Positions 1 through 64,000 of a DNA stretch of 64,000 nt are shown piece by piece. A program made the position numbers and the translations under genes. The notes under the pieces are model-generated. The model had not been told where the DNA came from. It made no database searches and saw only the letters and a program-made list of their open reading frames with translations. Each line of letters opens with the position of its first letter. The stretch's first letter is position 1. The DNA is from Octopus sinensis (lineage: Eukaryota). Location: assembly GCF_006345805.1 (NCBI RefSeq), contig NC_042997.1, positions 205,964,001-206,028,000 of the forward strand, written 5' to 3'.

Positions 1-559
1 ATTAGGCTAGGACTCTCTCTGCAATTTTCATCACCTGATCCACGAGAGGTTTCAGTTTCTGTCTACCAGATCCACTCACAGGGCTTTGGTCAGTCCAAGG
101 TTATAGTATCATAATTACTATCAAATAGGAATGAAATCCAAAAAAGTCCAATTTCAAATGAAAGCATACACTTGCTATAATGTTCATTGATTCCATAGAA
201 AATAATATGTATGGAGAGTGTCAATCTTGAGTATTCAAGTACTCCTGTTTGATTATTTCTGTCTAACCTTATTTTCTGGGAAAGTTAGTTTGGTGCAGAA
301 CCTGTATGGGTTAATTATGTACAGTAGTGACCATGCTGAATCACTACCTGCATAACCTGTTTTCAATAACATCTTTCTTGAAATTTTGGTCGAAAGCCTT
401 TTCTACTTACTTGTATAGTTTTCCTTGTAAGAAACCCATAATGAGGTTAGCATATGAGGGTGCAAATTTCGTCCCCATTAAGAATATAAATGATGAGTCA
501 GCATTTAGAAATAAATCTTACTTCACCCCTTACATGTAGGGGGTGTGACAAACATTTAT

Positions 560-900
560 ATACATATATAGACGCAAATTTCCAAATTCACTCTCAGAGC
601 CTGTAAATGCAAACAGAATATTTGCTAAGAAGCAAAGAAAGCTTCACTAACACTAACTGAAGAATGCCAATTGACTCATCCTCAAAGATGCCAATAAGGA
701 TGGGGTGATAGTGATTATAGAGAGGGATGATTACAAAGACAAAATATTGGAATATCTAACCAACCAAAAACTACTATAAGAAAGACAGAACATTAATTGA
801 CCAATACCCAGACTTCTTCACAGGTAAGGAAATAAAATACTTATGTAAATCAGAAATTTAAGACTGTAATTTTTACAGATTACTCAAGATCCACAGAAAC
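560..900 (+). mobile_element. Decayed Penelope-like element fragment (region N-terminal to the RT)
   Basis: Manual translation gives LILKDANKDGVIVIIERDDYKDKILEYL (cf. PLE motif KxADKGGxxVI...DY) and NFYRLLKIHR (cf. FYGLPKIHK). The fragment is frameshifted. Confidence 0.6.
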
Positions 901-3900
901 TTTTGTTTGAAATCTCAATTTTGTAAGAATTTTCATTTTTGTGAGGAGCTCCATTCTTGTTAGAATTTTCATATTTGAAAGAATTATCATTTTTGTTGCA
1001 AGTCCCATTTAGTGAGGAGTTCCATTTTTGTAAGGAGTCCCCGTCTTGTTAGATGTCTCAGTTTTGTGAAAAATTCCACTGTTGTTAAAAGTCTCATTGT
1101 CGTGAAAATTACCATAGAAATCACATAGTTTAAAAAAAACCCTTACCTGTGAGAAGTCCCATTCTTGTGAGAAGTACCGTTGTTGTTAGACGTCCCAGTT
1201 TTGTGAGATGTCCCATTCTTGTTTAGAAGTCTCCTTTTTGTCAGAAGTCTGAATTTTGTGAGAAGCCTCATTTTTTGAAAAGCCCCATTTTTATGAGAAG
1301 TCCTGTTCTTGTTAGGTAACCCATCTTTGTAAGAATTCCCATTTTTGTTAGTAGTCCCATTTTTTTGAAAAGCCCCATGATCCTTACAAGTCCTTTGATC
1401 TTGAGAAATTCAATTCCTGTTAGAATTCTCATAGTTGTGTGAAGTCCCATTCCTGTTAATAGATCTATTCTTGTGAGAAGTATTGCTCTTCTTAAGAGTC
1501 CCATTTTTGGACAAGTACCATTCTTGTTAGAACCCCTATTACAATGAAAAGCCCTGTTTTTATTAGAAGTGCAATTATTGTGAGAAGTCTCAATTTTATT
1601 AGAAATTCCATTGTTGTTATATCTCCCGTTTTCACTTCTTAGAAGTACCATTTTTTTGAGAGTTTCCATTCTTGTTAAAAGTCACATCCTTGTTAGAAGT
1701 TCCATTTTTGTGAGAAGTCCCATTTGATTTTCGTGAAAATACCCATGCTTCTTACAAGGCCTGTTATTGTGAGAAATTCAATTCCTGTTAGAAGTCTCAT
1801 TCTTGTTAGGAGTCCCATTTTTGTGAGAAGTCTCATTATTCTTAATAAACCTATTCTTGTGAGAAGTACTGTTCTTCTTGGGAGTCCCATTTTTGTGACA
1901 AGTTCATTGTTGTTAGAATTTCCATACTTGTAAGGAGCCCCATTCTTGTTAGATGTCTTATTATTAACAGAAGTTACATTCTTGCTAGAAGTTCCATTCT
2001 TTTTAGAAGTCTCAATCTTATTAGGACCACCTTGTTAGAAGTCTGAGTTTTGTGAAAATTCTCATTTTTGGGAGATGTTCCCCTCTTGTTAGAAGTCCCA
2101 ATTTTTTGAGATGTTCCATTTTGTGATAAGTCTCACACTTGTTAGAAGTCTCATTTTTGTGAGAAGTCCCATTCATACGAGATATATACCATTCTTTTAG
2201 AAGTCTCACTTAATTGAGAAATCCCATTCCTGTCAGAAGTCCTCCCCTTGTTACAAGTCCCATTTTTATTAGTAGTCCCAATGTTCTTAGAAGTCCTCTT
2301 CTTTTTTGATGTCCCATTTTTATGAAGAGTCCCATTATTGTGAGTAGTCCTACTTTTGTGAGTAGTCCCATTCTTGTTAGAAGTTTCATTTTTGTGAGAA
2401 GTCCCTTATTGTTTGAAGCCCCTTTTGTGTTACAAGCCCCCTTCTTTTTAGAAGTTCAATTTTATTTGTTTTCCAATTCTTGTTAGAAGTCCTATTTTTA
2501 TTAGGAGCACCTTCCTGTTAGAAGTTTGATTTTTGTGAAAATTTACATTTCTGGGAGACGTTCCTTTCTTTTTAGAAGTCCTAGTTTTGTGAGAATTTCC
2601 ATTCTCATTAAAAGTACAAAACGTGTGTGAAGTCCCACTCTTATTAGAAGTCGTAAACATGTCAGAAGTTCCATTTTTGTTAGACATCCTGTTAGAAGTC
2701 TAATTTTTGCTAGAAGTCCCATTCATGTGAGAAGTCTTATTCTATTTAGATGGCTCATTCTTGTTAGAAGTCCCATTTTTGTCAGAAGTGCCACTCATGC
2801 TGCAAGTTCCATTTTTGTAAGAAGTTCTATTCTTGTGAGAAGTACTCTTTCTGTTTGATGTCTGTTTTTTTGTGAGAAGCCCTATTCTTGTAAACCTTCC
2901 CCTTCTTGATAGAATTCTCATTCTTGTTAGAATTCTCATTTTTGTTAGTAGTCCCAATGTTGTTTGAAGCCTTATTCTTATTCAAAATTCTATTTTCATG
3001 AAAAGTTCTATTCTTGTGATGAATCTCATTTTTGGGAGAAGATTCATTTTTGTGAGAAATCTCATTTTTGTGAGAAGACCCATTCTTGTTAGAAGTCCCA
3101 TTCTTTTTAGAAGTCCTATTCTTGTTAGAAGTCCTATTTTTGTTAGCACTCTCATTCTTTTCAGAAATCTCATTTTCGTGAGAAATTTCATTTTTGTGAG
3201 AACTGACATTTTTAAGAGAAATCTAATTTTTGTGAGAAGTTTTATTTCTGTGAGAAATCTCATTTTTGTAAGAAGTCCTATTCTTGTTATATGTCCATAC
3301 TTGTTAGAAATCACATTTTCGTCAAAAGCCCCATTCTTCTTAGAAATCCCATTTGTGTAAGAAATCCCATTAAAAATCTAATTTCTGTTTTAGAAGTGCC
3401 GTGTTTTTTAGGATCCCCCTTTTGTTAGAAGTCCGATCTTTGGGAAAAGACCCATATTTGGCTGAAGTCCACTTCTTGTTACTTCAAGGCCTAATCTCAT
3501 TAGATGCACAAATTTGTGAGAAGTCCCACTGTTGTTAGAAATCACATACATATTAGAACTTCCATTGTTGTTAGAAGTCCCATTGTTGCTAGATGTCCCA
3601 TTCATGTGAAAAGCCCAATTTTTGTGAGTAGTCCCATTTTTGTGAGAAGTCCTAATCTCCTTAGGATTTTCATTTTTGTGAGAAGTCCCTTTTTTGTTTG
3701 AAATCCCTTACTTGTTAGAAGTCCTCTCTTTTGTGAGAAATTTCATTCTTGTTAGAAGTCCCATTTCCATTAGCAGTCCCATTGTTGTTTGAAGTCCCTT
3801 TCTTTTTAGAAGTTCCATTTTGGTGAAAAGCCCCATTTTTGTGACAAATCTCATTTTTGTGAGAAGTCGCATTCTTGTGAAATTTTCCTTTCCTGTTGGA

Positions 3901-4009
3901 TGTCCCTTTTTTATGAGAAGTCCCATTCTTTTTCGAAGTACCATTGTTGTGGAAAGTCATATTTTTGTGAGAAATTACATTGTTTTGCAAAGTCCCATTC
4001 TTATGAGAT
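900..4009. repeat. Degenerate 18/36-bp minisatellite (AGAAGTCCCATTCTTGTT / AGAAGTCCCATTTTTGTG)
   Basis: About 3.1 kb of imperfect 18-bp units. The periodic ORFs (RSPILVRSPIFV on +, SHKNGTSNKNGT on -) reflect the repeat. It runs into the gap. Confidence 0.9.
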
Positions 4010-4109
4010 NNNNNNNNNNNNNNNNNNNNNNNNNNNNNNNNNNNNNNNNNNNNNNNNNNNNNNNNNNNNNNNNNNNNNNNNNNNNNNNNNNNNNNNNNNN
4101 NNNNNNNNN
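4010..4109. other. Assembly gap (100 N)
   Basis: Run of exactly 100 N. Confidence 1.
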
Positions 4110-4355
4110 TTTGGGGAAATTTGGCTGCTATTTCTACCAGGTCTAGCTGCCATGTAGGGGTCTCCCTCATAGGCTCATACATACATATATACATAGATAA
4201 GACAGTAAGGTGTGATTTGGGGGAAATTTGGCTGCTATTTCTACCAGGTCTAGCTACCATGTAGAGGTCCCCCTCATTGGCTCATATATATATATACATA
4301 CATAAGACAGTAAGGTGTGATTTGAGGGAGATTTGGCTGCTGTTTCTACCAGGTC
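4110..4355. repeat. Short tandem array (~3 copies, ~110-120 bp) of an interspersed repeat end
   Basis: GGTGTGATTTG(G/A)GGGA(A/G)ATTTGGCTGCT..TTTCTACCAGGTCT occurs three times. Reverse-complement relatives lie at ~7455-7505 and ~37280-37330. Confidence 0.75.
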
Positions 4356-4424
4356 TGTTAGGCCTTCTCATGTAAACTCAAGCTTTCTCATGCCTTCAAC
4401 ATAAGACCAAAGCAGAGAATGTAT

Positions 4425-4630
4425 TCTTTTATTCTTCTGCTTTTTCCAGCCATTGGTCTGTGGCCATGCTGGGGCAATGCCTCGAAGAATTGTAGTTTAA
4501 TGAATCAACTCCAGTTTTATTTTTGTAAGCATTGTACTTATTCTATCTGTTTCCTTTGTCAAACCACTAGGTGACAGGGATGTAAACAAACCAACATTCG
4601 TTGTCAAGCAGTGGTGGAGGACAATCACAA
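4425..4630 (-). mobile_element. SINE 3' portion (abundant family)
   Basis: GGCCATGCTGGGGCA...GGGATGTAAACAAACCAACA..GTTGTCAAGC is shared with copies at 20428-20650 and 37780-37980. Confidence 0.7.
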
Positions 4631-4715
4631 GCACATACACACACACACATACATGCATACACATATACACACATACATACATACATACATATATATATAT
4701 GTGTGTATATATATA

Positions 4716-4973
4716 TTGCAGCGTGGAAGGTGTTTGTAAGCCATTTAAGAAACACACAAAAACCGTTAGATTCACTTCAACATTTAAATTTAATTTGCCA
4801 AAATATTTTCGTCGCTTTCAGACCGCGACCTGTTCACTGACAAAAATATCGTGCTAACAGGTCGCGGTCTCAAAGCGACGAAAATATTTTGACAAATTAA
4901 ATTTAATGTTGAAGTGAATCTAACGGTTTTTGTGTGTTTCTTAAATGGCTTATAAACACCTTCAACGCTGCAA
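4716..4973. mobile_element. Long palindromic (foldback/MITE-like) element
   Basis: Arms 4716-4834 and 4856-4973 are near-perfect reverse complements (~118 bp) around a ~21-nt loop. (TA)n flanks the element on both sides. Confidence 0.8.
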
Positions 4974-5033
4974 CTGTTTTCGTTCCAGCACACGATCTCA
5001 CATCAAGTCACTTGCTATGCAAGTACATCTCTG

Positions 5034-5078
<45 letters not shown>

Positions 5079-5141
5079 TGGTAAAAACAGTAAGATAACA
5101 AAAGAAAGAAAGAGACCTCAATATTATGTAAATAGAGGAAA

Positions 5142-5536
5142 TCTTTATATATAAAAGTGAGGTTGTGTGTCTGTCTCCTACGATTTAGATTCCTAACTAC
5201 TCCCACATTTTGCGGTGCAGTTTTACCAAAACCGGGTATCTTATAGTCGTGATTCATATCGAGACCGTCTGGGTATTAGCGCGCGTCTACGATGAGTCTA
5301 CGATTAAAAAAAAAATTTACCATCAATTTTTCCCATTTTTAATCCATTTTTGACATATATAAGGGAAGTAACTCTCTAAAATTTATTATTAAATCTCAGA
5401 ACGTAAAAAGCTACAGTAACACCCCTCCCCCTTTGTGGTTAGCCATATTGAGATGGCTATTATACTTTACATCTCTAAAAATGCTTATATAATTATTTCC
5501 CTTACAAACCCGAGCAACGCCGGGCGATACTGCTAG
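5142..5536 (+). mobile_element. Non-autonomous Helitron
   Basis: 5' TC(TTTATATATAAAAG), subterminal hairpin CCCGAGCAACGCCGGG, 3' CTAG, inserted between A and T with no TSD. Confidence 0.85.
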
Positions 5537-5823
5537 TGTATATATATATGTTTGTGTGCATATATGTGTGTGTAGGTACATATATATGTATGTATGTGTG
5601 TGTATGTATATATATATATATATGTATGTGTGCATATATATGTGTGTGTAGGTACGTATATATATGTATGTGTGTGTATGTATGTATGTGTGTATGTATA
5701 TATATATATGTATGTGTGCATATATATGTGTGTGTAGGTACATATATATGTATGTATGTATGCATGCATGCATGTATGTATGTATATGTATGTGTGTGCG
5801 CGCGTGTATGTGTGTGTGTGTGT
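5537..5823. repeat. Compound (TA)/(TG)/(TATG) microsatellite
   Basis: Visible directly; it explains the YIYIHT/MYVCV ORFs. Confidence 0.95.
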
Positions 5824-5910
5824 ATAGCCATATACTGAAAGTTTATGAGAAAAACCATGCCAACTAGTGGCCACCATTAGAGAACACCAAGTATAGCGAG
5901 GAGAGTGTCA

Positions 5911-6273
5911 AAAATGAAAGTGAAATCTTCTCTAACCTACATTCGACTTCATTTCCTATAAAAAAAACTATCTCCGGTTTTTCTTCTTTTGAAAAGTTGT
6001 TTTTTTTTTATGTCGTCTGTTTTAGATAATAATAAAACTTTATCACAAAGTTTTCTTGGAAAATAAATTGTGTAAAAGAGGGCAGAGGGGAAGTGTTTTT
6101 CTCGGAAGATAATGATAAACTTCTCACAAAGTTTTCTTGGAAAATAAATTGTATAAAAGAGGGCAGAGGGTAAGTGTATTTTCTGGGAAAACCATTGATG
6201 TCATACAAAGTTGTTGTTAAACCAATCGACAGCTTAAAAACGATTAGATAAAGATTATTCAAGTTTCAGTTTT
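5911..6273 (+). promoter_or_regulatory. Candidate IRF/STAT-responsive promoter of the RRM/PARP14-like gene
   Basis: IRF-E AAAATGAAAGTGAAA at 5911-5925. GAS (TTCNNNGAA) at 6053-6061, 6099-6107, 6134-6142 and 6181-6189, inside an ~82-bp tandem duplication (~6027-6190). TATAAAAG at 6152-6159. ISRE-like AAGTTTCAGTTTT at 6261-6273. Function is inferred. Confidence 0.5.
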
Positions 6274-6291
6274 ACTCAGAGTTGTTACGAG
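6185..6291 (+). other. Candidate non-coding first exon (5' end approximate)
   Basis: Strong donor GAG|GTAAGT at 6291/6292 in non-repeat sequence downstream of the TATA. If spliced to 20379, an in-frame TAG (6245-6247) lies upstream of the ATG at 20401 with no intervening in-frame ATG. Confidence 0.4.
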
Positions 6292-6379
6292 GTAAGTTTT
6301 CGTTTTACATCTCTCCATTGCTTTACAAATATTTCACAAAATCGCTTTCAATGCTTTTCCTTTACATTATTACTACACA

Positions 6380-6702
6380 GTGAGGGCGCGTGGCTTAGTG
6401 GTTAGGGCATTCGGCTCATTATCGTAAGGTTGTGAGTTCGATTCCCGGCGACGCGTTGTGTCCTTGAGCAAGACACTTTATTTCACGTTGCTCCAGTCCA
6501 CTCAGCTGGCAAAAATGAGTTGTACTTGTATTTCAAAGGGTCAGCCTCTGTGTCACGCTGATTATCCCCGAGAACTACGTTAAGGGTACACGTGTCTGTG
6601 GAATGCTCAGCCATTTGCACGTTAATTTCACGAGCAAGCTGTTCCGTTGATCGTATCAGCTGGGACCCTCGTCGTCGTAACCGGCGGAGTCTGAAAGAGA
6701 AA
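6380..6702 (+). mobile_element. Full-length tRNA-derived SINE with CORE-like central domain
   Basis: A box TGGCTTAGTGG, B box GTTCGATTC, central GTTGTGTCCTTGAGCAAGACACTT, and an 11-bp TSD ATTACTACACA (6369-6379 / 6703-6713). Confidence 0.85.
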
Positions 6703-7035
6703 ATTACTACACAAATTCGTCTTCTCATTTGAATGGCTTAGCTCTTATTTCTAATAATGTAGGTGTTTCGTAACACACCAGTCACATTTAGTGGCAATTG
6801 TAATTCTCCTTTTTGGTGAAACAGCAAACTGCTCTTTATATATATATATCCTAGTGAAATTTTCTACAAAATACCTTTTATTAGGTGGTGTACATTATGA
6901 TTAAATTGGAATTTAAGGTGAAAAAATCGGTGGTTTCGCACACATACATACTGACATACATTCATGTATTATATGTATGTATGTATTTCTTTCTCCCGTT
7001 TGCTTCTTTTTCTGTTGTCCTTTTCCTCCATCACA

Positions 7036-7037
7036 CT

Positions 7038-7088
<51 letters not shown>

Positions 7089-7143
7089 TACATACATACA
7101 TACATACATACACACATACACACATACATACATACATACATAC
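7036..7143. repeat. (CA)n/(CATA)n microsatellite
   Basis: Visible directly. Confidence 0.95.
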
Positions 7144-7534
7144 TGGAAATTGAAGTTTTGTAGGTATATGTGATGTGTGTCATTATGTATGTCTGCAAAG
7201 CCATCGATATTTTCCCTCTTCAAGCGAATCTACAGCTTCTGAAAGTTATGAAGAAACAAAACCGACGAAGGGGCACTTGTGTAGGTATGCCATGTTTTTC
7301 TGGTCATAAACTGGTGACCGGTAATAAAGTTACAAATAATTTATGTTCCCTCCCCCTAGGACAATCCCCCCAACGGACAAAACCCCCACAGTTTTCCTGT
7401 GACTTTTTTTTCATGTGGATTCCATAAAATTATGTTGAAAGTTTGAACGCGTGTCAAGCTAGAAATCGCAGCCAAATCTCCTCATATAGGCCACACCCTA
7501 GAAGGACACTTGTTTCATTATCAGGGATACTAAC

Positions 7535-7745
7535 ACATCAGAAATGTTAGCACGCCAAGCGAAATACTTAGTGGTATTTCATCTGTCTTTACTTTCTGAG
7601 TTCAAATTCCACCAATGTCTTTGCCTTTCATCCTTTCGGGGTCGATAAATTAAGTACCAGTTGCATCCTGGGATTGATCTAATAGACTGGCCTCCCCACA
7701 AAAAGTTTCGGGCCTTGTGCCTAGAGTGGAAAAGAATATTGAAGA
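7535..7745 (+). mobile_element. tRNA-derived SINE of the family with GCCTTTCATCCTTTCGGGGTCGATAAA..AAGTACCAG core (Meta/MESC-like domain)
   Basis: Same head and core as copies at 16048-16277, 41095-41305 and 55352-55562. Confidence 0.8.
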
Positions 7746-9458
7746 CGATGGAGTTTTGTGGCAAATGACCGCCGCCCCAGTAGAATGAAAATATAGCAAA
7801 TCCGGGCTAGGTTTGAAACAGGAGTTGTAGTGAGAAGCAATCGAAAAGGTATGTGGAAACTTGTTTGGATTTGGTTTGAGAGAATCTCTGAATAAACAGA
7901 TTTTCTTTTTCTTTCGGTTCTTTATTAATTGATGTAATACACCATACATACATACATACATACATACGGATATAGTATACATTTCATACATATACACACA
8001 CATATACAATACCTGTGTACATTGATAAATGCGGGGTGGGAGGGACAGATTCAGAGTTGGAAATGCCGTGTGGTTTTTAGCGAAATCAGAATAATTTGTT
8101 ATCATCGAAAACGTGGGAATTATTTATCCAAGATTTCCCAACAGGTTTCCTATTAATTGAAGCCGCTTTAGTAAAAGGTTACTCTGTAATGTTTGTTGAT
8201 TACGGAAATATAATTACACGTTACCTCACCTTTTTTACTGAGATTCATTTTCTGTCTTAATTTGATTGCTTTCATTTTGATTTCTTGGGTGTGGCGTTAA
8301 AAGGCCGTGACCTGACAAATGGGTTTTTGTTTACATGTTTTCTTTCTCTCTTTCCCTTCTTCCTTTCTCTCTCTCTCTCTCCTCTCCTCCGACTCACTCT
8401 CTCTCTCGTCTTCATCCTTTTTATTGGTCTACAAAAGTGTGCCCCCTCCCACCAACTTTGTTTCCCAGTAACCTTCAGAGAAATGGGTATGGCTTATTAT
8501 TGGTGGAGCTAGCAAACAGTCACCGCCCCCGAAACCAACCTTTCCGACTCTTTCTTTCACTGGATTCCTGTTTTCCATGACGGAGATTCCGAATATACAA
8601 AAAAAAAAAAACCCCACGTTTTCAAAATTTCTAATTGCCCCTCCCCTCCTTTTTAATTTTAAACTTTTTTTCCTAATTTTCTTTTCCAATCTACGTGGAG
8701 ATTAAGAATAAGGTGCAGGATGGGATTTAATTTGGAATTTTCTATGAAAAACGCAGAAATTGATCCACACCCCTTCGCCACCTCATCCCGCTGTCTAAAA
8801 GTGAAGATGAACATCTGTTTTGTCTGTTAAGAATCAGGGCATGCGAAGCGCTCACCACGAAACTCGATATGCTAAAAATAACAGCTAAATGTCTGGAGAA
8901 TACTTTTGCATTTGTGTGTGCACACGCGCAACAATTTCTACAGCTTATCCAAATGAACAGAGAAAGTAAACAGAAATATGTTTGGTTAATGTTGACATTG
9001 TTACCTGGAAACGAAATCGAAAAAAGAATAATGAAACAGGTGTAAAGAAAAAAAAAAGGTGTTGGAAACGAATATAAAAGCAAAAAAGCCTGGAAAGCAA
9101 TGGGGGTGTGGAGAGGACTTTGGAAAATTCACAAGATCCGATGTTTTTCCCTCATAACTTTGAGGAAAATGATTTTGGTTTTCTACTGCACATCCACATA
9201 GGAAACGAATATGAAAACAAAAATGCATGGAAAGCAACGGGGCGGGTAGGTGGGGGGGGGGGAGACTTTGGAAAATTCACAAGATTCACAAGGTCCCAGT
9301 TCCTTCCTTGTAACTTTGAGGAAAATATAATACTTTTGAAATCACAAATTAGGATTTTCTTCAGGAACTTGGATGCTAAACATCCCTTTGAAGGGTTCAG
9401 GTCCTTCTACTATATATATATATATACTAACAGTATAGCCCGGCATTGCTCGGGTTTG

Positions 9459-9660
9459 TTCTTTGCCTGTGAGGAACCTAGCAGAACCTCCTCTCCACCT
9501 TATTTCTTGGATGCAGCACATATCGACATTTCTCCGTTCAAGCATCTCAACAATCTCACTAGACCTACCTTTCAGTGTGCCAACGTTGATGGTGTGGGAG
9601 GTTTGGGCCCATGAGACCCTGGGACGGGGGACAGTTGCTTCATGTACCTGAAAAGAAAAC
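9459..9660 (-). mobile_element. RTE-type LINE endonuclease fragment
   Basis: ORF track: NVGTLKGRSSEIVEMLERRNVDMCCIQEIRWRGGSARFL, the APE N-terminus. Homologous to 51440-51560. Confidence 0.8.
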
Positions 9661-11459
9661 TCGCATTTGGCAGAATTCATAAACAAACAGTACAATAGCC
9701 TTCAGTTCAACCTGCATAACACTACTCTTTCATATTTTTGCACTATATGATCATTACCTTATATAGGAGATAGCCCTAAACTAGGGGTGGGGATGGCATA
9801 AAGCCTTTAGAAGTGTTCGTGGGAGGCAACCCAGGGATGACAAGGATAGGAACTTCCGGTACAGGTGGAGGGGTTGGAAGGGCAGGCGCACCTCGAACTA
9901 GGAAGGGTCTGCTTAGCATAGTTTAACGAGACAGAAAATGTTGATAATAGTAAAATAAACTTGAAAACTCTGAGAGTTCTCCATCAGATAAACTAAGACA
10001 ACATTTAGAGAATGAATAAGTGACTGTGTGATGAATCAATGAATATGTTGGGTTAAGGAAATGCGTGAACTAAGGTTATCTTAAGGGAACAACAAGGAAG
10101 ACGAGACTATTGAAAACTATATTTACATGATGGCATGTTACTGAAATAGACAGAATAATGAAAAGAATAGCGGAAGGGGTCTATGATATGCATAGAAATA
10201 CTAGAGTAGATGAACTGAGGTTGAAAAGACAAGAAGAAATTTTCTTATCTGTACATCAGCGATCCGTTATTCTTCGGCAGGGGATTGAAAGCAAGTGGGA
10301 GTCCCTGTGTGTGTGCTATTTTATATAGGGTGATGGCGGTGGAGGAAGTCTTGGTGAAGCGAGTGGTAATCGGAAAAGGGAGAACAGAGTGAAACATAGA
10401 GAGACAGACAGACAGACAGCAAAATAGAGAGAGGGGGGAGTGGTCAAGAACACGTAGGAGGAATTGGGGGGGGGCAGGGTTAGGGTTAGCATAGTTTAAC
10501 GAGACAGCAAAAGTTGATAATAGTAAAATAGACTCGAGAAATCTGAGAGTTCTCCGTCAGACAATCTAAGACAAAATTTAGAGAATAAGTGACTGTGTGA
10601 TAAGACTTTCATGAATGAATGAATCAATGAATATGTTGCAGTTAAGGAAATGCACCTCGAACTAGGAAGGGGTCTGCTTAACATATATATGTATATTTAG
10701 GAGAAATATAAAAATATATATGTTAGGTCACTTTAGAGTGCTACTGGTAACATGTAACCCAGTATAACCTGTTGCATGGTCGTGTCGTTGGCGACTAAAC
10801 TGGCAACCCCACCCAGCTTGCTTGGTGAGGAGGGTTGGTTGAATACCCAGCAGGATGAAAAATAAGACCCGTCAAAGGGCGGAGGAACTCATGAACATTC
10901 AAATGGCCATCCAACAAAATGTTTGTAAAAGAAAAAAAGTCTGTAATATATGTATATATGTCATATTTTAATTATATTTCTACTTATATATATTTTACTT
11001 TTATGTATATATATTATCTTCTGTTTCTTAATGGCATGTCTTATCTAATATATCATTTTACACTTTATTTTTATTTATTTATTTATGTATATCCTTGTGT
11101 GTGTGTGTGAGTATGTGTCAGGTTAGACTAGTGCTGCTACCAAAATGACAGTAGATGGTACAACCTGCGGCTGTTTCTGCTGCCTTGTAGACACATACAA
11201 GAGTATGAAAGGCGAAGGAGTAAACCCAAACAGAAATTCCGGAGAGCAGTTGATAGGGAGGAATGATCCAAACTATCTTCTGGCAGCCCCTGTATTGACC
11301 TTGTCTCTCCTTTGGAGTAAATCAATGAAGTTGAGAGGGGGATTGTGCAAGTTGGGTAAGGCATGTTCTCCATGCATTCAGAGCCCAGGCATTTAGCCAA
11401 GGACTTAGAATTTCTGGGAGGATGCTGCAAAAAAAAAAAAAAAAAAAAGAGCATTTAGA

Positions 11460-14421
11460 GAGGACTCTTCATCCTTGCTGTAAGAGGCAAGGGAAACAAC
11501 ACAGGAGTGGCAGATTATGGGTTATAAGGCTTCCTTATTTGGTGAAGCGGGATGTCGCCATGGGTCATCTTCGATGATGGGAGTGATTATTCAATCACAT
11601 TGATCAGCTACCGCCTGTCCTAAACTGGACAGTCCCCAGTCAGTAAAGTGCTGATCCACCACGTATGTCCGCTGCTAAGTGTGTATGGAGCTAGGATAAA
11701 AACTGAAAAGCAGATGTAAAGCCCAGCACCTGGCAAAGGAGGAAGAAAACTGAAATTGATCCCACTGAAACTGGGGACCTGGAATGTCAGAACAATGACA
11801 ACTGAAAGGGACATTACCGACCTGGACAAGACAGAGGACACCAGGAAAAGGGCAATCATTGACAGGGTGCTCACCCGGCTGAATGTAGACATCACTGCCC
11901 TGCAAGAGACAAGACTTGCTGACTCTGGTTCCGTTAGGGAAAGAAATCACACATTCTTCTGGAAGGGTCTTGGAGAAGATGAGAGGAGAATCCATGGTGT
12001 GGGGGTTTGCAGTACACAGAAGATTGCTGAACAAGATCAGTACTCCTCAAGGTATATCTGAGCGCATCACTATCATGGAAGTGGGGACTAAAACTGGAAG
12101 GAACCATCTCATTAGTGCCTATGCCCCGATTGTAACAGCAGAAAATAAGAAGAGAGATCAGTTTTACGAGGAACTTCAGGATGTGATCAACAGTGTCCCA
12201 AAGGCAGACCAACTCTTTCTCATGGGCACTTTCAATGCAAGAGTAGGTGCTGATCACCAAGCATGGCCCAACTGCTTTGGACAGTTTGGACTGGGGAAAA
12301 TCAATGAGAATGTCCAGAGACTCTTAGAATTCTGCACAAATAACAACCTGTACATTACAAACACCTTCTACAATGGCGAAGACTGGCATAAAGTTTCTTG
12401 GTGCCATCCAAGATCAGGTCATTGGCACTAGATTAACTTCATCAACATCAGAAAGAATGATGTCAACACTGTGAAGCAAACAAGATCCTTCCACAGTGCG
12501 GACTGTAACACAGATCATCTGTGGTAAAGATGGTCACAAAAAAAAAACCCACCAAGAGCCGAAAAATCAAAAAAACCTAAGAACAACACAAAAAACACCC
12601 AAGATCCAGCAATGAGAACCAAATTTCAAGAATATGTGGAAGAACAGCTCCAAAATTTAGATAGCTCATCCCCTGACAACATATGGAACAACATGAAATC
12701 AGCAATATATGATTCAGCGTCAAGGGCCTTTGGAACAGATTGACTTTCCAAGGAGGACTAGATCAAAGCCAATGCATCAATACTAATGCCATTACTTGAG
12801 AAAAAGCGCAAATTCTTCATAAAGCACAAGAGAAAGCCAATAGAAAGTAGAAAGCAACAGCTACGTGCTGCAAAATCCAACCTTCCAAAAGAAACTAGAA
12901 AATGTGCCAACCAGCGTGGGATAACTTATGCTTAGAAATTCAACAGGTGAGTGACATGGGTAACATCAGGAAAATGTTTGAAAAGATTAGAGTTGCTATC
13001 GCACCAACAGTGAGTAAAGTGGCACCTCTCAAGTCTGCAACAGGTAACCAGCTGATTGACAAGAAGACACAAAGGAGCAAGATGTTGATAGACATTATGA
13101 AATGACTTCAAAAGCCAGCAGAAAGAGTACTACAAGAGAGCCAGTGCGGTTTTAGATCTAACCACTCAGCAACGGATATGTTCTTCTCCATTCGTCAACT
13201 GCAAGAAAAATGCTGGGAGCAGCAATTCCCACTATATATAGCATTTGTCGATCTGACAAAGGCATTAGATACAGTCAGCAGATCGGGACTGTACATGGTG
13301 CTTGGAAAATGTGGCTGTCCCCCAGTACTACTGCAGCTCTTTGTTTCATTCCATGATGACATGAAGGCCACCATTCAGTTTGAGAGTTTAATATCAGATA
13401 GCTTCAACATCAACAGCGGAGTAAAACAAGGTTGTGTCTTCGCACCAATCAGCATTTACTTTGCTGTATTGCTGCAGTATGCATTTCAAGAGATGCCAGG
13501 AGATGTCTACCTCTGTTGGAGAACTGATCGGTCACTCTTTGATCTTTCTAGAGTTCAGGCCAAGACTAAGATCAATAGAGCAACAATAAGAGATTTTCTC
13601 TTCGCCAACGATGTCGCACTTGTTGCTCACACTGAATTAACTCTACAAATAATGATGGACCACCTATCATCAGCATGCAAAACCTTCAGTTTGGTCATCA
13701 GTGTAAAGAAGACAGTCATCCTCACTCTGGAGGGTACAGTGAAGGACCATATCAAGCTTGATGACAAACAGCTTGGGACAGTGGACAGGTTCTTCTATCT
13801 AGGGTCTACCATTTCCTCTACTACTACACTTGAGAATGAGATTAATGTCAGGATAGGGAAGACAGCAACAACTTTTGGAAGGCTGACAAAACGAGTATGG
13901 AAGAACAAGAGATTAGACATCTAGATAAAAAGATCAGGATTTATGAAGCATTTGTTTTCAACACATTCCTCTATGGATCTGAAAGATGGACCTTGTACAG
14001 CAGACAGGAAAGGTGCCTCGGCATTTTCCATCTCAGATGCTTCCGCAAGATCTTAGGGCTAACATGGCGTGACAAGGTCACCAGTGTTCAAGTGCTGGCG
14101 CAGGCAAATCTTCAAAGCATGACAGCTTTCTTGTGTATGAGAAGACTGAGGTGGCTGGGGCATGTTAGGAGAATGGATGACCATCGAATCCTGAAGCAAC
14201 TGCTCTATGGAAAACTGGCTCAGGGCAAGAGACCAAGGGGAAGACCAAAACTGAGGTATAAGGACACTTGCAAAATTAGTTTTTCCAAGTGTGAGGTGGA
14301 TGTCAGCACTTGGGAAGAGAGGGCTGAGGACAGAACAACATGGAGGACTGTGGTGAAGGAAGGAACTGCTTTGCTAAAGAGCAGCTACAGAAACAAACAT
14401 GTTGAGAAGTGTAGAGGTTGA
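11460..14421 (+). mobile_element. Near full-length decayed RTE (BovB-like) LINE, APE + RT
   Basis: LGTWNVRTM..ITALQETRL (APE); FVDLTKALDTV..GVKQGCVFAP..FLFANDVAL (RT); RRLRWLGHVRRM..GKRPRGRPKLRYKD (C-terminus). Multiple stops and frameshifts. Confidence 0.92.
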
Positions 14422-14422
14422 T

Positions 14423-16490
14423 GACATGCAAACCAAGCCTTTTCTATGGCCTCCTCAAAATCCACAAGAGTCAAATTATTACCAATGCCTGCAAATGAAT
14501 CCAGGTCTATACATAAATATCCCAACACCAGAAGACCTATTATTGTGGGCCCAGCCTGTGAAACACACTGCCTAAGCAAATTTCTGGACATACTATTGAA
14601 ACCTTTCCTCAAATACATTAAAAGTTTCATTAGAGACAATCTGGACATGCTAGAGCATCTACCAAAAACCACCAATGAAGAAGCTCTATTTGTCTCCTTC
14701 GATGTCATCAACCTCTACACCAACATTCCACATGACTACGGAATAGAGGCAATAAAATTCTGGTTAGAAAAATACCCTGAAGTTCTCCTGGATCGCATAA
14801 ACCAGACTTTTGTCATTGAATCCTTGAAGTTCATCCTACAAAATAATTACTTCCTATTTGATGCAACATACTACCACCAAAAATACGGTATTGCGATGGG
14901 AACAAAAGCAGCACCTGTCCTTGCAAACCTAATAATGGTTTTCTTTGAATCTACCTTATATGAAGTTTCGCTCCAAAAATTTGGAACCCCATTCCACCAG
15001 TATATAAGGGAAAACTGAAAAAGGTACCTAGACAATTGTTTTATCATCTGGAATGAAACCTATGATAAACTCCTGGATTTTATATCCACACTGAACAATA
15101 TTATCCCCAACATTCAATTTACAATGGAATATAGCAAGAAACAGCTCCCATTTCTGGACATTTTGATTTTTAAAATCCAACAACCAAATTGCAACTGACA
15201 TTTACTACAAACCAACAGACTCAAAACAGTATCTCCTTTTCTGTTCATGCCATCCTAAACACACCAAAATAAGTATCCCATTCAATCTTGCAAAAAGGAT
15301 CTGTACAATTGTATCTGACACAACCACTCGGGAACTTTGCCTACAAGACCTCAGAATAACACTCATTGAACGTCAATACCCACCTACACTTATAGACCAT
15401 GGAATTGAATGTGTCAAGAAATTGGACACAGACATACTAAGGGTAACAAAACAAAACACCACACCTCACTTTAAATCACTCCCATACATATCAACCCACA
15501 ACCAATGAAGCATACAACACAATTAGACAAAATCTCTCTCTGCTCACTCAAGACCCAAAAATGAACAACATCCTAAATCCACATAAATTACTAAAATGCA
15601 AAGGACAAGACAAATCACTCAAGAGACTCCTAACAAATGCAAAACTATACTCAATACATATGATACCAACAGTTAAAAATGCAGATGACCTAATTGTGGT
15701 ACATGCCCATACCTAACTGAAGGCTCAGAATTTATATTCCAGCAAGGAGTAAAATTCTCAATTAAGACCAACTTCACATATGCTTCCCAGAACCTTAACT
15801 ATGTCCAAACCTGCTCAGGAGGTGGCCACATTTATGTGAGCCAAATGAGCCTTACTTTGAGATGCAGAGTCACGCTGCATAAAGAACAGATTCGTTTCCT
15901 CAATACAGGCAGATAGCCCTTAGCGAACATGTTGATAGATGTGCAAGAAATAAAATGCTGAATTTCCAAATCTTTCCAGTATACGAATTCAAAGATTCGA
16001 TCTCCTTACCAGAACGCCTAAACAAGGAAAACCTGTTCATACAAAAGGCGGTGAGCTGGCAGAAACGTTAGCACGCCGAGTGAAATGCTTAGCTGTATTT
16101 CGTCTGCCGTTACGTTCTGAGTTCAAATTTCTCTGAGGTTGACTTTGCCTTTCATCCTTTCGGAGTCGATTCATTAAGTACCAGTTACGCACTGGGGTCG
16201 ATGTAATCGACTTAATCTGTTTGTCTGTCCTTGTTTGTCCTCTCTGTGTTTAGCCCCTAGTGGGTAGTAAAGAAATACATACAAAAGTACAGACCACACC
16301 TTAATAAACAAACTTGACAACTTCAAAAATTATACTTAGGAATTAGTTGTCCCCCTTGCCCCTTGTTACTTCCCTTGGTCCACACTCTAATTTTTCAAGC
16401 ATCCAAAATGGCGAGACCCCTTTGTCACAAGTATTGATTACTGTACAATGTCCCTTGAAAAGCTAATTTAAATAGCGAAAACTGGTTGGA
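14423..16490 (+). mobile_element. 5'-truncated Penelope-like element (RT + GIY-YIG remnant + 3' region)
   Basis: RRPIIVGP..SFDVINLYTNIPH..GIAMGTKAAPVLANL, then RYLDNCF; decayed Cys-rich/GIY-YIG region ~15690-16040; degenerate hammerhead-like motif at ~16454-16481. Confidence 0.85.
16048..16277 (+). mobile_element. tRNA-derived SINE (Meta/MESC-like core) inserted in the Penelope 3' end
   Basis: Full head GGCGGTGAGCTGGCAGAAACGTTAGCAC, core TTTCATCCTTTCGGAGTCGA..AAGTACCAG, and a 10-bp TSD CATACAAAAG (16038-16047 / 16278-16287). Confidence 0.88.
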
Positions 16491-19400
16491 TATCACACAT
16501 ATAGATATGTGTGTGTGTGTGTGTGTATACACACACACTCACACACATATCTATATACATATTTTGTTAGTCTGAGTTGAAATTCCGCCGAGGTCGACTT
16601 TGCTTTTCATCCATTCTGGGTCAATAAAATAAGTACCAGTTGAGTTTTGGGGCCAATGTACACGACTCATCCCCCTCCCCCAAATTTTCAGGTCTTGAAG
16701 GGATTAAAATTGACATAGGTGTGTAAATTTGATGTTCAAAGGGAGAAAGATTCAGTTTGACTCCAATTGAAATCAATTTTTTTTAATAATATTGCAGACA
16801 GCTAAATATCATCTGCTTAATGTTTGTCATGGAAAGGGCACCACTCATTTTTACTTAGACATGTGACTCTTGAGAAAGGGGCAGGTGGTCTTTTGGAATA
16901 GCTGCAAATAACTGCCATTTTTTCTTTAATTATCTGCTAATGAATTTGGAAATAATGGTTGGGAAAAAAATAAATGGAATTTTGTAAAATTTCAGTGTGA
17001 CTTAAAAAATTACAGCTCAACTTTAATTGAAATGACCTTTTTTTTAATGTTGCAACTTGTATTTGTGATGAGTGTAGTTAGAAACTTTATCTTCCCCTCA
17101 TTATTTTTTACCAAAATTTCTTCGGGTTCCTGTCTTCCATATAGAAGATTAGGATTTTGTCTCCAAAATACATTTTCAAAATGTTAATAACCTTAACTCT
17201 CCCCACCCCAAATTTGAATTTGTAAAGCCACATAGAAAAATAGAGATTAAGTATCTTTACAAATTTTTTATTTTCAATTTTTCTTAAAGAAACTCAAATT
17301 CCTTCCCCCAACCTGCACCCATCACCTCCGAATGTTTTACTGTTAGCTTTTTTGAAAGCAGGGAAGTTTTTCTTGAAATAATGTCGTTTAGCTGTTGTTT
17401 CTAGCACGTTGGGATTTCTGGTGGTGGTCTGATATTTTTGACATCTGCTATTTCAATAGAATTCTATGCATTTGTGAAACATCAGACGAAAGTGAAACAT
17501 TCTGAGTTCTTAGTTTTTTGAAAGCAGGGAGATGATGGGTGTGTGTGAGGGGAGGAACGGGCATTAAGAAATTGGGGCAGGGGTGGGGGAAAATCAAAAT
17601 TTTGAAAACTGGATTTTTTGACAAAACCATATTCCCCTATATTGAAAGCAGAAATTCAAAAGAGTTTTTGGAAAAACACACCATAAATGGGTGGTGTACA
17701 CATTCTTTACCTTTGCCAAATTTCATGGTTTTAACAGGTGTAGCGTTTATCTTTACATTAAAAAAGTGTGGTTGTTTGTATGTTTGGAATCTCCATCATC
17801 GAAAACAGGAATCCAGTGCAAATAAAAATAATCGGAAAGGTTGGTTTTGGGGTTGGTAACTGTGCACCAGGTCTGCCATAAAAATACATGGTGGGTGCGC
17901 ACATATTAATGGGGGTAGGTTTGAAAATTAGTAAACGGGGCAAAATTAGTAACTTCTGATTTCTTGTTATTTTCTTCCTCCCTGTGTGAAATCCCTTACT
18001 TTGTAAGCATTGCATCACCATTTTGTATTGCTACATTATACTTGGGGATAAAAACTGGTTATTGCTGTTGAAGTTGTGGAAGTACAAAGCATAGTCAAGG
18101 GGCAGGTCCCCTTTTTTTTGTCAAGAAATTTCTCTGCAACTTTGACCCAATTGTAATTGAGGTTGCTAATAAAATATCTGGATAATTTTTCATGCTAAAC
18201 AATCAATATTGATTTCTCTGCTGGATTCCAAGTCGATTTTTCCTCATACTAATGTCTAATTTGATAATCTTCAAGTTTCCCAAAAGTTACAACGAGTAAT
18301 GACTAATTTCAGTAATTTCTTCTCTTTAACTGCATGGTGGGTAAATGTATCACGAACAGAACATTCCAGCAGATCGTGAAGAAGAAGAAGAATATTTTAT
18401 GTTGGGTTTTCTTATATTTAGTCTAATTTCATTAATTTCATATCCTGTGCCATTTTTTCCCTGATCCTCTTTCATTTGATTTAGATTTTAAAATGTTATT
18501 CTTTTGGCATGTCTGAATGTTTCTGATGTTTTCGGATGGATATTAATGTGTATGAGTCTGTTTTCTGAAGAACTGAAGCAGCACATAGTACATTGTCTTA
18601 CTCATTTTGTGGCAGCCTTTCATTTTCCAAATGAAATACAATTGGTGAAATTGAAACCAGAACTTTTGGCATTGTACAACAGAAAGAACACCTATTTTTC
18701 CGTAAGTTGTAAGATAGTTGTATTTACAAAACATGTAAAACATCTGAATGAGGTTTATCAAGTGTATGCACAGGAAAATAAGTTGTCTAAATCTAATTTT
18801 AATGTAAATGCTTGTCTTTAATAATATGTTGCCTTTTAGAGTTTCATTACGAGAGAGGGGGGAGGGGGAGAGACACTGTGTGTGTGTATGTGTGTTGTAA
18901 GTTGGTTGATCAAAGCAGTAAGAGAGAATGTCTATTCATGTTATATGCACAAAGATTGGTAAAACAACCTCAAGCACAGTCAACTTACTCCTAATTACAT
19001 TCAACTTTGAAGATTCTTTATGTAATGCATTGGTAAGGCATCAAAGAATGGCTTGTTGAGAATTTGCTGAGCCTTGTTGATTGGCCAGTTGTAACCCAAA
19101 AGTTGCACATTAATCTGTTAAAAAACGAAACGCAGCAGGTTTTGGTTTCTTTGCTTTCCACATTTTAGCTGGAGTCACGGTGACTGGCATTGTGACAGGA
19201 GTACCACAACCCCAACGAAACAATTGACCAATCACCATTGCTGTATTATGTGGTTCAAGACCAAGGTGTTGTGGGCAGAAAACACACTGGGAAAAGACTG
19301 TCCAACTGCTGCACATCTTTCTCTGAACCTACTACACACATATGCAGACTTCACTTGCTGATGGTAGACACACTGCAGACTCACTTGCATTTTGAGCAAA

Positions 19401-19800
19401 ATCATACAGAGCCCCTTGTTTGCACCTTCCATGACAATACCTCTTACCAGCTTAAAAACTGGACAGTGTTTTTGCTTGCTGTCAACCATTGTCAACTGGT
19501 AAACATTTTGATTTTATAAACACAGGCATTTGTGCATTCATTTTCTATCACACGTTTGGCTAACATGTTATTCAGCTGACTTTGTTAAATGTGAAAATAT
19601 CTTTTGTACATTCTCACAAACACACGTAAACCTTATTACCTTGCACAATGTTGTCAATTAACCTTTTAGCGTTTAAACTGGCCATATCTGGCCCAAAAAT
19701 ATAACATGTTTTATATTTAAACTGGCAAGATCCAGCCCCTAGAACACCTGCCCTACAATGTCATGCTAAAAAAATAATCACATTATCACAATGTTTAAAA

Positions 19801-20020
19801 CCCTTTCATTACCAACCTGGCTGAAACCTCTCTGGCTCTGTAGTACAAATGTCTTGTTTTCATAAGTTCTGAATTAAAATCTTCCACCAAACCTTAGTCA
19901 CAGTTTATGTTCCTAACACTAGCTTAATGATAACTAAGTTATTTTACTAAATTCTTTGTTATACTTAAAATAATTGAAAGAAACACAGAGCATCTCAGAA
20001 TAAATACGGTAACAAAAGGG
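19801..20020. mobile_element. piggyBac-like MITE, apparently nested in a second TTAA-flanked element starting ~19658
   Basis: Ends CCCTTTCATTACC ... GGTAACAAAAGGG, followed by TTAA. The left target is degenerate. Confidence 0.55.
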
Positions 20021-20400
20021 TTAAGCCATGTGATAATGGCATCGATTCAAAACAATGTGAATAGACAGGCATTACATTTGACCGAGTAATCCGAATCCAC
20101 AAGTCATTCTGTAGACATTATGGTTGGAGGCATGTTGTAAGCAGTATTCTTCACTTGCACGGATGTGCGTGAACCACTTGAAGAATTGGATGCAGGTGGA
20201 TATTGGAGGTGTTAGGATGTTGTTTCAAATAACTAGGGGAAGGATTTTCATCTCTCCCTTAACTGTGAGAAAGAGAAATAATATGAGAGAGAGGGAGTGA
20301 AAAACAACTTTGAGTACAAATGATGTATTCAATGCCTTAACGATGTTTTTTCCTAATTATTTTCTTTTCATTTTGCAGAGTAAAAATACCTGTTGAAATC

Positions 20401-20413
20401 ATGGCAGAGAAAG
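20401..20413 (+). CDS. Host gene first coding exon (exon 20379-20413; MAEK + phase-1 G)
   Basis: Pyrimidine tract TTTTCTTTTCATTTTGCAG acceptor, strong Kozak ATCATGG, and donor AAG|GTATTT. Its phase matches the 37509 exon. Confidence 0.6.
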
Positions 20414-20427
20414 GTATTTATTTATTT

Positions 20428-20650
20428 TTTACTCTTTACTCTTTTACTCTTTTACTTGTTTCCGTCATTTGACTGCAGCCATGCTGGAGCAGTGCCTTTA
20501 GTCAAGCAAATTGACCCCAGGACTTATTCTTTGTAAGCCTAGTAGTTATTCTATCAGTCTCTTTGCTGAACTGCTAAGTTACGGGGATGTAAACACACCA
20601 ACATCGGTTGTCAAGCGATGTTGGGGGGGGGGGGACAAACACAGACATAC
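20428..20650 (-). mobile_element. SINE 3' portion
   Basis: (TTACTCTT)n tail plus GCCATGCTGGAGCA..GCCTTTAGTC..GTAAACACACCAACATCGGTTGTCAAGCGATG. Confidence 0.8.
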
Positions 20651-20739
20651 ATACATCATATTTTTCTAAAATTTTCTCTTTGAGACATAAATTTTCAAAA
20701 ATACTACTTGTGAAAATTTACAGAAATAAAACAATAAAA

Positions 20740-20940
20740 CCTTTACCCATCATCAGCATCATTACCATTGTCAGCACATTCATTATCATCAGCTTCATCA
20801 TTATAAAATTATCAACATCATCATCATCACTATGATAATCACCATCATCATCACCATCTTCATCTTCATCATCATCATCATCATCATCATGAGCATCATC
20901 ATAATAAACATCATGGTCATGATGTCCATTATGATGATGC
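20740..20940. repeat. Degenerate (ATC)n microsatellite
   Basis: Visible directly; it gives the poly-D/H ORF on the - strand. Confidence 0.9.
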
Positions 20941-22109
20941 ATAGACAGCAACTAGCCTGAAAGTATGTCCTTCACAGTCTTTCACGTCCAAAACCAGTGA
21001 CTTACCTTCCGGATCCAGGAAGATCATCTGTATTGCAAGATCCAGATTTTTCTGAACCATCACGGTAACTCCACCTCTCGCTCCCAGATGACTTCCCAAG
21101 ATGCATACACCTGCTTAATACAAAGAAATTTCAAATTCCAAAATATCAACTTAAATTGAAAATAACTGAATTTGTGATGAATCCTAGAAATGCTGACTGC
21201 CATGGGTGAATGATATATTTTGAGAGACAAACTTTGAGGTACCAAATGAGGTGATATTTTTGCAGAAAATAAAACAAACCTGAATATAGAATTGCTGTGA
21301 AAACAGCTTAGCAGATGAGGTAAATACCCTTGAAAGACACACAGAAAGAAGAATGGCCTCACAAGCCACTACAGAGAATCAAAGTGTGTACCTTTTTAAT
21401 TTCAGTTAAGCTGTACCCTTAAGCAAACCCTGACATCATCTACCATCTTCTATAATGCTAAATATCTTAAAATTACAGAAATATTTTAATTCGTTAAAAA
21501 TAATCACCTTTTGTTTTTGTCATTTGTTTTATTGCTAATATTTATTGACAATATTTTCACTGTAACATTCCTATCATAGAGCACTTTCATTCTAACACAA
21601 CTTTTGTATAATTCCCTTTTAAAATAATTCACATATTTTGATTTAAAGTCAATTTGGGGGGTTACTTAACATATTTTTGGTCATTTAAAGCCACACCACT
21701 GTTTTGTGGCTAATATCTTTTAATGAGTTCCTCACAAAAAATTCATCTCATTGAGCACATTCTTTGAAAGTCAATTTCTTTAAAAATAATTCAAATATTT
21801 TGATTCAAAATCAATTTTTCACTTGACTTTCTCATTTTCACCTCAAATATTTTGACCTAACTTTTTTTCTAATGAACGATGATGATGATGATGATGAAAT
21901 TTCAATTATTTATATCCAAATGTAGATTTGGATGGACCATTATTACGAAAAAAAAACTGAATGGAATTTGGTTTGGAACTGACTTAGCGATGGAGGCTAG
22001 AAGTTCTTATGAGTGATTCAAATTTGACCTTAAGAATATATTAACCACTATTATAGATTAATCACATGTGTATCTGTCTATCTATCGATCTATCTATATA
22101 GATACAAAT

Positions 22110-22500
22110 ACATCATCATCATCATTGTTGAATGTTCATTTTCTATGCTGTCATGGATTGGACGGTTTGACTGGGGATTGGCAAGCCAGGAGGCCATACC
22201 AGGTTCCAATCTCACCTGGCAAGGTTTCTACAGCTTTTTACATGCTTTTTACTTGTCACTGGCATAGGGAGCCAGTCAGGTGGCACTGACATTGATCCAC
22301 ACTTGAATGGTGCTTATTACGTGTCACTGGCACTGGGAACCAGTCAGGCAGCACTGACATCAACCCACGGTTGAATGGTGCTTGAATGATGAGCTTACTC
22401 TCTGCAACTCCCATCGCCTCTGCCTTCCATCCGATGTTTTGTGTCAACCCATGGGCTTGAATGATGAGCTTGCTCTCTGCAACTCCCATCACCTCTGCCT
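22110..22500 (-). mobile_element. RTE-3'-end-like short retroposon with (GAT)n tail and internal tandem repeats
   Basis: Family shared with 32890-33112, 34745-35105, 41520-41680, 42140-42345 and 44140-44507. Confidence 0.65.
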
Positions 22501-24780
22501 TCTATTCAGTGTTTTTAAATCTGTCTAAACTGATAATCTGTTTCTTACCATGCATATCCAAAGTTATAGTTTTATCTTTAATTGACAAAACTTTAAAAGG
22601 TCCAGTGTATTTATAATTCAGTGAATGATGACTAGCATCATAACATATAAATACATGAGTCCAAGAATTGATATCGGAAGGGAGGAAACTTTTAATATTT
22701 TGTAATTTACTTGTAAAAGAAGGAACATCAGAATTTGCAAAAGTACCTAATGGTGCTTTAATGTGATGATTCACTTTTGCTTCTTGGCACTGCATACACG
22801 ATTGAACCCAAGAACGAATATCCTTATTCATGCTGGGCCAAACAAATTGACTCGATATTAATTTTAATGAAGCTCCAATACCAGGATAAGATAAATTATG
22901 TAAGGTAGAAAAAACAACTTTTCTATGTCTTTCAGGCACAAATGGTCTAGAAATACCAGTAGAAATATCACACCTAACCCTAACCTTAACCCTCACCCTA
23001 ACCCCACATATATAAAAAAATAAAAATTTTACGGAAAGTGACGATCTTCTTCAAATGTAAACAAATACACGTACCACTGGAAGCTGTTCTTGAACTTGTT
23101 GCAAGCAACAGCAGTAATTGTATTCACCTCAAAAGACATCATTAATTGGTTGAAATTGCCGAAATACAAGAAATTAAACAAGAAATAGCTTACAAAATAC
23201 AGAATTTTCTCAAGAAAGCCAAGAGAAAAAGATGTTTTATGCGACACATTCTACCAGCATACGAAGTTTAAAAGTGTTTAGTTACAAAGAAATTATTTTT
23301 AAAATCTGCCGGTCAAAGTGAAAAGATCCATTTTCAACACCCTTCATATACTGTATATCCACAGTATACTGTGAAATATAATCAAGGTGTCTAATTTATT
23401 TGGGAGAATATTTTTCAGAAGAATTTTTTAGTGCATGTGTCAATGGTTTATGGTCAGTAAATAATGTAAATGACCTACCTTCAAGAAGATGTCTGAAGTA
23501 TTTAGTTAACAAGTAAGCTGCCAATAATTCTCAGCCGAAAACACTGTGTTTCGTTTCTGGTGCCTTGAATTTCTTTGAAAAGAATGATAATGGTGGCCAA
23601 GAACCACAATGAAACTGTTGTAAAACTCCACCGATTCCAACATCAACTACTAATGATAATTTTGCTTCAGGAACCGGATGACTCAAAAGTGTTTCTTCAC
23701 AAAGTTTTCCTTTTATGCAATGAAAGGCCTGTAATTCTTCACCTTTTAAAGCTATAGCTTCATTTTTCTTTTTCCTATTCTTTAATAATTCAGTTAGAGG
23801 AAATAGAATTTCTGTGCAATTGTGGAATGAAACGTCTCTAAAAATTAATGAGTCCTAAAAATTCTCAATGCTTTTTGTAAAGAATTTGGTATTGGAAATT
23901 TGTTATTAGCTTCAACTTCGTCTGGCAGTGGGTGAATTCCAGCTTTATCAATGAGATGACCTAAAAAACATACAGTGCGTTCACTGAAAACACACTTTGA
24001 TGGATTTATCACTATACCATATTTAGTCAGTCTTTCAAAAATATGTTTTAAGTGATTTTCATGAACTTCTTCTGGCGGACTAGCAATGAGAATATCGTCT
24101 ATATTAGCAAATACAAAAGGTAAATCTTTTGTTACTTTGTCAATGAATCTCTGAATCCTCAATCCAAAAGGCATACAAAATAATTCATACAAGTGAAACG
24201 GAGTTGTAATTGTAGTTTTTGGTATATCATTCTCTTCAACAAGAATTTGATTGTATGCTCTAACTAAATCTATTTTCAAAATGTTATTACAACCACTCAA
24301 TGAAGCTGCAAAATCATGGATATGTGGAATAGAATAGTTATCTTGTAGTGTTTTTGCATTAAGCTGTCTAAAATCTCTGCATGGATGCCAGTCTGTGAGA
24401 TTTTTTTTTACCAAAACTAAAAGTGTAGACCAAGTACTGCTAGAAGGCTGAATTATTCTGAGGTCTAACATGTGACAAAATGTGGCCTTAGCAATCTTTA
24501 ATTTCTCTTGATATAGTCTACAAGGTTTGGAAAAACTTGGTGGTCCATGGGTCACAATGTGATGACTGACTGAATGAACACATTTGGTGTTTAGAGCTAA
24601 TGGTTTTGTAAATTCAGGGTAATTCTTCAAAATCCTGTAATAATGATTTTTGGAGTATGCCATAAAATATAACAGACTAATTGTCGCATTCCCGCATCTC
24701 ATGCCTTGAATGTTCCTCAATTTATAATGGTGATTATTCTCCAGGGTAGAATTTGGAATCCATGTCAGTTGGTCACCAAT
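22500..24780 (-). mobile_element. Decayed Ty3/Gypsy element (RT, RNase H, partial integrase)
   Basis: RT ORF 23845-24720 (DFRQLNAKT..KIDLVRAYNQI..FANIDDILIAS). RNase H ~23430-23740 (LSFFSKK..ELLAAY..FTLFTDHKPL). Integrase zinc region 22502-22996. PBS-like TGGTGACC at 24771-24778 on the - strand. An unrelated insert lies at ~22970-23350. Confidence 0.85.
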
Positions 24781-25559
24781 TTATAACAGCATGGGTATTG
24801 AGAAAAATGATGAGTGGCAATTTATAACAGTGGGAAATAACCTATAACCGTTAGATAATTTAATCTGTTTATAATATGTTCGACTTCAAAATATAATAAA
24901 TATAAATATTTATTTAGCAGGAATCTGTGGTGATAAATCTGTCACTTATAACTTAATTATAAGTATTTTATCACCATACATAAATTCTAGCTTAGACTAT
25001 CTAAACACTGTGGTGAGTTATACACACCAGGTCGCTGAATGTACATGTTGAATATAAGAAAGCTCACTCTTTTTCACCGCTATAATAACAGTTTCAATAG
25101 TTGCAGAAATAAATTTCATCAACAGGTTGAAGAAAATGAAGAAAAAGAAATTATTTACTAAATCAATTAATTTACATACATTTAATATTTACAATATATT
25201 TTTATAAGAGAAGTCAAAAGAAAACTGTTGTAGAGAGTTTATGACATGAAGATTGAATTATCTAATTCTTTCATTACTAAACTAGAAAGACTTTTAAACA
25301 ACAATTCAAAATAGTTGAATTAGACAAGACTTGGCATGACAATGACCAATATCTCAAGAAAGTGTCATGGAATCAAGTAGAAGACCAATAAATACTGATA
25401 TATTTCCCCAAAATCAAGGTTTTTATAACTGCTAATATCTGAATTCTAAGAATTGTATTTCATGAAAGATTTCTCTTTGGCAAAAGTTAGAATTCAAATA
25501 TGGGTAGTAATTTTAACCAATGGGAAACTAATAATTATAGCTATTTAGTCAACATGATC

Positions 25560-27870
25560 ATGACGTCATATCACCACTGATAAAGGTTTATTAAGACTTG
25601 CTGCACCAAAAACAAAAGAAACTACTAACCCCGCAAAATACCAACCCATACCATGCCTCACCACCATATATAAACTGTTAACATCTATGATAGTGAATAG
25701 AGTATATGAATTCTTGGAAGTTACTCCCAGTGGCACAACAAAAGGGATGTAAAAGGAGTTCATATGGATGTAAGGACCAATTAATGATTGATAAAATGGT
25801 CATTGAAAATTGCAAATCCAAATGCAGAAACCTTAGCACCACTTGGATAGATTGCAAGAAGGCTTGTGACAGTGTCCCCCATGCATGAATCATCAAGGCC
25901 CTGGAAGTTTACAAGACAGCTCCAACAATTGTGAACTTTTTTAAAATAATCATGAATTTGTGGAGAACCAGCTTCATTTTAAACCAAATACAAGGATATA
26001 CCACCTCACCAGACATCAATATCACCTGTGGTATCTTTCACCATTACTCTTCTGCCTCGCTCTGTTCCCTTTATCCACACAAGTGAATAATGCTAAGAGA
26101 GGATGTAAGATGTTTGACCAGAAAATTAATCAGCAGCTCTATATGGATGATCTAAAACTGCCAAAAACAACAAAGAATTAGAAGAGCTCCTGAATATTGT
26201 CAAGGAATTCAGCTCTGATATAGGCATGGAATTCGGACTTGATAAATGTGCCAAGGCTACTTTCAAGGCAGGGAAGTTCATAAGGGCAGAAAACATAGAA
26301 CTTGATATTACCAGTGCTATTTGAAACCTAGACCAAACTGAAGTATACAAATATCTGGGAACCAATGAAGGTGATGGTATCCAGCACTCTAAAATAAAAG
26401 AGAAAATCTGCAAGGAATACTACCAAAGGGTAAGAATGGTCCTAAACTCAGAATTAAATGCTGCTAAAGGAATTAATGCAATCAATTCTTTGGCCCTACC
26501 AGTAACCACGTATAGCTTTGATATCATTAAGTGGAATCTCACTGACATACAGAATATGGATGGAAAGACCAGTGAAATCATTACAAGGTACCGAATGCAC
26601 CATCCAAAATCAGATGTAGACAGGATTTATCTCCCAAGAAAAATAGGCAGAAGAGGCCTGATACAGCTTGAGCTATCCTTCAAATCAGCAATAATAGGCC
26701 TTGAAATGAACCTTAATACAACAAGTGATGTGCTCTCATGAACTTCACTGAAGCATGAAGATTCCAAGCAAGCTTCGGTCATGAATCTTAGTCAAGAATT
26801 TTAAAAAAGTCTCTTGACCTACAAGCTAACAATAAGAATGACCAAAGACACCCAACTACTGACAGACCTACCATTGCTTCTCCTGATTTAGAAATTAACA
26901 ATCAGAAAGAGCAAAGAGATCCAAATGGTGACAAACCTATCACTGATGCAAAAGACATCAAACAAAAAGCAAAGAAGGCTTGCATGAATAACATGGAAGA
27001 CAACTGGAAGGGTAAACTCCTGCATGGAAAATACCCTAACCACCTGTCCAAGCCAGATATTGATCAAAATCTAACATGCCAATGGCTGCAAGGGACAGGT
27101 CTGAAAGGGGGAAACAGAAGGTTTTGCTATTGCAGAGCAAGATCAGAGCTTATCTACCAAGCAAATGTCCTTAAAGATGGATTTGGAGGAAATTCACAGA
27201 GACAATTGATCATGCTGTTTCTGGCTGCTCAGTCCTCGGTGAAAAGGAGAACCCGATAAGACATGACAAACTAGGTCAGTACATGCACCGGATTGCTTCT
27301 AAAATACCTACAAAATTAAATCCCATGATAAGTTGTACAAGCACCATCCAGAGGATGTAGTAAATGGCAAAGGCATCACCATTCTCTGGAACTTCCCAAT
27401 ACAAACAGACAGAAAAATTGACTCCAATCAACCAGACACTGTGATCAAGGACAACAACAGAGGAACTTGTCTGTCTTAATAGATATGTCTGTCCCACAAG
27501 ATCAAAATGTCTCAAGAAAGGAATGCGAAAAGCTTTCTCACTGTAAAGATCTGCAAATTGAAATCACAAAAATGTGGAAGCTTAGCTCTACGATAATACC
27601 AGTAGTATTTGGTGCCTTGGGAATGATAAAGAAGGGAGCTGAGAATTATATAAAGCAACTCCTTTGTAACTCCAATCTCTGTGAACTATAAAAGATTACT
27701 TTCATGGGTACAGCCCATACACTACAGAAAGCACTCTCCATCTAAAATGGAATAAATGTGGGGATAAGTTTTGCATGCACAGCAAAACAAAATTGCCCTT
27801 GCTACGCTTGGTCTCTGGAGGATGCCCGGTACCAAGGCAGCTGAAATAAAGTATTCATGAAAAGAAACTA
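25560..27870 (+). mobile_element. Decayed R4/Dong-clade non-LTR element (RT + restriction-like endonuclease)
   Basis: QQKGCKRSSYGCKDQLMID..WIDCKKACDSVPH; LYMDDLKL; HPKSDVDRIYLPRKIGRRGL; GKLLHGKY; DMSVP..EKLSH..IIPVVFGALG. Followed by (TAA)n. Confidence 0.85.
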
Positions 27871-27872
27871 TA

Positions 27873-27928
<56 letters not shown>

Positions 27929-28374
27929 AAAGAAGAAGAAGAAGATGACTACAATGACCAGCTATTGACAGCAGTTGGACATGTTCTTCACTGCTCTGAC
28001 CAGTCAGCAGCCAGAGGCACAGAAACACTAATACAAAGCAGCAAGACAACTGAAAAATAACCCTGAAAAAGGGGCTGATTGCTCCCTAGCTCAGATACCA
28101 GGAAACACCAAAATGGTAGAAATTCAAAAGATAGTGCTCATGGGAACTGCCCATACCCTACATAAAATACTGTCTAAGTAATCTCAAATTTTAAAACAAA
28201 TTCATAATTTTCTTATGTTTTCTTAAACATTCTCTAGAACAATACTATGTGCAAAACCAAATATATGATACCCTAGGTATAACACCAACATGAACTTCTA
28301 ACTTGTTGTCTCTTGAGGTCTCTGTGTGAGACTTGGAGCCAACTTGTACAAATACAAAGCAAAAGTCAAACATA

Positions 28375-28422
<48 letters not shown>

Positions 28423-28560
28423 TAATGGAAGAGTGTCAGCTATTGACAGCACCTGGATGTGTTCTTCCCTGCTCTGACCATTCAGCAGCTGAAGACACAG
28501 AAACAACCCAGCAGGACAACTGAAAAAATAACTCTCAAAGACTGGAATATCTACAATTTC
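27873..28560 (+). repeat. Two (TAA)n tracts, each followed by the same ~130-bp motif, enclosing a second R4/Dong 3' end
   Basis: (TAA)n at 27873-27926 and 28376-28419. CAGCTATTGACAGCA..GTTCTT..CTGCTCTGACCA..CAGCAGC..GACAACTGAAAAATAAC occurs twice. 28090-28180 encodes IPGNTKMVEIQKIVLMGTAHTLHKILSK*. Confidence 0.75.
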
Positions 28561-29158
28561 CTGCAAGTATTTTAAATTTCTCTCAAAATAAGAAGCTTAC
28601 ATACCTACAGTTTTCGAACACACAAACGATCAGCTTTAAAAACTTTAACATCTACAACTTCTGTGAATACCCATCCTTTCCTTTCTCCCTGAGTATTCGA
28701 AAATGTAAACATCCTCTTTATTCTAAGAACACTACAGTTTTCTCTGTTCAGACATACAAACAATCGTCTCTAGTAAATTTTAAAACCTACAATTTTCTTT
28801 GAAAATTTTACCCTCCTTTTCTTTCCTTTCTTTTCTCCCTGAGTATTCAAAAATGTAAACATACTCTATAGCTTTCTATGGTTAGATGTATAAACAATCA
28901 TCTTTAGAAAATTCATAACTTTAATATCTACAATTTTCTGTGAGAATTTTACCTCTCTTTTCCTCACTGCTTGAATCTGTAAACATACTTTTTATTGCAA
29001 CAATAGAAATGCACGATAAAAATTATGGAGGAAGCACCTGCCAATATATACAAACGACACAATTGTGAAAACTGCAAATCAAAAAGAGAAGAAAAATTTT
29101 TTTGAATTAACAAAAAAGTTCAGAAATTCAAATATTCAATGATGTGAACGTCGGTATA

Positions 29159-29552
29159 TCTCTCTATATATATGAAGCTGAAGTTGTCTGTGTGTGGCAG
29201 GTTTGGTAGCCTTCAACTAACACTATCTCCTCCGAGACCCTGCAGCACAAGTTGACCAAAATTGAGAGTATGGTAGAAGAAGGCTTGCTCTTCCTTCAGT
29301 AGAAGAAAAAAATTCAAATCGGACCATGTTAACACCAAAAATTATTTACATAAAAAAGGTGCTTTTTTTCTATGAAAATCCCTATTTTATACGATTTTTT
29401 GACTGCTGTGTCGCCATTTTTCAGTGTATTTCAACCAGAAAAATGTTCACTTAAAGAGAATAACAAGCTACATAATGCAAAATTTTAATTTTCAAAAATT
29501 CCAATTCTAAAGGGTTGAAACAAACCCGAGCAACGTCGGGCGATACTGCTAG
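29159..29552 (+). mobile_element. Non-autonomous Helitron
   Basis: 5' TC(TCTCTATATATATG), 3' AAACCCGAGCAACGTCGGGCGATACTGCTAG|T, near-identical to the 3' end of 5142-5536. A|T insertion site. Confidence 0.85.
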
Positions 29553-30249
29553 TATATATATAATTTTTTCCCTATCAGTAATTAAAATAATAACAAGGTG
29601 AACTGATTCCTTTCAAGTTCAAGGTCAGCACTCTCCATTGCAAGTAGTAGTAAACACATTTGACCTCTACTGACCCCAAGGGTGTGAAGCTTCTTTTGTC
29701 TCCTGATCATACAGGAATGTGAAAGCCCATTGTTGACCGTCTTACCATCTGCTGATCCTATTTACAGATCTGTAGAATTTGGTCTGTCTTCCTCAACCTT
29801 TACATATTTATGATTATCTCAAGTACAAGACAAAAGTCGAAACCAAACAACATTTAATAATACCACACTGTAGTAGGAGCAAAGATGGTAGTTTTAAATA
29901 AATAACAGTTATACTGTCACCATGGCTACAAAGGTTAACCACAACCATACAGATCAAGGCAGTATTGGTGGTAACTAACGATGAGCAAAGCTGTAAAAGC
30001 AAGGTTAAAGTAACTAATGGCATTAATGACATTAGTGGCAGAGACAACAACCGGCTCTACATCTGCCACAATACAGCACTCAATACTAATAATTTTAGTG
30101 TAGCACTGATATGTCTCACAAAACACAAAGGAAAACTAAAACAATACACCAAATCGCTTGTCCTATGGTCAATCTAGAAGCACTTCCCCCCAGGAGAGAG
30201 CCAGCCTGGGGTCGAAAAGTCATCCACTGGCACAAACTCTTCTCTGAAT

Positions 30250-31010
30250 ATAAACCTGGATGGTCACTTGAATGGGAACTGCCCCAACTCAAGCCCTCCA
30301 AGTCCACCACCACAGACAGAATGGACCCAAGAAGAGTATACAGAAGTAATGTATGCCTCGTATTATGCATTAGGCTGATCATCTGAAATGAAACACACCA
30401 CATGCTCTTATCAAATATGGAGAACACGAAATCAAGACAACAGACTATATTTGGAGGAAAACAAGTTAGCAAATGTTAGGAGGGATATCTTCAGAAATAA
30501 AAGACTCACAGATAGTGAAATAACCACAATCAAGTGAGCAGCAGAAAAAAGACTTAAATATAAGACAACAAGGAAATGAAGAACCAGACGAAGAGAGCAA
30601 CTCTACACGAGTCTCCATTAGAAGACTGCCATCTGACCAGAATACGCAAACGTCTGGAGAAATAAATTGTAATGAACCTGAGAAAGATAACAAGGTAAGT
30701 GGTAAAGAAACAGTGTTTGAAGACTGCACCTTTACTGAAGAACATAGAGAGTCTATGATAGAACTGAAGCAGAAAATCTTGAATAACCTTGCAGTTGCAA
30801 GGCACAACAATATGCATGATAGAGAACCCCTTCATAAATTCTCAAATGTAATCCAAAATAGAAAACAAATTAAAATTGGAAACTATGTAACAAAGGAAAT
30901 TATACAAGAACTAAAACCAGATCTCACTGAATTAAATGAAATGATTTATGCAGCTGCTAAGACAATTGAAACCAGTCGTATGCCTCTGAAAAAATATGTT
31001 GTCATAGGTA
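30250..31010 (+). mobile_element. R4/Dong-clade element, N-terminal coding fragment
   Basis: Manual translation: EEYTEVMYASYYA..YQIWRTRNQDNRLYLEENKLANVRRDIFRNKRLTDSEI, typical of the R4/Dong ORF N-terminus. Confidence 0.6.
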
Positions 31011-31029
31011 TGACTCCTTAATGTATCAC

Positions 31030-32230
31030 CTAATTGACTATATGGAAGACTAGACTACACTGCCAAGTATTTTAAGCATCTCTGCAGTGATTCCTGATGG
31101 GCCAGGGGCTTTCCCAGCCTTCATACCCTTAATTGCTTTATCTACCAAGGTTTTTTTTTAATTCAGATAGCTAATCCCTCTGTTGGGTCGACATTTGGCA
31201 GACTCTCTTTCTCCCATTCATTCTCTTCATTTAGCAACCTTACAGAGTGGTGTCTCCAAGTCTCCTTCCTTGCAACCTCATTAAATGCAAATGAGCCATC
31301 ATCGATGCAGACACATTTCTCTCCTGTGACATCATGATTCTCTCTCACACACTGTCTTGCAACACGAAATACTTCAAGTCTTTGGTCTTCATGACACAGG
31401 ACATTGGCAAATTTCTTCTTATCAGCTTCTCCTCTGGCTAAATAAACCTGTCTCCTGGCTTCCCTTCTGGCAATCTGATAGAATTCCCTGCTGCCACTGT
31501 TCTTCCAGTCCTCCTATGCCTGTTTCTTTTCATTAATGGCCCTGTCAACTACATTGTTCCAACACCATGTTACCTTGGGTTGAGAGGGGACTTTGCACCA
31601 TCCACAGATCTGGTCAGTAGCCCTCAGCAGGTTGTCCCATAGAAACTTGCAGTTGTCTTCCACATCATGCGATGCTATATGCTCCCCTATTTTGTCAAAA
31701 GTTTCAAGTAATATGTCTCTAAATCTCTGTCCATTTGCAGGATCATTAAGCTTCCAGACCCTGCTTTTCTATACTGGTCATCTTCTGGGCATCCATTTAA
31801 CCCTGATCCTAAAGTCAATAACTACTAACCTATGTTGTGCTGGTGTATTCTTCACCTAGGATGGTTTTGGCATTTATAAGTTGCCATCTTTCCTGTTTCT
31901 TGGCAAGGATGTAGTCAATCTGATTAGTGCGTCCACCAAACCAGTGGGTGAATTTGTGACTGGCAGGTTTTCTGAAATTAGTATTACAGACCATAAGATC
32001 ATTTGCATCACAGAACTCCAGTATCCTTGTTCCCTCCTCATTGCAGGAACCAAATCCATGTACACCATGGAAGCCCTTGCACGTTGTCCAACATGCCCAT
32101 TGAAGTTGCCAGCCACAAAGAGAAGGTCCCTTTCATTCATCAACGAGATAGTCTGCAAGAGGGTGTCATGAAATCGGTCATTCTGTTCATCAGGTAGCCC
32201 TGGCTGAGGGGCATAAGCTGAGATAATCTG
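31030..32230 (-). mobile_element. RTE-type LINE fragment (APE C-terminus + linker)
   Basis: IISAYAPQPGLPDEQNDRFHDTLL..FVAGNFNGHVG. Homologous to 48150-48960. Confidence 0.8.
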
Positions 32231-32349
32231 ATAAGATATATATCTGACAAACAGCTTCAAGGAGAAAACTTTGATCTCCAATCCTCCAAAGGAGCAATTG
32301 CTGCTTTTCTGAGGAAAGTACAGCTCTAGGAAATAAATATTGTATGCTG

Positions 32350-32850
32350 TGTATTATTAGAATTTCCCTGTTTGGAATCAATTAACAGTAATCTGCACGA
32401 TGATGACCTTGTTTACTGAACATTTGAAAAGCTTGCATAATGATATCAAGGTCAGTTTAATGACCTGCTGCAGTTAAATATACCACGTTGGGTGACATTT
32501 CATGTTGCTGGTGTAGATATCTGTTTGCAGGAGAATCTCATTGAATTGCAGAACGATGAAATATTTCAAGCAAGATTTAAAGATGGAGAACGTAATGTAT
32601 GGTAAAAAAAATGACACTGCTACAAAGTATCCATTATTCTGGTGGGGGAGTGCAGTTGTACTTTACTGCTTTTCCTTTATCTTACCTTGTTGAATCTGGT
32701 TTCAGCCATGTCGCTAATTTACTGTGAACAGCTCATAATTGAATCGACATTGTAGAAAAAGGTGATCTTCAATTATCATTGACAACACAAGAGCAGAACA
32801 ATTTAAAACTAGCAAAGCAGCACCAACCACCAGACTTGCATTAAAGAAAT
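32350..32850 (+). mobile_element. hAT (Charlie/Buster, ZBED8-like) transposase C-terminal remnant
   Basis: Manual translation: HLKSLHNDIK..DLLQLNIPRWV..LQENLIELQNDE..YPLFW..YLVESGFSHV..GDLQLSLT. Frameshifted. Confidence 0.65.
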
Positions 32851-33343
32851 TAACACTAAAGTACTACCTTATATTAAAAAGCAGCATTCGAGCATGGTCG
32901 ATGCCAGTGCTGCTTGTCCAGCCCCCATGCTTGTGGCCTGTAAAAAGCACCCACTGCACTCTCAGAGTGGTTGGCATCAGGAAGGGCATCCAGCTGGAGA
33001 AACTCTGCCTGGCAAGATTGGAGCCTGGTGCAGTCATCTGGCTCGCCAGTCCTCAGTCAAACCGTCCAACCCATGACAGCATGGAAAGCGGACATTAAAT
33101 AATGATGATGATATACTTGTATATTTATGACTAATTTTACTTGTGACCATTCATTTTGAATAGAATTTAGTTGTTAAGAAATTGGTTATATACAGTACAC
33201 AAAATATCTTAACAATTTTTATATAATTCCTAATAATCTATGCTATAATTGAGAAAGCTGCTTATTAATTAGGTATGTAATAATTACTAAAAGTACTAAA
33301 AGACACAAATGAAATTTTAATGTTGAAGAAAAACTGGTAGTTC

Positions 33344-33507
33344 TTAAATACAGAGGTCCCTTAATGTTACTCTTTAAATACAGGTGTTACTTACAAAACA
33401 TGTATGCTGTGTGGACATGTAATGACACCGTAGCCCTAACCCTAACCCTAAAAACTAACCCTCCCCTTCATATCATTACATAGATGCATTGGGACCTCTG
33501 TATTTAA
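33344..33507. mobile_element. Small MITE with 17-bp TIRs and internal (CCCTAA)n
   Basis: TTAAATACAGAGGTCCC (33344-33360) and GGGACCTCTGTATTTAA (33491-33507), with CCCTAACCCTAACCCTAA inside. Confidence 0.65.
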
Positions 33508-34744
33508 GTGGGACTTCAGGATTTAAGTAGTGCTCTGAAACTAACAGTTTTTGTGTGCTCTTGAATAGCTTACAAACATCTTCTACACTGCAATTGTTTG
33601 TGTTTCAGCAAATGATCTCAGGTCAAGTCATTTGCTGTGCAAGCAAATCTCCATAATTTTTTTAAAATTACTATGGATAAATGCCAGCAATGACCTTCTC
33701 AGGCTCTCCAATATTTTAAATTCTAAACAGAAACAATCAGGGGCAGGGAGTGGGGTTGCCAAAAATTCATAATTTCTCAGATTTTCTCTTTTATGGCATA
33801 TAAATGTATTTATGGGGGAAAAATATCGAAAAGCATCAATACACATGAGAGGGATAAAGAAACGAGGAGGGTTGTCTTTGGATGTGCTAGAAACAACAGC
33901 CAAATTGCCCTTAAATCACTGACTTTTCCCTTTGGAAATATTAACAAATTTTTTTTTATTTTGTTACTGAAAATACTCTTCCAATGGTTTTGAAGTGGCA
34001 AAAAAACATTGGCCAAAACAGTCTGGTGTGGGATGATGAGGGAGGGGGTGTAAAAAAAAAAGAATTTCCAAAACATTTTCATACAAAGATACCCCTCCCC
34101 CAACCCCATCATTTCGAAGGCTGTGGCTTAAAAAAATGGGGAAAATCCCTGAAAAAATTTCCCCCACAAATTTCTTTATAATCATAATCTATGCCGTTCG
34201 AAAGGGATTTGTATGAATTTTCATTAAAAGATACATATCTCTGTGAACATTATGAGGGAAAAAAGTCAGATTGTATGAATTTTCTGAAACTCCTCTTTCC
34301 ACCCCCTCGGAAAAATTGTTTCCCATAAATCCCTGAAGCCATGACATCTAAGCGGTATTTGTAGAAAATTTTGTTAAAACGTATCCATTTTTCTGAATGT
34401 CATCAGGCAACAAAGTTGGGGGCATATGCATCTGTAGTAATGCTTTTTTATATTTATTCAATTTTTTCATTTCATATCCATTTCATTCATTGTTTGCAAT
34501 GTTTTCTCTCTCATTCTCTCTGACACACACACTGCAAGGCTTACAGAAGGGCTGCTGAATTGAAATCTCTATGTTGCTTTGAGGGGAAGGGAAGGTAAAA
34601 CTTGATAAACTGCTTCTCCTTCTGTTGTTGGACTACTGTGATGTTTGTTTAAAAAGGAGAGATTATGACTGTGATAAAATAATGAAAGCAATATGTGCTA
34701 AGCAAGTGAGCACTATTATACAAAGAAATAATTAGACGTAAAAT

Positions 34745-35105
34745 ATAATCATCATCATCATCATCATCGTTTAACATCCGCTTTCCATGCTAGCATGGGT
34801 TGGATGGTTCAACTGGGGTCTGGGAAGCCCGAAGGCTACACCAGGCCAGTCAGATCTGGCAGTGTTTCTACAGCTGGATGCCCTTCCTAACACCAACCAC
34901 TCCGTGAGTGTAGTGGGTGCTTTTTATGTGCCACTGACACAGGTGCCAGACAAGGCTGGCGATTAGCCACACTCGGATGGTGCTTTTTACGTGCCACCGA
35001 CACGGAGGCCAGGCGAGGCTGGCATGGCCATGATCGGATGGTGTTTGTTACGTGCCACCAGCACATAGGCCAGTCGATGCGGTGCTGGCTACGGCCACGT
35101 TCAGA
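34745..35105 (-). mobile_element. RTE-3'-end-like short retroposon with internal minisatellite
   Basis: (CAT)n GTTTAACATCCGCTTTCCATGCTAGCATGGG..., then repeated GTGCCAC..GCAC units. Confidence 0.7.
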
Positions 35106-35471
35106 TAATTATTAGAATTGGGAATCAAATGTGAACATATTATCAAGGGGCGAGCAGAAAACCACGCGGAGGGTGGTCTTTCTGCTAATATTTAATCATA
35201 AAAATACAATAGGAGTTTTTAAACATCAAATGGGTATGGTGGTGGTGGTGGGTCCACAGAAGTGAAATAGGAATCAAAGTGCAGCCATGGTAGTAGGCCA
35301 GAAATTGGTCAATATCTATGAAGGACAGGCCATCAGGGTCAAACCCAGCAACCTCACAGTGGATACTTTGTGAGATGAATGTTTTTCTTTGTATTTGATC
35401 ACCCTACAGGACAAAAACCGGGCAAAAGGTGGAGGGTTTCAGTTTGAATCAATGACCATCCAGACAGTATT

Positions 35472-35521
<50 letters not shown>

Positions 35522-37508
35522 GCTGCTGAAGACAGCCTTGTTATTGTCATATCATTGTACACTGTGCTAATGGTCCATGATAGTAGCCGTAATGATAATG
35601 TGTACCTGCCGAGACCAGAGAAGATAGAGAGGTCCCCTTTATTGGGTTAGGTCTACGACAACGGGAAGTAGGTCTCTTTTGCCTTAGAGATGGTTGCTTT
35701 TGGTTGAAACACCACAGTCCTCTTTATGAGTGAAATGCCAAATAAAAATTATCATCACAACACTGAATCCCCAAGGAAAAGCCTTTTGCGACCTGCTGTA
35801 CATCCAGGTGGGCTTGGTCGTTTATTCGAATACTTCTGCAAAGTAGAGAAGAAGATGATCTCAGAATGACAAAAGGGCCATAATGGAATGTTATGGCAGA
35901 AGTGAGTCTACCAAACTAGGATACAGGATATGGAGGCATGAAATATGGATAGAGAAACATATGTTCCCTCTCTCTGAATATTGTTCTGTGAAATCCTTTG
36001 TAAATTAAAGTCTCCGTCTAACTTATGCTAACATGAAAAAGTGGGGGGATGGATGGAAGCTGCAGTCTGGGATCAAGAAAAAAAAGACCAAGATTAGAGT
36101 CATGGCATCTGGAATGTCATCTGGCATTCACTGGCAATCAAGTATTGTGGTCATGGAAGTTCTATGTTAGCAATATATAGAAATCTATTGGCAGGAAAGA
36201 GCAATGACATTCTCAGGAAAACATTAGGCGTTGACCAGTATGAAGCATCTGGTCTGCTTTGGAGGACATTCAGGCCAGGAATTAGCACAGGTAGTTTCCA
36301 GAAATTCTTGGTCTGGCTATCGAGGAGCAGCGCTGGCATAAACTCTATGGATGGGACTGGCTGAGATGCCCTCGTACAGTGTCCAAGCATTTCTGATCTG
36401 CAGAGTCATGTTGAACAGCTGTTGGCACATGTAGGAAGGATCTGGCTATGAGTTGAGTCTGTTTTGAGGATTACCCCATCACTGACCTTTAAGAAAGCAG
36501 GGCAGATGATGTTTCTCTCCCGAGAGAAAGGGCTTGTGTGGTGGACAAGGCCGAAAAAAATTAAGGAAAGACACCTTCCTCTTAAGTTAAACCCAGATCC
36601 CTTTTTTTTTTAAAGTTCCATTTGGAAAAGAAATTGAGGGTGGAGAGGGAAGGTGGCTGACTGGTAAGAATGATTAGGGTGAATGAAGCTCCTTTAGGCA
36701 TACACCTGGTGAGTGGAGGGCAGCAGTGGGGTGAGGACTCGTGCCCTTCATGGTCAGGGTGATCCTGGATCTGTGGGGTTCATTGACTGGTGCTTTCTTT
36801 CCCTTCATCCGTTATGTGACCCCCCCCCACAGATTGCAAAATGTCTGAGTAATGCCCCTCACTGACGCCCCTGTGGCAAATAAAAGAAATCATCATCATC
36901 ATCATCATAATTATTGCATTCTATATTAATCAGCAGGGATGTTGCCTTGATGTTTGATGGCAACAGGTCACCTCAAATCCGAAGAATCTTTCTCTATCTA
37001 CATAATGGTCTGCTAGTCATAAAGCTTTTCATTGAGTACTGCCTCCTCCAAGTAATGCCTTTTGGTGATAACTCACACACACACACACACACGCACACAC
37101 ACACACACAAATCCTATGATGTCCACAGTTTCTGTCTTCTAAATATCAGTCACAAGGCTCTGGTCATCTTCAGGCTGTGGTAGAAGATACTTGCTCAAGG
37201 TGCTGTTGGACAGTGGGATTGAACTAAAACCAATTAATTGTACAGGGAACCTCATAATCCTCTCGGCTATCAAGCAAAGAAAGGGGCCTCTAAGTGATGA
37301 CTTGATCTGCTAGAAAAGGCAGTTAAATCTTCTTCATGTACCACCTAACATCTTAAAGAAGGAAGGACACTTGGGGGTATTTATGGTCGGAATGTCTCTG
37401 ACCTGGTTAGACACTTCAACGCCAATACAACCATGCCTTCCACTCTTAAATAATTACTTTATATTCTCAATTATATTTTGAAATTTCTTCTGCTATTTTG
37501 ATTTTCAG

Positions 37509-37682
37509 ATGCAGAAAATCTAGTCTGGCAAGAAGATGCAATGATTGTGTCAAATGGCCCCAAAGACATGTCTGAAGAAATGTTAATTGATTTTTTGGAA
37601 GAGAACGGGAAATTAGAAATTCTACGTGTCTTCCCTGGAAGAAAACCTGGAACTTTTCTTGTGTATTGCGAAAATGATATTG
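37509..37682 (+). CDS. Host gene internal exon: RRM-like domain (PARP14/PARP10-like N-terminus)
   Basis: Acceptor ATTTTCAG| and donor TG|GTAAGT; 174 nt, phase 1-1, open frame: DAENLVWQEDAMIVSNGPKDMSEEMLIDFLEENGKLEILRVFPGRKPGTFLVYCENDI. Confidence 0.85.
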
Positions 37683-37779
37683 GTAAGTTTCTTCAAGTTT
37701 GATTTGTTCTGAAAAAGATTTCTTGAATTTTGTTTTGTTAATAGGATTGGTATATCTTTTGTGTTTTAAACGTTTTAGT

Positions 37780-38140
37780 GTAATGACTCAGGCCATGCTG
37801 GGGCACCACCCTGAAGATCTTTTTGTGTCAAAAGAATCGACCCCAGTGCTTCTAACCTTTTTAAGCGTGGTAACATTTAATCACTCTATTTTGCTGATCT
37901 GCTAAGTTACAGGAACATAAACATACTGAGACCAGTCATCAAATAGTGGCGGATAACAAACAGTCACACACACACACATACTGGGCTTCTTTCAGTTTCC
38001 ATCTACCAAATTCACTCACAACGCCTCGGCCGAACTGAGGCTACAGTAGAAGATTCTCACCCAAGGTGCCACACAGTGGGACTGAACCCAGAATCCTGTG
38101 GTTGGGAAGCAAACTTCTTGGCACACAGCCTTGTCTGCAC
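37780..38140 (-). mobile_element. tRNA-derived CORE-like SINE, near full length
   Basis: The reverse complement has a tRNA head (GCTGTGTGCCAAGAAG..GGTTCAGTCCCAC) and GGCACCTTGGGTGAG core. Related pieces lie at 40-110, 37120-37260 and 42405-42570. Confidence 0.75.
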
Positions 38141-39499
38141 CTGTTTATATCTTTTATTTCTTCCCAGATTTTGCCTTTTGGTTTCTCACATTTATCAGGA
38201 AAGGAAGAAATTTGTCAGGAATGATGGTTATCAGGCAGGAAATCAGAAATATTAGAGATGATGTTTTATCAGTGGAACTGATTCCAGTATTTGACCGTTC
38301 CTTCAGTTTCTAAACATTGGAAAGAGGGAAAGTAAATGGAATATTTTACCATCTTTGTTTGATTGATAGAGGGAACTTGTTACAAATGTAATTTCTATCT
38401 AAACCGAAAAGAAAACTGAGTCTTTACCATGTAAATGCATATTACAGAATAATAAAACAAATATATAGTTCAATTCTAAAACAAAATCTATGTTGTGTGT
38501 CTTGGGAGGGTCATTGTGCCAATGATAAACACATGCACAGGTCTGCCTGTCTTTTACTTTTAATTATAGTTTCAATATAAAACGAATATGTTGAGTAATG
38601 ATACTCTCATAATATTGAACACATCAAACTAAAATTTTCAAATCAATAAAATTCTACAAAGGACTTTCCACACAGGATTATATATTCGGTTGATGTAATT
38701 TTTTCTTTTATTCATGAAAGTAGTTTCGCTCTACAAATGGATCATCGCCCACTACTCTCAATATATGGTTCTAAAAAAGGAATATCAACACACTCAGTGA
38801 ATAGATAACAGCAGTGGGGCATTTCATAATTGAAGTATGACTACAAAATGGAATATTTACCATGAAAAAACTAGGGAATGTGGATGGTTTGTCTAGAAGG
38901 ACACTGAAACACTGTGAGCCATTTAACAGCAGAAGAAGAAATAAAAAATGTATTGTGGGATTGTTAAGTGAATTACTGGTGACACTAGAAGACATAAAAT
39001 GAAATGTGGAAATTCATAACAGAAATGAAAATAATACTGTAGACAGGAAGAGTAAATAGGAACAAGATTGGTGTGAAACAAAAGCAAGATGTAAACCTAT
39101 ACTCAATTTGTGATGGTGTATAAATTGTATGCCCAGAGAGTAGTAATACGGGAAGCATTGCAAAAGAAAATGTTGAGGGAATTCCATGTTGGACATCCTG
39201 GTATTTCAAGGATGAAAACTTTAATGTATAGCTACGTGTACTGGCCAAAAATGGATAGAGTGTTATGGCGAGAATCATGACACCCCCTGTGAGAATGGAC
39301 TGGTCAAACTCATATAAGTAGCAGCGTGTTTGACTGAGAGCAAGAGATGAGAAATTGCAGGAAGTTGAAAGGTGTCGTTCGTGAGTTCATGGAGTTGCAG
39401 GAAATTGTTGAGAAGTTGTTATAGTTCGTTGAGAGTTGTTTTGGATTGGTTACAGTTGTTGGCAGAGTATTTGGGAATACATCATGTGGAGACAGTTGA

Positions 39500-40620
39500 T
39501 GTCAACTGCACTACGTGTATCACACTGTTATCAGTGCATGACACCAAGGTGTCATGTACAGAAACCATGCTACAAAATAGAGAAATTGAAAATTTAGTGT
39601 AAGGTTGCAGAGGATGTGCCCTAGCAGCAAAATTACCGACAATAAAAAGTGAACCTTGGCCAAAAGTAGATGTCCCCTGGTCAAGATTACACATTGATTT
39701 CGTTGGTCCCTGAAACGGTTCACACTACTTAGTGGTAGTAAATAGTTTCTGTAAATGGTCCGAAATTTGTAAGTGTAAAAACCCAACCTCCTCAACTACA
39801 ACAAACTTTCTACATGAGCTGTTTGCGAGATTTGGCATTCCAGACACAACAGTGTCTGACAATGGAATGCAATTCATGTCTTGAATTTAAAAGTTTTGTA
39901 AAATGTTCCCCGTAGAACATGTAACTACTGTGCCATACCATCCCAGATTTAATAGATAAGCAGAATTTGATACATTCAAAAGAGGCCTAAGGAAGTTGAA
40001 TAAGGAAGTCAAGGATGAGATAGTTTTACAACAATTCTTAAGAGTATACCATGTGACATCAGATCCAAACACACCAGCAGGTATGTCAGCAGTGGAGCTG
40101 ATGTTTGTGAGGAAAATCAAATCAGTCTTTGACAAATTACTATCTGGCAAGAAATGGAAAATTGCAATGGAAAATACAGCAAAACATTTAACAAAATTGG
40201 TGAAGATGTATTTGTTAGGGCATATAAGATCAGAAAACAAAGTTGGGAAGATGGCTTGATTACCAAACGCATTGGAACAATGCTATACTTGCTCTAAAAG
40301 GAAGGAAAATGGTATACAAGAGACATGTGAATCAACTAAAAAAAAAGATTCGTTGAGAATGAACCCAAGAGAATGGAAGAACCAATAGAATGGTTCTATG
40401 ATACTTTTCAAGTACCAATGCCACTACAAACAATTGAACCAAGATGCACAAGTATAAGGAAAAGAAAATATAGGGAGTTCCTGAAAGTGAATGCCAAATG
40501 CAAAAGAATTATAAATATGTAACTGTATGAAAAAAACTCAAAAAAGGTAGGTAGAGTGATGTAAAAATGATTGTTAATAAAAAGAAATAAAATTACATTC
40601 CCTAAGAAAGAAAAAGAAAA
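39500..40620 (+). mobile_element. Decayed Ty3/Gypsy integrase region with PPT
   Basis: Manual translation: PWSRLHIDFVGP..HYLVVVNSFCKW..LFARFGIPDTTVSDNGMQF..PYHPRFN. Purine tract AAAAGGGGAGA precedes TGTTATGA (~40625). Confidence 0.75.
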
Positions 40621-41094
40621 CTTAAAAGGGGAGATGTTATGAGGACAATGGCAATAATGGAACACCCTTCCCACGTGATGAGTGGTATGTGCTAATCATT
40701 ACAAATACTGTGACATCAAGCAGTTGGAATAGTCAGTCATAGATAGGCCTGTCTTTACTTGTCCAACTAACTATACAACTGTACCGGAGTGGATGTTATA
40801 ACAGTCTAACATTGGTTTACAACATTTATTCAGATTGTTTTGAATTAATAATGTATTATCTCATAGCTTTGAGATTTTGATGAGCTAAATGTTAATTTTC
40901 AGAATGATGTTGTAGGGTTGGTGTGAGAGGCCAGATATGGTTTGCTTAAATGTTCAAGGATTAAACATTTCTTAATATTTTCTGGATTCTTTATATTATC
41001 AATAAGTTCATAGAAAAAAAAAGCGAGAGCAGCAAGTATATTTAACACACTGCTTCTTGCTTTGATAACTTTCAATAAATATCGGATTGAAGAA

Positions 41095-41305
41095 AGTGGC
41101 CAGATGGTCGAATTGTTAGCATGATGGACAAAATGCTTAGCTGCATTTCATCTGTCTTCATGCTCTGTGTTCAAATTCTGCTGAGAATAACTTTGCCTTT
41201 CGTCCTTTCATGGTTCAAGAAATAAGTACCAGTTGAATACTGGGGTCAATGCAATCAACTAACCCTTCCCTCCAAATTGCTGGCCTTGTGTCACAATTTG
41301 AAATC
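41095..41305 (+). mobile_element. tRNA-derived SINE (Meta/MESC-like core); full-length relative of the 115-bp satellite unit
   Basis: AATAAGTACCAGTTGAATACTGGGGTCAATG...AAATTGCTGGCCTTGTGTCACAATTTGAAATCAA matches the array unit. Confidence 0.8.
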
Positions 41306-42731
41306 AAGAGACATTTAGGGATGTGCTGTGCTTGAGAGGATCCGTCAAGCCAAGTGCACCTGAGCTGGTGGCACCTAAAGAGCATCCTTTGAATGTTGGG
41401 CCTCACGGAGGCAAAGTGGCTGAGTCGTTTTCGAGTGTTAGGCCTCATAGAGGCAATGACCAAGGCTTTTGGTATTATGTCATGTTTGGGAAGATACATA
41501 AAGGCATGTTAAGGGACCCATTACACTCTCGGAGTGGTTGGCGTTAGGAAGGGTATTCAGCCATAGACAACCATACCAAATCAGACTGGAGTGAGTCTGA
41601 TGCAGCCTTCCAGCATGCCAGCCCAGTCAAACCGTCCAACCCATGCCAGCATGGACAACAGCACTTAAATATCCAATGATGATATATCTTTAGAAATGGT
41701 TGGGTAGTTATATGTATTTTTAGTAAAATAGTTTTTTTTTTTTTTTGTTTTTTTTGTCTAAATAACTTCATCTCTAACTTGTCTCTGATATTGTCATGTC
41801 TTTAACCAAAGTACAATATTCTAGAATACAAGAATGAGCCCAGACGAGAAATGTTGAAATTCCCATCTCTACCTTAAAATACACACTTTTAAGGATCTGA
41901 AGACCTTTACACAGTTGCTCAGGCTGATAGAAATAGCAGGAAAGTATCCCTCCCATTACACCCTGCCTTCTTCAAAACAGAAGCTACCGTTCTAGATATT
42001 GGAATGGTCATGGCTGGATTGTCTTTCATCATAAATCTGCTCAATCAAATTTTGTTTCTTATGTTTTACACTTTATTTATCCCTAAATAGAAATACCTTT
42101 TACATTTAAGGATGAGTAAACATTTACTAAAGGACACATCATCATCATCACCATCATAATGATCAGCATCACTGTTTTAACGTCTGCTTTTCCATGCTTG
42201 CATGGGTTGGACAAAATTTGATGATGAGTTGGATTTTCTGCAGCTGGATGCCCTTCATGTTGCCAACCTTCACCTATTTCCAAGTAAGGTAATGTTTCCC
42301 CATGACCAGACATGTTTTAAGGAAGATTGGAAATGAAGGACACTGCTTGTATGACAGGGACACTCGTTTACAACAAGCAAGGAGACAGTAACATACAGAC
42401 AGACAGATGGCTTCTTTCAGTCTTCGTCTACCAAATCCACTCATAAGGCTTTGGTTAACCCAAGGCTATAGTAGAATACATTTGTTCCAAGTGCTATACA
42501 GTGGGACTGAACCCAGAACCATATGGCTGGGAAGCAACCATCTTACCACACAGCCACACCTGTGCCTATATGGAGTTGTTAAATAATTGGAACTGCATTT
42601 TAATGCTAAAATCTCCAAATTTGAAGAATTCTCAAAATCATTTAAAAGTAAAATGTGTTAAAACATCAGTAAATTGACTTCAATTTGATTCTTTTACCAA
42701 AATGTATTTCCATTCACTGTATTTATTGCAG

Positions 42732-42965
42732 ATTTTGAGGATGTTCAGAGGATGTGCCAAAACAACCCCTTAAAAGGAAATCAACTGAAAGTGGATAGAA
42801 TTAAGGAAATAAACAGTGTTCAAGTGAAAAACGTTTCTTCAAATGTCAGCTCTGACAGTCTTCGAAGATATTTTGGAAACAGTAAAAGAAGTTCTGGTGG
42901 AGATATTTCTTCAGTTCTACAACAAACCTCTGATACTTATATTATAAGTTTTAAAGAGGCGTGTG
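42732..42965 (+). CDS. Host gene internal exon: second RRM-like domain (PARP14/PARP10-like)
   Basis: Acceptor TTTATTGCAG| and donor TG|GTAAGT; 234 nt, phase 1-1: DFEDVQRMCQNNPLKGNQLKVDRIKEINSVQVKNVSSNVSSDSLRRYFGNSKRSSGGDISSVLQQTSDTYIISFKEAC. It resembles the V.NV....D.L..YFEN.KRSGGG.V motif of PARP14/PARP10/NMI RRMs. Confidence 0.9.
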
Positions 42966-43019
42966 GTAAGTAATTTTTCTCTCCTCTCTTTGTCTAGTCT
43001 ACCTATCAGAGTCAGTTAT

Positions 43020-43640
43020 TAGCATTGTTTTAATTCAGGTTTTGTTGGAACTCCTGGAGGCTTGCTATCCACAGCCTACGGTACCATGCTATCTCTTCTG
43101 TTCAGCCATGTAATATTTTCTTGATGATAATGGCTGTGACAAGGAGGCAGACATTTGGTAACAGCTCTACTCGGCGCTCTGTCCTCATTTCCTCTTAATA
43201 TCTTCTGATACTGTCCCCAGGGCCCCAATAATAATTAGTACTATCTCCATCTTTCACTGTCAAGCACATTTAAGAGGATTGTCTACTTGTTCATCTAACT
43301 AATTGTGGGTCAAATGCATATGCAACATCAGTTATAGAGCACATGTGGTTCACCTTGTCCACAACGACCAGGTCTGGCTTGTTGTACTCAAGCGCTTGGC
43401 CCATTCTGCATTGAAAAATCCCACAAGATTTTACAGGTCTCTGACTCTGTGATACTCTGTGGTTTCTGTTTGTACCATGTTTTGCTTCTCTCTAACCCAA
43501 ACTTTCCTCAGTTTCCAATGCAGCACTTTTGTAACCTCATCATGTCACCACAACTCATATTGGTTAGGGGCAAGTTGAGAGCATTCATTCACAGTAAGGG
43601 CAATGGCTTCATCAAATTATTATTATTATTATCATTATTA
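43020..43640 (-). mobile_element. 5'-truncated R4/Dong 3' fragment abutting (TAA)n
   Basis: The reverse complement encodes HDEVTKVLHWKL..KPDLVVVDKVNH..IIIGALGTV. (TTA)n lies at 43617-43640. Confidence 0.7.
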
Positions 43641-44139
43641 TTGTTGTTGTTGTTGAGTGAGAGAGCAGTGCATGCCATCAAAGTGACACTGGGGTATGAA
43701 TATATGAAGCCCAGTATACCCATCATGACTACCCATCTGATAAGGGTACACCAGGCTCATGCATCACAACTTGTATTGGTTAGGAGCAAGTTGAGAGGAC
43801 ATCCTCAACCAACAACACCACACACAACAACAACAGCAGGAGTTGCAGCAGCAGCAGCAAATACAAAGTAAATCCAGCAACATTACAAAGTAGAAAGCAA
43901 TTCACTCAAAAATGCATTGAGGTTGGGGTGGGGATACACCTGCCCCACCCCTCCAAACAAAACGAAGTAAGTTTTTTTTTTCATTTCCAATATTTTCCCA
44001 ACAATTCCTGCACCAGTTCTGCATAGCCCCTGCCCATTCAAAGTACCTTGGATTCCAGAACATCCCGCTGTGCTTGAGGAAACCTACTGAGTCAAGTACA
44101 TGAACATCGAATAAATATCAATGGAAATAGTAGTTGTGA

Positions 44140-44507
44140 TACCTGTGCTGGTGGCACATAAAAAGCACCATCCGAATGTGGCCAATGCCAGCACCGCCTC
44201 GACTGGCTTCTGTGCCAGTGGCACATAAAAAGCACCGTCCGAACGTGACCGATGCCAGCGCTGCCTTGGCTGGCTCCCGTGCCGGTGACACATTAAAAAC
44301 ACCAACCGATCGTGGCCGATGCCAGACTCCCCTGGCACGTAAAAAGCACCCACTACACTCGCGGAGTGGTTGGCATTATTAGGAAGGGCATTCAGCTGTA
44401 GAAACACTGCCAGATCAGACTGGAGCCTGGTGCATCCACTGGCTTCCCAGACCCCGGTCGAACCGTCCAACCTGTGCTAGCGTGGAAAACGGACGTTAAA
44501 TGATGAT
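44140..44507 (+). mobile_element. RTE-3'-end-like short retroposon with internal minisatellite
   Basis: Repeated GGCACATAAAAAGCACC..GGCC.ATGCCAG units; ends GAAAACGGACGTTAAA(TGA)n. Confidence 0.7.
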
Positions 44508-44519
44508 GAATATTGTCAT

Positions 44520-46690
44520 GTTCAGAATAGTCACTGTGAGTGCATGTGACTTGGGGTCACCACGGAAGCAGGGTCACCTGCTCAACAACCTCAGGGCACT
44601 GAATGTTGATGTGGTGACCATTAATGAAACCAGAATATCTGAATCATAAGACTTTCAACTCATTCACGATGACTATGAGGTGTATGCATCTCCAATTCAT
44701 CTGGAAGCAAGGAGTGGAGTGGCTGTGTTGCTTTGAAAAAATCTGGATCTTGTGATACGGACCGTTTTCCTGGACCTGGAAGATAAGTCAGTGGTGCTGG
44801 ATAAGATCAGCAATGAAGGACATACTGTCAGGCTTGTTGCCCGACAGGGGTGGGATGACCAGATTTCTTCAGGCATCTAGAAACTTTCCTGGAAACATCC
44901 CACTCTTTAGTGTTAGTGGGAGATTGGAATGGGATTTTAAATGTACAGTGGGACTGTGTGGGTTTAGCAGATAGGAGGGTGAAACAGCCTCACAAATCTG
45001 CTCAAATAATTTCAAATATCTGACTGGTATCAAGTGAATTTCACTGATGTGCCAGTATGGCATTGGGTCTTCCAGATCGTATCTAGATAGGGTAGAGAAG
45101 GAGATAGGGATAGTATAGGTTATCGACAATATTAAAGTAGTTGACTACACAGACCACAAATTCGGGATCTGTACAGTTGACTTCACAGACAGGGTCTCAG
45201 GTACTGGAAGCTGAACACTTCATTGCTGATGTGCAGAGATTTCAGAGTGCGGATTAGCGAATTAATTAAGTGGGTATTGCAAGGGTCAATTGCCAGCAAT
45301 AAATAGTTGTTCACCCTGAAAAGGGCAGTTAGTGTAGAATTGATAACGTTTAGCAAAGGATTAGCAGTAGAAAGAAAATGAGTAGAAGCAGAGCTAGTAA
45401 AGTTAGACAAGGCTTTTAGAAAAAACATTATGACCGATGTGCTTGTAGTGAGAGTGGCGCTCAACCAATTCTACAATGCGAAACACAATTGTTGCATTGT
45501 CAGAGCTGAGGCCTATGATCTTGGACATGGAGGGACAAAAGCCATTCATTAGGCGTGAGTGGCAGAGGCATGGCATGGTAATAAATCCACAATCCGATCT
45601 TTAGCAGACCATGATAGGCAAATGATAATTGATCTGAAACAGACGTGTACGGCTTTTCAAGTGTGCTTTACTTAATTGTGCAGGAGTAGCAGTGAGCTGG
45701 GTCATGGGAAGGACTTCACTTTCTATCTCAATGGACTGCTGTGGCTCTCAGCGACAAAGGCAGAGCATTGCAAAAGGCCAATAAGTGCTTTTGAAATTCA
45801 AGAAGCAATAGCTAGCTGCACAAGAGGTAAAATTGCCTCATTTGAATGGTCTGCCCTACGAGATTTATGCTTACATGCCAACTTGTTCAGCAATCTGACC
45901 AAGGGGGATTGTATTGATAACTTTGGGCCCATAACTCTACTGAATGCAGAGTTCAAAATTGTGGCAAAGATATTAGCTATGAGGTTGGTGCTTGTCATTG
46001 GTGATCTGGTAGGGGAGGCGTAGACATGCGCCATCCTGGAATGATCCATCCATGACACCTCCACTTTATGCGATACATCACAGAGTAAGTGGGTAAAGAG
46101 TCTAGGTGAAGTCTGGTCAGTTTAGAACAATCTATAGGAGCTGGTTTCAGGTCTGTATTCAAGGATCACTGCAATGCACAGTGATATATGTTCAGTAGTC
46201 AGAGTGAGTGGTTACCTCTTAGAAACATTCAACATCATGTTCTTGGTCCACCAAAGTTGCCCTTCTCCTCCCCATTCTATATACTGACTCTCAAGTCACT
46301 TCTACATGAGCTAGAGATGTTGAGGGACATCCCACTTAACCTAGGATGTAGCAGATACATGTCAGCTCGTACTGACAATCTCAAGGTAGTGGTGACAAAA
46401 AATAAACACATTGAGATAACTGGCTCCACTCTCAGGGACTACGAGACGAGGTAGTATCGGGAACAAAAATTAACCAGAACAAGTCAGTGGGCTTGCAACT
46501 TGGCACCTGAAGAACCACGTTAATGCTGTACAGCTGCATCATTGAGTACTGGCTGGATGGACTAGTTAAATTGCTCAGAGTCTTGTTTGGACTGGACATC
46601 CAAATAGACCAAAACTAGCATAAGGTAACAAAAAGGGCGACTACTCTCATGTGGAAGTGAGCCAAGGGGAAGCTATTCCTGAAAGGTTGG
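44520..46690 (+). mobile_element. Decayed Tx1/L1-type LINE (APE + RT fragments)
   Basis: LNVDVVTINET, SGVAVLL, WKLNTSLL and NFGPITLLNAEFKIVAKILAMRL motifs. Many stops. Confidence 0.7.
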
Positions 46691-49008
46691 GCAGAGTTGA
46701 CGAATGCATGCATTGCATAGGTTATCTACAGCTGTTCTCATCCATATGGAACCCATGACCAAACCAGCACAGTCGTTTCTCTTGCACACCACATCTGATG
46801 CTTCTTATGTTCAGCCTTTCTCTCAGGGTGCTTACACTTTGTCATGTATGCACACTGACATTGCATATCCAGCGGAGCACACTGGCTTCATTACTTTCAA
46901 GCCTACATATGTCCTCAGAAGTCACAGCCCATGTTTTGCTGCCATGTAGCATGGTTGTTCACACACATACTTAATGTAGTCTACCTTCACTCTGAGAGAG
47001 AGGCCCTTTTTCACCAGCAGACGTAAGAGCTCCCTGAACTTTGCCCAGGCTATTCTTATTCTAGCAGCTACACTCTCAGAGCAACCACCCCCACTACAGA
47101 CTTAGTCACCTAGACAATAGAATCTGTCAACTGCATCTAGTTTTACCCCTGGAATGTGATGAAATCTATTTTCTGTACATCTTTGAAGTTTATTGCCGTT
47201 GTGCACCTGCCACACACAAAAACTATCTTCTCAGTTAACCTTCCTTTGATATTGCTGTACCTCTTATGTGTCTATAGCTTACACTGGGTGCATCATATGA
47301 AGTTTCTATCTATGCCTTTTCTACAGATCAAGCAGGGCCATCAACCTGAAGGGATTTGTGGTTTGTCTGCCTTCCTACTTATTAAGACTTTGGTTTTAGC
47401 TTTGTTGACTCTAAGGTCCTTCGATTCTAATCCTTGTTTTCACACTTGAAACTTCTCGAGTTCTGATAGGGACTCAGCTATTAGAGCAAGGTCACCAGCA
47501 TAGAGGAGCTCCCAGGGGCAGCCTCCCTTGAATTCCTCTTTTATTGCCTGGAAGACTTTGATGAATAAGATGGGGCTGAGGACTGATCCTTGGTGAACCC
47601 CTACTTCTACCCAGAATTCTTCATTATACTCCTTGCTAACCCTCACCTTACTGACAGCATCCCTGTATATGGCTTGTATGGCTCTCACCAACCACTCATC
47701 CATCCCCAGTTTACACATTGCCACCAGATAAGGGATCGGGGACCCTGTCGAAGGCTTTCTCCATGTCAACGAAAGCCAGGTACAGAGGTTTATCTTTGGC
47801 TAGGTATTTCTCCTGCAGCTGTCTTACCAGAAATATGGCATCAGTGGTGTTTCTCCCTGGCACAAACCCAAACTGCATCTCATCCAAACTGACTCTATCC
47901 CTAATTAGTTGGGCTATGAACCTCTCCATGACCTTCATTAGCTGATCCAACAGCTTGATACCTCTGTAATTATCCATATCTAATGCGTCACCTTTACCTT
48001 TGTAGCAGTTGGCTATTATGCTGCTACACCAGTCATTGGGTATAACTCCTTCATGTATCACCTGGTTGGCTATATGGATGACTAGAATATACTGCATCTC
48101 AGCAGTACTTCTTTATGGACCAGAGGATTTCCTTGTCTTCATACCCTTAATTGCTTTCTCTGTCAAGGTACTGTCAATTTGAATAGCTGGTCCCTATGTT
48201 GGGTCAGTATTTTTCCATGTCTCTCTCTTTGCAGCCTCATTAAATGCAAGTGAGCCATCATCCATGCGGACACAGTTCTCTCCTATGACATCATGATTCT
48301 CTCTCCCACACATCTTGCAGCACGAAACACTTCAAGTCTCTGGTCCTCATGGAGCAGAACATTGGCAAATTTTTTCTCATCTCTGGCTAAGTAAACTTGT
48401 CTCCTAGCTTCTCTTGTGGCAATCTGATACAGTTCCCTGCCACCAACTGACTTCCCATCCTTACATGCCTGAGTCTCTTTCCTAATGGCCTCATAAGCTA
48501 CATTGTTCCACCACCATGACACCTTAGAAAGAGAGGGGACTTTACACTGTCCAAAGATCTGGTCAGTAGCCCTCAACACGTTCTGTTGGAACTTCCAGTT
48601 GTCTTCCACATAATGTGATGCTATATCCTCCTCTATTTTGTAAAAAGCTTCCAGTAATACGTCTCTAAATCTCTGTCCATTCAGATGATCCTTAAGCTTC
48701 CAGACCCTTCTTTTCTATATTGGTCATCTTCTGAGCATCTATTTAGCCCTAATCGCAAAGTCACTAACTACTAATCTATGTTGTGGTATGCATTCTTCAC
48801 CTGGTAAATCTGGGCACTTATAAGCAGCCATCTTTCCTGTTTCCTGGTGAGGATGTAGTCAATCTGACTAGTGTGCCCACAGACTGGTAGATGAATGGGT
48901 GTCTGACAGGTTTCCTGAAGTTAGTATTACAGATCGTAAGGTCATTTGCATTACAGAACTCCAACAGCCTGGTTCCCTCCTCATTCCGGAAACCAAACCT
49001 GTTGCCAC

Positions 49009-51101
49009 TGTTGTTGTTATATATATATAGTATTGAGTATTAAAGGAAGTAGTGAGTACTTAGTATGAAAGATTAAGAAAATGAGAGAGACTGAAACAAC
49101 GTGTTAACGATACAAGATACTTTATTCGACTGCCGTTGTTGTACAAGTTAATTGTTTTGGCGGGAAACAAAGTGAAAGTCCTTTTATCAAGGGAGACAAT
49201 GGGCGACGTTGATTGTTCATGTTTGCTGTGATGATTATATAACATCTTCCTTTTTTTTTTTTTTTTAAATTTTTTTTTTATATCATCTGTATCTACAGGG
49301 AATAATTATTCGTCGTCCACTTTTTGTTGTTTTATTATTTTGTAGTGTTGAATTCTGTAGTTGTGCTGTTTTTGTTTTTTCATGCGTGTTTGTTGACTTT
49401 GGAAATATATTTTCATAATCTAATTCTTCTGTTATGCGAACGTGTTCGTTTGTTTTAAGAATATGTTGTCTATTTCGTTTGACTGTATTACCTTCCTCTG
49501 TTATTACTAAGTATGAACGAGGTTGCTCTAGTTTTTTAATTATTTTTCCCCTTCTAAACCAATTGTTGTTAAACTTAACTCTAACCGTGTCGTGTGGTTT
49601 TAACTCTGGGAGTTCTGTTGTAATGTTTGATTTCTTCTTTTCGTGAAGCCTGATACCAATTTTGTCGTGTAGTATGTTTGGGAGATTTGTTCACAATGTT
49701 CTATTCATTATTTGATTTGCAGTTGTGGTTTTGGAATTATATTTCTATATTCTCTGAATGGCAGTACGGTTATGTCTGCTCCTGTATCTATTTTGAATGT
49801 TACATTCGAGTTGTTCACTTTTAGTTCGACCGTCCAAATGTCTTTTGGAGTCTTGAACTTTTCGATTTTGTGCACGCGGGAATTATTTGCAGTGATCATT
49901 TCGAGTACATGTGTATCGTCATCTGATTCATCGTCGGTATGTATCTCTACTTTATGTACAAATTTTCTTGATTTGCACATTTTTGCATAGTGTCCTTGTT
50001 TCTTGCATTTTTCACATGTCTTGTGAAATGCTGGGCATTTATTTCTTTTGTGATTATAACCACAATAGTGACAGTTAGTGACGTAGTGTTGACTTGGCGC
50101 TTGAAACTTCGCGGGCTTTCTGTCACTTCCGCCTTGTTCGTTTTGATGTCTGGATTGCATATGGCGGGTTATTTGAGTTTTGGCGCCTTTTCTGTCGTGT
50201 TGACTATATACCCTCGAGATTTCGTTATCTCTTGTTTCGGATGTGGCATTTAGCATCCTTGATTGGAGTCGTGTTTGCTCTGCACTCTGACCTGCTTGAA
50301 TTGTTTTTTGTAGGTCTAAATTTGGTTCTCTCAATAATCTTTCTCTTAATCTCATGTCTCTGATTCCACATATCAGAATATCTTTGGTGAGACTGTCTGT
50401 GAGGTTGCCGAATTCGCACTGTTGTGCCTTTTGGCGCAACTCTACTACGTACTCATCGAATTTTTGATGTTCCGCTTGTCCACATGTGAAGAATTTGTGT
50501 CTTAGGAAAGTTATGTTTTTCCTGGGTTCACAATATGCATCGAATTTTTCGATTACTGTCTGAAGGTTCATTTCTTCGTCGGGTGAATCGAAATCCAGTG
50601 TGGAATGGATATCTCGGCCTTTAGAACCGATGCAAGTTAAAAACATTGAAGTTTTTACATTGTCTGGCTTCATGTCACTTTCTGTTGCTATCAAAAAGAG
50701 ATTGAATTCTTTTTTCCACTTTTTCCATGCTGCGGCTAGATTTTCCTGATTAAAGTCTAGGTCTTTTGGATGCGGTAAATTTTCCATTTCGTCTTTGAAG
50801 TATGATTTCAACTTCTTTTTTCCTTTGGTTTCTGTATTTTGGGTTCTTTTAGTATTCTGACACCATGTTGTTGTTATATATATATAGTATTGAGTATTAA
50901 AGGAAGTAGTGAGTACTTAGTATGAAAGATTAAGAAAATGAGAGAGACTGAAACAACGTGTTAACGATACAAGATACTTTATTCGACTGCCGTTGTTGTA
51001 CAAGTTAATTGTTTTGGCGGGAAACAAAGTGAAAGTCCTTTTATCAAGGGAGACAATGGGCGACGTTGATTGTTCATGTTTGTTGTGATGATTATATAAC
51101 A
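49009..51101 (-). mobile_element. Young internally deleted Ty3/Gypsy LTR element (2093 bp, gag-only)
   Basis: 236-bp LTRs TG..CA at 49009-49244 and 50866-51101 differing at one visible position; 5-bp TSD GCCAC; PBS TGGTGTCAGAA (matches tRNA-Leu CAA 3' end); PPT AAAA..GGAAGA. Confidence 0.95.
49708..50811 (-). CDS. Gypsy Gag with two CCHC knuckles plus N-terminal part of the aspartic protease
   Basis: Open 367-aa ORF: WKKWKKEF..YCEPRKNITFLRHKFF..QKFDEYVVELR..CHYCGYNH..CEKCKKQGHYAKMC..FKIDTGADITVL, then a stop. Confidence 0.9.
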   Translation of the reverse strand: MKSYFKDEMENLPHPKDLDFNQENLAAAWKKWKKEFNLFLIATESDMKPDNVKTSMFLTCIGSKGRDIHSTLDFDSPDEEMNLQTVIEKFDAYCEPRKNITFLRHKFFTCGQAEHQKFDEYVVELRQKAQQCEFGNLTDSLTKDILICGIRDMRLRERLLREPNLDLQKTIQAGQSAEQTRLQSRMLNATSETRDNEISRVYSQHDRKGAKTQITRHMQSRHQNEQGGSDRKPAKFQAPSQHYVTNCHYCGYNHKRNKCPAFHKTCEKCKKQGHYAKMCKSRKFVHKVEIHTDDESDDDTHVLEMITANNSRVHKIEKFKTPKDIWTVELKVNNSNVTFKIDTGADITVLPFREYRNIIPKPQLQIK

Positions 51102-52380
51102 GCCACCATGTACACCAGAGAAGCCCCCTGCATGGTATCCAACATGTCCATTGAAGCCACCAGCCACAAAGAGAAGGTCCCTGTCATTCGTTGATGAGGT
51201 AGTCTGCAAGAGTGGGTCATAAGATTGGTCTTTGTGTTCATCAGAAAGCCCCAGCTGAGGGGTATAAACCGAGACAATGGTTGCTAATCGATGCTGTAGC
51301 ACTAGTCTAAGATTAAGTATTCTATCACAGACTCTGACTACCTTGATTACCTTAACAACCCATTTCTCTGCAAGGAGTATACCCATTCCCCCAACCCCAT
51401 CAGTGTTCCCGACCCAGAAAATCTTATACCTATGTTCTTTGCCTGTGAGGAACCTGGCAGAACTTCCTCTCCACCTTACTTCTTGGATGCTGCACTAATC
51501 TACATGTCTCCATTCAAGCATCTGAACAATCTTACCAGACCTGCCTTTCAATGTGAGCCTGTGGAATGTGTGGACCAGCGACACACTGGGGTGGGGGACA
51601 GCAGTATTATGAATCTGGAAAGAAAGTTTGACCTTGGATTTGCGCATACTAGATCATTATCCAATAAGATTCAATGTGCTTAATTAAGTGTTCGGGTGCA
51701 TGCTTTGGTGCCCAGACTCAAACACTTTTCCCAATTATGCTTTGTGGCTCAGTTTCCGTTACTGACTGCAAATTTTGTTCATAAAATTCCACTTTACCTA
51801 TCACTTTTACTTGGGTTGCCTGGCCATATTTTGCCTAGCAACTCATCAATTAACAATTTATTAAAGCATCTGCTACATAAAAGTAGCCTTTTTGTGCTCG
51901 ATATCAGTTCATGTTTTGATTACTGCTTCTTTTGATTAACCAAAGTATTAATTAGAGAATTTGCTGTAGTTCAGCATCATTTTTTTGAGTAAAAAATAGA
52001 CATTTTCGTGTTTGATATCACTTTTTGATTACTGCTTCTTGTTTTGCCATAGTTCGGCATCAATTTTGGAGTAAAAATAGATGTTTTCCTGTTTGAAATC
52101 ACTTTTTGATTACTACTTCTTTTGAGCAGCCAACGTTTTTTGTTTTCACCAACCTACAAGCACAGTAGACAGTTTTTGTGCTTGCAACCTGTCTACGATT
52201 CTTTTACTGTTTTTAAATAGCCCTTTGTTTTCCATCTGGGTACTGCTTCTGCCATTATCATTTTGATTATTGCTTTGCCATTGCTTAAAATCGTGTGCTT
52301 ATCGGTTGCCCCAAACTATCTCACTTAGTCCACAAAAACTAAATCCATTTAAAGTTCACTAATTTCAATAAATTGCTAAA

Positions 52381-53060
52381 ATGCCCCCAAAGAAGAGTGC
52401 TCGCATTGGAAGAAGGACAGCTGATTCAGAGGCTAAGAGGGCCAGAACGGCCAATGAGGTGCCCCAAGACAGAGCTACTCGATTAGCTCAGAATGCCACT
52501 GCCATGGCCAATGCAAGGGCAGTTGAAACCACAGAACAAACACAGGCCTGCCATTCTCAAGATGCCACTGCCATTGCCAACACATGATCTACAGAAACCT
52601 CTGAGCAGAGGCGCACAAGGCAATAGAAACAATCTGCGGTGCGAGGCTAGAGTTGAAATTTCAAGCCCAAAGCCTCAATTCTGGAGCATGAAGGCCTTCA
52701 ACTACGTTCCAACGATGAACTACTCCTCTCGCTCTGACATTCGTATTGGAAATATGTGCTCAATCTACGACCATTGCAGTGCAATGAAATGGCCCAGTGA
52801 GACACCCAGCATGTGCTGTTCCAAGGGCAAAGTCCAGCTCCCTCCTTTTCAAAACCCTCCACAGCCTCTTCAGGACCTTCTCACTGGCACTGTCCCAAGC
52901 TCATCGGATTTTCTACAAGCCATCCGAATCTACAATTCTGCTTTCCAGATGACATCTTTTGGCGCCAAAGTTGTCCAAGCGGAAGGGTGGATGCTCACCT
53001 TTAAGGTGCAGGGGTAAGTGTACCACCTGATTGGATCTCTGCTGCCAACAAACAACAACT
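52381..53060 (+). mobile_element. Autonomous-type Helitron Rep N-terminal remnant
   Basis: IGNM..CSAMKWPSETPSMCCSKGKVQLP..IRIYNSAFQMTSFGA..TFKVQG*VYHLIGSLLP, the typical Helitron Rep/helicase N-terminus. Frameshifted and truncated. Confidence 0.88.
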
Positions 53061-53399
53061 TATCGGCGAAGTCTAATGAATATCAATTACTCCCATAAAA
53101 AGCTCCAACTAGCTCAAAAACAACAAAACTGGCCCGGGCTGAAATGTGATAAGAAACTTAACTCTTGATTTAGTGAGAAATTTTTACTGCGACCCAGCAA
53201 TGAACAACAAGCATTAGCACTAGACTTGGCGACGCCAGGTCATAGTGCTAGTAATGATAATAATGATGATGATAAGAAGAAAAAGAAAAATGGTTTCAAA
53301 TTTTTCACAAGGGCAGCAATCTTGGTGGGAGGATCACTTACAATGACCTCAGTGTTAATATAATGATGATGATGGATTTCTTTTATTAGCCAGAAGGGC

Positions 53400-54700
53400 A
53401 CAAGCCATGGAGGACAAAATTGAAGGACGAGTTACAGTACACATGCAAAAAAACACAACAAAACAAAAATTAGAACAACATTGAATTAACATCGATTTAG
53501 GGGGTGATACTATCACATTATAGGATATAACAAAGGATATATAATAGGAAGTAGAACAATAAATAGAATTTCCAATAGCATAGCAGTCCACTTAGGGCAA
53601 TCTTGGGTAAACACCTCACAAAAATCCCAGATTACTCAGCCATTTCCAAGGCATGGGAAAGGGCCCCTCTTCCAGTTTCTTTCCTCCTGCTTAGAAAGGC
53701 ATATTCAGAGTAGATGCATTCTGTCTCACCAGGCTTGCTACTGTCGACTAGCTTTTGACAAACACACTAGAAGGCAGCACCTCCCTCTCTACCCACACCT
53801 TCCCTTTCAAATATTTGAAGAAATTGATAAGGGCTTGACCAGATAGGAAATTGGTGATCTTCAAACCTTTCAGATCGGTCCACCACACAGCCTCTTTTGC
53901 CACTGCTACTAAGCAGCGAAAGATCTGTCTTCCTTCTCTGCAAAAGGAAGGTGGTGTTGTGCCGATCTTCACATTACACTCAGCAAACAGTTGAATTCAT
54001 CTTGCATGCAACAACAGCTGCTCCACACACTCCCACAACTCTCTAATGCACGGACACTGAATGCAAGATGGTTTCATCCCCCTGCAAGCATCTCAAACAG
54101 ATTTGACTGTTGGCACTTCCATGCCTGAATAGCTTGTCTCGAAAGGGCAGTGCCCCTCTGTAGCACTGCTATACCAAAGACTTTTGGAAACTGTCCATGA
54201 TCTTCAACCCAAAGTTCCTCTGAAAGAAACTACTCAGACTGTTCTCATTGAAGCCTAGATTCAATCCTAGGCTATCCTCATTCACACCCTCAACTAATCC
54301 CCAATAGAAATCTTGGGTTACTTTCCAGCTAATGATTTTGTGCATCTGGTTCAATGCAATGAGTGCCTAACAACATTCTAGATGCCAAATGCTGACCCTT
54401 GCTCTATGTTTGACCCATGACTACTGCTCTGCTAATGAGATGAGCTGCAGAAGGACATGTCACACGTAGGACACCCACACCATGTCACCCTTATTTTCAT
54501 CATCGTCACCCACATAAACTCAGTGATCTAGGTATTTGTATAGGTGTGACAGTCTCAAAGTGTGCTGTCACATCATTAAGGATGGCATCCCAATCCCACC
54601 ATAGTGTAACAGGTGACAAAAGATGGATTTTCTGACCAGTGGAACCTGAACCTTCAAGAAGAATCGGAAAAGCAAGCACTCCAATCTGGTCAGAGTTTTC
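53400..54700 (-). mobile_element. Decayed Tx1-type LINE 3' region
   Basis: RCLVAVAKEAVWW..GQALINFFKYLKGKVWVEREVL, Tx1-like C-terminal region. Confidence 0.5.
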
Positions 54701-55288
54701 TTAGGTGAAGTTTGATGCTGATACTGCTGCTGATGGTTAGAATATTATTGCTGTTGTTGCTACTGCTGGTTTCGTTACTAATATTATTGTTGTGCATGTT
54801 GTTCTTGTTAATTTCGTTATTGTTGTTGTTGTTGGAGATGTCACAGGTCATACTGGTGTCAATGGTCTTACTTCAGTTGTTGGCAATATTGGTGGTGGTG
54901 GGGTTGGTGATGGTGGTGGTGGTGTTATTGTCCGTAGGTTCTTTGCAAAAGTCAAAGGAACTGACAACATCAATGCTTGGTTGACTACTTCACCATGGGT
55001 CTCTTGAACATGTGGAAACAAATACATTTTCTCCTACAAACACTATTTAGAAGAGTACTGGCCATGTTGTGGAAAGGAATACATTGAAAATATATCCAGG
55101 AAAGATTTTGGAATGGGCAGAAATCCCATTCTGTAATTAAAACAGGATGAATCTCTTCTAGAAGACACTTGGATACGTCTGCCAAAAATTAGTTATTAAT
55201 TTCAGCAGCCAAAAAAATGGCAAAAGATAAACACAATTAGAGGAAACTCACCAGCGATGATTCAGACGTGGATTCCATGTGTGAAGCC

Positions 55289-55341
<53 letters not shown>

Positions 55342-55351
55342 TATTAATAAT

Positions 55352-55562
55352 AATTTCAAATTTTTGCCGCAAGGGCAGCTCTGGGGAGATGAGGATGAGT
55401 CACTCACATTGACCCCAGTGTTAAACTAGTATTTATTTTATCAAACTTCAAAGAATGATAAATAAAATCAACCTCATGGAAATTCAACTCAGAACACAGC
55501 GAGGGGTGACATACCACTACGCATTTACTCCCGTGTGCTAACAATTCTGCCATCATACCACC
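55352..55562 (-). mobile_element. Full-length, diverged SINE of the same family as the satellite unit, in inverted orientation
   Basis: The reverse complement begins GGTGGTATGATGGCAGAATTGTTAGCAC and ends GCTGCCCTTGCGGCAAAAATTTGAAA. Another minus-strand 3' end lies at 53291-53360. Confidence 0.75.
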
Positions 55563-55575
55563 TTAATAAAAATAA

Positions 55576-55613
<38 letters not shown>

Positions 55614-55952
55614 ATGATGATGATGATGATAATCAACTCTACTGGGAGCACAGGGCCTCAACGATAATAACATCACAAAGGCACCCTTGGGGTGCTCTGT
55701 AAAAGTGTATGTGGGGTGTCAGGTAAAAGTAGCCAACATGCCCTGTAAAGTGGTTCCTATAAGGAAGGAGATACAGCTGTAGAAATCATGTAAATTCAGA
55801 TTGAAGTCTGGAGCAGCTCTCCAGCTTCCCAGGTCTGTTCAAACAGTTCAACACATGCCACCATGGACAACGGATCTACATGATGATGATGATGGTAGCA
55901 TGTAAGATATAATATTGCTATAATGAATCTTACCATCATAACAATGTTTAAT

Positions 55953-58900
55953 ATTCCAGTGATGTTTATGGTCAATAAAATAAGTACCAGTTGAGCACTG
56001 TGGTTGATGTAATTGACTTAGCCACTCTCCCGAAATTGCTGGCCTTGTGCCAAAATTTGAAACCAACATTCCAGTGATGTTTATGGTCAATAAAATAAGT
56101 ACCAGTTGAGCACTGGGGTTGATGTAATTGACTTAGCCACTCTCCCGAAATTGCTGGTCTTGTGCCAAAATTTGAAACCAACATTCCAGTGATGTTTATG
56201 GTCAATAAAATAAGTACCAGTTGAGCACTGGGGTTGATGTAATTGACTTAGCCACTCTCCCGAAATTGCTGGTCTTGTGCGTAAATTTGAAACCAAAATT
56301 ACAGTGATGTTTATGGTCAATAAAATAAATACCAGTTGAGCACTGGGGTTGATGTAATTGACTTAGCCACTCTCCTGAAATTGCTGGCCTTGTGCCAAAA
56401 TTTGAAACCAAAATTACAGTGATGTTTATGGTCAATAAAATAAGTACCAGTTGAGCACTGGGGTTGATGTAATTGACTTAGCCACTCTCCTGAAATTGCT
56501 GGCATTGTGCCAAAATTTGAAACCAAAATTCCAGTGATGTTTATGGTCAATAAATAAGTACCAGTTAGCACTGGGGTTGATGTAATTGACTTAGCCACTC
56601 TCCTAATTGCTGGCCTTGTGCCAAAATTTGAAACCAAAATTCCAGTGATGTTTATGGTCAATAAAATAAGTACCAGTTGTGCACTGGGTTGATGTAATTG
56701 ACTTAGCCACTCTCCTGAAATTGCTGGCCTTGTGCCAAATTTGAAACCAAATTCCAGTGATGTTTATGGTCAATAAAATAAGTACCAGTTGAAGCACTGG
56801 GGTTGATGTAATTGACTTAGCACTCTCCTAAATTGCTGGCCTTGTGCCAAAATTTGAAACCAACATTCCAGTGATGTTTATGGTCAATAAATAAGTACCA
56901 GTTGAGCACTGGGGTTGATGTAATTGACTTAGCCACTCTCCTGAAATTGCTGGCCTTGTGCCAAAATTTGAAACCAAAATTCCAGTGATGTTTATGGTCA
57001 ATAAAATAAGTACCAGTTGAGCACTGGGGTTGATGTAATTGACTTAGCACTCTCCTAAATTGCTGGCCTTGTGCCAAAATTTGAAACCAAAATTCCAGTG
57101 ATGTTTATGGTCAATAAATAAGTACCAGTTGAGCACTGGGGTTGATGTAATTGACTTAGCCACTCTCCTGAAATTGCTGGCCTTGTGCCAAAATTTGAAA
57201 CAAATTCCAGTGATGTTTATGGTCAATAAAATAAGTACCAGTTGAGCACTGGGGTTGATGTAATTGACTTAGCCACTCTCCTGAAATTGCTGGCCTTGTG
57301 CCAAAATTTGAAACCAAAATTCCAGTGATGTTTATGGTCAATAAAATAAGTACCAGTTGAGCACTGGGGTTGATGTAATTGACTTAGCCACTCTCCTAAA
57401 TTGCTGGCCTTGTGCCAAAATTTGAAACAAAATTCCAGTGATGTTTATTGGTCAATAAAATAAGTACCAGTTGTGCACTGGGGTTGATGTAATTGACTTA
57501 GCCACTCTCCTGAAATTGCTGGCCTTGTGCCAAAATTTGAAACCAAAATTCCAGTGATGTTTATGGTCAATAAAATAAGTACCAGTTGAGCACTGGGTTG
57601 ATGTAATTGACTTAGCCACTCTCCTGAAATTGCTGGCCTTCTGCCAAAATTTGAAACCAAAATTCCAGTGATGTTTATGGTCAATAAAATAAGTACCAGT
57701 TGAGCACTGGGGTTGATGTAATTGACTTAGCCACTCTCCTGAAATTGCTGGCCTTGTGCCAAAATTTGAAACCAAAATTTCAGTGATGTTTATGGTCAAT
57801 AAAATAAGTACCAGTTGAGCACTGGGGTTGATGTAATTGACTTAGCCACTCTCCTGAAATTGCTGGCCTTGTGCCAAAATTTGAAACCAAAATTCCAGTG
57901 ATGTTTATGGTCAATAAAATAAGTACCAGTTGAGCACTGGGGTTGATGTAATTGACTTATCCACTCTCCTGAAATTGCTGGCCTTGTGCCAAAATTTGAA
58001 ACCAAAATTCCAGTGATGTTTATGGTCAATAAAATAAGTACCAGTTGAGCACTGGGGTTGATGTAATTGACTTAGCCACTCTCCTGAATTGCTGGCCTTG
58101 TGCCAAAATTTGAAACCAAAATTCCAGTGATGTTTATGGTCAATAAAATAAGTACCAGTTGAGCACTGGGGTTGATGTAATTGACTTAGCCACTCTCCTG
58201 AAATTGCTGGCCTTGTGCCAAAATTTGAAACCAAAATTCCAGTGATGTTTATGGTCAATAAAATAAGTACCAGTTGAGCACTGGGGTTGATGTAATTGAC
58301 TTAGCCACTCTCCTGAAATTGCTGGCCTTGTGCCAAAATTTGAGAACCAAAATTTCAGTGATGTTTATGGTCAATAAAATAAGTACCAGTTGAGCACTGG
58401 GGTTGATGTAATTGACTTAGCCACTCTCCTGAAATTGCTGGCCTTGTGCCAAAATTTGAGACCAAAATTCCAGTGATGTTTATGGTCAATAAAATAAGTA
58501 CCAGTTGAGCACTGGGGTTGATGTAATTGACTTAGCACTCTCCTAATTGCTGGCCTTGTGCCAAAATTTGAAACAAAATTCCAGTGATGTTTATGGTCAA
58601 TAAAATAAGTACCAGTTGAGCACTGGGGTTGATGTAATTGACTTAGCCACTCTCCTGAAATTGCTGGCCTTGTGCCAAAATTTGAAACAAAATTCCAGTG
58701 ATGTTTATGGTCAATAAAATAAGTACCAGTTGAGCACTGGGGTTGATGTAATTGACTTAGCCACTCTCCTGAAATTGCTGGCCTTGTGCCAAAATTTGAA
58801 ACCAAAATTCCAGTGATGTTTATGGTCAATAAAATAAGTACCAGTTGAGCACTGGGGTTGATGTAATTGACTTAGCCACTCTCCTGAAATTGCTGGCCTT

Positions 58901-61900
58901 GTGCCAAAATTTGAGACCAAAATTCCAGTGATGTTTAAGGTCAATAAAATAAGTACCAGTTGAGCACTGGGGTTGATGTAATTGACTTAGCCACTCTCCT
59001 GAAATTGCTGGCCTTGTGCCAAAATTTGAAACCAAAATTCCAGTGATGTTTATGGTCAATAAAATAAGTACCAGTTGAGCACTGGGGTTGATGTAATTGA
59101 CTTAGCCACTCTCCTGAATTGCTGGCCTTGTGCCAAAATTTGAACAAAATTCCAGTGATGTTTATGGTCAATAAAATAAGTACCAGTTGAGCACTGGGGT
59201 TGATGTAATTGACTTAGCCACTCTCCTGAAATTGCTGGCCTTGTGCCAAAATTTGAGACCAAAATTCCAGTGATGTTTATGGTCAATAAATAAGTACCAG
59301 TTGAGCACTGGGGTTGATGTAATTGACTTAGCCACTCTCCTGGAATTGCTGGCCTTGTGCCAAAATTTGAAACCAAAATTCCAGTGATGTTTATGGTCAA
59401 TAAAATAAGTACCAGTTGAGCACTGGGGTTGATGTAATTGACTTAGCCACTCTCCTGAAATTGCTGGCCTTGTGCCAAAATTTGAAACAAACATTCCAGT
59501 GATGTTTATGGTCAATAAAATAAGTACCAGTTGAGCACTGGGGTTGATGTAATTGACTTAGCCACTCTCCTGGAATTGCTGGCCTTGTGCCAAATTTGAA
59601 ACCAAAATTCCAGTGATGTTTATGGTCAATAAAATAAGTACCAGTTGAGCACTGGGGTTGATGTAATTGACTTAGCCACTCTCCTGAAATTGCTGGCCTT
59701 GTGCCAAATTTGAAACAAACATTCCAGTGATGTTTATGGTCAATAAAATAAGTACCAGTTGAGCACTGGGGTTGATGTAATTGACTTAGCCACTCTCCTG
59801 AAATTGCTGGCCTTGTGCCAAAATTTGAAACCAAAATTCCAGTGATGTTTATGGTCAATAAAATAAGTACCAGTTGAGCACTGGGGTTGATGTAATTGAC
59901 TTAGCCACTCTCCTGAAATTGCTGGCCTTGTGCCAAAATTTGAACCAAAATTCCAGTGATGTTTATGGTCAATAAAATAAGTACCAGTTGAGCACTGGGG
60001 TTGATGTAATTGACTTAGCCACTCTCCTGAAATTGCTGGCCTTGTGCCAAAATTTGAAACCAAAATTCCAGTGATGTTTATGGTCAATAAAATAAGTACC
60101 AGTTGAGCACTGGGGTTGATGTAATTGACTTAGCCACTCTCCTGAAATTGCTGGCCTTGTGCCAAAATTTGAAACCAAATTCCAGTGATGTTTATGGTCA
60201 ATAAAATAAGTACCAGTTGAGCACTGGGGTTGATGTAATTGACTTAGCCACTCTCCTGAAATTGCTGGCCTTGTGCCAAAATTTGAGACCAAAATTCCAG
60301 TGATGTTTAAGGTCAATAAAATAAGTACCAGTTGAGCACTGGGGTTGATGTAATTGACTTAGCCACTCTCCTGAATTGCTGGCCTTGTGCCAAAATTTGA
60401 AACCAAAATTCCAGTGATGTTTATGGTCAATAAAATAAGTACCAGTTGAGCACTGGGGTTGATGTAATTGACTTAGCCACTCTCCTGAAATTGCTGGCCT
60501 TGTGCCAAAATTTGAAACCAAAATTCCAGTGATGTTTATGGTCAATAAAATAAGTACCAGTTGAGCACTGGGGTTGATGTAATTGACTTAGCCACTCTCC
60601 TGAAATTGCTGGCCTTGTGCCAAATTTGAAACCAAAATTCCAGTGATGTTTAAGGTCAATAAAATAAGTACCAGTTGAGCACTGGGGTTGATGTAATTGA
60701 CTTAGCCACTCTCCTGAAATTGCTGGCCTTGTGCCAAATTTGAGACCAAAATTCCAGTGATGTTTATGGTCAATAAAATAAGTACCAGTTGAGCACTGGG
60801 GTTGATGTAATTGACTTAGCCACTCTCCTGAAATTGCTGGCCTTGTGCCAAAATTTGAGACCAAAATTCCAGTGATGTTTATGGTCAATAAAATAAGTAC
60901 CAGTTGAGCACTGGGGTTGATGTAATTGACTTAGCCACTCTCCTGAAATTGCTGGCCTTGTGCCAAAATTTGAGACCAAAATTCCAGTGATGTTTAAGGT
61001 CAATAAAATAAGTACCAGTTGAGCACTGGGGTTGATGTAATTGACTTAGCCACTCTCCTGAAATTGCTGGCCTTGTGCCAAAATTTGAGACCAAAATTCC
61101 AGTGATGTTTATGGTCAATAAAATAAGTACCAGTTGAGCACTGGGGTTGATGTAATTGAAGCCACTCTCCTGAAATTGATGTTTATGGTCAATAAAATAA
61201 GTACCAGTTGAGCACTGGGGTTGATGTAATTGACTTAGCCACTCTCCTGAAATTGCTGGCCTTGTGCCAAAATTTGAGACCAAAATTCCAGTGATGTTTA
61301 TGGTCAATAAAATAAGTACCAGTTGAGCACTGGGGTTGATGTAATTGACTTAGCCACTCTCCTGAAATTGCTGGCCTTGTGCCAAAATTTGAGACCAAAA
61401 TTCCAGTGATGTTTAAGGTCAATAAAATAAGTACCAGTTGAGCACTGGGGTTGATGTAATTGACTTAGCCACTCTCCTGGAATTGCTGGCCTTGTGCCAA
61501 AATTTGAGACCAAAATTCCAGTGATGTTTATGGTCAATAAAATAAGTACCAGTTGAGCACTGGGGTTGATGTAATTGACTTAGCCACTCTCCTGAAATTG
61601 CTGGCCTTGTGCCAAAATTTGAGACCAAAATTCCAGTGATGTTTATGGTCAATAAAATAAGTACCAGTTGAGCACTGGGGTTGATGTAATTGACTTAGCC
61701 ACTCTCCTGGAATTGCTGGCCTTGTGCCAAAATTTGAGACCAAAATTCCAGTGATGTTTATGGTCAATAAAATAAGTACCAGTTGAGCACTGGGGTTGAT
61801 GTAATTGACTTAGCCACTCTCCTGGAATTGCTGGCCTTGTGCCAAAATTTGAGACCAAAATTCCAGTGATGTTTATGGTCAATAAAATAAGTACCAGTTG

Positions 61901-64000
61901 AGCACTGGGGTTGATGTAATTGACTTAGCCACTCTCCTGAATTGCTGGCCTTGTGCCAAAATTTGAGACCAAAATTCCAGTGATGTTTATGGTCAATAAA
62001 ATAAGTACCAGTTGAGCACTGGGGTTGATGTAATTGACTTAGCCACTCTCCTGGAATTGCTGGCCTTGTGCCAAAATTTGAGACCAAAATTCCAGTGATG
62101 TTTATGGTCAATAAAATAAGTACCAGTTGAGCACTGGGGTTGATGTAATTGACTTAGCCACTCTCCTGAAATTGCTGGCCTTGTGCCAAAATTTGAGACC
62201 AAAATTCCAGTGATGTTTATGGTCAATAAAATAAGTACCAGTTGAGCACTGGGGTTGATGTAATTGACTTAGCCACTCTCCTGGAATTGCTGGCCTTGTG
62301 CCAAAATTTGAAACCAAAATTCCAGTGATGTTTATGGTCAATAAAATAAGTACCAGTTGAGCACTGGGGTTGATGTAATTGACTTAGCCACTCTCCTGGA
62401 ATTGCTGGCCTTGTGCCAAAATTTGAGACCAAAATTCCAGTGATGTTTATGGTCAATAAAATAAGTACCAGTTGAGCGCTGGGTTGATGTAATTGACTTA
62501 GCCACTCTCCTGGAATTGCTGGCCTTGTGCCAAAATTTGAGACCAAAATTCCAGTTATGTTTTTGGTCAATAAAATAAGTACCAGTTGAGCACTGGGGTT
62601 GATGTAATTGACTTAGCCACTCTCCTGAAATTGCTGGCCTTGTGCCAAAATTTGAGACCAAAATTCCAGTGATGTTTATGGTCAATAAAATAAGTAGCAG
62701 TTGAGCACTGGGGTTGATGTAATTGACTTAGCCACTCTCCTGGAATTGCTGGCCTTGTGCCAAAATTTGAAACCAAAATTCCAGTGATGTTTATGGTCAA
62801 TAAAATAAGTACCAGTTGAGCACTGGGGTTGATGTAATTGACTTAGCCACTCTCCTGAAATTGCTGGCCTTGTGCCAAAATTTGAAACCAAATTCCAGTG
62901 ATGTTTATGGTCAATAAAATAAGTACCAGTTGAGCACTGGGGTTGATGTAATTGACTTAGCCACTCTCCTGAAATTGCTGGCCTTGTGCCAAAATTTGAG
63001 ACCAAAATTCCAGTGATGTTTATGGTCAATAAAATAAGTACCAGTTGAGCACTGGGGTTGATGTAATTGACTTAGCCACTCTCCTGAAATTGCTGGCCTT
63101 GTGCCAAAATTTGAGACCAAAATTCCAGTGATGTTTAAGGTCAATAAAATAAGTACCAGTTGAGCACTGGGGTTGATGTAATTGACTTAGCCACTCTCCT
63201 GGAAATGCTGGCCTTGTGCCAAAATTTGAGACCAAAATTCCAGTGATGTTTAAGGTCAATAAAATAAGTACCAGTTGAGCACTGGGGTTGATGTAATTGA
63301 CTTAGCCACTCTCCTGGAATTGCTGGCCTTGTGCCAAAATTTGAGACCAAAATTCCAGTGATGTTTATGGTCAATAAAATAAGTACCAGTTGAGCACTGG
63401 GGTTGATGTAATTGACTTAGCCACTCTCCTGAAATTGCTGGCCTTGTGCCAAAATTTGAGACCAAAATTCCAGTGATGTTTAAGGTCAATAAAATAAGTA
63501 CCAGTTGAGCACTGGGGTTGATGTAATTGACTTAGCCACTCTCCTGAATTGCTGGCCTTGTGCCAAAATTTGAACCAAAATTCCAGTGATGTTTATGGTC
63601 AATAAAATAAGTACCAGTTGAGCACTGGGGTTGATGTAATTGACTTAGCCACTCTCCTGAAATTGCTGGCCTTGTGCCAAAATTTGAGACCAAAATTCCA
63701 GTGATGTTTAGGTCAATAAAATAAGTACCAGTTGAGCACTGGGGTTGATGTAATTGACTTAGCCACTCTCCTGAATTGCTGGCCTTGTGCCAAAATTTGA
63801 GACCAAAATTCCAGTGATGTTTATGGTCAATAAAATAAGTACCAGTTGAGCACTGGGGTTGATGTAATTGACTTAGCCACTCTCCTGAAATTGCTGGCCT
63901 TGTGCCAAAATTTGAGACCAAAATTCCAGTGATGTTTATGGTCAATAAAATAAGTACCAGTTGAGCACTGGGGTTGATGTAATTGACTTAGCCACTCTCC
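55953..64000 (+). repeat. 115-bp SINE-derived tandem satellite, ~70 copies, extends past window end
   Basis: Unit AAATTCCAGTGATGTTTATG-GTCAATAAAATAAGTACCAGTTGAGCACTGGGGTTGATGTAATTGACTTAGCCACTCTCCTGAAATTGCTGGCCTTGTGCCAAAATTTGA(A/G)ACCA. Period 115 (e.g. 55954 to 56069). Confidence 0.97.

What the first reader, a model, noticed from the sequence alone, without database searches (positions are those of the whole stretch)
5911..6297. Interferon-stimulated-gene-like promoter (IRF-E + 4 GAS + ISRE + TATA) upstream of a PARP14-like gene in a probable cephalopod
Seen in sequence: within ~360 bp of non-TE sequence there is an IRF element (AAAATGAAAGTGAAA, 5911-5925). Four TTCNNNGAA sites follow (6053, 6099, 6134, 6181), then TATAAAAG (6152), an ISRE-like AAGTTTCAGTTTT (6261) and a strong donor (6292). 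Established: TTCN3GAA is the STAT GAS consensus, GAAANNGAAA is the IRF/ISRE consensus, vertebrate PARP14/PARP9/PARP10 are IFN/STAT1-induced, and molluscs have IRF and STAT homologues without canonical interferon. Inference: this is the promoter of the downstream RRM gene, part of an IRF/JAK-STAT antiviral regulon in cephalopods. Caveat: the four GAS are only two independent sites because of the duplication, and the genome is AT-rich.
Basis: partly seen in the sequence, partly recalled or inferred. Interest (0 to 1): 0.72.

Follow-up and report, generated by a model that had tools for sequence, protein, structure and literature searches.

The report
Putative promoter of octopus PARP14-like gene
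A short stretch upstream of an Octopus sinensis PARP14-like gene carries the listed interferon-type motifs and recurs upstream of several sister genes, so it is a plausible promoter, but the motif cluster could be chance and no transcript evidence was obtainable.

Summary
Every listed motif is at its stated coordinate. The window is Octopus sinensis chromosome CM016859.1. The downstream exons (ATG exon 20379-20413, RRM exons 37509-37682 and 42732-42965) belong to a large PARP14-like family (RRM-KH-macro-PARP).

The "ISG-like" signature is weak. Two GAS plus one IRF site within 390 bp arises in 16-29% of simulated 64-kb sequences. The four GAS are two sites doubled by an 81-bp duplication found only in this lineage (three copies in O. 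vulgaris). One of the two GAS and the cited TATA box are not kept in paralogs.

The segment 5836-6376 is not a repeat within the window. It recurs, same strand, 8-14 kb upstream of the ATG exon in three paralog lineages and the O. vulgaris ortholog. The IRF-E, a different TATA-like box (5957), one GAS (6181), a CRE-like site, a CCAAT box and the GT donor at 6292 are kept in 6-7 of 7 copies. This identity does not exceed that of the introns.

One paralog carries 26 tandem copies of the IRF-E unit.

No transcript, TSS or induction data could be reached. The best reading is a promoter plus leader-exon module, possibly IRF-responsive. STAT control is unsupported.

The parts
5836..6376 (+). Conserved upstream module. 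It is shared with the O. vulgaris ortholog and with paralog loci, always on the gene strand apart from one extra inverted copy.
   Evidence: BLAST and alignments
5911..5925 (+). IRF-E-like element AAAATGAAAGTGAAA (GAAAGTGAAA core)
   Evidence: AAAAATGAAAGTGAA is invariant in 7/7 copies. The unit is amplified to 25.7 copies in L006.
5957..5964 (+).
   Evidence: TTTCCTAT.AAAA is invariant in 7 copies; the seventh copy reads TATTAAAA
6024..6189 (+). 81-bp tandem duplication: 2 units here, 3 in O. vulgaris, 1 in all other copies
6053..6061 (+). GAS1 TTCTTGGAA, repeated at 6134-6142. Not conserved in paralogs.
6099..6107 (+). GAS2 in unit copy 1 (TTCTCGGAA)
6152..6159 (+). Paralogs read GTGTAAAAG, GTTAAAAG, TATAGAAG or GTTAAGAG at this position.
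6181..6189 (+). GAS2 TTCTGGGAA. TTCNNNGAA is kept in 7/7 copies with a variable spacer, shifted by 1 nt in one copy. It lies between a T-run and an A-run.
6196..6203 (+). CRE/ATF-like TGATGTCA, invariant
6222..6226 (+). CCAAT box, invariant
6234..6240 (+). Second TATA-like TTAAAAA (kept in 6/7 copies), about 30 bp upstream of TCAGTT
6261..6273 (+). AAGTTTCAGTTTT. Either ISRE-like (one mismatch to AGTTTCNNTTTC) or an initiator-like TCAGTT.
6290..6297 (+). Consensus 5' splice site AG|GTAAGT. The putative exon ends at 6291. Invariant in 7/7 copies.
20379..20413 (+). Exon with the start codon (ATG at 20401, MAEK, phase 1), preceded by a strong acceptor
37509..37682 (+). RRM exon (DAENLVWQ...CENDI)
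42732..42965 (+). RRM exon (RRM_PARP14_3)

Best explanation
Window 5836-6376 is the conserved 5' module of a tandemly amplified octopus PARP14-like gene family. It is most likely a Pol II promoter plus a short untranslated leader exon.

Proposed mechanism:
- The leader exon ends at the GT donor (6291|6292) and is spliced to the ATG exon at 20379.
- The core elements are an IRF-E (5911-5925) 31 bp upstream of a TATA-like box (5957), then a CRE-like site, a CCAAT box and a second TATA-like/initiator pair (6196-6271).
- An IRF-family factor binding the IRF-E would make the gene inducible by virus or dsRNA, as in oyster IRF/ISRE signalling.
- The GAS motifs are mostly a by-product of a recent 81-bp duplication and of T-run/A-run sequence. 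They are not evidence of STAT control.

Shown: motif positions, recurrence and orientation of the module, invariance of the motifs, and the exon structure.
Inferred: transcription, TSS position, splicing from 6291, IRF binding and induction.
For: - The module occurs once in the window.
- It recurs on the gene strand 8-14 kb upstream of the ATG exon in the O. vulgaris ortholog (L002 21944-22648), the P0006/P0007 paralog (L004, L005, L006) and the P0003 paralog (L007).
- Kept in 6-7 of 7 copies: IRF-E, TATA-like 5957, TTCNNNGAA at 6181, TGATGTCA, CCAAT and ACGAG|GTAAG.
- 6181-6297 is the best conserved part of the module (92-95% in three paralog copies and 82.5% in the diverged copy, against 71-88% in the flanking unit).
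- The exon-2 acceptor is used by an upstream exon in three paralog gene models, so exon 2 is an internal exon.
- 6290 is the only AGGTAAGT on the + strand upstream of exon 2.
- Exon phases fit and the peptide hits RRM_PARP14_3.
- The IRF-E unit is expanded to 25.7 tandem copies next to the module in L006.
- Oyster IRFs activate ISRE reporters (PMC5557890, PMC6685332, PMC8218723). PARP14 is listed among oyster antiviral effector genes differentially expressed between diets during OsHV-1 infection (PMC12803857).
Against: - No transcript, TSS or expression evidence could be reached. The look-ups return only the coding range, and the metagenome scan was empty.
- The motif cluster is within chance.
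- Module identity among paralogs (76-95%) does not exceed that of introns (88-96%). Conservation therefore cannot separate constraint from recent duplication.
- The O. vulgaris ortholog model P0002 starts 12 kb upstream of the orthologous block. That model is dubious, however.
- The P0006/7/8 paralogs have another upstream exon with its own TATAAAAG.
- Extra copies of the block occur without a gene of their own: L002 2636-3112 (inverted), L002 5656-7581, L007 1-239.
- The block was not found within 10 kb upstream of P0010, P0155 or P0004.
Confidence: 0.45

Rival explanations
1. Inert, co-duplicated intergenic or intronic DNA. The segment travels with the segmental duplications of this gene cluster. 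The IRF/GAS/TATA motifs are chance matches in AT-rich sequence, and the real TSS lies elsewhere.
For: - The cluster is expected in 16-29% of random 64-kb sequences, and other such clusters occur in neighbouring loci.
- Conservation is no higher than in introns.
- GAS1 and the cited TATA are not conserved.
- The region is prone to minisatellite expansion (81-bp and 30-bp units).
- Annotated models place first coding exons elsewhere.
Against: - A perfect consensus donor, a CCAAT box, a CRE-like palindrome and the IRF-E are kept in all 7 copies, including the most diverged ones.
- Orientation relative to the gene is constant in 3 paralog lineages.
- Exon 2 needs an upstream exon.
Confidence: 0.3
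2. One reading: an interferon-stimulated-gene-like promoter driven by both IRF and STAT (JAK-STAT), using TATAAAAG at 6152 and a TSS near 6185.
For: - All the motifs are present.
- TTCNNNGAA at 6181 is kept in 7/7 copies with a variable spacer.
- The 81-bp unit carrying two GAS is amplified to 2-3 copies in this lineage.
- A pathway figure legend in the O. vulgaris hemocyte transcriptome paper lists Stat-1 and IRF3 among its abbreviations; whether those transcripts were found was not checked (PMC4199593).
Against: - GAS1 is absent from all four older paralog copies and is mutated in unit 1 of O. vulgaris.
- The kept GAS overlaps the proposed TSS, is shifted by 1 nt in one copy and lies in a T-run/A-run context.
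- TATA 6152 varies among paralogs and is lineage-duplicated.
- There is no enrichment of GAS in the window.
Confidence: 0.12
3. A self-duplicating regulatory repeat (an LTR-like or TE-derived promoter/enhancer cassette, or an alternative promoter or enhancer), rather than the dedicated promoter of this gene.
For: - Several copies lie within 20 kb in O. vulgaris, one of them inverted, and there are two copies 1.9 kb apart in L007, without matching gene copies.
- Enhancer-like tandem units of 30 bp and 81 bp resemble LTR U3 repeats. That comparison is from memory.
Against: - All copies found lie in the PARP14-like cluster with collinear flanks.
- There are none elsewhere in the roughly 490 kb examined.
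- No adjoining TE coding sequence or terminal TG...CA structure was noticed on reading the sequence; neither was searched for.
Confidence: 0.13

Closest known systems
Vertebrate ISG promoters with ISRE/IRF-E close to the TSS (e.g. ISG15, ISG54, the PARP9/DTX3L-PARP14 locus). Cited from established knowledge, not tested here.
   Same: A GAAANNGAAA-type element a few tens of bp upstream of a TATA-like box, upstream of a macro-PARP family gene.
   Different: - No interferon is known in cephalopods.
- There is no evidence of a TSS, factor binding or induction.
- The ISRE-like element at 6261 has a mismatch in one half-site.
- The motif cluster is within chance.
GAS-driven STAT promoters (e.g. the IRF1 GAS). 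Cited from established knowledge.
   Same: TTCN3GAA palindromes are present, and one is kept in all module copies.
   Different: - Only one of the two independent sites is conserved.
- It lies in T-run/A-run sequence.
- The copy number comes from a recent 81-bp duplication.
Bivalve IRF/ISRE antiviral signalling: oyster RLR-MAVS and cGAS/STING-TBK1-IRF axes (PMC5557890, PMC6685332, PMC8218723)
   Same: It is a mollusc. An IRF acting on an ISRE-type element is the proposed activator. PARP14 is listed among antiviral effector genes differentially expressed in OsHV-1-infected oysters (PMC12803857).
   Different: Those studies used reporters and oyster genes. Nothing equivalent was found for cephalopods in the searched literature.
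Synthetic (AAGTGA)n virus-inducible enhancers. Cited from memory as a lead only.
   Same: The L006 paralog has 25.7 tandem 30-bp units, each containing AAGTGA within GAAAGTGAAG.
   Different: This is a natural minisatellite with 30-bp spacing and no known function. It is absent from the window copy, which has a single unit.

Membership tests
PARP14-like (macro-PARP) gene | N-terminal PARP14-type RRM repeats | tested here: met
   The spliced window peptide scores 31.2 bits on RRM_PARP14_3 (cut-off 24) and 26.3 on RRM_1 (cut-off 20.7). It is 98% identical to O. sinensis LOC115232391.
PARP14-like (macro-PARP) gene | Macro domain(s) | tested here: inconclusive
   There is no macro exon in the window. 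The 99%-identical twin locus L001 has a macro exon at 57901-58152. The window ends inside the satellite that precedes those exons.
PARP14-like (macro-PARP) gene | C-terminal PARP catalytic domain (with or without WWE) | tested here: inconclusive
   Not found in the window or in L001. It is present in family members P0156, P0158 and P0160 (precomputed Pfam PF00644; their C-terminal sequences). P0158 begins MAEKDAENLVWQ like the window gene.
Interferon-stimulated-gene-type promoter | ISRE/IRF-E motif near the TSS | tested here: inconclusive
   The motif is present and invariant in paralog copies, but the TSS is unknown and the motif is frequent in this genome.
Interferon-stimulated-gene-type promoter | Functional GAS bound by STAT | not testable with these tools
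   By sequence alone, one of the two independent sites is conserved and there is no enrichment.
Interferon-stimulated-gene-type promoter | Transcription starts here and is induced by virus, dsRNA or cytokine | not testable with these tools
   No transcript data were reachable. The gene look-ups give only coding ranges.
Pol II core promoter plus first exon | TATA or initiator at the right spacing, and a splice donor joined to the next exon's acceptor | tested here: inconclusive
   There are three candidate TATA-like boxes (5957, 6152, 6234), an invariant donor and a strong acceptor at 20378|20379. No junction evidence exists.
Structured non-coding RNA gene | Rfam match or unusually stable fold | tested here: not met
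   There is no Rfam hit in 5858-6385. The fold of 6181-6300 has z-score 0.30.

The most novel reading that the evidence does not exclude
The octopus PARP14-like gene cluster is controlled by a shared IRF-E-bearing promoter module. The number of IRF sites is tuned paralog by paralog through minisatellite expansion (1 unit here, 2 in L004, about 26 in O. vulgaris L006). That would be the first cis-regulatory evidence for an IRF-driven, interferon-independent antiviral regulon in cephalopods.
Probability: 0.2. Interest if true: 0.6.

Novelty: new member of a known kind. Interest (0 to 1): 0.3.

Why it matters
If transcription and IRF dependence were shown, this would give cephalopod immunology a concrete, testable promoter. 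It would link IRF signalling to an expanded macro-PARP family and give an example of inducibility evolving through tandem amplification of binding sites. As it stands it is a reasonable promoter candidate whose "interferon-like" signature is not statistically distinguishable from chance.

Tried and rejected
**Transcript evidence**
- Two protein searches returned NCBI gene models plus one metaclust fragment (P0009, no contig on record), and no transcript contigs.
- A metagenome scan for the exon-2 sequence found nothing.

**More distant species**
- The O. bimaculoides locus L010 reaches only exon 3, so the promoter is out of range.
- The full-length genes P0156 and P0158 span more than 100 kb, so no DNA was returned.

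**Other paralogs**
- No block lies within 10 kb upstream of P0010 (L008), P0155 (L009) or P0004 (L003).

**Alternative identities**
- ncRNA gene: rejected.
- Repeat within the window: rejected.
- The bacterial-type promoter/terminator scan is irrelevant here.

**An error of mine, corrected**
- In one search the BLAST database also held L003. The "copy A exons" I first placed in L002 belong to L003.

**Conservation as proof of function**
- Rejected, because introns of the same paralogs are equally or more similar.

Full report
**Observation**

- IRF-E AAAATGAAAGTGAAA at 5911-5925
- TTCNNNGAA at 6053, 6099, 6134 and 6181
- TATAAAAG at 6152
- AAGTTTCAGTTTT at 6261
- AG|GTAAGT, with the intron starting at 6292

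An 81-bp tandem duplication (6024-6189, 2.0 copies, 90% identity) explains why four GAS are really two.

Upstream lies a (TG/TA)n microsatellite (5537-5826). Downstream, from 6377, lies a tRNA-like SINE plus microsatellite insertion.

**Chance**

- TTCNNNGAA is not enriched in the window (30 against 24.8 expected).
- GAAANNGAAA is generally frequent (17 against 5.8).
- After collapsing the duplication, this is the only 390-bp stretch in the window with at least 2 GAS and at least 1 GAAANNGAAA.
- Such a cluster appears in 16-29% of Markov-simulated 64-kb sequences. With the real site densities my Poisson estimate is about 0.66 per window.
- About three clusters not matched to the module occur in about 320 kb of neighbouring octopus loci.
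- AGGTAAGT occurs at chance frequency. On the + strand, 6290 is the only one upstream of the ATG exon.

The motif cluster alone is therefore not evidence of function.

**Organism and gene**

The spliced peptide from 20379-20413 (ATG at 20401), 37509-37682 and 42732-42965 is phase-consistent. It is 98% identical to O. sinensis LOC115232391 (P0001).

Window bases 1-702 equal L001 60160-60861 at 100%. That places the window at about CM016859.1:205,964,001-206,028,000.

Window 18991-60880 is a 98-99% identical copy of L001 8583-50486, 70.5 kb upstream. A 100-N assembly gap (4010-4109) lies between them. The "twin" could therefore be a recent duplication or a haplotig artefact.

Domain evidence:
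- Pfam finds RRM_PARP14_3 and RRM_1 above their cut-offs.
- The window has no macro or PARP exon.
- The twin continues into a KH-region exon and a macro exon.
- The family includes full-length RRM-KH-macro-PARP proteins (P0156, P0158, P0160).
- P0158 starts MAEKDAENLVWQ exactly like the window gene.

"PARP14-like" holds for the family. For the window itself only the RRM part is visible.

**The segment in other loci**

The segment has no second copy in the window. It is present in:
- the O. vulgaris ortholog locus (L002 21944-22648, with three 81-bp units)
- on the gene strand, 8-14 kb upstream of the ATG exon of the P0006/P0007 paralog (L004 6733-7255, L005, L006 6749-7161)
- on the gene strand, upstream of the P0003 paralog (L007 1281-2126)

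Extra copies exist at L002 2636-3112 (inverted), L002 5656-7581 (diverged) and L007 1-239.

It was not found within 10 kb upstream of P0010, P0155 or P0004. For P0004, collinearity suggests it lies just outside the fetched flank.

**Motif-by-motif conservation**

| Element | Status across 7 copies |
|---|---|
| IRF-E core AAAAATGAAAGTGAA | invariant in 7/7 |
| TATA-like box at 5957 | 6/7 |
| GAS1 (6053/6134) | only in the window lineage; mutated in O. vulgaris unit 1 |
| GAS2 (6181) | TTCNNNGAA in 7/7, variable spacer, shifted 1 nt in one copy |
| TGATGTCA | invariant |
| CCAAT | invariant |
| Donor ACGAG\|GTAAG | invariant |
| TTAAAAA | 6/7 |
| AGTTTCA[G/C]TTTT | 6/7 |

The 81-bp duplication is confined to the window lineage. 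The stretch 6181-6297 is the best conserved part (92-95% in three paralog copies, 82.5% in the diverged L002 copy).

However, introns of the same paralogs are 88-96% identical. The paralogs are too young for conservation to prove constraint.

**Evidence bearing on promoter function**

For:
- Exon 2 is an internal exon in the family. Three models (P0006, P0007, P0008) splice an upstream exon into its acceptor.
- That upstream exon has no homolog in the window. The invariant donor at 6291 is therefore the best candidate partner.

Against:
- That paralog exon has its own TATAAAAG about 65 bp upstream of its ATG.
- The O. vulgaris ortholog model P0002 begins with an 8-nt coding exon 12 kb upstream of the orthologous block. 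I regard that model as weak, because of its tiny first exon and a terminal exon in low-complexity sequence.

No UTR, transcript or expression information was reachable.

**Alternatives**

A structured RNA gene is unlikely. There is no Rfam hit in the segment and the fold z-score is 0.30.

A dispersed TE is unlikely in the sample I could examine. It cannot be excluded genome-wide.

**A noteworthy relative**

In O. vulgaris L006, the 30-bp unit carrying the IRF-E core is repeated 25.7 times directly next to the module. It is annotated there as a 273-aa protein with no Pfam match. O. sinensis L004 has two units and the window has one. This shows either plain minisatellite instability or selection on the number of IRF sites.

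**Literature**

- Oyster IRFs drive ISRE reporters and an interferon-like response (PMC5557890, PMC6685332, PMC8218723).
- PARP14 is listed among antiviral effector genes that differed in expression between diet conditions in OsHV-1-infected oysters (PMC12803857).
- I found nothing on cephalopod ISG-type promoters.

**Verdict**

The segment is a plausible promoter and leader-exon module of an octopus PARP14-like gene with a conserved IRF-E. The STAT/GAS component and the specific TATA/TSS proposal are not supported. The "ISG-like" signature is within chance, and function remains untested.

Noticed in passing
window 18991-60880 vs L001 8583-50486; N-run at window 4010-4109: A 42-kb block is 98-99% identical to a copy 70.5 kb upstream on the same chromosome. 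A 100-N assembly gap lies between them. This is either a very recent tandem duplication of the PARP14-like gene or a haplotig placed in tandem.
   Followed up: partly
L006 6001-6770 (O. vulgaris OX597814.1): There are 25.7 tandem copies (96% identity) of a 30-bp unit CAAAAATGAAAGTGAAGTCTCTCCAGGCGT carrying the IRF-E core. They abut the promoter-like module and are annotated as a 273-aa protein with no Pfam match.
   Followed up: partly
window 55950-64000: A satellite with a period of about 115 bp runs to the end of the window, inside the intron after the second RRM exon. It is also present in L001 and L002 with different lengths.
   Followed up: no
window 6377-7152: A tRNA-like SINE (head at 6386-6455, below the Rfam threshold) plus a (TACA)n microsatellite is inserted 85 bp downstream of the putative donor. 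The O. vulgaris ortholog has only 79 bp here.
   Followed up: partly
L001 ~50857: The twin gene changes reading frame relative to P0010 and P0158 exactly where the annotated 196-aa product P0001 stops. This is either a real truncation or an assembly indel.
   Followed up: partly
window 37509-37525 vs L007 12836-12906: The window gene lacks the first RRM exon and has an in-frame 63-bp deletion at the start of exon 3 relative to P0003. The same MAEK-DAEN-LVWQ junction is seen in the full-length O. vulgaris P0158.
   Followed up: partly
window 11756-15018 (+), 22502-24720 (-), 49708-50811 (-), 52487-53014 (+): By eye, the ORF translations look transposon-derived and fill the introns: LINE endonuclease/RT, LTR-retrotransposon pol, a gag-like ORF and a Helitron-like N-terminus. 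They were not run against any family library.
   Followed up: no
window 1268-4260: Long ORFs on both strands run through a short-period tandem repeat (GLLTKMRFLTK-like translations). These are probably a minisatellite rather than genes.
   Followed up: no
L003 (O. sinensis CM016859.1, 40.9 Mb): The RRM-only model P0004 (133 aa) lies inside the range of a 677-aa macro-PARP model. This suggests one PARP14-like gene split by the annotation.
   Followed up: no
window 5537-5826: The (TG/TA)n microsatellite gives many sub-threshold Rfam miRNA hits (mir-297, mir-3149 and others). These are artefacts of simple sequence.
   Followed up: yes
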